Assembly (NCBI GenBank): GCA_965112155.1
Contig: OZ218099.1
DNA: 64,000 nt
Reading direction: 5' to 3' (one strand)
From: Podarcis liolepis
Taxonomy: Eukaryota
Position 1 is the first letter of the stretch. Each line of letters opens with the position of its first letter. The notes below the pieces were generated by a model that was not told where the DNA came from, made no database searches, and worked only from the letters and a program-made list of their open reading frames with translations. The translations under genes were made by a program, and so were the position numbers. Of the stretch, positions 1-64,000 are shown piece after piece.

Positions 1-1864
1 AATGGGAAAAATAATGTTGTATCCAGTGCAGCCATTTTATTCCAGTGTAGATTTTGGTGACATGCAGGGAGAGGAAGGGAAACAAGTTTGGATATTGTCC
101 TTAGTGTAAAGAAATAGTATTTTAATGTTTTGAAGTTGGTTTATTTATTGTTTGTTTGTAAGTCATATTGGAAATAGTTGTGTATTTTAAAGGTGGAATA
201 TAAATGATAAATAATTGTCATTATATTTCCCACTGTGTTTTAAAAAGAAAGAGTGGCTGCTGTGTCACATGTGTTTGAGATGCAGAATATTCACAAATCA
301 CTTAAACATTCAAATTGGCAGATGGTGCAAACAAGACCTCACAATATCATCAGTATAACAATGTTAACATTTTTTTAAAGTATTCCGTTGGTAGTTATTA
401 ATGGTAAACATTATTTCTTCTGCTTCCTTCATTATTTGGGCACTAGTAATGCAGAACTAACCGCTTGCAGCTTAGAGCTTAATCTAAAATGTCCCCGAAG
501 GGTGGAAAAAACAATCATGTTGCATATTGAGTGACCACAGTGTGATATTATCTGATGTGATGGTTTGTTCAGCTGTAAATAGTTTCATTTGCGCTAGTTA
601 TTAGTTCTGCTGTGGAGGGAATTGTATTAAAATGTTGCCTATTGAAAAAATTGTATTTTCATGTTAAGGTCATATGTTCCTTCAGAGAGACTGAGAGATT
701 TTTTCCCCCTATATGTTTTAATCTTAGAGATATTTTAGGTACCTCTTGTAAAGGTGCATCTGAATCCTGTGGACATTTAACTTTTTTCTCTGCATCTTCT
801 TGTCCTCCGTCATGGCCAGAAATGTTCAATGTTTCCCTCGTTGACTCCTTCCTAGCCACTTAGGGGAAACAACACATTTAGAACACATTTTTGGAGAGAA
901 GATTTAAAAAAAGCTTAACAAACCTCTTTAATTAAGTTACCTTACCTTGGAATTTGGACAGGTAGGGCACAATTTCAGACCCTTGTGGAATGGTGGTGCC
1001 TTAATTCTCAGATTAAAAAGAAGTCCATCGGGTTGCTAGGATCCTTTGGAGTACATTTCCTTGTGCTGAAAACTTTAGAGAATACAACTGGGTGAACTGG
1101 GTCTGGAATCAGCCTAGTGTGACTGATTATGGAGCCACACAAAATCAACAGATTTGGGATGAGATGTGATGGAGGATAACATGCCAAGTTCAAGGGGAAT
1201 AAAATCGGGAACTATTTGACATTTTACTTTTACATTATTGCTTTTAAGATGTGATGCACCTAGGATCCCACTTGAGTATAGAGCAGGTTTCAGGCTCATA
1301 TCTGCCCTGCTCTGCCCTTTGTACATGAAAGAAAGCATAGGAGTCGTGCCTGACTGCAGAAACCTGTTCATTTTGCAAAATACATGAAAGATACATGTAC
1401 TGTGTGTTTTCTCAGTTTACTCTTGCATCTCTTCCACTCACTGGGCCTCCTGTCTATTCTGTCAATTTGCACCCGGGTGAAAAACTATTGGTGTGTATTT
1501 GTATTGTGCTGCTCAGATTGCTGTTTGCATATGCTGGAATGGGGACCTTGGAATAATCAAGACAGTCAGTGTAAAAGATCAACGAATAGCCTTCTCAAGG
1601 TGTGTTGTCAAGGTGAAATTTCTGTGCATACTGGGAGGGGAAAATAACATTGCTGTAAAAAAGATATTTAATGGTAAAATGTCTTGATACTTGGGTTACT
1701 TCATAAACGGAATTAAGTTTATGATCCGAAAACAAAATACTCATAGTACCTTAAGAGAAGGTTTATTCTTTGGGGCAGGTGGTGGAGGCATATTGTATTT
1801 CCATTCTGCTTAAACAGATATGAATAGTTTTCTAAAGTAATCCCCCCCTCCTTCTTAATAACAG

Positions 1865-1959
1865 ATGATTCATAATTACATGGAGCACTTGGAAAGAGCC
1901 AAACTTCATCAACTGACTGGGGGTGACCAGCTAGAACCCATCATGCACAGTAGAACTAG
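1865..1959 (+). CDS. SPAG9: SPAG9 exon MIHNYMEHLERAKLHQLTGGDQLEPIMHSRT(R), end of the RH1/LZI region
   Basis: acag|ATGATT...ACTAG|gtaagc; 95 nt, phase 0 to 2. Confidence 0.96.
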
Positions 1960-2089
1960 GTAAGCTTTACTGATCTTTGGCTGAAGATAATCTATTATAT
2001 TTTATCTTAAAGACTTGGTTCTTTGTCTTCAAACATTAGGCTGAATGATGGGGTGGAATTATTCATAATTGCAGTATATGAGGGGTTAT

Positions 2090-2695
2090 CGGAAGGGGCG
2101 GGTTATGTTTTTGCTGTTGGGACACTTCAAGGCCTGGACTGGCTATCTGCTAATATTTTAACTTTAAGCTTGTACACATAGATCTGGTATGACAAGCTGT
2201 CCCTCCTTTTCATTTTCAAAAAAAGCAGCAGCGAAAAGATTAGCAATTAAAGGTTTTGAAATAATTGAATCGCGGTTGTCTGATGTGTACCTTCGGGCAC
2301 ATGTCTGTGAGAGGGCGTCTCTGGCGGAAGCTTTGTGACTACATTATGTAGATGTCGGAGCCTCCCATCCAATGAACTGGAGCTGAGCAGCCGAGGTTTG
2401 AAGTGGTGGGGAGGAGAAAGAGGCGAGCAAGCTTGCTTGTATCTTTAGGCTGCTGCATAGATGCTGGGGAGAAGAGAAGCAGCTCCATGGTGGTTTTTTC
2501 TCCCGGTTAGGTGGGGGAGGAGAGTGAGGTGATGTCATTTTGCTTTGGAGCGGCTGCTGCGGAAGAGAGTGGAAAGCCGCTGCTGATGGCATTGTTTTTG
2601 TGGCAGCAAGTGAATGACAGGCACTCACTACAAAGATACTCCCTTGTCCCCTGCGTAGCCTTGGTTCTTGCAATTCACCATGCCAGCGCAGCGCC
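2090..2695 (+). promoter_or_regulatory. Putative internal promoter and 5' leader of the short JIP4 isoform
   Basis: GC box GGGGCGGG at ~2095, CCAAT at 2369-2373 and local CpG enrichment, directly upstream of a Kozak ATG (GCGCCATGA, 2696). Confidence 0.6.
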
Positions 2696-2856
2696 ATGAG
2701 TCCTGGATGCATGCTGCTATTGGTGTTTGGCTTCGTTGGCGGGGCGGTGGTCATTAATTCAGCTATTTTAGTCTCTCTCTCTGTTTTGCTGCTTGTGCAC
2801 TTTTCTATATCCACTGGCGTGCCAGCTCTGACGCAGAACTTACCAAGGATTCTCAG
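2696..2856 (+). CDS. SPAG9: Alternative first coding exon with a hydrophobic N-terminus, MSPGCMLLLVFGFVGGAVVINSAILVSLSVLLLVHFSISTGVPALTQNLPRIL(R)
   Basis: Kozak ATG and donor CTCAG|gtacc; 161 nt ending in phase 2, which matches the acceptor at 6938. It resembles the N-terminus I recall for the short mammalian JIP4 isoform. Confidence 0.9.
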
Positions 2857-5800
2857 GTACCCTGAACTACGGAGCCTTCTGTCATTTTTGCTGTATTCTT
2901 TGTTCTCTGCTTCCCATTATTTCTCTTCTCTTGGGAGGGGAGGCAGGAAGGAAGGAGAGGGTGGGACGATGCTAATCTCTTAAGTGTCTGTTTCAGGCAG
3001 AATCTAGTCTCGGTGTCTATAGGCTGTGCAAAAATCGTAAAATGCCTGTTTTAAAATGTAAAAATTGGCTTCATTGTGCTTTCTTTGAGACTACAAAGTC
3101 ATTTGTGTTCTTGAAGGCTATTAGCTTTTCTCTTTTTATTGCTGAATCCTGTAAACGGCATAAAAGTGCTATGTGAATACATTGTGGACAAAGCTTGTAT
3201 TCACTGTATTGTCAGGTGCTTGACTAATGCTGGGCAGCCTTGCTTCTGTGGTCGTTTAGGCCTTTCATTTATTTGGTCTGTGCTTTACTCCAGAGAATTC
3301 TGCAGAATCTGCTAGCAGATAGTCTGTGAAACCATTATAATAGCACCTTTGCATCTTTCTGTAAATCGAATGCTGACAAGCTAAGGTGTAGACTGTAGAG
3401 TGAAGAAATAGGGTTTAAATATCTTGAATTATAAGAGCAATGGCAAAACTCTTTTCATAGGAGATTGTAATTTGACCAGTAATATGGCTTTCTGAAAACT
3501 TCTGTTAGGTATTTAAAAGTATGTAATCCAGTACTTTGATGCATCAGGGCAGAATTTGATTGTGCTTAGTAAGCAAAAGTAAAAAATCAAAGTGCAACTT
3601 TTTACAATATAGCAAACACTGTTTCTAACTTTATTATGGCTAATATAATTAGTAGTATCCATACTACCCATTGTGAATAATTTTACCTTTGTTGTTACGT
3701 AAAAAAAATGTTATGTAAAGTGAGCTTCATCCATGTCTTTAAAACAGCATTGTTGACCAAATAGACATTGCTTTACCTCTGATTCTTAGATTCTGCTGGG
3801 GGAGGATTCCCAAATATTTTATGTTACCCCAGAATTGCAGGGGTTGGACTAGGTGACCCTTGTGGTCCCTTCCAGCTCAACAGTTCTGTGATTCTAAGTG
3901 CAGGAAGGAATGATGAGGTGGAACACCACCGAGGGAATGCAAGAATCCGATCTCATTAGAGTTAATTTCACATTAGCAGTAAAAGAAAATGTAAAGTTTT
4001 ATTCACAAGGATCTGTGTGGTTCCCTTGGTGTGTTATCTTCTAGTAAGCTTTTAATACTTCGAATGCATATGTTTAGACATAATGCTAAACCAGGTTTTT
4101 AGAATATGGAGTTTGGAATATCATTCAAACCCTAAAGTGTAGTTAAATATTTTCTGCTCGTACTAGAATTAAACCAACTTCATTAACTGTGGTGTGATGG
4201 TCTTAGAATCGTAGAATTGTTGGTTTGCTTCTGCTAAACATAGCTAAGATTAACCACAATTTGTTCAGATTCAGACAACATGGCAAGCTACAGGTAATTA
4301 AAACGATGCAAAAGTTTCTAGACTCCTCACTGTAGGAGGAGGGGAAAGAAGGAGCTTGCAAACCCAGGGAAAGGTTAGGCTCATTTTTGTAATTCTAAAC
4401 TATGGTTTAGCATTACATCCAAACCAGCCATGTGTGTTGGTGTTTTCAGTATTTTGCCTGTTATTGAATATGGCTTATCTGCAAGTACTTTTTAAAGGTT
4501 TTGTAGTAAATAGAAAATTCAGATCATGTACGTTTGCCTAGAACTATAGAGAATTTGGCTGCAATCCCTCATAGCTGTAATTTTCAGTAGCTGACCGCTA
4601 ACCTTTACTTGGTTTAGTGGATTAACAATGAATGTGTGACTTTGTATTGAATCAATGGTATGTTTTTAGATAATGGCATTTACAGAATAAAAAGAGCTCT
4701 TAATGTTCTTTCATGGCATGGCATGTGTATATAGGAAAATGCTGTGTGGGAGATAGCATTTAAGAAGTCCTTAGTATACAGTACTTGCTTATTTTGAATA
4801 TTTTTATTACAATGTTTTGTTTGTAGAATTCAAATATTTATAAAATAATATTTATACAGTAGTAGAAAACATCAAGAGTAATTAGTTTTGGGAAGTAGTT
4901 TTGTAGCAGGGTACAACAGGCAAGTCTTTCCAAGGTCATTCTGGTTTCTACATTTAGCAGAATCTAAATGTAGATTCTAAATGTGCATCTTGAATCTCTT
5001 CTCTCTTTGACAAACATGAAAATTAATATTAAAAGTAGATGAAAAGTTGACCTCAGAGCTTCCTTTAATTAAAAAAAATTTTTTTTGACATGCACAGTAA
5101 GAAGATCATTGGTTAGCATGTTCAATAATAATTTTTTTAAAAGGTAAAAAATACAATAATAAATTTTTAAAAGGTAAAAAATACATTGCAGAAATTGGCG
5201 TTCTAACACGCCCTGTGTGTAAACGAGTTGACTTCATTTTGAACCCAGAAGGAGAGAGAATTCTCACCTCCTCATTCAGGATTCTCCAGTCGCCTGTTTT
5301 GACCCTAAAATGTAGCGTAGTGAAACTTTATCAAAATAATTTGAAGAAGGCATCAATAACACAGGCTTAAGTGGAGCTTCTTCCCCTCACTCGTATGCTT
5401 TTTACAAATGTAAGAATACTAAATAAGCTACTTGAATGATTTCTAACACTCATAGCAAAAAGTCTGGTCAGTTGTGCCACAATTCCTACAGAATAGTTAC
5501 ATTGACAAGCTTTGCAGTGCAGTGACCTTTACTGCTGTGGTGATTTGATACTTGCTTCAGTAATTCATCCATACATAGTAGAAAAATTAACCCGTCACTC
5601 AGCCAAAACCTTCTTATTATCATTGCCTGCACAGTTACAAAATTAGACAGATTGGCAGACAGTAAAGTCACATAAACAAGAATTTGCCTAATTATCTCTC
5701 CTTTGTTTCTGTTCCAGTAAATTAAAGTTTAAATAAAAGATTCCATTGGCCAGTTAACCAAGATGTGTTTTATCATTTCTTCATTGCCAAGCTTAGTAAT

Positions 5801-6937
5801 GATGCTAAATAGGTATTGCTTCTGCATAGCACCAATTCTGTGTGAGTTTTATAGAGGAGGGTCAACTGCATCATGCTAGGGATAGAGTTCTCCACCGGGG
5901 AGGAATATGAAGAGACCCCTTGTATTATACGACTGGAAGATGTTTGTACTGTCAAAGTAAACTCTTGGATCATATGTACAAACCAGTATTGAAATAAGGA
6001 ACGTTGCCTCAGTTTAGCACTGGGGATTTCCGCTTTTAGAAATTTGTGTCCAAAAAGAGCCCTTAATTGTTCCTGCATTGGTTGAAAGACCATATTTTTC
6101 TTCTTCTTGGATTTCTCTGCCTAACTAGAGACTTTTTAGAAGTTTTAACACTCCCCTAACGAAACAGCATTGGATAGAAACTCACACTCTTGCTGATTGT
6201 ATATGCATGATAGTGTCCATGGCTAATATTTAATCACTTGCTCAGTTACACTTTTGTTTTTCTTCTGGTAGTTTTCTGTCCCCAGTTCATATACAGTCTA
6301 AGCTGAATCTGTTTGAGACCCAGGTATTTTGCATTGTTTTGTTAATCAGACCCGAATGCTTTTATTCTATTATCTTTCAAAATCTGCTGTTTTCAAATCC
6401 AATGTCTAGGTCTTCTACATGCTGCCATACATTTGAAGTATGTCTTTGCCCACATTGTTTTGTGGATGCTTGCAAATTTTAAGCCCCACCTCCACAGCAC
6501 TGGTGTAAGCTAAGGCTTTGTTGTCATAGCTACTGACAGTCAATTTAATTATAGTAAAAATCATTACAAACAGCACCCCTGAGAAACGAGTGGCTGTAAT
6601 CTAATACTTACATGTAGAAACTCGTGAGAGAACAGTTATCTGAAATGTACTTTGAAATTGCTAATTATTCTTAACTCTTTTATTTCTAATCTTCAGTTTC
6701 ATAAAGTATCGAAGTGGCTTACAACATAAAAAATATAATAAAACCACTCCATAAATATCCATACAGCATAATTAAAAAGTCAATAAAACAGATAGCAGTT
6801 GGTTAAAAAGAGAAATTAATATTGTGAAGGCCTGGTTACAGGAACTAAATATCAGCTTTTACTACTTCTCCTGAGATTCGAAGGTCTGTTCAGTGTAAGA
6901 AACGAAAGCAAATAACTTGGTTTTTCCTTCCCAGCAG

Positions 6938-7091
6938 AAAGGAACCTCCCATATCATTGGGCATCTTCCCACTACCTCCAGGAGATGCACTTCTCACACC
7001 TGATAATCACAGAGGAACAGTGGAAACTCCTGGGTCAGATAATTGGAAGTTCCGTGAACTAAGTCAGCCACGTTCCCGCACCAGTTTAAAG
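6938..7091 (+). CDS. SPAG9: SPAG9 exon KEPPISLGIFPLPPGDALLTPD...SQPRSRTSLK (JNK-docking region)
   Basis: ttccttcccagcag|AAAGG...TTAAAG|gtgacc; 154 nt, phase 2 to 0. Confidence 0.95.
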
Positions 7092-8135
7092 GTGACCTAG
7101 TGCTTTTATTTTTCCCATCTGGTGAGGTTTTAATAATATGTTTCCTATGATGCATTGTGCCTGGTTGAAATCTAAGCCCCAAACTATCTTTCTTTAGTTC
7201 CTAATCTTCTTAAAATGAGAGTCTTTCCAGGTGAGTTGAAGGTGAGTCTTTTTTCTATTATATGTTTTGATGAACGGGTCTCAGGTTGCACTGGACTATG
7301 GGGGAAGACCAGGACCTCAATTCTGGTTTTCCAGATACACCACACCCTTTTCACCAGTTTTCTAGATGGGTAGAGTGCCTTTTCTAACTCCTCCATTTCT
7401 TGTCTCTCTGAATTAACTAATATTTCAAGCTACAGTTTTCTTTTAGATGGGTTGGGGTTATGTGTTAGGTTTTTTCAACTACACTATACTGCTCAGATAA
7501 CTGTTGCATAATGTCTGTAACCTTTAGAAGTATTTAAGGTATCCTAGACTGTACAGTATCCACCTAGCAGGCATTTGTTAAGCCCTGAAGTGGTTTACTA
7601 AAATCCACTGAGTACAAGTCGGAAGTCATTTCCATTTAAATTTCTTAAAATTCTTTAGGCAGTTCAATATCGAAATCTTTAATCAGTTGTTACAGCTTGG
7701 GGTTGATTATCCAGCAACCAAAAGGTGATGTTCCTTGATCATTCTTCCATGTCTGTGTACAGCTAGGTGGATTATGTGCAAGTCAAATTGTCTGGTTAAG
7801 GGACATCTTTTGCACTCTTGGGACACTGTGAAACTGTATTCTGAAATGCAGAAACTAAAGTACTGTAAAGTAAACTGAGAAAAACAATGTCTCTGAACTT
7901 GTGCCTGATGCTTATTCTTTCATCATGTGTGCCATTTGACACAGCTCTAAAGCCCCTAGTTGCTCCACAATTTGTGCCAGTACATTCTGTGTCCCCACAT
8001 CTCTCTTAGATCCTATGTATGTAGCCCATAGGAGGCCTTAGGTGAGTTGCATCCATATAGAGTGTCTCCCTGTCCCTTTACAGTTGTAAAGTAGATTGTA
8101 CACATGAGTGTGGAAGGTAAAGAAGGCAAAGAATA

Positions 8136-8394
8136 GGTAAAGGTAAAGGACCCCTGGACGGTTAAGTCCTGTCAATGGTGACTGTGGGGTTGTAGCGCTC
8201 ATCTTGCTTTCAGGCCGAGGGAGCCGGCGTTTGTCCACAGACAGTTTTCAGGGTCATGTGGTTGGCATGACTAAACCATTTCTGGCACTGTGGAACACCA
8301 TGACTGAAACCAAAGCTCATGGAAACGCTTCAAACCACCAACCTTCTGATCAGCAAGCCAAAGAGACTCAGTGGTTTAGACTACAGCGCTACCC
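8136..8394 (-). mobile_element. Sauria SINE, internally deleted
   Basis: (GGTAAA)n tail and Sauria SINE body; 10-bp TSD GCAAAGAATA at 8126-8135 and 8395-8404. Confidence 0.85.
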
Positions 8395-10700
8395 GCAAAG
8401 AATATTGCACATTTAAGGTGGGATAGATAGTTAAAGGAAGTTGTCAAGAATGTATAGGCTATACAATTGGATTACGGAAGGGGACAGTAAAAAGATACAA
8501 CTCTTGTAACCCGCTTTGTAAACCCTTCAGGCTAAATTGCATGCTTGGGGAGACTCTCTCCTAACCGTTTAGCAAAACCATTTCTTGGGAAGAGCAAAAT
8601 TTGCTAAGTTATGTGTCTATTCTACACAATACTCCATTCTGTGTTGTTGGGGTTTTTTTGCCCTGCTCTTTCATGAAAGACATCAGGGTGGTCTTCCTAG
8701 TTCTTGCCCTACCTGTTTTATCCAAACAGTCACCCTGTGAGATTGGTTAGGGTGAAAAATGATAACGGTATTAACACATAATGCCAAGTTATAGTTAATT
8801 CTAACCATGGTTTGTTGAATATACCATGAATCATAGAAACATATAAACTGCAGCTTGTTTCTCCCAAGCTTGATTTGTTTCCCCCTCTGCTCTTGCCTCA
8901 TACCTTTATAGCTGGACATATGCCTGGGGTGGCCAGATAAACCATGGTTAAGCAAGAATGCCAGGTTCAGACATAACACCAAACTGTAATTAAAATGAAC
9001 CACAGTTTGTAAGCAAACAGTAAACCATAGCATCGTATTCTGGCTTGTTGCCAGAAAACAAAAATGGTTAGTCTGCTGGGTCGGGTTCACACTTTGGCTA
9101 AATAGGCAATGGTTTTGCATTATGTGCTCAAGTCCCTTGGCTAGTCCAGTGAGCTTCACTACCAAGTGGGGATTTGAACCCAGGCTTTTCACTATTCTAA
9201 GTTTGATATTCTTGGTGGTAGTCAACTTAAGGTATACTCTGGGTAGACCAACTGATATTAATGAACCTAGCTTAGCCATATTAATTAATATCAATGAGCC
9301 TAAGTAAATCTTGGTTGAATGTCAGCCACTATTTGCTGACATACCCGCTGTTTGCCTAGGACTGTGCCTCCTGCCCCAGATGAATAGAGGAAGGGAAGGG
9401 GAGGGAAGGAGGAGAACGCATGATTTTTGAGGCCAGAATAGATGTCACAACACTTAAAATTGTAATGAGAAAGTAAGGAAAAACAAATTAATACCCGCAG
9501 TCAGTTTTGGATGAAGCATTAGCTAATGTTTGCCCAGACAGTTGGATAATTCAAGTGCAGGAGCAGAAATGCAGCAGTTGCAGTAGATCTGTAGAATTCT
9601 AATTATGAAACTGGGCTAATCTGTTTCTCGGTTAAACTATTCAAACTAAGCTCTGAGGTTTTCCTTGGCCCCCTTCTGTTGGCAGTTGGGCCATTTGTTG
9701 TGAGCGTTTTGTCTGCTAAGGTCAGTGAGTGGTCTGTGTGCTGCATTCTTTCCTGGATGCAGCTGGAATACAGACGTTGGGAAACGTTTAAACAAAAGTC
9801 AAGTTCTTATTCCGCTTGAGTGTGGAGCTCTGTGGATGCACTTGGTTACGACTGCAGTTTCCTCTCCATGAGTGATTAGGCTAAATTATTGAGGAGTGTC
9901 GGAACTGTGTGGCTTTTTTTGGAAGAGTGGGTGAGATCCGAGAAATTGGGAGAGGAGAAGGGCAGTTGTCTTAAATAGTGTACAGTACTTTTAAAATGTT
10001 CTACGAGTTTCTGGCTGGGGCAGGCTGTGAAAGCATGTTACTAGGCTTGACCATTATCATTTAGTATGCCCTGGAATGGGAGGCACAACTTGATGGAGAT
10101 GCTCATCAGTTTCTAGCATGGAGTTATCTGATGTGCAGGAGAGAGTGAGGAACACTGGCTCGGGGCTGAGTGGTTGCAGTCCTAGACCAGAATCTAGTAA
10201 TTTTCTCAGCCAGTTCAGAGTGAGACATTGAAGCAATGTATATATAGTTTATATTTAGAGCTCTCCTTTTATTTTAACATTTTATCACTTGAGTTTGGCC
10301 TTTAATATGGTTTAGATAATTTCCTCGAAATAGGATGGAAAATCAATCCGTGTAACATGCTGCTATCAATTCACTACATTTTCCCCTAGGAGGTAGTATT
10401 TATTAAGGTTTAATGATTAAAGTGGTCTTTATCTCTGCTTCATACTGATGTACTTACTACCAAAATGCACTTACTAGAGAGTAAGCTGAATTTAACATAG
10501 TGGGACTGACTTCTGAGTACACATAAGGTTGTACTGTAAACCCTCAATTTTGTTTCCTCATAAGTAGTTTTGGAATAAATGTTGCCTCCTTCCACAAAGG
10601 CATGAAAGTACAAGCTTCTCCTTGAGTGGGTTTGTTACAGGCTGGACCAGGGAAGATACTTTATGACAAAACTAGAAGGATATAGACCCAAAGATGTTTG

Positions 10701-11074
10701 CGGCCTCGGTCCAGTATACCTGAAGGAGCGTCTCCACCTCCATCGTTCTGCCTGGACACTGAGTTCCAGTGCCGAGGGCCTTCTGGTGAGAAGAAGCCTC
10801 ACTGCGAGAAGCCAGGTTACAGGGAACCAGGCAGAGGGCCTTCTTGGTAGTGGCACCCGCCCTGTGGAACACCCTCCCACCAGATGTCAAAGAAATAAAC
10901 AACTATATGACATTTAGAAGACATCTGAAGGCAGCCCTGTTTAGGGAAGCTTTTAATGTTTGACGCACTATTGTATTTTAATATTTTGTTGGAAGCCGCC
11001 CAGAGTGGCTGGGGAAACCCAGACAGATGGGTAGGGTATAAATAATAAATTATTATTAAATTATTATTATTATT
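10701..11074 (+). mobile_element. 5'-truncated L2-type LINE 3' end
   Basis: Frameshifted ORF2 C-terminal remnant (GLGPVYLKERLH..., TRQRAFLVVAPALWNTLP) followed by the gccgcccagagtggctgggg 3' UTR and a (TTA)n tail. Confidence 0.8.
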
Positions 11075-11132
11075 GCAGTCTCCAAATTGTCAAGCTTAAG
11101 CTAGAAGGATAGTCATATCGTGGCAAAAACAC

Positions 11133-11469
11133 TTTGCTAAAGGGACAGAATTCACATGGCCCAAATCTGGAAGCTGAAAGAAGTGTTAAGAGTGTTAGGA
11201 TCGAGGAAGCGAGCCAAGAGGGAGCTCTCCGACTTGCGCCTCATTTTAAATGGGGCCCAGCCATGCCTCCCCAGCCAGCGGATTGGCTGGCTGGCGAATG
11301 ACGTGGCCAGGAACCTCCAAGTGACACTGGACTTTGTCCCCCGCCCCCTTAGGGGAGTGGGCGGCCATGTGGTCCACTGCAACTCCTCCCCACTGGGAAG
11401 TGGAGCGGATTTGCTAAAGGGATGGAATTCACATGGCCCAAATCTGGAAGCTGAAAGTAGTGTTAAGAG
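11133..11469. repeat. 60-bp direct repeats (11133-11192, 11410-11469) flanking a 217-bp GC-rich insert
   Basis: The two copies of tttgctaaaggga..gaattcacatggcccaaatctggaagctgaaag.agtgttaagag are 57/60 identical. Confidence 0.9.
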
Positions 11470-12877
11470 GGCAGGTCAAGTGCCAAGAAATGGGGGGGGG
11501 GGGTTGGGGCGAGCAAGGCAGTCTGCTGGCAGGAGCAAGGGAAAACACAGGTGTGATTCAGAGAACAACCTGTGATGGTGGTTGCAATGATGGAAGAGTG
11601 AAGCAGAATGTTTGGATGGGACCTAGGTTAGGTGTTGGCGAATCTGGTACTTCTGGGCAAGGCCAAAGAGCTATGGTAGAATTGTTCACCAGGTCCCAGA
11701 ATTGCCCTGATGCTGCAAGATTGCTGCTGGCAAAAGTGCTTCAGTGTACAGGATTTTTATTCAAGGTGAGGAACTGATATTTGCATCTGCCATATGTAGT
11801 ATCTTTGTCTCAGAGGAATGTGCTACCGCTGTTGTTCTTCCCTCTGATCAGTTTCTTGGCAGACGCCCAACCTTGGATCAGAATTATGTCCGTTTGCTGA
11901 GTATTTCATTGTCTGCAGTTGGGGCCATACTATATATAATGATACAGAAAACTAGTGCTTTAAGCAAGAGTCTGTCCCATTCATATGTAAAGCAGGGGAT
12001 ACAATTTAAATCTCAAAAGGGGCATAGGCAAGGAGTTGCTTGACCCTTCACCTTTCACGTATCTGACCTTGGAGAAGTGTCGTGAGAGGATTCTTGACAT
12101 AACATTGAAATTGAGATTTTCTCTTTTTGTCATATGCCACTATAAATGGATCTGTTGAAATGCCACTCTGATGTACTTCTTTATGCAAATGCTAAGCAAG
12201 TGTTCTGTAAAGCTTTGAAATTTAACGCTGGATTGCCCAGTGTTGCATTTGTAGTTTCAATCTGTTTCAACAATATGGTCGTAACCCGTTATTTTGCAGT
12301 ATGAAAGAGGATCACAAGGACTTGTGTAGGCAAAATGTCTCTTAAATTCAGCTATGTTTTCTGCTTGTAATACACTTAGTTCTTACATTAGTTCCTGGAA
12401 AAAGTACGTTTTCTGAGCCATTGAGAATGATCTTGGAACTTTCCATGGCACAGTTTGCTCAACTGAATACTAAGAAGAAGCAGTACAATTTCTGTGTTGA
12501 CCATTATTTTTTTACCTAACTTATAGAATTTCTCTCTCTCCTCCCTCCTTTCACTGTAAATGATTTCAAAGCACCTTGCAACAATAAAAACAAATAAATC
12601 AGACAAAAATGCACTGTCAAAAAGCATTTAAATCACACGTATAGAAACAGCAGAGCCAGTATAAACAGTATCTAATTTTTTTAAGAGAGATGTTCAATAC
12701 TACTACAACCATGGGAGGATAGGACAGATTTTTCCTCGCTCCTGAAAGGTAACTAAGATGGTGTTATGCAGACATGTCTAGGAGGAGAACTGGCTCCAAC
12801 AAGTCTAGTATCCATCCGGTGACTGGGAATGTTATCATATAAATTCTGTAATTACTTTGAATTTCTCTACACTTTAG

Positions 12878-13067
12878 GATGAACTTTCTGATGTTAGCCA
12901 AGCAGGTTCCAAATGTACTACGCCAGTCTTAACTGCTGCTTCAGATGTCCTTGCGCCTGCTGAATCTCCCTCGAAAGACCACAAGGAAGGGCTTGAGAAG
13001 GACTCCGATATAGGGAACAAGAACATTGAAGTGCAAGTAGCCCAAGAAACAAGAAATGTGTCTATTG
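12878..13067 (+). CDS. SPAG9: SPAG9 exon DELSDVSQAGSK...IEVQVAQETRNVSI
   Basis: ctttag|GATGAA...TCTATTG|gtaag; 190 nt, phase 0 to 1. Confidence 0.95.
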
Positions 13068-13758
13068 GTAAGTTCCTAGAATAGATTGTGTGGCTAGAGC
13101 CAATACTATGCACACTTTAAAACTGAATTTTTTTTCTGTCTTACGTGTAAATATGTGTGCGTACTAATTTCCAGAAGAATAGTTATTGATTAATATTTAG
13201 AGGAACGGGTGATGTTCTTGATTAATATTTAGGAAACATGGTGTTCTTGTGTAATAAGGTGCAAGTATGTTTGGGTGTGGTTATCACACTGGAGTTGGGG
13301 ACAAAATTGTCCCCATGGCTTCCAAATCCATTGTATGGTCTATGAAGTATAAATATTCATACCTCCTTTATGTACTTAAATCAATAAAATGTCCTTAGAA
13401 CAAATTAATAAAATGTTAAAGATCTATAAACTGGAAAAAAACCTATTTCTTATATGGAAATGTGTTTTGTGCAGAAAGTGTCTTCTTTGTGAAGTCACCC
13501 TTGCAGTAAAAAATTACTGTAACATTTAAGGGGCAATGGAGTGGCCATTTAACTTGTTGCCAGTGTAATTTTATAGTTCAGATGTCTGTTCAGCCGTGAA
13601 TCTCTCTGGTCTTTGGCAGTGCTTAATCTCATAATTTAGCCATTGCTTCATTTGGGTTGCTGTGGAATTAAAATAAGATACATAGTAGTTCCCTTAAGCT
13701 CTTGGGATAGGATGAAAAAGAAATGGGAATAGATAGTTACTTCTGATCTGTTCCCCAG

Positions 13759-13858
13759 GTTCTAATGAAAATGAAGACAAATCTGAAGTTCAGGCAATCA
13801 TCGAATCCACTCCAGAGCTGGATATGGATAAAGACCTTAGTGGATATAAAGGGTCAAG
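13759..13858 (+). CDS. SPAG9: SPAG9 exon SNENEDKSEVQAIIESTPELDMDKDLSGYKGS
   Basis: ccccag|GTTCT...TCAAG|gtattt; 100 nt, phase 1 to 2. Confidence 0.96.
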
Positions 13859-14390
13859 GTATTTTGCTGAACACTTCTTATCAGTAAAGATCTTCGGGTG
13901 GGGGAATGTACAGGGCAGGGTTCAGCTTAGGTTGTTGCATGTGTGGAAGAGGTCCATTCATGCACTGGGCCTTTCCCCCCACCTCCTGTGCACCCCCATA
14001 CCCCCTAGGCCTGCTCCGTATGACTGGGGAAACCCTCCAGAACAGGTTTAAGTGAAGGCGGGGGTGGGAGGAAGTCCCATTGCGCAGCAGACCTTGTTCC
14101 CTGCATGCATACTTAATGCTATGTTGAATTCCACTTATAAGCTCCCAACAGTCTTGTTGGGCTGATGCCAGGACCCCAAAGGCCCATACGTGGCCCACGT
14201 TGCATAGGACGCTTGGGAATGTCTGAAGCAATACAGTTGCCCACTGTGCTGCTGCTCTGCTTTTGACTGCCTGTCCGCCCAGTGCAAAGGGTCCTGATCT
14301 GCCGAGAAGATCAGAGCAGTGTGTTATGCAGCAGTCATTGTCCTTTTACTCAGGGTCTTCCAGGAGAGCTAAGAACAGTGTGTGTGAGAG

Positions 14391-14691
14391 CAGTGGCGAA
14401 GCTGCATGCTCTGCTACTGGGGGCAGAGAGCAGGCGGGGGTGTGGCTGGCGCCCTGGAGGGCGTGGCATGTTGTCCGTGGGGGTGTGGCACGCATCCCGG
14501 GGGTGTGGCACACCGCCTGTGAGGGCGTGGCTTGCGTTCTGGGGGCGTGGTGTGCCACCTGTGGGGGCATGGCGTCTGGCACGCGGGTGGGTGTGCGGCG
14601 CATGTCCGGGGAGGCCGCCGCGATGTCACCCTATTGGAATAGTGGTGCCAAGGGTGGTCTGCGCCCTCCGCACCCCGTTCCTCCGCCAGTG
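14391..14691. mobile_element. GC-rich non-autonomous hAT-like MITE with internal ~21-bp GGGGYGTGGC repeats
   Basis: Imperfect TIRs CAGTGGCGAAG / CTCCGCCAGTG; decayed 8-bp TSD tgtgagag/caagagag. Confidence 0.6.
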
Positions 14692-15005
14692 CAAGAGAGT
14701 CTTGTGCTGCTTCTGATCTGCTTAAGTGCTCCAGAATGCAAGGGCAGAGGGCTCTTGGAGTGAGAAGTTAAGGAGGGCTGAGCTCCTACTGGTGCTGTGG
14801 GGAGGTGGGCCAGAGGAAAGGAGTGAAAGCCAGTCAAGTGGATGAAAGGAAGAGTAACCCAGGTCACGAGCTGTGCATTTGGGGTAAGTGGGGAGGAAGC
14901 ATTACCTTGACACATGTCTCTGCCCCTTGACAGTTAAGCGCACCCACTGGTAGGTTTCTAGCACATAATTCTAGAGACACACCTGACTGTAATGCCTGAC
15001 TTATA

Positions 15006-15145
15006 TTGGCGGTTGCCAATGTGACACCCTCCAGATGTTGTTGGACTACAACTCCCATCATCCTCAGTTGTTGGCCATGCTAGCTGAGGGTTTATGGATG
15101 TTGTAGTCCAACAAAATCTGGAGGGCACCACGTTGGCTACCGCTG
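15006..15145. mobile_element. Foldback MITE (ggactacaactcccatc family)
   Basis: Inverted arms ccctccagatgttgttggactacaac / gttgtagtccaacaaaatctggaggg. Confidence 0.7.
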
Positions 15146-15312
15146 CTTATTGCTGTGTTAGCTTTTATGGGCTGGAACCCACATTGTCAGACGCGTGAAG
15201 TGATTTAGAAGACCATGTGCCCACACACATTGACACTCATTTGTGTGCGTATATTTACATATTTTTAAAACTTTTATTCTCCTGACTTTTAAATTCCAAT
15301 TCTGTTGTGCAG

Positions 15313-15434
15313 CACACCTACCAAAGGCATAGAGAACAAAGCATTTGATCGTAATACAGAATCACTGTTCGAAGAACTATCTTCTGCTGGCACTGGTCTG
15401 ATAGGGGATGTGGATGAAGGAGCAGACCTACTGG
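15313..15434 (+). CDS. SPAG9: SPAG9 exon [40 protein letters not shown]
   Basis: gtgcag|CACACC...CTACTGG|gtaagt; 122 nt, phase 2 to 1. Confidence 0.97.
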
Positions 15435-18197
15435 GTAAGTGGGTATTCTAAAAAAAATCCTGTTGATTTCCCTCCATTTCTTCAGCTTAAGAACTGTGAA
15501 GGTAATTGTTCTGTGAGAGTTGAGGAATGAAGTTGTTGAGAAAAGTATTCATGTTCAGTACTTAGTTTTAAGTAAGTTTCTTCTATATATAAAATGCTTA
15601 TTAATTAAAAATGGTGAAGTTGAAAACATTCAGTCTCCTACATGAGGTTTTTACCAAAGGGAGTCTTTTGACTATTTATTCAGATCTCTGCTTTAGTGCA
15701 GCCCTGGTTTCACTCAGAAGTAAGTTCCATTGAGTCCCTGATAGGTTTGGGTAAGGTTTGAGTGCAGGTGTAGTAGCTACTCACTAGCTAAGAAGGAAGA
15801 AGGAAGTCATGTGACATGGGGAGGATATCTGAAACAGCCCCCAGAACCACCAGCCTGTACAATAATATGCAGAGGCACAAGACTACCTAAATATTAAGTG
15901 AATCTAGCATTTGCTCTGAGTTTTTAAGGACTGGTGAAATAACCAGTTTAATTTGGTAAATAGCAAGCTGAAAATAGAGCCCTCATTGGCTGCTCCTGTC
16001 TCTTTCGTTCATCAGCCTACAAGGGCAGGAGGGGCCTCATTTCTGAAATACATTCATCTAGAGGTCCCTCTCGATACCCTTTCTAACAACCCCCATCCAG
16101 ATCCATTACAGCCTAGATGATTTTGCCAGATCGGAACTTCTCCACCAGCTATAGTTAAAGGAGATGAGCCCAGTTCCACAGTCAGTTCTGTTAAAGAATG
16201 TAAGACTATCCCCATTAGGAGGGTGCTAAACCTACATAATAAATAAACCTAGCACTGCTCAAACTTTGTAGATTCCAATTTGATGCAAATCAAGGCCCAA
16301 TAGCAGTTTGGTGGGCTGGTTCTTGCAGGCTGTCAGCAGATGTCTTTTGCAGTGTCAAACATTCGCATCATATGGAATCAGTAAGCCAGATGCCTCTATA
16401 GCAGCCCTATACTCCACTGTAAGAGGGGCACATTTTGTAATGTACACTATTTCCCCAAGCAGATTTTCTATTTTGGGTCACGAAGAAGACCAAAGAGGCC
16501 CATTTAAAAGGATCAGAAAAAGGCAAATGTTTGTAATTGCTAAATATTATTTTGGATAGTGAGCCTAAGATTCTAGCTAGCCATGGGCACAATAGAAGAT
16601 GAAGGTTTGGTTACTGAGTGGAAAAACTCAAGCTGAATGGGATTCGCCTGCCCCTCTCTCTCCTGTGCTTCCAGAAAAGTCTCTAGAGGGTCAGTGGCCC
16701 CTTCTGAAGAGCACGTGATGGGCTGCAGTGGGAAGAGGGAATCGCCCAAAATCAGCTGTAGGCCAAGTTTGCAAAATGTCATATTTGCAGAACTACAAGC
16801 GAGACCTCGAAAGCAGATTTAAATTCAGCAAATGGAATAGTAGTCTATAAGTACTCACAGAAGGAAACAATGTTGACAAGGGAGTGTTTCCAGCTGATCG
16901 GGAAGAAAAATAGACAACTACCCAGTTGTGTCGCATCTCTGGGATGGTTGCCATGACTTTGTGTGAAAATGTCAGAATTGTTCAGGTTAGCCAGAATCCT
17001 CACTTCCTTTTAGTGTACATGCCTGAACTGTGTAACCCAAGCACAAGCATTAAAGGGCCAGGTGGTCGAGCTCAACTGCCGTGCTCCCCCTGATAGAGCA
17101 CATATGTGTGCCTTCTCCATACCACACACTCCAGGTTCTGTTGAGCAATTGAGGTAGGCCAATATCACTTGGCAACTGCGGCTAGTGGGATTGCTGTTTT
17201 GTCTGTTTCCCTATGGCACAACTTCATTTTTATGCTACAATGTCAGCACAGCACGGTATATGCCAGGCACCGCTGCAGTCACAGGAATGAAAATAAAGGT
17301 TTCAGTAGTAGTTCTGCTCTTTCTGGAGTTGAGCAGGAAACATGCCCTGGTATAGCCCAGGTGCCAGGATTTTTTTATTTTTTATTATTGGAAGGTAGTT
17401 ACCCTAGTTACAAAACTCTGCATGTAGCCTCAGCTAGAATTATGCGTTTCAACAGATGTGCTGCAGATACTCAAGTACATTTTCTTCTCTTTGTGGTGGG
17501 CAATATAAATTTCATTCATCTATTTCAAACAGCATTTATGATTTGACTTTATTTAAAAATTAAAAAAGCATTACAAGTATTTGGCTTTCGAAAAAGGGGG
17601 GTCACATATGTAGCTTGGTGAATAGCATCAGTCTTCTCCATTCGTTGTCCTCTGAAATTAAGTTGGCTGATTTGAATGAATATACGATGGACAGCATTAA
17701 CTAGTGAAATGGAGAGTCTTGACTCTACTGATGTCCTTTTAATGGGTTTATTAATGAGTTGCTTTTAAAGCTCTTGATGTCTGTTTTAAGAGAGGGTTGC
17801 AAAGACAACTCGCATAGCCCGGATTAGGGACGAGGAACCTGCTACCCTCCTGATGTTGGTGGAGCACAGTTTCCATCACTCCTGACCTTTGGCCATTGTG
17901 GCTGGATGGGAATAGAATCCAACATTTGAAGGGTAGGAGGACCCCAGACTTTAGCCTGGATCTTCTAGGATTTGAAGGGAAACGACTGAATGCGGCAGAA
18001 TAATCCTAATGTGTTTATACAGAAGTCCTACTGAATTCAGTGGGACCCAGTTTGAAATAAGTGTGCATTTTGTATGAAATGCCTTGTTTTATAGCGTGAT
18101 ATACAATATATCTGCTGTTTGACTTATGGAGCATGGTTCCACAATGTTAGTTTACATGGGATTCTCCAATTTTCTTTCTCTTGGGCTGCATACCCAG

Positions 18198-18209
18198 GGG
18201 AATATTCTG
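18198..18209 (+). CDS. SPAG9: 12-nt microexon GGGAATATTCTG, adds (G)EYS
   Basis: ttttctttctcttgggctgcatacccag|GGGAATATTCTG|gtgtgt; phase 1-1. It matches the GEFS insert I recall after GADLL in the paralog JIP3. Confidence 0.8.
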
Positions 18210-18864
18210 GTGTGTATGCTTTTTATATTTTCGAAAGTGATTGTTTTGAAGTTCAATATTCTTGGCTGCTGCTATCATAACATATGTTGTTATTTTGGTT
18301 TTTATCCTGCTTGGTATCTCCCCCCCCCCCAACCATTTTGTTTGATAATCGTTTCTCTGTTAGGGACACCAGCAGTTAAAAGTGTAGTGCAAATAACTCA
18401 AGTCTATCTCTACGAACAGCACTTTTTGAAATCCTCAAAAAACTCAAACTTCAGCCACTTTTGAAGATAAGACCCATTATTTTCTACAGCTATAGGCAGA
18501 TACTGGCCCAAGTTCTGTCTTGTGAAACCACCCAAACATGGAGAAGCAGTTGGAAATAAGAACAGGGTTTGAAGTATTTTGTATTCTCATTTTGTATCCT
18601 CCCTGGGATCTTGGGATGAAGGGCAGTATAAACAAACAAACAAACAAACAAACCAGCAAACCTTCTGAAACCATCATGACTGTTTGCTGATCACTGAGTA
18701 CAGGGCCCCCTTCTTTTGTATTTAAAGCACAAGTACATGTCAAACGCATTGTAGGATGTAAATTGAAGAGCTGGCTAGTTGGAGGGCATGAAGAATGCAT
18801 TGTGATGCTGCTATCCTGGCAGAATGAGGGCAGGGTTCCTTTCTCCTGTGCAGCAAGTGCAGTA

Positions 18865-19034
18865 CATAGGAAGCTGCCTTATACTGATTCAGACCACAGA
18901 TCCACCTAGCTCAGCATTGGCAGCAGCTCCTCGGGGTTTCAGGCAGAGTTCTCTCCCATCCCTACCTGGAGATTGAACCTTCTTGAGACCTTCTGCGCGC
19001 AAAATAAGTGCTCTGCCATTGAGCTGCAGCCCCT
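18865..19034 (-). mobile_element. tRNA-derived squamate SINE (Squam2-like)
   Basis: The reverse complement starts aggggctgcagctcaatggcagagcac (A-box) and ends agtataaggcagcttcctatg. Confidence 0.7.
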
Positions 19035-19789
19035 CTCCAACAGGGAGACTTCTTGCAGGTGGATTTTGATCTGTGCATCTGCGCCAGCACTGTGAGAGCG
19101 GCCACATAAAAGCGAGATACCTTGTTTCCTTGGCATCAGTCAGCATTCCATGTGTTTTAGAGACTATGATCCTTATATCTCTAAAGAGTACATTCAGTAT
19201 GCTTAAGGAATCGAGGAGCAAGATATTGGCCTTGTTCCAGTGACTTCGTCCACTACTCCAGTGGGTGCACAGAGCTCCCCTCCTTGTGCAGGTACTTACC
19301 TGTTCATTTCAATAGAGTGGGCAGCTTGTGGTGTAAATATATGGACTTGCCCTCCCTGCCTCCTGCCAGGTGAGCAGTGCAGCCCATTTGCTGTGGAGAA
19401 GCACTAAATTACTACGTGCTTATTCTGTTTGAGTTTTGCAAATACATGTGTAAATAGCAAATACGTTTCAACGCTATACACATTTTAGCAGGGTCTTAAT
19501 TTTCCTAGATTTGCCCAGAAACCTGTAACCTTTTATTGGCCTATGTTCTAAGATTGATGTAAGAAGCGAAGGCCAGTTTAAATGCCCAGGGTTTATTTAT
19601 GGTGAGCCATCAAGAATGTAGCTATGACATTGCCACTTCCCCAAAATATTATTGGAATGTTATAACTTTATATACCTTTCAGAGGTCTGAAATGTGTAGC
19701 TGTTGGTATATTATAAGCTGTAAAGGTCATCCCCATAATGGACACTTTAACAAAGTAACAGCTGCCAGTGTTTGTAACACCATTTATAC

Positions 19790-19925
19790 CAAGCATCCCC
19801 AAACTCAGCCCTCCAGCTGTTTTGGGACTACAATTCCCATCATTCCTGACCACTGGTCCTGTTAGCTAGGGATGATGGGAGTTGTAGTCCCAAAACAGCT
19901 GGAGGGCCGAGTTTGGGGATGCCTG
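19790..19925. mobile_element. Foldback hAT-type MITE
   Basis: Near-perfect ~55-bp inverted arms; perfect 8-bp TSD ATTTATAC at 19782-19789 and 19926-19933. Confidence 0.9.
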
Positions 19926-20164
19926 ATTTATACCAACAAACCATGTACGGTCTCCACTGTCCCTTCCCCAAAAAGATACTGCAGTGATGGGAAAAGAACA
20001 TTTTCTGCCTTGTGGAAACCCTTAAGCATTTGGGACTTTAGGAAAAGAAAAAGGGGTGATGTGGGACAGGTAAATTATGTGTGGCTTGGAAAGATTAGAT
20101 GGGTGGGTGTGTCCTTTTGGCTTTGCCTTGGGGTCATTAAGTTAAATTGGGCACTACCTTATTT

Positions 20165-20166
<2 letters not shown>

Positions 20167-20203
<37 letters not shown>
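20167..20203. repeat. (GT)n microsatellite
   Basis: Read directly from the sequence. Confidence 0.95.
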
Positions 20204-20205
<2 letters not shown>

Positions 20206-20827
20206 CACACCCACCCACACCCACGCCTTCATCAAAAAGAACCAAGGAAAGTAATTCAAAACGAATCAAAGAAAGAAGTGCGTGGCTGACATGCAACCCA
20301 TAATTAACTGATCAAATTCCCTATTTTAAAATGTGGTGGTGGCCATGGGCAGGTGGCTTCAAGAGGCAGTGGCAGGAGGTGGGATTAGTCAGTCTTGAAG
20401 GGTGTAGGTCTTTCTACAACCTCCCTGGCTAAATGGAACCCCTATTTTCAGCAGTGATACCTTTCGGGATTTAGATTCCTGGGGACAAACTAAAGAAGAA
20501 AGGCTGTTGCTTTCATAGCCTCTTTACAGGTTTCTTGGAGGTTCCAATGTTAGAGATGGGATGCCGGACTAGAGCAATGCTTGGTCCACTGAGGCTTCTC
20601 CTAGATCTTGACCATTCTTTTTGACACTACTCTCTTTTAACTGTTTATGTCTTACTATATGAGTCATTTTTAAATCAGAACATAATTTGGCTTCAGGTGT
20701 TTACTGCTGGCTTTGCTTTGAAATCACTCACATCTCTAGTATTGTGCTGTACCTCACTCATACTCCTCTCCTTACATGAAATATTTCTTCTTCTTCTTGC
20801 TCTGCATGGGATTCATGGGCTTTAAAG

Positions 20828-20842
20828 ACCATAATTTCTTTG
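20828..20842 (+). CDS. SPAG9: 15-nt microexon ACCATAATTTCTTTG, adds DHNFF
   Basis: ttcttcttcttcttgctctgcatgggattcatgggctttaaag|ACCATAATTTCTTTG|gtaagg; phase 1-1. It corresponds to the VRDDFF insert I recall before GMGKEV in JIP3. Confidence 0.85.
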
Positions 20843-21506
20843 GTAAGGTATCATCTCATTTGGGGAACATTTGCAAGGGCGTTGCATTGTCTTTGAGCTT
20901 TTTCATGTTCTGCATCTCTTCTCTGTGTTGTGACACGGCTTTCAGCATCAAATATACGTAATTTAAATTTGTAGTGTAAACTTTAATTGATTTTCAACAC
21001 TTGTTTTAATACAATTTATTTTCTGCAAGAGCAGTTAAACATTGGATTCTTGGACTGAAAATATTTTGCATTGTTCTTCTGGGCTTCAGAGAGCCTACCT
21101 GTTGAACACTTTAAAAGTCCAGCAGCAAGATTTAGTTTTGAAAACTGTTGTTTTCAGCTATTAAGGAATCAGGTGCTTCAATAAACTCCAAGAACTATCC
21201 TACCTGCATAGGTTGTTCTTCCATTTTTATATTTTATTGACTGTTTGACAGGTGGCTTGAGAAGTAGTATGCAACACTATTAAATAAATGATTGAATACA
21301 TTTCAGTGGAGGAAGCTAATCTATGTGCAAGCAGTGCAGTTCCTTCCATTGAAATTAATGTGGAGTCCCACTTACATAGTAGCCCCACATGAACCTCGGA
21401 GCAGCATACACTAAACTCTGTATCAGGGTACATAAGTTTGAGAACTAACACTTGCACTAGTAATTTCAATGTTTTTAAGCTGTTTACTCTGTTCTGTCTT
21501 TGCAAG

Positions 21507-21564
21507 GAATGGGTCGTGAAGTTGAAAACCTTATCTTAGAAAATACACAACTGCTAGAAACCAA
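21507..21564 (+). CDS. SPAG9: SPAG9 exon GMGREVENLILENTQLLETK (start of leucine zipper II)
   Basis: tttgcaag|GAATGG...ACCAA|gtgagt; 58 nt, phase 1 to 2. Confidence 0.97.
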
Positions 21565-21782
21565 GTGAGTAACTTTTTCAGCTGTTGAACATAGAATTGC
21601 TTCTGCTAAACTTGTTTTAAAATTGATCATGTGACTGGTTACTGGTTCATAAAGGATATAATCAATTATTCCCAAGGCCCTTGTTCCATATATCTAGGTG
21701 ACAGATGTAGGTTAGTTGATGCTTTAGGTGTTTGCACTATTCTGATCTCTAATGGTTAATATAATTAATATAATAGGCTGTC

Positions 21783-21913
21783 TAGTCATGCTGGCCACAT
21801 GACCCAGAAAGCTGTCTCTGGACAATCGCCAGCTTCCTCGGCCTAAAGTGCCGCAGCCCCATAGTCTTCTTTGGCTGGACTTAACCATCCAGAGGTCCTT
21901 TACCTTTTACCTT
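21783..21913 (+). mobile_element. Sauria SINE 3' fragment
   Basis: tagtcatgctggccacatgacc...ggtcctttaccttttacctt tail. Confidence 0.8.
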
Positions 21914-22440
21914 ACATATTCCTTTAGTTCATGAAAGGTACAAAATTACAAAATGCACAGGGAATGTCAGAACACTAGAGCTTGGGTTTCTTAAGTGTAG
22001 CTGACTGTCAATAGCTTTAGGACAATCAGAAACAACTCTCCCTCGTTCACTAATTTGTTTGTTCCCAAGAGCAGTGCTTTTTTTCTCTTTAAAAACGTTT
22101 AGGGGTGCTCTCATTTTCCTACTTGAAATACTGCCCCTCAATGAGGCCAAACTTAGATTCACAAAATGTTTATGGGTATGCGTACCCCCCCCAAAAAGCA
22201 CTGTCCAAGATGATCTGCTTAGATGTCGCAGAGCTAGACTAGTTTAGGTGAGGCTGACGCTTTTGGGGCGCAGGGTTCACCAACCCTCTGGGGCCACACA
22301 CAGTTGTGGACATGGCCAAAAGAGGGCGTGGCCACTCAGCACTCTCACATGTGCGCAGACACCCACAGGCATACTGCTCCCCCCCCAGGTGTACAGATCA
22401 GATAAGGAGGTGGGTTATTGCCCAGTACTGTGTTCACTCA

Positions 22441-22699
22441 CTGTATTTTTCACTCTATAAGACGCACCAGACCACAAGACGCAACTAGTTTTTGGAGGAG
22501 GAAAACAAGAAAAAATATATTCTGAATCTCAGAAGCCAGAACAGCAAGAGGGATCGCTGCGCAGTGAAAGCAGCAATCCCTCTTGCTGTTCTGGCTTCTG
22601 GGATAGCTGCGCAGCCTGCATTTGCTCCATAAGACGCACACACATTTCCCCTTACTTTTTAGGAGGGAAAAAGTGAGTCTTACAGAGTAAAAAATACAG
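22441..22699. mobile_element. Tc1/mariner-type MITE with an internal 35-bp hairpin
   Basis: TIRs ctgtatttttcactctataagac / gtcttacagagtaaaaaatacag; right flank TA. Confidence 0.8.
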
Positions 22700-23173
22700 T
22701 AATCATTTTTGCTGCTGTCAAATTTAGAGGGGTCCTGGGGGGCAATATTAGACACCCCCCACCAAAACTGAGGGTTAGACAACCCTGGGCTAGTCCAATA
22801 TGGCATATTATACTATTTGCCGAATAAAAACAAATGTTGCAAACTATGTTTTGTGCAAGCTGTGAATAGAAACCAAACACAAAATATGAATCTGGGGCAG
22901 CCAGTGCCAACGTAGTGCTGCGGCAATTGTTCCATCAGTGCAAACATTTCAGCTGGCCAGATGTGGTGATGCACCCTCCCCATACTGCTCTGGGGATTCT
23001 CCTGGAGGAAGGCGTACTGCAGGCTTCCGCTAGTGGGACTCATTAGTTTCATACTGCCCAAAGCTATTTTTGTAAGTGGGGGGAGGGGTATAACTCTTTG
23101 TCGCTTGAATTCCTAGGATAGGATTGAAATAACGGTCGTAAAAATAAATAGATCAATTTCTGTGATACTGGTA

Positions 23174-23527
23174 AAGGTAAAGGGACCTCTGACCATTAGG
23201 TCCAGTCGTGGCCGACTCTGGGGTTGTGGCGCTCATCTAGCTTTATTGGCCAAGGGAGCCAGCGTACAGCTTCCGGGTCATGTGGCCAGCATGACTAACC
23301 CGCTTCTGGCGAACCAGAGCAGCGCACGGAAATGCCATTTACCTTCCCACAGGAGCAGTACTTATTTATCTACTTGCACTTTGACGTGCTTTCAAATTGC
23401 TAGGTGGGCAGGAGCAGGGACCGAACAACGGGGGCTCACCCCGTCGTGGGGATTCGAACCACTGACCTTCTGATCGGGAAGCCCTAGGCTCTGTGGTTTA
23501 ACCCACAGCGCCATCTGCGCCCCTCAG
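23174..23527 (-). mobile_element. Full-length Sauria SINE
   Basis: tRNA-like head (GGTTCGAATCC B-box on the minus strand) and (ACCTTT)n tail; 12-bp TSD GTGATACTGGTA at 23162-23173 and 23528-23539. Confidence 0.92.
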
Positions 23528-23576
23528 GTGATACTGGTAGAAATGACCTAATTACAGCTATCTTTGTTGTCTTCAG

Positions 23577-23729
23577 AAATGCCTTGAATGTGGTGAAGAA
23601 TGACTTAATAGCAAAAGTAGATGAGCTCACCTGCGAGAAGGATGTGCTGAAAGGAGAGCTGGAAGCTGTAAAACTGGCCAAACAAAAGCTTGAAGAGAAG
23701 AACAAGGAATTGGAAGAAGAACTTAGAAA
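23577..23729 (+). CDS. SPAG9: SPAG9 exon [21 protein letters not shown]...ELEEELRK (LZII)
   Basis: cttcag|AAATGCC...AGAAA|gtgagt; 153 nt, phase 2 to 2. Confidence 0.97.
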
Positions 23730-23822
23730 GTGAGTGTAATACGCATGTTTCATGTACAGCAGAGAAGATCTTACCAGGGATTCTGCAACTAACTTCACTG
23801 ATAACTCTTGCATCTTGTTTAG

Positions 23823-23874
23823 AGCCCGCGCGGAAGCAGAAGAAGCGAGGCAAAAAGCAAAGGAAGACGATGAT
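23823..23874 (+). CDS. SPAG9: SPAG9 exon ARAEAEEARQKAKEDDD
   Basis: gtttag|AGCCCG...GATGAT|gtatgt; 52 nt, preceded by a 93-nt intron. Confidence 0.96.
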
Positions 23875-24279
23875 GTATGTAATTGCATTGGCAGCTTTTT
23901 ATCTAATCCCGTTTCTTATTTGTGTAACATTGCTCTTAAAATACCCTGGCCTTTTGAAAGAGTTTTTGAGAAGAAGTGTGCACTTGTCCTTTCTTTATCT
24001 GCTGCAACTCCTCTTGCAGTTGTAGAGTGGACTATGACATCTGGGGGATGCTGAATTAGTCTGCTTCCTCCACCCCACTCCTCCTTTGGATACCAAGGGG
24101 CTGTGAGGGGCTGCTTCCATTGTTGGCACTGTTTCTTCCCGCCCATTACTGCACTTTATATATAGCCATAAACACCTGTAAATTATTTCGAAACGACTGT
24201 CTTAGGCCCTTAGCTCAGTTCATTGGTGATGGAAGAGAAAGTAACTCCTCCTTAAACTGTACATAATTTGCTACGTTAA

Positions 24280-24477
<198 letters not shown>

Positions 24478-24510
24478 TAGTATTTTACAGTTATGGTTGC
24501 AATGCTGGAT

Positions 24511-24512
<2 letters not shown>

Positions 24513-24553
<41 letters not shown>
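24513..24553. repeat. (CT)n microsatellite
   Basis: Read directly from the sequence. Confidence 0.95.
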
Positions 24554-24558
<5 letters not shown>

Positions 24559-24700
24559 ATTGCAGTGGGTTGGACTAAATAATCCTTTGGTCCCTTCCAA
24601 CTGTACCAATCTGTGATTCTGTGAAACTGCTGCTATTATTGTAGTGCATTGTGGAGAGTAGATTATTTTTAACAGTAAAAGGGGGCAGGGCCATCAAAGG

Positions 24701-25138
24701 GGAAGGGCTGTAGCCCTTCTACATACTTCGCATGTAGAACATCCCAGGTTAACTTCCCAAGTAGGGCTGAGAGAGAGTCCTGCCTGAAAGCCTAGAGCAG
24801 CGGTTCTCAACCTGTGGGTCCCCAGATGTTGTTGGACTACAACTCCCACCTTCCCTGAGCTCTGGCCTTGCTAGCTAGGGGTGATGGGAGTTGTAGTTCA
24901 ACAACATCTGGGGACCCACAGGTTGAGAACCGCTGCTCTAGAGAGTTGCTGCCAGTCAGGGCAGAAAATAATGAGCCAATGTTTCTCAAGCTTGTGTGTC
25001 CAGCTGTTGTTGGACTACAACTCGTATCATCCCTGACTTCTGGTCCTGCTAGCTAGAGATGATGGCAGTTGTAGTCTGGCAACAGCCGGGGACCCAGGTT
25101 TGAGAAACGCTGAGCTAGATGGACCAGGCAGCTTCCTA
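24701..25138 (+). mobile_element. Squam2-like SINE interrupted by two foldback MITEs (24798-24935 and 24977-25112)
   Basis: The SINE pieces rejoin once the MITEs are removed. MITE1 TIRs are cagcggttctcaacctgtggg/cccacaggttgagaaccgctg with TSD gcctagag/ctctagag. Confidence 0.8.
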
Positions 25139-26126
25139 CCCTCCCCACCCATTGCTTAGCTCTTGGCATTTCCACCCCACCCACCCAAAAGCTGGGCACA
25201 CATTTAGTATCATATCTCTGAATAAAGAGATGGTGCTTGGCAGACAGACTCCAAGGAGATGATCTGCAGCAGTAGGAGGGGCGTAGTGCACCTCTCACTT
25301 TGAACTTCTTCCCTAGGCACTCCTGTACTTTTAACATCTCATTTGACTGCCACCTAATGGTTGGATGTGATTGCTACAGTTTAGTTTTACTACGGAAAGA
25401 TATTTAGACCTCTTTGTGACTAAGTTGACTTGTTTTGCATGAGCCACATTCTACCATGGAGCAGTCCCCGTATTCCTTGCACATGCAGCTTTTGCAGCCA
25501 TAATGCTTGGTACTTCCTCTTCTGAAATTATTTTGTACACTTGGCTGTTTGAAACTGCTTTCCTAATGCATGCATGAGGTGGACAAAACCGTCATCGAGC
25601 AGTGGATGATCTTGTCAGGAACTTAACCTGTAAAATCGGCAGTGAACAAAAAAACAGATTGAAAAGCACTTGATGCCCTTACACTGTTTACCCTTCATCA
25701 GATATATGTGTGTGTGTTATACCCTTCACCAGATATATGTTTGTGTGTTTTTAGGGGATGAGCGGTCAAAATAGTAACTTGAATTTTTAGAATATCCAGA
25801 TACTAATTTTGTTGAACAGTAATCTAACTTCATGTACAACTAAACCCAGAACAGGTTTAGAGGGCATGTGGCAGATACACAGGAAGAAGTGAAGAATGGA
25901 AATGTCTTTCTGCTCAAACAGGCCTTGTTCTGCACACACATGCCCCACTTAGCACTATGTTAAATTGCACCCTGTTTATTCAGCAATCCCTCCCCACCCA
26001 CCTCATCAATTTAATAGTATTGTATCTTGCAATCAGACAAGAGCCGTTTGCTACTTTGATGTGTCGTGCAGAGCATTCTAGGTCATCCTATTGCTCAGCT
26101 AATTAGCTTTTGATTTTTTTCTTCAG

Positions 26127-26183
26127 GGCATCACGAGAAAATCCAGCCATGCAAGAGAAGAAGAGATCAAGCCTTTGGCAGTT
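26127..26183 (+). CDS. SPAG9: SPAG9 exon ASRENPAMQEKKRSSLWQ(F)
   Basis: cttcag|GGCATC...CAGTT|gtaagt; 57 nt, phase 2 to 2. Confidence 0.96.
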
Positions 26184-26293
26184 GTAAGTACTGAAACGCA
26201 ATCAGATGCTGGTATTATGCACAAAAGCCTTTTTTGTTTCTTTACTGCGCAAGGAACCAATAACAACAAACCTGTTTTCTCTTTGCCATCTAG

Positions 26294-26305
26294 AATGCCA
26301 ACTGG
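26294..26305 (+). CDS. SPAG9: 12-nt microexon AATGCCAACTGG, changes WQFFSR to WQLMPTGFSR
   Basis: cctgttttctctttgccatctag|AATGCCAACTGG|gtaaga; phase 2-2. Same position as the VPTR insert I recall in mammalian SPAG9. Confidence 0.8.
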
Positions 26306-27758
26306 GTAAGACTGACCTTAAAGACAGATTGTAAGATGCATCTTGCAATGTTGGTTATGCACTTGGCCAAGAAACATAACTGCCTTAATCTAATTGTGGC
26401 ATTAAAAAAAAGAAACCAGAATTCTGACACAATAGTGCAGAGTTTTGTTAGCAGCTGTTCTATGAATATGAAAGTAAACTGAAGTTTGGGTAGCTTTTGG
26501 TGTGGTTTGCATATAATTTCAAGTACCCCAGAACTTGGTGTGAGAATTTGTGAAGTGCTAATTTATGTTCCGTGTTCTAAACGTAATTACTGAAGCCAAA
26601 TGTGAGAGAGTACTAAAATTGTGAGACATAAATTATTGTGTGATTAAATATTAAAATCTTGTGGATCCCAGAAGTTATTTTATTTAATACTTTTTGCGGT
26701 TTAAGATTTAATAGAAATCTTTGGGCTCCTGTCTAAATAGTAGTGAATCTGCAGGACTTGGATGTGAAGGTGCTGGATTCTTGTGGAATTGTGTTTCTTT
26801 TACCTTTATTGTAGTTCATATTCTGAACTGAAACCAATCTTGTCCATACCTGCCTTTTGCTGTGGGGAAACAGAATTCATTGAAGTTACGGATCCTCTAT
26901 ATCTGGACTCATAGTCTGGTAGTCTAGTAAACTTGTACTCTGTGGCATACGCATGATATACACAATGATATTTAGGTTATATGAAATGCTTTGGGCAAAC
27001 CATCTGCAATCCTTACAACAATCTTGTAGGCTATGCCAGATTTATCTCCCTGTTATAAATAATGGTGAGATGGAGGCAGCATCCTGCCTAAGGAACATTT
27101 ACCAAGCTCCGTGATGAGTTGTGTGACTTATGGAGCAAAGCTCATGCTTTTAATCACTATGGCACATCAACTCAGATAATGATCAAACTGCTTGTGTGCC
27201 TATAAGTTTTGGGGAAACTATACTGTTTATCAATGCTTCAGAGCCTGAATTACTGAGTGGGGTTGCCTATGGTGGCCTTAACTATCTCGGGTCTAGAAAT
27301 TTGCTATACAGATAGAGAAGCATTTCAGATTTTCAGGTACAGGAGTCCAGCCCACCCTGGGACCTCAGGATGAAGGGCAGGTAATAAAAGATGGAAATAA
27401 AAGTAAATACATGAAAATAAAAATAGAAGCCAGCATCACTTTTTTTTTGGTACCAGCCCTGTATTTTATAGAAAGCTGTTTTTAACACCACCAGAGCATT
27501 CTATAGCCCCTGCATAAATGCCAAGTCTTTATCTTCATTCTTGGCCTGGATGTGCATGGAATAGTTATTATGAGTGTTGCAAGCGTAATGCTGCTGTTCT
27601 GATGGTGTGAGCTGTGTGGGACAGTTAATGGCTGCTGTGTTTGGGCCCATTCTTTTCTTACTACGTTTCCTTACTCATTGCTGTACATTTGAAGCCAGTT
27701 TGGCTTTTGGGTGTGTCTGTGTACTCACATGCTTCTACTTTTTTTTTGTGGTCTCCAG

Positions 27759-27932
27759 TTTTAGCAGACTGTTCAGCTCATCAGGCAATACTGCTAAGAA
27801 ACCAGAACCGCCAGTTAATGTTAAGTACAATGCTCCAACCTCCCACATTACTCCATCAGTCAAGAAAAGAAGCAGCACTTTATCCCAGTTACCCAGTGAC
27901 AAATCAAAAGCCTTCGATTTCCTCAGTGAAGA
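27759..27932 (+). CDS. SPAG9: SPAG9 exon FSRLFSSSGNTAKKPEPP...KAFDFLSE(E)
   Basis: ctccag|TTTTAGC...GAAGA|gtaaga; 174 nt. Confidence 0.97.
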
Positions 27933-29650
27933 GTAAGACTTGCTTTGCTTATACAAACTAAAAGTATGCCAGCAATATAGAATTATTTGAATATATCAGC
28001 AATGCCAGCATGTATTGTAGTAGAAATATCAAAACCAGGGTTCAGGTTGATCAAACCTTGAAGTATTGGAATAACAGATAGTAGCTGTTGGATTTTTATG
28101 GACAAAAAGAAGACTGTGTGCTTAAATGTGGTAGCCTCTGTTGCATAACAGTTACAACAATTTATTCAACTTATTATGCTTGGGGGCTGCATAACTAGTT
28201 AGCATGCCATGGCAGAATCTTGCTTGTTCTCAGAAATATCCTCGCCCATATTTATCTAGTTATCTGGTCCAAGCATGGAATTAAGCAGTACCCTTGTCCG
28301 TTTTGATACTTCTGTGTAAAATAACCCATGATATCCACACAGCACACACTAATGTGGCATGTTGCCTTTGGGGAGGGGTATACCTTAAAGTATAATACCC
28401 TTTACTGCCTTGAACTAATGTAACTTGTGCTTAAAATCCCTCAGTGCCTTTCAGCACTGTTTTTCGATTCCTCAACAGTGTTTCCATTCACACTGCTCAG
28501 TTTGTATGTTTTGCCCAGGTAGAGCTTTTGTTAATTGTGTTTGCAAAGTTAGCATGAATTAGAGGAGCCCAGAAGCGGATGTCACCAGTGCTCTGATGTA
28601 GCTGTGGCTGGCTCCTCCTGGCACAGTGAAAGGTGCTATAATCTATGCAGCACTAAATGGTGTAGGACCAGAGCAGTTCAGGCACAGTCTCCTCCATTGG
28701 TACCCCATTAGGAACCCTATAATCTTATTAGACCAAATGAGCCAAGAGAGAACTGAACTGGGACATTTGAAAAGTTTGCCAGGATATGCACAACCTCCTA
28801 ACAACTTTTGAAACCGCAAAAAAGTAGCCCAGCTTAGTTTCAACAAATATTTCCACAAGCAAAAGAATGTGGTTGTGGGGTGAACTGGGGGGCAGGAAAG
28901 GGCTGTTTTCCTCTCCCATCATAAAACTACACCGACCAAGACCAGTCAGTTCTATACTAACTGAAGCCTCCTTACAGTTTTGGGAGGCACCTTCATGTAG
29001 AGAACATTATAGTAGTCTATCCTTTAGATAACAGAAGTCTGAATCAGCATTGCCAAGTCCTCATCAAATAAAAGTGTTGCTGTCCTCTCTTCAGAGATTG
29101 GTGGAAGGCATCCTGGGTTTCCAGGTGTAACCAGAAGCCTCTTAAGGCTGTTAGTGTGAGAGATGAAGGGGTGGAATGGAAAATCCTCTCCATGATTTGA
29201 ATTCCCAAATCCTCAGGTCATATGGCCTGATTGTTACATTAGAGAACCCCCTTTGGGTAGAATACAGAATATGGGTAATTTAAAAAGACCTTCAAATGAA
29301 AGCTTTCCACGATACCAGTTTGGTCGCAGCATCAGACGTTGCTTCCCCCTCTTCATCCAAATATTTTACCAGATGCAGACTTCAGCAGCAGGTTGTGCCA
29401 GAGAGCCATTCTGCCCTAGAAACCTTAGAAGCATTGTGCTGACGGTTTCTCACTGAGAGAAAAAAACAAGTACCTTGAAGGAAGTATGGTGTCCGGGGAG
29501 TAATACAGATTTCACTTGCGTATTAACTTTGAAAAACCTCTTCTGCCACCTCCTACATAACTTTGAAAAGTTTTATTTTGGGCTAATGGGGATTGGAAGG
29601 TATAGAGGAACTTGGAATTAAAAAAAAAAGTGTCCCTCCCTTTTGCCAAG

Positions 29651-29780
29651 GTCTGAGGCCAGTCTTGCCTCACGTAGAGAGCAGAAGAGAGAACAGTACC
29701 GCCAAGTGAAAGCCCATGTTCAGAAGGAAGACGGTAGAGTGCAAGCTTTTGGTTGGAGCCTTCCTCAGAAATATAAACAG
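29651..29780 (+). CDS. SPAG9: SPAG9 exon [16 protein letters not shown]...[11 protein letters not shown]
   Basis: gccaag|GTCTGAG...AAACAG|gtactg; 130 nt. Confidence 0.97.
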
Positions 29781-30072
29781 GTACTGTGTTCATCCCTGTT
29801 CATGTGTTTTAGTTTGGGGATATTGTGGTGGCAGGTCACTGAAGGCATTTTCATTTTCAGCAAGGTGGGAAACCTGTAACCCTCCAGATTCCATCAACCT
29901 CAGCCAAAACATGGAGCTATTTAAATACCTGTGCAGAGATTATAATGCCTACAAATTGCCATATAGAATTATTATTATTAATTAAATTTCTATACCATAC
30001 TTCATCTGAGGATCACAGGACAGTTTACAGTATAAAAACACAAAAATGCATACTATAGAAAGGAAGAAAAAC

Positions 30073-30073
<1 letters not shown>

Positions 30074-30119
<46 letters not shown>
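30074..30119. repeat. (AC)n microsatellite
   Basis: Read directly from the sequence. Confidence 0.95.
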
Positions 30120-30120
<1 letters not shown>

Positions 30121-31071
30121 AGTTTTAAAGGCCATATATTGTTTAATTAGCCAAAGGCCTGGGAGAAGAGGAATGTTTTTGCCTGATGCCTAAATACATG
30201 TAATGAAGGCACCACACAATAATAATACCTTGACAAAGCTAAAGCAAAATTGACAATTAAAAACAGCAAGTTTGGGGCACTTTAAAGACTAGCAACTTTA
30301 TTGTGGCACACACTTTTGTGGTGACAATAATGTTAAGAGTGGCCATTCATAAAAATTAAAAAGATGTTAAAAACACAGGCATCCTGGTATTGGTAAGCCA
30401 AGTAACAAGTGTAGCGTGATAAAAATCATTTATCTCCACAAGTTGATAGCGTTGAACCTCTCATCAATTTCACATTGCAGTCTTCCTTTAAAACCAAGTA
30501 TTACATAAAGCCTCCTTACAGCTCCACAGAAAACTAAAGCATCCTTGAAAGGGTTAGAAAGGATTTTAAAAAGCCTAGCAAAATGAAGGCAGGATTAACA
30601 TAGTGAAGGTATGGGACTGAGCAAAGCAGTTTAGCCCTGCATTTTGAAATTACAGGGCTGCTGCGGAAAGGAGACCTAAAACAAGGGAACTCTAAGCAGG
30701 GGCCCATCTGAACTCAGGAACCTGCATGCTGCACAAAGGATTTCTGGTTAATAGTTGAAGGCAATTCCTTTGTGGTAATCACAAAGCGTTGGTGATCTGT
30801 GGAGCTATCATGTTTACTTGTAAAACATGTAAAACATGAAACTTTCTTAATCCTTCTTATTAAAAGGCAGAATTTTCCCATTTAAACACAAATGCTGCTG
30901 TTCCGAAAGAACAACTAGCAATAAAAGGTCACTGAGCTGTGGGAAGAGTGGGATGGCTTTGTGTTCAAACCTCTTTGTAATGGAATGTTGTTACTGCACA
31001 TTTTTCTGAAGTTTGAGAACATGTGTGCTACCTTGCATCTTTTTTATGGGAAATGTTTCAAGGTCTTAAAC

Positions 31072-31393
31072 CATGGGTAGGCAAACTAAGGCCTGGGGGC
31101 CGGATCCAGCCCAATCACCTTCTAAATCCGGCCTGTGGACGGTCCAGGAATCAGCATGTTTTTATATGAGTAGAATGTGACCTTTTATTTAAAATGCATC
31201 TCTGGGTTATTTGTGGGGCCTGCCTGGTGTTTTTACATGAGTAGAATGTGTGCTTTATTTAAAATGCATCTCTGGGTCATTTGTGGGGCATAAGAATTAG
31301 TTCATCCCCCCCCCAAAAAAAAATATAGTCCACCCCCACAAGGTCTGAGGGGCAGTGGACTGGCCCCCTGCTGAAAAAGTTTGCTGACCCCTG
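31072..31393. mobile_element. hAT non-autonomous element with an internal ~62-bp duplication
   Basis: TIRs catgggtaggcaaact / agtttgctgacccctg; perfect 8-bp TSD TCTTAAAC; duplicated unit at ~31157-31219 and ~31228-31289. Confidence 0.88.
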
Positions 31394-31758
31394 TCTTAAA
31401 CTATGATCTGCATAGATAAGTATAGCTTTAACCCCATCCCAGTCTTTGTGCCTAAGGCTTTGTTTATTTTACACTCCTCCCCCCCCCCCCACTCTTTTTA
31501 TATTAGCTGCTGAGAAGGGCCTCTTAGCTAATCTGGCAAGATAGACTTTTAAAATTACAATACTGCCCCCCTCTGGCTTTGATCTCACTAGTGTGTGACT
31601 TTAAAATGAGTGGATCTATGATTGTTCTTCCCAGACAGTCTAATATTCTCGTCATCTTGGCAAACCTATCAAATTCTGATATGGGCTTGTGACAAACTGG
31701 TCTGTAAGATGCCAGAAACGTTTTGAAGCAAAGTAAATATTTCTTTCTCACTTTTTAG

Positions 31759-31854
31759 GTTGTAAATGGTGGTGGCCAGGGGGATAACAAAATGAAGAAC
31801 TTACCTGTGCCTGTTTACCTAAGGCCACTTGATGAAAAGGATACATCCATGAAG
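31759..31854 (+). CDS. SPAG9: SPAG9 exon [32 protein letters not shown]
   Basis: ttttag|GTTGTA...ATGAAG|gtacac; 96 nt. Confidence 0.96.
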
Positions 31855-32170
31855 GTACACCTGTCTTCCTTTTTCTCCAGTTCCCTATTTTCAAATAAAG
31901 AATGCCCCATTAGTGATTTTTAGATGAGGCCTAATTCTGCACGAGCAAGTTATATCCTTTTTAGGTTCTGAGCAACGCCTAGTTTAATTTAAATTGCAGG
32001 TGCTTAATAAATACTTTTGAGAAACTCTGTTTTTTAAATATTGTCATATTGTTATTTCCCTAAAAGCATAATGTATGATAGGGTGCAACAAATGTTTTAC
32101 GTCTTATAAAAAGACATGAGAACCAGGTTTTCCCAGTGGGTTTTTATAAAGTTCACTTGTTGTTTTGTAG

Positions 32171-32338
32171 CTTTGGTGTGCTGTAGGAGTTAATCTATCG
32201 GGAGGGAAGACAAGAGATGGCGGTTCAGTGGTTGGTGCCAGTGTGTTCTACAATGATGTGACGACTCTAGATGCAGAGAGCAACAAACAGAGGAGTGCAT
32301 CACAGAGTAGCTTGGATAGATTAGATCAAGAACTCAAG
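32171..32338 (+). CDS. SPAG9: SPAG9 exon LWCAVGVNLSGGKTRDGG...LDQELK
   Basis: ttgtag|CTTTGG...CTCAAG|gtaagg; 168 nt. Confidence 0.97.
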
Positions 32339-33074
32339 GTAAGGTCAGAGGTATAATCAAAATGTGAAACTGTTTGCAAATCTATTAACACTTCAAGAAA
32401 ATAGAAAACTTCAATATTGTGTTCATAATTCAGTAATTATGGCATGATTGGTTCAAAAACATTTTGGTGCCTGCTCATGAACAAGAACCAGTGTTTGCTG
32501 GCTAGTTCGCTAGTCTTCATTAGACCCCAGATTTCCATGGAAAAACATTCATTTGCTTTTACAACACGTTTTGTATTGTATCCGTCCATCTAGGTCTAGG
32601 TTCCATTAGATGCTTCTTGGTTCCAAAGCTTTTATAGTGGCCAGGTGGAGCATTTGGAGAAGACGAAAAAATCTAGTTCCACAAGACCAACATGTTTATG
32701 GCGTGACAGAAAACTTGCCTGTTCGGTTTAGTTCATGAAAGTGTATTTTGCATAGCTATGAAAATAATGTGGGGGAGTTTGTGTGTAAAACTACCTGCAA
32801 CACTCCTGGTATTTAGTAATTCTGGTTGCTTATTCGTCTGCATTTGTAGGAAATGCACGTAGCAATTCACAATGTGATTCTCTCCCACCCCCCACCAAAT
32901 AAAAATGAGGTTGAACTAGTAAACTCTAAAATGACACTGTGACCCAGTTGCCTAAGCCCAGTGATGGCTTCAGATGATCAGGCAAACATGAGGGTTTCCT
33001 AGCAGAGAATATTGTGGCTGTAGTGCTCCTCCCGCCATCCTTCTGGTGCCTTGCTTCCCAGGGCTAAACCAGGG

Positions 33075-33317
33075 AGGAGGAGGAGTTTGGATTTGATATC
33101 CCGCTTTATCGCTACCCGAAGGAGTCTCAAAGCGGCTAACATTCTCCTTTCCCTTCCTCCCTCACAACAAACACTCTGTGAGGTGAGTGGGGCTGAGAGA
33201 CTTCAGAGAAGTGTGACTAGCCCAAGGTCACCCAGCAGCTGCATGTGGAGGATCGGAGATGCAAACCCGGTTCCCCAGATTACGAGACTACCGCTCTTAA
33301 CCACTACACCACACTGG
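33075..33317 (-). mobile_element. tRNA/CORE-type SINE (Squam3/MIR-like)
   Basis: The minus strand starts ccagtgtggtgtagtggttaagagcggtag (A-box); MIR-like core gtgactagcccaaggtcacccag. Confidence 0.75.
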
Positions 33318-33643
33318 GATTGTTTTCATCATTGCAAGGCTAGTTGTCTCACTTCAGACAAACTACAAACTGTAACCGAGGCTTGTTCTTGGTTGTGGGC
33401 AGTTTGTTTGATGGAAAGCAGTTGTCAGCCTGGGTTTGGACATAACCTTGGCAGGATCATGGCATAGCTCTGGGTAGCGCAGTAGAACGAGGGGAAGAGT
33501 TCAGTAGTCTTAATCTTCTTTCTGGGAAACCCACAACTTTGCTCATTCACACTAATACATGGTTTAGGTTAGTGTTATATGCAAACTAGGCCTGCATATT
33601 GTGTAATGTTTACTTTGGTTGGTCTTGGTTTCCGCCTACACAG

Positions 33644-33815
33644 GACCAGCAGAAAGAGCTGAGAAACCAGGAAGAATTGTCAAGCCTTGTGTGGATCTGT
33701 ACTAGCACCCACTCTGCTACAAAAGTCATCATTGTAGATGCCAACCAGCCAGGAAACATCCTCGACAGTTTCATTGTTTGTAATTCTCATGTGCTTTGTA
33801 TAGCTAGTGTACCAG
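33644..33815 (+). CDS. SPAG9: SPAG9 exon DQQKELRNQEELSSLVWICTS...LCIASVP
   Basis: acacag|GACCAG...ACCAG|gtaaga; 172 nt. Confidence 0.97.
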
Positions 33816-34416
33816 GTAAGAGACTCAGGTGAGGGGGGCAATTACCTGAGTTAACATGGGTTTGCTTCTGTCTGTTTTGGAACTGCTGTTAAAATTCAGC
33901 TGGGCAGTAAGCCATTTTCAGGTAGTCATAATGTGTGTAAATTGGCCAGTAAACTCCAAGTCAATTCAGCTTTTGCTATGGATTGTTACTGAACAACCTG
34001 ATTCGTTCAAAATGTGGCTAAGCCATGATTTGTTTAACTTCCAACTTTTTTTGTACATCCATACCCACTTTTTTTGTACATCAGACAAAACAAGCTGCAA
34101 CGACTTCGCTATGATCCGTAAGGTTAAGCCTGGTTTCTTTAACCAACTATGGTTAAAACAAACAAATGTGCATTACCTGCAAGAACAACCAAGGAGTAAC
34201 TTGCTATGTAAAGTGTGAAAGCCCTCCATTTAATGTCTGAGGGTAGAATATAACATAGTGCTAAGTCCTGTGTTTCTGCTTGTGCAATGGAGCATTCTCC
34301 CCTATCCCCCTAAACCAGTTTTAGGCTTCACCCAACCCTCAGGAGCAGATTTGGGGAGGGTGTGGGGGAGGAGGGGTGACGTCTGGTTGCGTAAGTGGAA
34401 ATCCTTATAGCATAGC

Positions 34417-34417
<1 letters not shown>

Positions 34418-34463
<46 letters not shown>

Positions 34464-34505
34464 TGTACCCCACCCTCCCCAGCCAGAGCTGGGCTCCGAG
34501 CAGCT
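34418..34505 (-). mobile_element. Short L2-type 3' tail with an (AAT)n microsatellite
   Basis: (AAT)n run followed by tgtaccccaccctccccagccagagctgggctc. Confidence 0.6.
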
Positions 34506-35145
34506 AACATCATATAAATAATACAATATGCATAAAAATAATCAATCAATCCTGCCCTGTATTTTTAAAAGAAGCTAATAATTGCTGCTATAGGGTAGAC
34601 AAATATATACTTAATTTACATTATTTATTTTGGAGTTTTTGGTGGTGCTATTAGCCCTAACTCCATTAAAGCAGTGCTGTAAATTCTTCCTAAGAAGCTT
34701 ATATGAAATGGTTTTAGTCATGTCATCGCTGCACCAACAATTAAAACCTTTGCTGTCAGAAATGCTTCTTTGTTTTGGCTGTTCAAAACAAGTAGAATCC
34801 TAGTAACTAGACAAGTTCAACAAGTATGTTTTAGGAACTCTCCCTTTCATTTCTGAACACTAAGAATTAATTGCTTTGTTTGTACCTTTTACATCATAGC
34901 AACCATACATATAACAATTCCCTCTTCTTAATGCCTGTTTTCAAATCTACTTCTGACTCGTTCTTATATTTCACTGAAATCTGGTGGGTGAGCTATGTGA
35001 TGGCATGCATTAGCTTTGATAGATTTTGTGTTACGATACACATGACAGCAAATTGCAAATATTTTATGAAAACCACCAACCCGCAAAGGGTACTGAAAAG
35101 TTAACTATCCAAGGTACTGAATGAAACCTTACATTTTTGTTTCAG

Positions 35146-35373
35146 GAGCCCGCGAAACTGACTATCCTACAGGAGAAGAAGGGTCACAAGAACTGGACTC
35201 TGGTCTGGTGGACAAATCATCCTTGTCTGGCAGTATGAATAGCAACAGCTCAGCAGAAACAGACAGTCTTTTAGGAGGAATCACAGTAGTTGGTTGTACA
35301 GCAGAGGGTATTACAGGGCCTTCTGCTGCCCACAGTGCCAATGGTGCCTCCCCCGAGACAAATAAACAGCCAG
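35146..35373 (+). CDS. SPAG9: SPAG9 exon ARETDYPTGEE...NGASPETNKQP
   Basis: tttcag|GAGCCC...CAGCCAG|gtatga; 228 nt. Confidence 0.96.
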
Positions 35374-35868
35374 GTATGAAAACATTCACAATTTTTATTC
35401 AAAGTGTAGTTTGTTGCAGCATGGAAAATTGTTGAGTTATCGCATTTTAAAATGGAAGCAAAAACTTTCAGATCTCCTTGCAGGGATGAAAGATGGTTTA
35501 CTGGAGAGTGACCAAGCATGAAGCTCTTTCACATAATGCTTTTATCGTATAGTTTAGTGTTGCATCCAAACATGGCCTGTTTGTCCGAAGGAGAAGCCTT
35601 GCACTTCTTCTAAGTGATAATCACAGGGTTAATTATAATTGAGCCTCTTCACACCTCCATCTATCCATCCATCCAGGGGATGTAAAAGTATATAATTAGT
35701 AGCAGACAACATGTTTGTAGTCCATTTGAGCTTATTAATGCAACATGCTGATTTGTTACAGAAGAAAGTGTGTTCTTTGTAGCAGGGATGGAGTATACAT
35801 AATACAATGATGCCGCTTAGCAAACAGACTTGACACAGACTAATTCTGCCACTTGGCCATTCTACATA

Positions 35869-36080
35869 CAATGAGGGGGGAAAGTATTTGATCCCCTGCT
35901 AAATTTGCCCATTTGCCCTCTGATGAAGAAATGACCAGTCCATAATTTTAATGGTAGGTTTATTGTTAGCTGTGTGAGAGAGAATAACAACAAAAAAGCC
36001 CCAGAAACCCAAAAAGTCAGAGATTGATGTGCATTATAATGAGTGAAATAAGTATTAGATCCCCTATCAACCAGCCAGAT
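35869..36080 (+). mobile_element. Isolated terminal inverted repeat of an IR/DR-type Tc1 transposon
   Basis: Begins right after TA; direct repeats aagtatttgatcccct (35882-35897) and aagtattagatcccct (36050-36065) lie ~170 bp apart. Confidence 0.75.
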
Positions 36081-36236
36081 GTCACTGTACATCACCTTAT
36101 CTTCTCAGTTTAGATATGTCTCTCCTGTATAAAAAACAAAAAGGAACGTAGAAAGAACTCATTAGGGCACACATTTTCATGCATGCTTTCTTGTAGTAAG
36201 GAACTGAGTGACCTATAACTGAAAAATGTACCTTAG

Positions 36237-36432
36237 ACGTTTCAGCTGAGAATGATGCAGTGGACGAGAACATTCAGACGGCAGAGGAAGCGACCGAGGC
36301 GACAGAAGTCAATGCTGGCTCAGGAGAAGAAGCTGCAGATATTGCACAAACTGGAGTCTACACAGAACATGTCTTCACAGATCCTTTGGGAGTTCAGGAT
36401 ACCGTAGAGGGTTCTCCAGCGTTTCAGCCCAG
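36237..36432 (+). CDS. SPAG9: SPAG9 exon (D)VSAENDAVDENIQTAEEATEATE...TEHVFTDPLG...FQP
   Basis: ccttag|ACGTTT...CCCAG|gtatgc; 196 nt. A second in-frame acceptor starts at 36246. Confidence 0.92.
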
Positions 36433-36655
36433 GTATGCCCCCCTTTGCATGAACAGAAAAGGAGTAGTAAAGGCAGAAAGAGATTATACTGCATTTCTAA
36501 TGACAAATGTGTTAACATCTTGTGGTACTGAGCTCCCAAATTTAAATTGGAATTGCTAGAATGTGCAGACTGAGTAAAAGAGTATTGAAACAAGCCTAGT
36601 GTACTTTGAACAACCTTTTCATATTTTAACCATTTGACTTTCCCCTTCCTCTCAG

Positions 36656-36778
36656 CAACGAGTCAGATTTGTATAAGGATGTTGCTGTATTGCCAAATGA
36701 GCAGGATCTCGTAAGAGAAGAAGCACAGAAAATGAGCAGCCTTTTGCCAACAATGTGGCTTGGAGCCCAGAATGGATG
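36656..36778 (+). CDS. SPAG9: SPAG9 exon NESDLYKD...MSSLLPTMWLGAQNG
   Basis: ctctcag|CAACGA...GGATG|gtaaac; 123 nt. Confidence 0.97.
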
Positions 36779-37198
36779 GTAAACCAAGAACCTTAATTCC
36801 AAACTATTTCACTAATAGAAATGCGTCTAGTGATCAGTTCAGTTTTTTCCTTTTCTGAGGCTGGTAAATAATCTCTCTTTTTTAAAAAAAAAATAAAATG
36901 AAACCTCAACCTTGAAATTTGCTCTGAATTACAGATTCAGGTGAGATTTTTAAACAATTAACACCGATGATTGACTAAGCCCCAATTAATCTTGTCACCC
37001 AGTCATCTGCATATTCAGTCAGTGATGTGAGACCCAGACAAGTAACTTAAAGCTGACACTTGAAAGTGGGAGGTTAGATAAGAGGTTCTGCTGTTACAGT
37101 ATTGCACCTTTGTTTTAATAAGTAAAGTTTTATAGCCTGCCCTTAAGCAAGAGTACTGTTGGGTCAGCTAACAATAATAATAATAATAAAAAACAATA

Positions 37199-37443
37199 CA
37201 GTCATACCTCATGTTACATTTGCTTCAGGTTGAACATTTTCAGGTTGCATCCTGCGGCGACCCAGAAGTACCGGAAAGGGTTACTTCTGGGTTTCGCCGC
37301 TCGCACATGCACAGACGCACAAAATAACGTCATGCACATGCACAGAAGTGGCGATTCACGACACACGTAGATGTAGGTTGCATTCTGCTCATGTTGAGAA
37401 TGGGCCTCTGGAATGGATCCTGTTCGCACCAGAGGTACCACTG
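37199..37443. mobile_element. Tc1/mariner (Tigger-like) MITE
   Basis: TA|cagtcatacctc ... gaggtaccactg|TA. Confidence 0.8.
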
Positions 37444-38485
37444 TAGTTATACAGAAGATTTAAAAGCAGAGCAGCAGCTAAAACCAATTTCTGGTAAAAG
37501 AAGGCAGGGGGAACTTAAAAAACAGTCCTCCACTCTATGATTTACATTTCTGTCCCACCGTCCCCCCCAAAGGAGTCCAATGAACCTGCCTGAGGAGAGC
37601 ATTCAATAAATTAGAGCACCACTGTCAGAAAGGCGATTTTCTTGGGTTGCCACCTGCATAACTTTTGACAGGAAGCACTCGGAGAAGGGCCCCCGGCAAC
37701 AGTCTTAAAGCATGGTGGATATTTACTGTTGCCTGTCTCATCCCTGCCTCCCTCCAAAAGCCCAGGATAGAAGGCTTTGTCGCAAGCCTAATTGCAACAG
37801 GGATAGGATGGTTTTGGAGGTTAGCTCTCCCCTAGCTAGCTGTGATACACACCCCTGCCGCCACCCCCTGTTGAAAATGTCCCTGCCACAAGTAGACTTG
37901 AAATAAACCTTCTTCTTGGCACTTTGTCCCATTCCCTGCTGCAGTTAGATTCGGAAACTGATTCCAATTAAAGGCTTTGTTCAAGTCTAATTGTAGTGTG
38001 AGAGGGAATGAATGTAAGAGGGAGGGAGGGTTGGAGAGAGAGATCTTTCAGGAAGATTGCACCACTTCCATCCTGTTAGGCATGAAAAAAGCTAAAGCAT
38101 TTTTGTCCAGCCCTAATTGCTGATGGCAGGGGCTAATGCGCATGTGGTGCCCACAACAATTTATCAAGTTCCCAAATGTGCCCGCTATGTCAAAAGGGTT
38201 TGTGGCCTCAGTAAAGGTCTTTAAAGGTAAGCACTAGCATTTTGAATTAAATGATCCATTAGCTACTGACAGCAAGTTTAGATTCCTGAAAAGGGCACCA
38301 GCAAAGCTGAACAGAATTAAGCTACTGAAATAACCTAATTCAGGCTGGGCAAAGCAATATTGTTTAAGCCAACTTGTGATTTATTTACTTTTAAGCTAAC
38401 AGCTATAAACAATACTGCCATTTTTAAATGCTAATATGGATTTTGGAATATTGGATTTTTAATTAATCTGACTTTATCGTTGCAG

Positions 38486-38566
38486 CTTATATGTTCATTC
38501 TTCAGTGGCTCAGTGGAGAAAATGTGTTCATGCAATTAAACTTAAAGATTCTATACTCAGTATAGT
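38486..38566 (+). CDS. SPAG9: SPAG9 exon [26 protein letters not shown](V)
   Basis: ttgcag|CTTATA...ATAGT|gtaagt; 81 nt. Confidence 0.97.
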
Positions 38567-39515
38567 GTAAGTTTCTATAAAATTATTTTTTTCCCCAGAA
38601 TGATATTCACATTTCTGTAGTTTAAAATGGAGTTAGCCGAGTAGAAAATAATTACACTAAAAATAGCTTCTGTGAAATGCTGGTTCAGAAAAGTTTTGGG
38701 TTTTTTGGGAGGGGGGTTTGAAGAAGAGAATGGCACATTGGGAATTGTCAGCAAGAAAATAGAAAGTGATGTATTTGTTGGCAATCATAAAGCTGTCATT
38801 GATGATCCTTCAAGGAATGTTTGTAGCTGGGATGTCACACCCACTGAAAGCAAGGAGGGAAAAGTGTGCAAGCAAATTTTCCCACAGTCTTTAAGTAATA
38901 TTGCTGGTTTAGCAGGACAGTCTATGAGCAGAGATAGATTCACAAAAATCTATCTTCCCACATCACAAGCATGAAATGTTGCTGTGGGAGTCCCCCCCCC
39001 CCAAAAAAAAATACTGATACCTGTTCCAGGGTATGTCCTGTGTGATCCTACATTGCATGAGCATGTGGTTTGGTTTTTGTTTGTTTGTTGATCTCCTTCA
39101 GTGGTTTGTACCATAGTGTAAGCTTGGGGAGGAAGGCGCTTTTGTGGTGGCCAAGGGTATTGTCTTATAAAATAGGAAACTCAGTAAATCTTCTCCTGCT
39201 CTGAAATAGTTTACTGAGGTTCTTTGGGGCTTGGTCAAGAGATAAAACAATTGCTTAAAAGACCATGAATAAATTTGATACAGTATTATTACCATGTCTT
39301 CGTATGCTAATTATGATAACAATTTCAGTTGAGTCTCATTTATATGTGAAGTTTAGACAGATGGCATGCACTGATCGCCTGTTAGGGGTGGGAGAGGGTG
39401 CCAACATAGGATGTGCTTGTTTTTGTGTGTAGTGTTGACAGGGCTTAATGAGCACAACAATCTATTACTATGGTCAGAGTTTCCTCATAATATACATTTT
39501 CCCTTTCTTTTCTAG

Positions 39516-39583
39516 ACACGTAAAAGGAATAGTATTAGTTGCACTAGCAGATGGAACTTTAGCAATATTTCACAGAGGAGTAG
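39516..39583 (+). CDS. SPAG9: SPAG9 exon HVKGIVLVALADGTLAIFHRGV
   Basis: ttctag|ACACGT...GTAG|gtaagc; 68 nt. Confidence 0.97.
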
Positions 39584-39762
39584 GTAAGCTTTCTATTTAT
39601 ACACCCTAGAACTGTCACATATTTATATGTCTGGTCTGCTTCTAAAATGTGGATACGTTGCTTCTAAAATGTGGATACATTGCAGACCTTTACAGATCAT
39701 CTGCTCAGTGGGAAATCTTGCAATTCTTGGGATAATATTGACCAAAAAATGAAGTCCTCCAT

Positions 39763-39763
<1 letters not shown>

Positions 39764-39808
<45 letters not shown>
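39764..39808. repeat. (ACT)n microsatellite
   Basis: Read directly; it explains the poly-T and poly-V ORFs in the track. Confidence 0.95.
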
Positions 39809-39809
<1 letters not shown>

Positions 39810-40667
39810 TTACCACCACCGCCATCAATTTATTTATTTCTACCCCACCCTTTTCTCTGATGGGACTCAATGTAGCTTTATTCCATCTCCAAGTAGTATA
39901 AAGAGTCATCAAGAATGTTGACTTCCCTCTCTTCCCATTCATCTCTGTTCCCCTTAAAATATGCGGCTTCATTGCGGGCTTCATACTTGCAGTCCTTTGG
40001 GTAGCCTGGTGCTGTTTTCACTGCTGTCCTGTGCATGAGCAATGGATGGGTAGAGGCTCATTTGCCTGTGTGTAGCATCCTTTTAGGAACTGATGCGCCG
40101 TAGAGCACGTTGAGGATACCTAAATGTGAAGGTATCTCTTTTGCTTGTTTGTGTTCAAATAGATCTGAACTATTGCCTTATGTACAAGTCAGTGTGTCAT
40201 GATTTCTAAACATCCACTGTTCTGTGGGTGGTATTGCTGTTTTGGGTTTATTTTGCCTATCAGAGCACTTGAATGCCTATAAAGAATACGCCACATAACT
40301 TAAATGAGTATTCCTTGAATGTAAGGCATGGGTGTCTGGGCATTTATTCTTTGTCACCCTTCCTGCGTTTGGTGCTACCCAGATGTTTTTGCGCTACAAC
40401 TTCTATCTGCCACAGTCAGCATGGCTAGCGGTCAGAATTGATGGAAGTTGTGACCTGAAACATCTTAAGGGCAGGTTGACAGAGGCTTCTTTATGCCATT
40501 ATGGATTTTATCTGTTCCCTATAAAGTTATGGATTTGAATAATGGAAAATAAGTGAATAGAAATGTAGTAGTATACATATTTTAGTCATGTACACAAATT
40601 AACATTTGCAGACAAGGTTTGCTCATCCCCTTAATAATTTCTTCTTCCTCCTCTTCTTCTTCTTCAG

Positions 40668-40816
40668 ATGGGCAATGGGACTTGACAAACTATCACCTTC
40701 TAGATTTGGGCCGACCTCACCATTCAATCCGGTGTATGACTGTGGTACACGATAAAGTCTGGTGCGGCTACAGAAACAAAATTTATGTGGTTCAGCCGAA
40801 AGCCATGAAAATAGAG
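40668..40816 (+). CDS. SPAG9: SPAG9 exon [24 protein letters not shown]...KAMKIE, with a GC donor
   Basis: cttcag|ATGGGC...ATAGAG|gcaagt; 149 nt, phase 1 to 0. Confidence 0.96.
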
Positions 40817-41259
40817 GCAAGTTAAAGCAACCATTTAAAATTGGTGAATAATCAGGGAGAACTCATTTAGAAGAAAGGAGGTTAAGTAGGAAATGAGATT
40901 ATATGGCATAAAGAGAACATCTATGAAGGCCAAGCAAGCAGGATCATAAGTTATACATGACCTAAATATGTGAAAGAATCACTGTCAGAAGATAGCCGTT
41001 AGTAAATATTGCTAATTCAGTAGATTTACCTTTGATCCATTGAAGGACAGCTGGAGGAGATCACAGGGGGTTCACAGGATAATTTTTTTTTTAAAAAAAC
41101 ACAGATTTTAGAGCACTGATGCATACTAAACAAAAGAGCCATTGCTGATCCTCTCTTAACAGTGTTACTGAGAGGGGGGGGGGGAGATGTGATCTTATTT
41201 TATCTCAGTAATGTGTAAACTGGAGGCATTGGAGAAGTATTTTATTATGCATTCCTTAA

Positions 41260-41466
<207 letters not shown>

Positions 41467-41809
41467 TGAATCGGACAAGTCACCTTCTTGTACAAATGAA
41501 AAGACATGGATGACTAATGTTGCTGGCTGAACACCCTACAAATTACTGCATAGTGATGGCATGTAGTTCTAGTTGCACTACAAATAGTAGTAAGGTCTTG
41601 TGTGTAATTTCCTCTAAGGAAAACGTGAGATGTGAGGCCTTCAAGGGCATAACGGGGAGGCACTAAGAAGACCATTGACTACAGTGTCAACAGAGTTTAA
41701 GGTCCTTTATTTTGTCCTTCGAAATGAGAAAACAGTCTCCTTGGGAAAAGAGAATAGGAAATGTTAGGCGCAATTTTTCATGGGGCAAAATAAGTTGAAC
41801 TTTACTATA

Positions 41810-42051
41810 CAGTGGTACCTTGGGTTAATTATTTAATTCGTTCCGGAGGTCTGTTCTTAACCTGAAACTGTTCTTAACCTGAAGCACCACTTTAGCTAAT
41901 GGGGCTTCCCGCTGCCACCACGCCACCGGAGCACAATTTCTGTTCTCATCCTGAAGCAAAGTTCTTAACCCGAGGTAATATTTCTGGGTTAGCGGAGTCT
42001 GTAACCTGAAGCGTATGTAATCTGAAGTGTATGTAACTAGGGGTACCACTG
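41810..42051. mobile_element. Tc1/mariner (Tigger-like) MITE
   Basis: TA|cagtggtacc...ggtaccactg|TA, with internal ttaacctgaa repeats. Confidence 0.85.
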
Positions 42052-42399
42052 TACTTTCAACTTTGGGAGTTTCCTCTTCATGTCTTTATTTCAATCTTTA
42101 AAAGCTCCAGCTAGCTCAGTATTGTTGACGCAGGCTGCAGCTCTCCAGTTTTTCAGTGAAGTTCTTTTCCCATCAGCAGAGCATTGTATCTGCCATCAAA
42201 CTATATGGGGACGTCCATGGAGCTAAGGAACTGTTTGGAGATTTAAAGAACCCGAGTCATTCAAAGAACAAAGAGTTTCCAGAACTTCTCTTTTTGTTTG
42301 TTTATAAAACATGGAGTAAAGTTAGGTTTAAAAAATGGGACATTTCCTGCAGATATGTATTTTTTTGGTTTCTAATGAGTGCTGCTGTGTTTGTTTCAG

Positions 42400-42513
42400 G
42401 TACTGGAAAACTGGGATTTTCATTTGTGAGAATCACAGCTCTCATGGTGTCCTGCAATCGGTTGTGGGTTGGGACAGGCAATGGCGTCATTATCTCCATT
42501 CCATTAACAGAAA
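42400..42513 (+). CDS. SPAG9: SPAG9 exon GTGKLGFSFVRITALMVSCNRLWVGTGNGVIISIPLTE
   Basis: tttcag|GTACTG...GAAA|gtaagt; 114 nt. Confidence 0.97.
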
Positions 42514-44270
42514 GTAAGTGCGATAAGAAAAGTAGATTAAACAAGAATGCCACTATTTCAGACCAGATAAACTCTTGTGCTGGCCCGTGTTTGGTGTTCT
42601 CCAGCAACTCTGGTAAATTTTCCGATTTCACTCTGGTCCGATTCTGTAGTTTTCACAGGGATTCTCAGGGACTGGCAGCTTCATATACTAAAACAACAGC
42701 AAACCTTCTCAGAGATTTGATGATACTCCTCTGTATTTACAAATGCAAGCAGACGGAGGTGGGCACACTAGATGTAATGCTAAGTAAGTCCTTGGAAAAC
42801 ACATCAGTTTTCTAATTTAATAGCAAATGAGGGGCTTATCTAACAACTTTGTGCCTCGTCATCTTCCCACTGCATCAGCCACTTCTCCCTCTTCAATAGA
42901 CCCCACCCAACTGTAATGCTGCTGCTTTCGTCCTTCTGCCCTGTTTGCTTTGGAATTCCTGATAGATTCTGCAGGTGATGACTTTCTCTTCTCTGGCTGC
43001 CACAATCCCAGCCCCTAGCTAGAAAAACAGACATAGAGAGGGAGCTGCTTCTGTTCCGAGCTTGTAAATGCTAGGGACAACTAGATTCAATTTCTAACTA
43101 TTTTCTGGATCTGCCTAAAATGTACACATGATTAAGGAAACTGTTATAAAATACTATTTTGTTTAATACCCAGCCCACTTCATTCCATAAATCCTTGCCC
43201 AAAACCTCTCTGCTTGGGGCTTCCATTTTTGAATACTTATTTAATCATGTTTAAATAACTACAGATTTTTCTCTCACTATGCTGAAAATGCACCCTTTTC
43301 TTGTATAATATTGGTGTAATGCTGGGGTGGACTGTTGTGGGTTGTCATGGTATATTTTGCTAATGATGAATTCTTTCATATCAGTTGCTTTGAACACCAC
43401 ATGCATTGTTTTCCATGCTGTACCATTACATTGATCATCCATTAAATGTCCGGTTTTGCGTTGCAATTATGTGCATTCAATCAAAAACAACTACTTTGAA
43501 TTGTAACAGTTTTTTAAATGGTGAAAATGCTCCCGAAAATCAGCTACATTCACCTTAGGCATTTTTTTAAATAAAATGCAGTTAACTTTTTTTTAGAGGA
43601 TAGAAAAGAGGAATTGGTGTTTTTTTTTATATATGCTTCTAGGACTAAATAGGCAAGAATATGTAGAGATTGCTGAACTGGACAGATATCCTTACCACCA
43701 CCAGTTGTTTTAGCAACAGGTGCTCCCAACTCCATATAAGGTGTTCTAACGATTGTGACGATAATGTTTGTGACATTATCCTTACCACCTAGACAGCATC
43801 AGTGGAACTTCAGAGGAATAGGTAAGTATGGGGGTGGTGGAGGGGAAAAAGTCGGGGGACAGCTACCCACCCCCTTACCTAAGACAATGTCCACTGCTTG
43901 TTGGCACACAAACTAAAATGTGAGAAACAGAGCTGGTAGATCTTTTTTTCCCCTTTCCCTTTCCTGGAGGAGGAGATGGCAGTCTTATTCCTGTCAAATT
44001 TGATGGTGTCCGTTCTTGAAGAAAAGAGAGAAAGGGGAAACGCAGTTTGCCAATATGTCAGAATATTAAAGGTGCTCCAACTTCCTTTGGCCACTGAAGC
44101 TGAAAGAAAAACGTTCATTTATCTTCTTCTGATTGTACCTTCTTGTAGTTAGGAGCTTAATATATAAAGCTCTTATCAAAAACCAGAACGCAAGTGGTGG
44201 GTTCTCATTAATCCTTCTCCTCTGCTGTCACACCTATCCATTTTTCCCCTTTCCTCCTTTCTTACTTTAG

Positions 44271-44309
44271 CTGTAATCCTCCACCAGGGACGTTTACTGG
44301 GGCTGAGGG
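44271..44309 (+). CDS. SPAG9: 39-nt cassette exon (T)VILHQGRLLGLR
   Basis: Long pyrimidine tract, ctttag|CTGTAATC...CTGAGGG|gtaagt; phase 1-1. It matches the 13-aa alternative insert I recall in SPAG9 and JIP3. Confidence 0.93.
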
Positions 44310-45351
44310 GTAAGTGCTGATCCCAAACAAAAAACAGTTCTGTTTTCTCAGGCTTCTCTAATAGCCACTCTGAGGCTGTTTCCCATTTCTCTAAAATTTA
44401 CTCCCCCCCCCCTTTGTATGTTCCTAAACCGTTTTTCCACTTGAGGTTACCTGCATTGCAGTTTTTTATGTTTGCTAAATGACCACCAAACCCGCTGAGC
44501 AGTTTAGTGTCTTCATCTTTTGTTGCAGCTGAACTTTTCATGCCGGCTTCTTGTTTTTCTTCCAGCACCATTTGTAATATCATAACCTTATAAGTGTCAT
44601 TAATCCACATCATATTTCTCTTGTTACAAATCACATTTCTTTCCCTCTTCTGATAGTGTTACGAGTGGAGATAGTTTTGTGTGTCTAGCATACAAAATCA
44701 CTTTGTGGAATTGAAACTAAGGACTTAAAATACGCCCCCATTCGTTGCCTCTCTCTCCTTCCCAACTCTTGGCTTTAAGAGAACTTAAGAATCATGGTTG
44801 CCAATAAATATTTTCTTTAAAAGGAGAGTACTGTGGCAGTTTAAAGGCAGGCTAAATTTATTGGGGCAAAAGCCTCTGTGGACATGTCCGTTGAAGCCAA
44901 TGTCACAATAAATGTGTTTTTAAGGTGCCAAAGAACTTTGGAGTGTTGGTTACAGCAGACTAACAAGACTATCCTCTGGAATTCCCTTCTTGAGCGTCAT
45001 TTACCTATGTTAGAAGTCTATATTTCATTAATAAGTCCAGTCTGTGGCTCCCCTGTGGAAAAATCTGACATGCATACTTTTTGTGTGTTTTGTTTTGCAA
45101 AAACGTACAATTTATGCTAGACTAGCAAACTACTCCCTTTCTTCCCTGAGGTATTTCAAATAACTAAGCATGCTGTCTTATTCCTTTCCAGCTCTGTCTT
45201 GAAACGGCATCTTCTTGCCCTTTTGTTTCATTTATCTAAGTTGGCTTTAGCTTCTAGACTGGTAACCGTGCGGTTTTGTGATGAAACCGAACTTTGCCAT
45301 ATTTGCAGCTGTCCCTTTCAAGTGGGAAACATTTCCTTTCTCTCTTCCTAG

Positions 45352-45528
45352 CTAACAAAGCAGCAGCGGGTTCTGGCAACCGTCCAGGCAGCGTAATACG
45401 TGTATATGGTGATGAAAACAGTGATAAAGTGACACCTGGGACCTTTATACCTTATTGTTCAATGGCACACGCACAGCTTTGTTTCCATGGGCATCGTGAT
45501 GCTGTTAAATTCTTTGTTGCAGTACCTG
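45352..45528 (+). CDS. SPAG9: SPAG9 exon [20 protein letters not shown]...[12 protein letters not shown]
   Basis: tcctag|CTAACA...ACCTG|gtaagt; 177 nt. Confidence 0.97.
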
Positions 45529-46557
45529 GTAAGTTTTGTGTGGGACTCCTCCATTCAGTTTTCAGGGGTTTTTTTACAGTTAACGTGCTGAGTGTGACGG
45601 TCATGGATGTTATTCCACATGGTGCTAGCAGATAAAATGTAGCTCTCCCTTCTGCTCCTCCCTCTTGCAGCTCCCCATGACACTCTTAATCTGCTCCAGA
45701 GGAACTTCCAAACGTCTGGAGCAGGTTTTGGCATGGAGGGCGGGGAAGAAAGGAAGGGGAAGTCTCATTGCGGACAATGAAAGTCTGTTGTGCAAACGGG
45801 CTGGTGAATGGATGGAAAGACCAGCAAGGAGATGATTACCAGAGTCTAGACAAGAACTGACTGGAGCTTTGTTGGCAAGCTTTTCAGTTCCATCATCTCA
45901 TGCAGGAGGAAAAAGTATAGTTAGTTGCTTCAACAACTAACCAATTGTACCAGCAAGGTGCAATTCAAAGGCCTCGTTGAATCCCAGCCATCAATACTCC
46001 CCTCAAGTATTGTTAATATTCAGGGAAAGAGATACCAGCTTTGCTGCACCTCTCAATTTTTACAAGAATGCCATAGTTTTAATTTTAAGCGGGTTACCTA
46101 TACAGTGCAAACATTAAGCAATGTGTCACTACTCAGAAATATTTATTTATGAAAGACACTTAATAACTAGCATATCTTAGCGGAGCGCATAAAAATAAAC
46201 CATACAGAGAGTAAAACAATTAAAAGTCGTCATAAAACTGAATGCTACTTTAATTTTTGCTGTCCCAATGTTTACAATTTCTTTTCATGCGTCGTGAGAG
46301 ATGACAATAGTTTAGCAAAGATGTTTAAGATTATCTAGGCAAGAAGGTCAGACACACTTAGTAGTGAAGCAGGGAGTGACAGTCATTAAGTTTTTTTTTG
46401 TAATACAACGAGAATGGTTTTTCTTTTTGTTTGTGGGGGGATGGGGATGGACGACTGTTTGTCAGCATCTGCTTAATGACTTCAGGAAACTTGTTTGTCA
46501 AACTACAGTACTCCATAAATCATAATGTTTTTGATGCTTCCTCCCCCCCAACATTAG

Positions 46558-46704
46558 GTCAGGTTATTTGTCCACAGACAGGAGGAGGCCCAGAGCCACC
46601 CAGTGATAAATCTGCCGTATCCGCGCAGGAATCCAACAGCCAGGCTCCCTTAAAATCCATGTTGGTGATAAGTGGAGGAGAAGGGTACATTGACTTCAGG
46701 ATGG
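46558..46704 (+). CDS. SPAG9: SPAG9 exon GQVICPQ...LVISGGEGYIDFRM
   Basis: cattag|GTCAGG...GATGG|gtaaga; 147 nt. Confidence 0.96.
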
Positions 46705-47303
46705 GTAAGAACCTTTAATTAACTTAGAACAATTCAATAAAATGCTAGAAGATATGATCACTTCTTTCCACCCTGACTGAACTATGATTTGAGGATGGTT
46801 GATTTCAGAAGGTTTCCCAAAACTCCCTAAACAATATTTCTGTATTGTCGATGAACTTGTATCGACAATTTAGACAGGCCGGATTATCCATAGCAATGGA
46901 TTGGAAATGAAAAATGTTCTTCCTGCCTGATGGGCCGTCGAATATCCTCAACAAGCGGCAGGTACTACTCACCTCATCTTGGGCTGTGTCTCAAATTGCA
47001 ATCAGTTCACAGTGTCCCATAAAACTCCATGGAAGCCATTGATAACTAATCCCATCACTGTGCCTCCCCTGTTTTCCACTTAATCCCACTCTGGGTTCCT
47101 AGTTTTGATAGCAATGCGGCGATGAAGGTATGAACCTGATGCATCTTTCCATAGTTTATGGCTAGTAAACCCTTTTTTAAAAAAATCCCATTTATTCAAG
47201 CCTGTGATTATCAGAACATTTGATTTCCCCCTCCCCCTTTCATAAAACAGATTGTACTGAATTATACAAATTATTCCAATTTTGTTCCTAGTAATTCTGG
47301 CAT

Positions 47304-47657
47304 AGGGACGCGGGTGGTGCTGTGGGTTAAACCACAGAGTCTAGGACTTGCCGATCAGAAGGTCGGAGGTTCGAATCCCTGTGACGGGGTGAACTCCCGT
47401 TGCTCGGTCCCTGCTCCTGCCCACCTAGCAGTTCGAAATCACGTCAAGTGCAAGTAGATAAATAGGTACCGCTCCAGCGGGAAGGCAAACAGCATTTCTG
47501 TGCGCTGCTCTGGTTCGCCAGAAGCGGCTTAGTCATGCTGGCCACATGACCCGGAAGCTGTACGCCGGCTCCCTCGGCCAGTAAAGTGAGATGAGCGCTG
47601 CAACCCCAGAGTCAGTCACAACTGGACCTAATGGTCAGGGGTCCCTTTACCTTTACC
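47304..47657 (+). mobile_element. Full-length Sauria SINE
   Basis: GGGACGCGGGTGG head, B-box GGTTCGAATCC and CTTTACCTTTACC tail; TSD TAATTCTGG at 47292-47300 and 47658-47666. Confidence 0.92.
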
Positions 47658-47833
47658 TAATTCTGGTATGCTGCTTCTTCCAGAAGCCCTTGTTACAGAT
47701 TACTGCCAGGAGACTACAAAAGAGTTTAGATTTTTTTCTGTCACTGTTTCATGCTGGTTTTCACATATGTGTTATTTGTTTATTGTTGGGAGCCGCTTTG
47801 AGTTGCTTCTCAAATGTGTCTAGCAAGTTTAAT

Positions 47834-48357
47834 AAATCTGTTTCGCTTCCAAGTGGGACCGGGTTGCGCTTGAGCCACCAGGTCCCACCCCCGCCTCAGC
47901 ATGGTGCAGGGTAGCATCCCATGTCACACTGAGGGTGTCCCGGCCATGCCATTTGCCAGGCGACCAATCAGGACGCTGTGGGGGCGTGGCCAGGGCCAAT
48001 TTAAACCACGGCGCGACTCTGGAATCATGCGTAAGGGTATTCCGTTAAAGGAATCCAGGGGTGTGGATCTTGTCCGAAGCCCGGGGAGGGGCTAGGGCCA
48101 TGCCATGACCCCAGCAGGAACCCAGGGGGGCTCGAGTTGACCCACATCAGCGGGGCTCTCCCTACTGGTGATTTACCCTTCCAGGCTTCCTGCAAGGCAG
48201 GCAGGAGTCAGACATAGTCTGTGGATGCAATGCCCAAGTCAATACCGCTCACATTCTGTAACCAATAAAGTTGTGGCCTAAATTTTGCCCATTAAGACTA
48301 ACCTAAATTCTGTGTCCTTGTGTCTTTATTCTCCTGGGGGTGGCTTGGGGGTCTTGA
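47834..48357 (+). mobile_element. Solo terminal repeat of a retrotransposon (LTR- or Ngaro/DIRS-like)
   Basis: CpG-rich, with CCAAT, GGGGCGTGGC, a TTTAAA TATA-like box and AATAAA plus a GT-rich tract in LTR order. No clean TG..CA ends or TSD; boundaries are approximate. Confidence 0.55.
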
Positions 48358-48682
48358 AGTGCAAATAATAATGAGAAGAGAAACCCATTTGTGTTAGGGG
48401 CAGGCTACTGTTGTATTCTTTAAGAGCTCTGTGGTTCTTAAACTTTAGCAGTACCATTGCAGACATGGCGGGCAGCAGAAGGCAATGGGATATATGTGTG
48501 CTATTATGTGCATACATACATAACCTGCAACATGGTGTATTTTAGTAATATTTCTGTTTTCATTGAGTTCAGGTGACAGCTGTTTTTTCCTTTGGACTAA
48601 AATTTCTAGTGGGCTACTGCAGCCTTTCTTTGTATCCCCTGGAATCACCTGTTCACATAAAATGTTCTGCCTTCCTTCCCAG

Positions 48683-48798
48683 GTGATGAAGTTGGTGAAT
48701 CAGAAATCCTTGGAGAGGCACTACAACTAGAGCCTTCTGTAGCCAAAGCTGAGAGGAGCCACCTGATAGTGTGGCAGGTTATGTGCGGCAGTGAATAA
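48683..48798 (+). CDS. SPAG9: SPAG9 last coding exon GDEVGESEILGE...AERSHLIVWQVMCGSE*
   Basis: ttcccag|GTGATG...GAA TAA. Confidence 0.97.
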
Positions 48799-51700
48799 GC
48801 CCCTCCCTCGGAAAGCGGCTTGAGACTGCAAAAGCTTTTGCATGTCTTTTGTTTTCATTTTGTTTCTGTGGAACCTGTTTCACTACATTTGAGCATTTCT
48901 TTGCCATTTGACTTTATATCACATACCTCTCAAACCTTAACAATACAAGAAATTTGCTTGTGCTGTTTTACTGCATCAGTGTTACGCAGCGAGAACAAAT
49001 TGGTTTCCCCAGACAAATGCTGTACAGTAATTAGGTCTCCCAAATGCCCCACTGCAATAGAATTCAGTTTATTTTATGGTGTCACTTTTATAACAAATTT
49101 AGTCGAAGCATCTTGAATTCATCTGCACATTTGAGTAAAACAGCAAAGTTATTTCCGGTGTACTGTTTCAAAAATATCAGATGAATTATATCCAAGTGTC
49201 ATTCTGTGCATTCGGTGAGGATTAAAACAAGATGTAAGTTCTTTATTTTTTCACTTCTAAATCCTCCCAAGCTTGTTTGCCCTGATGTATTGAATGTGCT
49301 TTGCTCATATCAAGATCCATGGGCTGATAACATAAAGTTTCTTGTTTAATTGCCAGTAGCACTAAAGATGAAAAGTACTGCCCTTAATAATGATAATTGT
49401 GGTATTTTATGGGGAGAATCCTTTCCTAGTTTCCCTATGTACTTGGGACGTAATCAAGCTGTTCCCATCTTGATTAATCTCAAAGGACATTCTTAGAATT
49501 ATTTGCAGCCTGATTGTATGTTCCTTGGGCAGAGGATAGGTCACCTTTGCACACCTATCATCTTGGATCCCAGCTGGTCAGGTTCATGATACGTGACGTA
49601 AACAGACTCAAACAGGGAGCAAATTAGCTGAGAGCTTTTAACTACTCAAGTGAAAAATCACCCCTAAATTGGTTCCAGATGCATTGTTGTTCATAATCCA
49701 TTTAACTATGTATGTGAAATTGTATGCAGAGAGTTGCCGATCACTTGCAATGGTGTGGTCACTTACATTAATGGGACAGAATCACTGTAAATGTTCTGGG
49801 AGTCTACCCCCGAGTCTGAGGAAACAAAAATAACTCCATCCAACTCATTCTGTTTTACTACAAGCTTTGGAAAGAGTGATCTCCTTTGCTACAGATTTCC
49901 CCAATTGAATGCTAGCCTTTTAATTCCTTAAAAGGTGTAGCAGCTTCCTAATATTTCATTTCTTGGAAAGTATGAATTAAAATATTAATGTTCATCTGGT
50001 ACCTGCCAAGAGACTGTGGCTATTCCCATTAGATGGGAGCAGATTTTAGTGACAGAATGGAAGATTTTCAAAAGCGTTTCAAATTAAAAAAAGGAACAGT
50101 CTTGAAAAACTGCCTAAACATTTTTATGCAATAGGAGCAGTTTGTGATCTGTCAAGGAAACATCTATTTATATATAATATATACACACACACATTAATTT
50201 TTTTAAAATCATGTTAAGCTGAGATCTATTGTGTAAATATTTATTTAGGCAGCTTTTTAAAAAAAGAAATGAGCGTCTTACCTGATTAAAAAAAATTAGT
50301 AAAACAACATTCAGGTCTATTGGTTATAGATTTATATGTATAAATACTTTTTAAGCACCATATTTTGTACACAACAGATACGTTCTGGTAAGTATGTATT
50401 TAGACCATGAAATGTGTGGTTAAAATTTATTGAATGTCTAATATCTTTGGTAATAGATTTTTTTCCTCCAATATGCCAAAAGCGATAAGTGATCACAATT
50501 TACTCAACATTTTCAAATGGCTAAGCTGTGTTTAGAAAATTTGAGAAAACGAACCCTGATCTAAAAACCTTATGGAAGATCCAGAAAAGCATGTAGCTTT
50601 TTCTCTTCTTTGTTTTCCAGAATGCTCTCACATGCATAAATACACCACACTCATTTGTGTTGCAAATCCAAGCACTTATCCAACACTGGAGAGAATACAA
50701 TTCAATTTGGAGAGGATGTTCAGAGGGGGAAAAGGCCTTTTGGTGCATGTGCCTAACTTGGCACAGAGAACTGTATCAAGACACACATTTTGGCTTTTAT
50801 ACTACCCACTCCTAGCTGTATGTACAGCATGTAATATTGTGTGTCCAAATGAAATGCTCACTAATTCTTCACAGTTTCATGAGCCCATCAACTTTAAATC
50901 CTGCACTCTTGTGGGCACCTCTGTAATCCTTTCATGGTATGATTTCTTGGAAAGTATTCTCCAGATCGTTTATGGGTGGCTGAATCACTACATTCACATT
51001 CTTGGAAAAACATACTTATTTTCCATTTTAGTGTGGTGCTTTCCTTAATTATTATTATTTTTTAATTAAGGAGCTATTTCTCCGAAGTGCTTCACTGCTG
51101 TCAGACAATAGATGCACCTGGGTAGCATTTTTAATAGCTTGCCAGTTGTAGTGAGTAAACTGAGCCATTCTGTTCTCATCAAGTCAAGTGCTATTCACAG
51201 CAGAGGAGTCAACGGTCCAGCAGAGACTTCAGCACTATTTTTCAGTGCAAGTGAGAGATTGGCACATGTTCTCTTTCCCTTGTTCATTTTTAAATGTATC
51301 CCTTGTCGTAAAGAATAGCAGGTTTAGATGGTGGGCGTCACCACCATTCACTAAGATTTAAACACTCCCCGTTCCAGCGCACTTTTTAAACGATAGGTGG
51401 TAAAGCTCGCTAAATTTCATGCATCAAATGATTGCCTAAAAGAATAAATAATCTGTTTTGAGAATGTCTTATGTATCACGTACTCATAGTTCTAAAATCA
51501 GGAGTTGGAATGAATCTCTTGATAGTTAACAGTTTGTTAATAGTTTGAGAGAGCATTTCAAGCACAAAAATATGCAGCACATGATTTGTCTGAATAGATG
51601 TGTCTTGCATGGTAAAAGGTAAAATGAAATTTATATATCCTGCCATACTGTTCATTTCTTTGTAAGGTCTTCCTGCGTTGGATCAGTTAGAACTGGCAGA

Positions 51701-52360
51701 GTGTAGACACTTTATCATAGGCTGCCTTAGTAACTACAAAATGTTTTTATAATCTTCTAATATGCTAACTGTTCTAATGAACATGGTGTCTTGAAGATAA
51801 TGTGTAACTGAATATTTATTTCCATGTGAGTATTATGAAAGTTACCAAAGGACTGAAACTGACTTGGCACTCTTGCAGTTGACCCTGTGCATAAAGGATC
51901 TTATAAAGATCCTAAATTTGTAAAAATGACACAGAGTGGAAAAAAACACATTTCTTTGTGGATGCTAACTTTATTTTCCTAACAGGGTTATGCCATATTG
52001 TAACAACCTATGTTGCACCTCAAAACTTTGTTCTATCCACTAAATATTTTTCCTTCCCTCTAACAATTTCTTTGCTGCACATTTCTCAATCTTTTAAACA
52101 TGTTTTAACACATTTTATGGTCTTTAATTTTTCTGAAAATGTTGTCTAGACACTTTATGCTGAATTTTAATTGCCTCTGTAACCTTGAGATGGATACTGC
52201 AGCATTAAAATTGCTGTCTGTTTAAAACTTGAGGCTTCTTTCTGTGAGCCAGAAAGCTCATATAGCAGTGAAGTTATTTCAGTATTTATTATTGAATCCT
52301 TGGGGGTTCAGAATGTAACTTTGTACATGAAATATATATAAATATGTATATGAAACGCAT
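48799..52360 (+). other. SPAG9: SPAG9 3' UTR with several candidate poly(A) signals
   Basis: AT-rich and repeat-free. ATTAAA at 49221, AATAAA at 51443, ATTAAA at 52204 and TATAAA at 52337, the last with upstream TGTA and a downstream GT/T-rich tract. The 3' end is inferred. Confidence 0.65.
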
Positions 52361-52731
52361 CCTTGCTTTAGTGTCTTTCTTACACCCCTGTGATGAGGTT
52401 ATAATAATTAAGGATTTATTCCATCTTGTCAGAAATAGCTTTTTGCAAGAGTAATGCAAAGATGACCACAGATTGATTTTTATGCTGTCATGTATTCAGC
52501 ATGTATTTGTGTGGTTAAGGAAATGTAGGTGGTTACACCTATGCAACCCCATACTTTACCTGACCAAATTGGCCATGGTAACAGCCACTTAACAACAATA
52601 ATGAAAAGACAAAACTCCAAATGTCATTTTGTAAGCACCCATTGATTCATATTGTTGAAGTATGTAAGGTCTTCATGTCATTATTGGGTAGAAGAGATGC
52701 ATGGAGAAAGGAGGACTCAAGGCACCCTTTG

Positions 52732-52862
52732 TAATAATAATAATAATAATTTATTATTTATCCCCTGCCCATCTGGCTGGGTTTCCACAGCCACTCTGTG
52801 CGGCTTCCAACAGAATATTAAAATACAATAGTCTATTAAACATTAAAAGCTTCCCTAAACAG
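52732..52862 (-). mobile_element. L2-type 3' tail fragment
   Basis: Reverse-complement match to ~10935-11074, with a (TAA)n tail. Confidence 0.8.
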
Positions 52863-54822
52863 TGCTTTCTAGCAGGTACCTTGCACCCCCATTAACTGTA
52901 TGTAATAAGAATATCATGTGGCTAACCTAAAAGCCTTATATATCAATCTCTTATCTCATAGGATTCCTCTTAGATAACAATTGTATCAGCCATTTTATTT
53001 TTGTTCTTACATTTACCATCTTTCCCTCAAGGATTTCTACCCACCTTATCCTCACAAGAAACCTATTCCATAGGCAAAGCTGAGAGAGAGTGATTTGCCC
53101 TGGTGAATTTTGTAGCTGAGCAGAGATGTGAAACCGGTTCTTCATAGTCCAAGTCTAACACTCTATCCCAGTTTACACACACTGGTTTACCATGAATACA
53201 TCAGTCTGGGCTCTCTTGCTCCTCCTCACTAGGTGCACAAAAGAAACAGCAACCCCTGATTTAGCATTATGTCTGAACCAGAGATTGTGGATTTTGGGGG
53301 AGCAAACAATCCATGGCTTTGGATCAGACATAGTGCTAAATCAGGGATTACTTTCTGCAACTAGTGGGAAGGAACAAAGTGGTTAAGATCAGCAGGTATG
53401 TGGTAAAAATGTAGATTTGCAAACCAAGCTCAGTCTTATTATCACTTAGACTTGCAATTTAAAACCCTGGATTTACTTTCCTCATATTTTGAGAGAGATG
53501 CAACAAGAGAAATGTGTATGGGGTCCCAGCATTCTGGTCTAGTGATCTGTGGATTATAATTAGTCAACTGACAGGTAAAATGAGTATTGTACTTCAAAAC
53601 CAGAGTTCATCCTTTTGAGTGCTAGGAAGTGCTCTGTGGTGTAACCATTACAAAGATTAATCTGAAGACGATTATGGTGCTGTTCTGCCATCACTTCCCT
53701 AGAAAAATCTGCATATACTACAGATCATACTCTATTCTCAGGTGATACCATAAATTTATGGCACCCCATGCTTCGCCCCAGTGATGTCCAAAAGTAGTGA
53801 TTGGCCACTAGGTCGTAAATCAATCTTTTGAGTGTCAGCATTTGAGAATAGGATTCCCAGCAGAATACTTTGTGTTCAAATTACCAAAGGTTAAACTTTA
53901 CCCTCCCAAGGAAAATTTGTGTTTCTAGTAATGTTTTTTTTTTTTAAGTGTTAACTTCCGAAGTTCAAAGAGGACAGTTAGTATAATTGGGTTTTGTCAG
54001 TTCCCAGCAAAGTATTTCCATATCTGGCGGAAATTCCCTTAGTTTGTTACATGAGCACTTCTGTCAGAGAAATCCAGTTTGCAGTTTTAAAAACTCAGTT
54101 CCACCATTCATTATCTTTGTTTCCCTCCAACATCATTTCTCTTCATTAAATAGATGGCCCTCACATGCCAAAAATTAGCTGATGAATCATAGCCTAAGCA
54201 TGAGTAGGATTTCCCTCATGACTGCAGCTGCGATGGAAAAGTTGGGTGTTACTTTTTTCTGTCCATGTTGCCAAACTGCTCGACTTGGCAGTTAAGCCAG
54301 TTTGCACGATGGGCTGTTGGAGTCTCTCAAGTGAAAATACAAATCAGCTTATTAAGGTCAAGAGGAGAATGTGAGACTTTGAATGAGGTCTGATTTGCCT
54401 CTTATAGCAAAGTCTCTTTACAAAAGTAAAAGTTTCTGCTTCTGTGTTTGGCATCACCTGTTACACAAGAGCTTTATTTTGATTTTTAACAAGCAGTTAA
54501 AATGTTGGACATTGAAATATATATTTTCTGGAAGATTATAAGGAAAAGTAAGTCATTTCCTGCAAATGAGATGTTTCTGTTTCTTTGGGCTTGCAGTACC
54601 TTAGTGGCCCCAAAAAAGGATGCAGAGGTGTGAAGACAGAGGGCCGAACTTAATGGGACATGCCAGTCATACGCCTCTATTTTTAAACCAAAACAGCCTC
54701 TGGAAGCTGTGAGCTTGAACAGAGGAAGGGAACAGACACAGAGAGAGTTGGCTGCTTAATCCTGTCCCTCATTCTTTCCATTTAAGATCCCTCTCACTTT
54801 TCTCAACTGCTTTTCTGCCTGC

Positions 54823-54825
<3 letters not shown>

Positions 54826-54855
<30 letters not shown>
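54826..54855. repeat. (AC)n microsatellite
   Basis: Read directly from the sequence. Confidence 0.9.
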
Positions 54856-54856
<1 letters not shown>

Positions 54857-56478
54857 GTGTGCCTGTATATATATTTTTCCCTTCACGGGAGAAAAAATGA
54901 ACTAAAGGATTATTTTGGCCAGAAAAAAAATGGCTTAAGATAAAAGGGTTAAGGAGTCGCTTCTCTCCTTCCACCCCCATTTCTCTGTTCAAGCTCAGGC
55001 TTCCCCCATGCTGCTTTTGGTTTAAAAATAAAGTTGAAAGATAAACCCGATGTACCTCTGTCACTCCTTATCTTGGCTTGCCCTTGAACAAATCAGGAAG
55101 CAGTCGCAAGTTATTTGTGGTTTCAGCATGACTCTTCACCCATCTAAGTGGTGTCCTCCCTCCTATGGCAGACGGCCTGATAGGTTGCTGGCATCATTTC
55201 TCAGATTGCAAAGCCGCCCTCCCCAGCCCCTTATGGGTGCTATTGTAATCTGAGACACGAGTTGGAGTGGGGGAAGGGACCTAAACAGCATTGTGTATCT
55301 TATTGGTAATATGCCTAGAAAACAGTCAACTATGGCTGCTGCAGCGTCAGTTACCTCAGGCTGCAGATTAAGGAGTTTGTTACTATCCCATCTGCCTCAG
55401 ACTACGGCCTAGCCTGTTTGTGAAGCATTATAGCATTTATTTACTGTATTTTTAAAAAATAAATTTTCTAAATGACTTAGGGACACCCCCCCAAAAAAAA
55501 GAAAGTTGCAGATTTTAAATAAAAGACACGGGGGGAGGATTGGGAACTAGAGAGCCTGAAGAGGGAGAGGGGGAAATACCCTAGTCTCAGGTTCCTCTGG
55601 GCCCACAGGTCTTGATTATTTAACAGATACAACCTGTTTGAGGTTGAGTGACAAGATGAAGCTGCCACTGCTTCTCAGATAGTTGTTAAAGGAGACCGTG
55701 TGGGGCAAACAGGAGCTGCTCTTCCAGGACTTGAGGTAAAAGAGTAGGAAGGTAAGGACAGAAATACTTTAAGGTTGCTTTTTAGAAAGGTGTCAGGATG
55801 TTCAAAGCTGAGGAGCAAACCTGGAACCAAGCCAGGGCTATAGACTCTGATTTCTGAAGTATTTTAGAAGTCAAAGCCCACAAAAGTGCAGTGTCTTTAC
55901 CACAGTGCCTTCTAAAATAAATGGGTAGCTCTCTCCTCTTAAGGATTAGTCCAAAATTTTGTTTCCTGTTGTTGCCAATTTCACTCATTTTTACTACCGA
56001 CAACCAAGTTGCTCTAGAAAACGTCCTCAAAGGCATTGACCACAGCCACAATTTTGGGTAAATAAGCTAGGTTTGTCATGAGACACTTATTTCCAGAGCT
56101 GTTTGGAGAATGAGTGGATTTTAATACCAAGAGTTGCCACCATTTTGTGACTAAATGTTCTCTGACATCTGTATAACATCTGTCTATCCATGTGAAGCTT
56201 CTCTTGGGACAGCAAGTGTGGTGATAGGTTTTAGCTGTTTGATTTTCACCTGAATTGTAGCTGTGGTTATGTAATAAAAATACAGCATTTTTTAGCAAGC
56301 AGTCCTGTTATTATTTCAGGGTGGGTGGGACAGAGGATTACGGCAGAAGTATTTTGACTCTTGGCACTGATCAGTGAAACGAGAAAGTGTGGTAGCTTCC
56401 ACCATTCGGTTTCACAGGCTCCTAAAACAGGCCATTTTAATAAACCGCTTAGCGGTTCTTGCAGCCAAGCGGTATATA

Positions 56479-56840
56479 GGTAAAGGTAAAGGTACCCCTG
56501 CCCGTACAGGCCAGTCTTGACAGACTCTAGGGTTGTGCGCCCATCTCACTTAAGAGGCCGGGGGCCAGCGCTGTCCGCAGACACTTCCAGGTCACGTGGC
56601 CAGCGTGACAAGCTGCATCTGGCGAGCCAGCACAGCACACAGAAACGCCGTTTACCTTCCCGCTAGTAAGCGGTCCCTATTTATCTACTTGCACCCGGGG
56701 GTGCTTTCAAACTGCTAGGTTGGCAGGTGCTGGGACCAAGCAATGGGAGCGCACCCCGCCGCGGGGATTCGAACCGCCGACCTGACAATCGGCAAGTCCT
56801 AGGCACTGAGGTTTTACCCACAGCGCCACCCGCATCCCTT
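56479..56840 (-). mobile_element. Full-length Sauria SINE (different subfamily) nested in an older LINE/SINE tail
   Basis: (GGTAAA)n tail and tRNA-like head; TSD AAGCGGT at 56467-56473 and 56841-56847. Confidence 0.88.
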
Positions 56841-57336
56841 AAGCGGTTATACATTTTATTAAATACATAAATATTGTTGAAGGAGAGGCTTCATTTGTAA
56901 AGAAGCCGAGGATTGTAGGAAGTATCTCGCAGCCAGATAGTTTTAAAATGGCTTTTGTAGATACTGTGAGGAAATAAAGGAAGCCGGACGAGTGAGTGGA
57001 GGTTCTGGGAGACATGGAACAAGACATGGGTGGGAGGAATTAGACTGAGTACATAGACACATCAGACTCCATTCTTTAGGATTTGTGGCTGCAAAATCCT
57101 ATCCGTGCTTCAGCTTTTTGTCAAATGGATACATGTGCAAATAAATTGTTATGGACTCTTATTTGGCATATCTGTAAATGCCATTCATGTTGACTACTGG
57201 ACTATTCAGAACAGGTAAGTAGGTTCTTTATACTCAAGACCGTGCAAACCTTGTAATAGGCCCAGGCCAGATGGGAGATGTAGGCCCCATTTCAATAATC
57301 TTTACCAGTGTTCCCCCTTTGCATCTACTAGGGCAG

Positions 57337-57677
57337 ACCCTCCAAGTGTCCCTATTTTCCAGGGGCGTCCCTGATTTAAAGAAGCCGTCCCAGTTTCTGA
57401 TTTGATCCCAGAATGTCCCACTTTTCCTTAGGATGTCCCTATTTTCATATGAGAAAGTTGGAGGGTATGGAGTTATGCAACCCCTGAGCCGCCTGAAGGC
57501 AATCCTGTATAGGGAAGTTTTTGTTTTAATGTTTAATGTTTTATTGTGTTTTTATATATGTTGGAAGCTGCCCAGAGTGGTTGGGGCAACCCAGTAAGAT
57601 GTGTGGGGTATAAATAATAAAATTATCCTTATGGAATGGGATGTCCCTATTTCCATTGGAGAAATGTTGGAGGGTAT
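57337..57677. mobile_element. Composite MITE (accctccaa...ttggagggt ends) containing an L2 3' tail (~57490-57626)
   Basis: Short TIRs, repeated gtccctattttc units and an internal gctgcccagagtggttgggg L2 tail. Confidence 0.65.
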
Positions 57678-60600
57678 ACCAGGGAGTCTTGGAGTAGGCC
57701 CCCTCAAAATCATAGGCCCATGTCAATTGGCACTCCTGCCCCCCCCCCCGAAAAAAAATTCTGGCTCATTAACCATTACTGAAAGCAGCTCAGTTTTTCT
57801 CAGGCTGCTTGCAGACCACAACACAGGCAGGTTTGAGGAGATTTTACACAATTTCTGTGAGCTTTATCACAACAACACTTGAATTGTGTTTCTTTTTGGT
57901 CTTGTAACCTAATGAAAGTGTTTAGATTGAGGAGGCTAAAACTATTAATTGACATTCAAGAGGCCATGGGTAGAATTCAGTGTAGCACTAGGTGGGTAAT
58001 GAGGTCTGCTCACAAAACTGGACTCCTCACCCCCTTGCACCCCCTAAACCTGCTCTGAGTGTTCCTCCAATTTCCCAGAGCATGTTTAGGGGGCGCGGAG
58101 GGCAAGAGTTCTGAGGTATTTCTGAGACATCTACCAAGATCAAGTAATTCTGGCATTATTAAATTAACCTTGTGAACGTTATTTATTTAGAACCATTAAT
58201 CAACTGCTTAATATTTAAAACACCTCCATGTGGTAAATAATAGAAAAACAAAACAAATACAACGTAAACCAATAAAACAGCAGTAGAAAAACATGTAAGA
58301 GCATATAAAAGCAAAAATAATAATAATCAAGGGACTCAGACAGGTTCTAGTCTTATGGGTCTAGGAATATATATTCTTTAGAAATTATGTTCAAATGCAT
58401 TTATCAAACTACTAGCAAGGGGAGCCTTGGCTACAAAGATCAGCAGTAATAAAATAGGTGTAGATTCCATCTGCCTAAAATACATATTGAAGACTTAGAC
58501 TACTACAATCATTGTCATTCCTGCTGAACACAAGATGGCACTCTTGCATATTCCTACACAACATTCAATATTAATTTCCTTCTCTGCTAATCTTCCTAAT
58601 TCATGTTCTCTCTCTTCATACCAGTTTGAAAAGACATGAGTATATATATTGGTTTACACAATGCCTGGAAATAACACAGTGGTGAGAGGCTGAAATAAAC
58701 ATGTTTATCTTTTAGCTGGATCACCTATTCTAAAGAAAACTGCTATGCATGAATGGCAAAAGCAATAAAGGGACTGTCAGTAATTAAAAGGACACTTAGT
58801 TTGAAACCCTGCCTCTTTCAATTATCTGAAGCAATCCTCTTATCCATTATGGAAAAATCACAACACAACGTTATTACATAAGAGCATAGTATATTACAAC
58901 ACACAATGTCCTGGTATGCAACCTCAAACCTTGTTTGTGTACATATATAGTTCCCATGTTCCCTGAAGGCTGCTGTGGTTTCCTATGTAATTTCATTTGA
59001 GGGAGAGAATGGTTCTACGTATCCAAACTGATAATTAGTGGTATGACATAAGAGATACATGTATAAAGGCTGCCTGTTCTTTCCCTTTTCTTGTCCTGAA
59101 ACATTTGAGGATGATTTGGCTGCTCAGGAAGTAGCAAGAACTTCCTGAGTGCATTCTCTATTGGGCAAATTAAATGCTCTGGCCTTCTTAGTTTTACAGG
59201 GATGATGAACCAATATCTGGCACTGCAGATATTGTTGGATTCCAGCTCCCATCAGCCCCAGCCATCAAGGACAATAGTCATAGGAATGATGGGTGTCTGA
59301 AAAGTCCATAGTTCCTAATCCCAAAAGATTACGCAAGGGACTTTGTGTTGAAGTTTGTAAAATTATGAATGATGGAAGGGGAAGTGCAGGAGATGGAGTC
59401 TCTCTCTTGCAGTACTAGAACTTTAACTTCTGGAATTTACTACCTCAAAATGTGATTATGGCTCATGCTGGCTGGTGTGCATTGTGACTGGTAGGCACAA
59501 GGTGGGAAAACCAACGGTAGCTGCAGCCAGAGCCAATGACGGGCAGTGCCAACTCATTCTAGTTTTGTCCCCATTCACTTTCTTGCTGAGCTCCACAAAG
59601 GCAACACTGAGTGCCACCCTCTGCACTGGTTATATGTAAGAAGGCAGGCAAGTCGGGGTTGGCTGAGGTTGGTTGGGCAATGTCCCATGTGCTCAAATGG
59701 ACCAGCCTCCCAGCTTACTTTATTTTTTAATAAAGAGATTAGACAAAAACACTAGGAATGGTGTCTCTCAATGGTATGTTAATCATGGCAGCTAAATGGA
59801 ACCTCGGTGTGCAGAGACGGCATATTTCTGAGTAGCAGGTGCTGACAATAAACAATAGGGAAGGCTATCATCTTTGTGCCCTGCTTGTGTGTGCTCAGAG
59901 CTTATCTGTCTGGCTGATCTTGGAACAGACTGAATAGATGGATAGTTCGTTTGATCCAGCAGTGCCATTCTTATTCATCTGTAATCAGGCACTAGCTTAT
60001 ACAGCCTTGTCTGCTTGAGTGGTTGCCATCCCAAACTTGGAACATACTGCATATTTGTTTAGCCAACGAGCAGGATCCAAGCGTGCCTATGGTGTGGTCC
60101 AAGAACAAGCACTTCAGGAGAAGCATAAGCTTATCATTGTATCATTCCCCCTTCACGTAACACTTGAAAGAGGGAACAGGTGGTCTCCCTAAGCTTACCT
60201 GGCTGTTAGACCTATGGCAGCAAAATGCATATCTGGGGCCCTCTTGTTACACTTGCTGTCAATAGGCTGGCTGTTCGGTTTTGGCATCTCATGAATGTGC
60301 TTTTCACCATACGACATGCATTCCAGGGCAAAGGGACGAACCTGGGATTTCTAGATAAACAGTATTTTTTTAAAAAACCCACAAAGAGCCAAAAATGTCA
60401 GAAATAAGGGATGCTCATTATAAACTATTAAAAATGTGCATTTCACATACTTTCATTTCGTTTTTTGCACGTTTGTTTTAAAAAGCAAGGTGATGCATCA
60501 CAACTATTAAAAAAAAGTTGCCCCCCCTTTCCCAAAGTAAGAACATAATTGCAGGCCTGAACTGCCACTTTCAGTGTCATATCCTGTCTTCATATAATGG

Positions 60601-61635
60601 AGGAGTAAGTGAGAGTAATGCTGTGCAAAATTTCCAAAGTACCGTGCTTGATTAATTTATTAGTATTTTTAATCGACTGAAAAAACCATCGGTAATTAAT
60701 TGGGCAGCAAATTTAATTATCAACTAAAATTTGTGTGGTCAGTTACAATAATTTTGTAGGTAGGTTGCAGCCCTACTCCCCCCCCCATGTGGTCCAGGAA
60801 ACAAACAGTCCCTGGATCTGTACCTCAAACAGAGAGAGGGAATCTGATGTCCTCTGGATGTTGCTTGGAATACAACTCTCACTACACATGATGATTGGCC
60901 ATGCTGAGTAGGCCTGACAGGAGTTGGAGTCCAATATTATTTGCAGGACCATAAGTACCTTATCCCTGACCTGGAACCATCCAGCCCCCCTGTGTTTTCC
61001 AGAGAGGAAAAGTTTAGCCAGAGAACACAACAGCCTGCTCATGCTATTCATTTTAAAAACCATTTAACTCTTGTCTCAGGTACGAAACTCTAGAAACTGA
61101 TTCTGTTAAGGGGTTAGAACTCCTTTCACCTCCACAAAACTTCTCTTCCAAGCAGGGCTGGCCCACCCATGAGGTGGAGCGAAGCAGCCACCCCAGATGG
61201 CAGAAACACAAGAGGTGGTGCCCCCACAAGTGGCTGCCCACCCTGTTGCCACCACTGAAGCAACACAGGTATGGGAGGTTTCAGCAGCGGCAGAGTGGTC
61301 TGCCATTGGCCTCCCCTGCCCCTAGGGGCAGAGAGAGACCGGAGGCAAAGCTCTGCAGAACACCTCCCCTCCTGGTAAGATAGCAAGGGAAGGTGTTATA
61401 CTGTCCAGCTTTGCTGCTGGGTAGGAAGGGAGGTTCGGAAAGGGCTCCTCCTTAAGGAGATCTTCCTCCCACCCCAGCCTAATGGGGAGAAGAGGCTTTG
61501 CAAGCAGTGGCATTGCATCCTTTTCTGGCACCCGGGGTCAGGAAATCTACCGCGCCAGGCCAGGCATGCGCTTACGGGGTGCGGAGGGTTCACAGAGCCT
61601 GCACGCCAGCTCAGCCCTGGCCACCAGAGCCGAGC

Positions 61636-61637
<2 letters not shown>

Positions 61638-61677
<40 letters not shown>
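61638..61677. repeat. (GT)n microsatellite
   Basis: Read directly from the sequence. Confidence 0.95.
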
Positions 61678-61678
<1 letters not shown>

Positions 61679-62426
61679 TTTGAGTGGGAAAACAGCTAGT
61701 AGGGAAAGAGTTGAGAATCTGCTCTTCTTCTGAAACTATTTTTATTTTATTTTTTTTAAAAAACTGTTGGAATAATGTTTATAGGATTTAGACTCAAGGG
61801 ATATATAGATAGTTCAGCGCTGATGGTAAGAGGTGGTTTGTTTGTTTTTCATTCTCCTTTTCAGGCCATAAAATAATAAAACATTAAGAAGTTCTGCACC
61901 TGTAGGTCTTTTCCATGCTGAAAGGTATGTGGCTCTCCAGAGCAAGTGGAACATAGCAATTGCTGGCAGTTTTGCCTTTTTCTTGGTTGGAACTTGCCCC
62001 GTTCTGCCAGTGACTATTTGTAGACAAAAAGGGGTCTATGCTAAAAGTGGCAGCTCTAGAAAAAGTGTATCTCAGATTTTAATTCTCTGGCCGGATTCCC
62101 AGACTCCACATCTGCTTTTCACTTCTACCTTTCAGTATTCAGAGGCCGGGAGCTCATGCTGAGAGAATGCAGAATCAGCAGCCCAGTGGTTGTTAAATGG
62201 GTGAAAGAGTGAGGACTTACCCAGATGAGCAGTGAGTGTATCCTCTAAATACATTTTTGGGCCTTTGTCTTTGCAAGTCCCTTATTTAAAGCTAACAGTA
62301 CAATATCCAAATAATGTATGGTTGTGGATGGGGAGAGGTGAGGGGAAGACATTGCTTTTTTCTCTCCTGTTATACATAGGATTAGATACATACTATTGCA
62401 TTGGAAATGTTCTTGCAAATATATAA

Positions 62427-62427
<1 letters not shown>

Positions 62428-62468
<41 letters not shown>
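62428..62468. repeat. (GT)n microsatellite
   Basis: Read directly from the sequence. Confidence 0.95.
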
Positions 62469-62470
<2 letters not shown>

Positions 62471-63696
62471 CCCCAAAAGATGCGGTGGATAGTGCTACAC
62501 ACATAAAATTGGTTGTAGTGAATGAATGCATCTGTTATCCCTGGTCCCGGCAACCACATGCAGAAATAAGTGAGTGAATAAGAAGAACCTGAAAGGAGCT
62601 CTGCTGGACTAGATCAATGGCTCATCATGTCCCAACACCCAGTGTCCCACATTGCTCAACTGTTGCCTATAGGAAGATCCACAAACACAGCAAGAAAGCA
62701 ATGGCCCTTTCCCCTTATTGTTCCCTGGGGCAAATGCTATTCAGAGGCATACTGTCTCTGGTCCTGGGGCCTTATCCATCACAAACGTCTCTAATCCCCC
62801 TTTACAGTTCTCTAAATTAATCTAAACAGATTCCAGCAGCAAGTTCTATAAACTCATTGGACAGATCCACATCGTACGTTTAAAGCACATGCCTTCCCGC
62901 AGAGAATCCTGGGACCTGTAGTTTGTTAAGGGTGCTAAGAAATGTAGCTCTGTAAGAGAGAAACCACAGTTCCTTCACATGCTTTAAATGTGTGGTGTGT
63001 GAAGAAGTACTTCTCTGTCTTTCCCAGATCTACTTCCATACAACTTTGTGGGATGGCTCCAGGTTCCAGTACTATTCTTCATGTCCTCTGTAATTTCCTA
63101 AACCTCTACCATGTAGCTTTTCTTAAAATCTAAAAAGTTCAAATGATGCAGCCTTTCCTCACAGGGAAATCATGATAGTTTCGTTCATGGCCTTGCATAT
63201 TTTCAGTTTACATATGAGGTCAATAGAGGAGATGCATAAATCTATTGTGACTGTACCTTAGAAAATCCCTCTGGTGGTGTTGAAGCACAAAGCTGTATTG
63301 AAAGTAACTCAATCCATTAAAAAACAGAGGAGGGGTGGTTGGAAGAGAAAGTCTCTGTGGGTTATTAAGCAACTCATGTGTGCATGCATGCTAATGATAC
63401 AGAAAGCAGAGCTCTTGGTCATAGGAGATAATGCAAAAATCATGAGACAAAAGGGCAAATTATACTTTGCATGAAACCAATTAAAATTTGGATTAGCTAG
63501 CTTGTAATATAGTCTCTACCCAAGCATCTTTCAGAAAATGACTGTCATCCATTTATGGGGGATTTAGATGGTCCTTATTCCAGTTAAAATGGAGATGCTA
63601 TACTAGAAAGCATGGGATTTTTTAAAAACTTTAAATTCCCTCAGGGCAAAACAAACTCCAAGGAATCATTGTGTTTAAAAAAATAAAGTTGGTTGG

Positions 63697-63800
63697 CATG
63701 GGCGTAGCCAGGATTTTTGTTAGGGGAGGCAGAACTTCATATTTGTACTGAATTTTATTGATTGGGGGGCAGCTACCCCCCTGCCCCGGCTACGCTCATG
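63697..63800. mobile_element. 104-bp hAT-type MITE
   Basis: TIRs catgggcgtagcc / ggctacgctcatg; perfect 8-bp TSD TTGGTTGG. Confidence 0.88.
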
Positions 63801-64000
63801 TTGGTTGGTTTAGCCTGGAAGCTGAATCCACTCAGTCTTTCCACCACCTGTTATGCCTCCTCATTCACACATCACTAGCATTGCTTTAAAAAGGTAAATA
63901 AAACACACAGAGTTCCCATGGGTAAAGAAAAATGGTTCTTTACTTAGAGGGTTTTTTTTGTACAGTATTTGCAAGGATGGCTTCAGATGCATACATGGTT

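Follow-up and report, generated by a model that had tools for sequence, protein, structure and literature searches.

Conserved, probably retinal and neural cassette microexons of SPAG9/JIP4 in the lizard Podarcis liolepis that likely alter the hinge between the Spindly motif and leucine zipper II

Introduction

JIP3 binds dynactin p25 through a Spindly motif, LYHEL, and its leucine zipper II (LZII) rests on the pointed end of dynactin, from which it detaches upon Arf6 binding (Singh 2024, PMC7615804). The site bound by kinesin light chain (KLC), residues 433-450 of JIP3, overlaps that bound by ARF6 (PMC6224480). In the paralogous gene SPAG9, which encodes JIP4, a 15-nt exon is listed as a retina-enriched microexon (RetMIC) in four of four species, with PSI values in retina, neural and other samples of 73.7, 5.3 and 1.0 in human, 54.7, 2.7 and 0.1 in mouse, 42.4, 11.7 and 0.7 in chicken, and 80.4, 6.1 and 0.4 in zebrafish; a 12-nt exon of zebrafish is given there as 27.0, 1.2 and 0.1 (Ciampi 2022, PMC9303857). 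In the eyes of srrm3 mutant zebrafish the PSI of the 15-nt exon falls from 60.4 to 14.9 and that of the 12-nt exon from 13.7 to 3.8, and the human 15-nt exon, which does not respond to MSI1 in that data set, adjoins M392-G393-R394-E395 of PDB 2W83 (PMC9303857). The main text of that report does not discuss SPAG9. Expression of SRRM4 raises the PSI of the SPAG9 15-nt exon from 0 to 96.8 (Head 2021, PMC7935315). The mouse 12-nt exon, MmuEX0044508, is recorded as neural and is not classed as eMIC (SRRM3/4)-regulated in Table S2 of Torres-Mendez 2022 (PMC8797185). An 18-nt exon of JIP3 climbs in inclusion from 0 to 0.92 over zebrafish neural development (PMC12626420). Other small alternative exons of SPAG9 appear in published tables, namely the 12-nt MmuEX0044509 of mouse and the 39-nt HsaEX0061193 of human. 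The MicroExonator supplements hold no match to the SPAG9 gene name, and the accessible parts of PMC5693031, PMC7498679 and PMC13719587 specify no SPAG9 microexon.

A 2026 preprint names syd/SPAG9/MAPK8IP3 as a microexon hotspot, points out that it lies next to LZII and suggests that kinesin-1, dynactin and ARF6 are affected (10.64898/2026.09.05.749416). Its case in Drosophila, the 18-nt exon DmeEX0009788 of syd, adjoins LZII, is neural and is eMIC-sensitive. The idea that such an exon tunes motors is thus already in print for fly syd, and the functional hypothesis is the one that arises for JIP4. The preprint infers independent origins of the fly and vertebrate exons and reports the fly exon as conserved only in hoverfly.

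Results

We analysed a window of 64,000 nt from Podarcis liolepis (contig OZ218099.1 of assembly GCA_965112155.1) that contains the following features.

1862..48795, + strand: SPAG9/JIP4 gene portion, about residues 166-1335 of a lizard JIP4 isoform, mapped exon by exon
15313..15434, + strand: upstream SPAG9/JIP4 exon, with LFEEL inside and GADLL at its end
18155..18197, + strand: acceptor flank of the 12-nt exon, with a UC-rich tract, TGC at -11 and a 10-nt word common to the flank of the 15-nt exon
18198..18209, + strand: microexon A, 12 nt, encoding GEYS, AG before and GT after, phase 1/1
20785..20827, + strand: acceptor flank of the 15-nt exon, with a pyrimidine tract away from the AG, TGC at -30 and -25 and an RBFOX-type hexamer at 20803
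20828..20842, + strand: microexon B, 15 nt, encoding DHNFF, AG before and GT after, phase 1/1
21507..21565, + strand: downstream SPAG9/JIP4 exon, beginning GMGREVEN, where the LZII helix begins

Judged by its protein matches, the host gene is SPAG9/JIP4. The upstream exon matches SPAG9/JIP4 proteins at 93-100%, and the exons of the window are mostly 80-100% identical to lizard JIP4, with lower identity to a JIP3-type protein. One further match in the same genome, on contig C15 at 65%, is the paralogue MAPK8IP3. Together, the protein matches, the exon-by-exon mapping and the separate JIP3 locus bear out the initial annotation, which had called the gene JIP4; its placing of the two exons directly before LZII is also supported.

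Both small segments fit the definition of a microexon (no more than 27 nt, AG/GT borders, a multiple of three, no stop), and all four combinations are open and in frame: ADLL-GMG, ADLL-GEYS-GMG, ADLL-DHNFF-GMG and ADLL-GEYSDHNFF-GMG. The coordinates, AG/GT borders, phase 1, junction peptide ADLL-GEYS-DHNFF-GMGREVE and four in-frame combinations that had been proposed for these exons were all reproduced from the window sequence. A TGC close to the acceptor had been claimed for both, which is correct for the 12-nt exon (-11) but not for the 15-nt exon, where the nearest copies of TGC lie at -25 and -30; the usual SRRM3/4 UGC window lies about 2-20 nt upstream of the 3' splice site.

Note that splice signals by themselves are weak evidence here. 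In the microexon-bearing intron, 151 segments of 3-30 nt between AG and GT are in frame and free of stops, and a crude splice score ranks the 12-nt exon second in the intron and places the 15-nt exon outside the top 25. Homology, by contrast, singles out both exons. Among 36 twelve-nt candidates, the best match to the 12-nt probe from MAPK8IP3 was the 12-nt exon of the window (17 of 20 positions including the donor, the next best reaching 11), and among 24 fifteen-nt candidates the best match to the 18-nt MAPK8IP3 probe was the 15-nt exon (17 of 23, the next best reaching 13). The top crude splice score of the intron belongs to a 15-nt AG..GT segment at 16675-16689 that has a TGC upstream; none of the inserts in homologues contains its peptide, and it is therefore unlikely to be an exon. 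An identical 10-nt word stands upstream of each microexon, at 18155 and 20805, and has no other + strand copy in the window; a word of that length was common to 9 of 2000 random pairs of acceptor flanks. The shared word could be a regulatory site in common or the trace of a duplication.

The paralogue carries a corresponding pair of exons. In the MAPK8IP3 of the same genome, a 12-nt exon encodes GEFS (C15:17122958-17122947) and an 18-nt exon encodes VRDDFF (C15:17120290-17120273), both at the junction equivalent to that in JIP4 and with the first six donor bases identical to those of the JIP4 exons. The two pairs agree in junction, phase, order and donors, and 9 of 12 nt are identical in exon A; they differ in the length of exon B, 18 nt in JIP3 and 15 nt in JIP4, and in the Phe that JIP3 has where JIP4 has Tyr. 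Both JIP3 microexons are included in the human JIP3 reference sequence studied by cryo-EM (PDB 8PR2), the chain of which (8PR2_B) confirms the JIP3 insert sequence that the initial annotation had given and that the paralogue of the same genome also matches. Because matching exons stand at the same junction in MAPK8IP3, homology to the JIP3 insert and an ancestral origin, as had been suggested, are supported, and the microexon pair would predate the JIP3/JIP4 duplication.

The same inserts are found in annotated JIP4 isoforms of other species. An unbiased first search listed 120 proteins, 39 of which do not span the junction; the insert is present in 12 and absent from 69 of the 81 that do. Among 44 cluster members, Lacerta and Hemicordylus isoforms included, 10 have GEYS, 3 DHNFF, 4 both and 27 neither, and 98 further cluster members comprise 35 with inserts, 60 with none and 3 that do not span the site. 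An additional 115 proteins, every one of them with an insert, came from a search that favoured the insert by design; this set contains 33 proteins with GEYSDHNFF (from birds, rodents, cattle, gibbon, macaque and baboon), 38 with DHNFF, 38 with the teleost form VEYSDLSLI and 6 variants, such as GEYSDRNFF of a turtle and DHSFF of bichir. All four splice forms are present among the annotated JIP4 isoforms of other species, and insert-bearing isoforms in the database come from lizards, snakes, turtles, birds, mammals (gibbon, macaque) and fish. Thus, the lizard segments are almost certainly genuine exons, the counterparts in this species of two cassette microexons that are conserved in SPAG9/JIP4. 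They are catalogued exons found in one more species, the exons themselves being already known.

Since isoforms of many vertebrates carry both peptides, the exons are neither generally hidden nor a relic of lizards. The initial annotation had held that automated annotation easily misses such exons, and yet lizard, bird and primate isoforms are annotated and the human 15-nt exon has a VastDB entry, HsaEX0061188; it had also described the switch as one retained in lizard JIP4, and the same peptides occur in JIP4 isoforms across jawed vertebrates. That human JIP4 lacks the insert is true of the single human protein compared, but not of the human gene as catalogued. Within JIP4, the Tyr of the 12-nt cassette is constant from fish to mammals. 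In percomorph/teleost spag9a, cassette B has drifted to DLSLI, DFSLI or DLSLL, and the percomorph DLSLI means that FF is not universal. A hydrophobic pair before GMG is kept in teleost spag9a, in the skipped form (LL) and in the marsupial form (FL); the 12-nt-only isoform alone loses it.

The pairing of published events with the lizard exons relied on the gene, on exon length and order and on the residues to either side, and not on DNA alignment. On these grounds the 12-nt exon has MmuEX0044508 of mouse and DreEX0008316 of zebrafish as its likely orthologues, which are likewise 12 nt long and lie in the equivalent intron upstream of a 15-nt exon. The 15-nt exon is likely the orthologue of HsaEX0061188, MmuEX0044507, GgaEX0010439 and DreEX0008317, with which it shares gene, length, insertion point before M-G-R-E and order after the 12-nt exon; they differ in species only, the retina PSI being known from the orthologues and the lizard exon from DNA alone. 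According to the published tables, the two 12-nt orthologues disagree with one another, that of mouse being neural and non-eMIC and that of zebrafish being retina-enriched and partly srrm3-dependent. By analogy with these orthologues, we think it very probable that the lizard exons are skipped in most tissues, with the 15-nt exon included mainly in retina and the 12-nt exon in neural tissue. The combination of a retina-enriched 15-nt exon with a 12-nt exon that in mouse is neural and non-eMIC argues against one pan-neural switch. The SRRM3/4 control that had been proposed for both exons stands for the 15-nt orthologue, given its responses to SRRM4 and to loss of srrm3, and not for the 12-nt exon of mouse; conversely, the description of both as neural microexons suits the mouse 12-nt exon but not the 15-nt exon, the neural PSI of which is about 5 in human.

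Reads from four runs of a related organism (tissue unlabelled), mapped to the upstream and 12-nt exons only, showed no splice junction at the 12-nt exon; with a repeat swamping the tables, this result weighs neither for nor against its use. The mapped reads were dominated by high-copy transcribed repeats in the intron between the microexons, at about 18860-18970 and 19800-19930, which are probably interspersed repeats.

Motifs upstream of the 15-nt exon allow a proposal for its regulation. The RBFOX-type hexamer at 20803 (-25 of the exon), one of two such hexamers in the 6-kb intron, contains the nearest UGC. Upstream of retinal microexons RBFOX, NOVA and ELAVL motifs are enriched, and downstream MSI1 UAG motifs, as trends rather than strict rules, and RBFOX, NOVA and ELAVL have been suggested to repress such exons in other neurons (Ciampi 2022, PMC9303857). 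Downstream of the lizard 15-nt exon there is one UAG in 150 nt, which is not above background, and near the lizard MAPK8IP3 18-nt exon we found no RBFOX hexamer, and no UGC within 100 nt. We tentatively propose a competition in which SRRM3, acting through the upstream UGCs, would drive inclusion of the 15-nt exon, repression in ordinary neurons would come from RBFOX bound to the hexamer that contains the nearest UGC, and photoreceptors, having little RBFOX, would include it.

Alignment places the inserts in the protein. LFEEL of the upstream exon aligns with the Spindly motif LYHEL of JIP3, so the insert sits between the Spindly motif and LZII. The link between these two elements is 19 residues long without an insert and 23, 24 or 28 residues long with inclusion (28 with both exons). 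The start of the KLC site lies 17 residues beyond the insert, making a direct effect on KLC binding unlikely, and in the crystal chains of the KLC and ARF6 complexes the alignment does not begin before GMG. AlphaFold2 monomer models of two bird isoforms, one with both exons and one with neither and from different species, start the LZII helix at GMG in both cases, which does not support the idea that the insert extends the helix. In the both-exon bird monomer the insert is coil, with a pLDDT below 50, and is thus predicted to be flexible. Note that in the cryo-EM model of JIP3, made with the insert present, LZII is given as residues 406-495 (PMC7615804); by our numbering these residues include the JIP3 insert, which may therefore be helical in the dimer.

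Discussion

Taken as a whole, it is likely that the two exons are conserved retina/neural cassette microexons that alter the hinge between the Spindly motif and LZII of JIP4. Inclusion would lengthen this hinge and would bring an acidic/aromatic motif, FF replacing LL, directly before the coil. The docking of LZII on the dynactin pointed end, or its lift-off from there, may then be altered while ARF6 holds the cargo, and the microexons would tune coupling on the dynein side and not the KLC site itself. For this specific mechanism, which draws on the alignment, the models and the analogy with JIP3, the odds seem to us close to even, if slightly adverse. A literature search of incomplete coverage found no binding or motility test of vertebrate SPAG9 isoforms. 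JIP4 is a ubiquitous motor adaptor of lysosomes and endosomes, and the exons would give it an isoform enriched in photoreceptors, with the insert in the one hinge that recent dynein-dynactin structures open to testing.

The main rival to a role in the hinge is that the inserts are short docking motifs for some partner, independent of dynactin geometry. The inserts contain acidic-aromatic patterns, E[YF]xS and DN[FY][FY], and conservation of their aromatic and acidic residues reaches from mammals out to insects and sea star, beyond the needs of a pure spacer; moreover, the segment is predicted to be disordered and the JIP4 Tyr is constant from fish to mammals. The 12-nt-only form reads Y-S-G-M, which resembles YxxM or Yxx-hydrophobic, a pattern of short docking motifs. 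Nevertheless, JIP3 has Phe in place of this Tyr, the percomorph DLSLI diverges, motifs this short are frequent by chance and no partner has been identified, and we hold this reading to be rather unlikely. It also seems improbable that the exons form one pan-neural SRRM3/4 switch that chooses the motor by directly changing the binding of KLC or ARF6 to LZII. The canonical UGC that the 12-nt exon has at -11, the fall of the zebrafish 12-nt exon in srrm3 mutant eyes (PMC9303857), the rise of the JIP3 18-nt exon during zebrafish neural development (PMC12626420) and the same possibility as raised for fly syd (10.64898/2026.09.05.749416) would all suit such a switch, but the 15-nt exon reaches only about 5% in human neural samples (PMC9303857), the mouse 12-nt exon is not eMIC-classed in the published table (PMC8797185), and the KLC site, like the aligned part of the KLC and ARF6 crystal chains, begins past the insert.

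Two further readings concern whether the exons matter or are used at all. Microexon deletions in zebrafish mostly have minimal phenotypes, and deletion in mapk8ip3 gave only a mild change in brain activity, unconfirmed by qRT-PCR (PMC12626420), as one would expect of exons that are real and regulated yet have little effect on the protein. We consider this improbable in view of peptides conserved over jawed vertebrates and in both paralogues, and of the fly, where knockout of the syd microexon leads to late hyperactivity and fewer offspring (10.64898/2026.09.05.749416). That Podarcis liolepis has here no more than fortuitous AG..GT matches, or relics that are no longer used, is very improbable indeed: the 151 in-frame candidates, and the failure of the four repeat-swamped runs from a related organism to yield inclusion reads for the 12-nt exon, the one microexon covered, are outweighed by peptides identical to annotated lizard, bird and mammal isoforms, by intact splice sites and by a match to the paralogue exons that no other candidate in the intron equals.

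Counterparts of the pair can be sought in invertebrates. Of 147 new distant homologues, 31 could be anchored by pattern, and 9 of these have a motif of the type D-N/T-aromatic directly before GM[GS], the rest being vertebrate, skip-like or unclear. Seven sea-star isoforms carry VDPSEFS and VMSPDNFY, which are separately optional and stand in the vertebrate order. The fly protein has GEYASS and then ANDNYF before GMG, and both motifs recur, likewise ordered, ahead of GMG in the beetle, water flea, priapulid and nematode orthologues. Seven named taxa, hand-picked by eye and with exon boundaries inferred from the sea-star isoforms and not from DNA, were scored. In all seven the last six residues match VRDDFF, with only 0-3 of 528-1288 hexamers of the same protein matching better; a match like cassette A exceeded all control windows in five of the seven, was weaker in the nematode (reached by 3 of 115 windows) and was absent in the mite (44 of 91). 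By peptide comparison, then, a similar peptide stands at the equivalent junction in protostomes and deuterostomes. A resemblance of invertebrate cassette B to the end of the upstream exon was rejected, with scores of -1 to -6. The alternative exon of C. elegans unc-16 is 84 nt long and is called exon 16, and it was thus not equated with the JIP4 microexons.

These peptides look homologous, and we lean, by a little, toward one ancestral bilaterian microexon pair instead of the published convergence. The fly syd exon, which we infer from its length and place to encode ANDNYF, would then be orthologous to the 18-nt exon of JIP3 and the 15-nt exon of JIP4, and JIP4 would have redeployed its copy to photoreceptors, possibly via the RBFOX site that overlaps the SRRM3 UGC. 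Alternatively, selection may have favoured the same motif convergently. A literature search, again of incomplete coverage, found no statement of homology between fly and vertebrate microexons; figure 5j and the data sets of the preprint may bear on the point. If the single origin holds, what was presented as a showcase of convergence among neural microexons would instead be a rare case of conservation, automated calls of exon orthology would undercount ancient microexons, and the switch in the hinge of this dynein adaptor would itself be ancient. An extra acidic stretch stands between the two motifs in sea star, water flea, priapulid and copepod, and it is optional across the sea-star isoforms.
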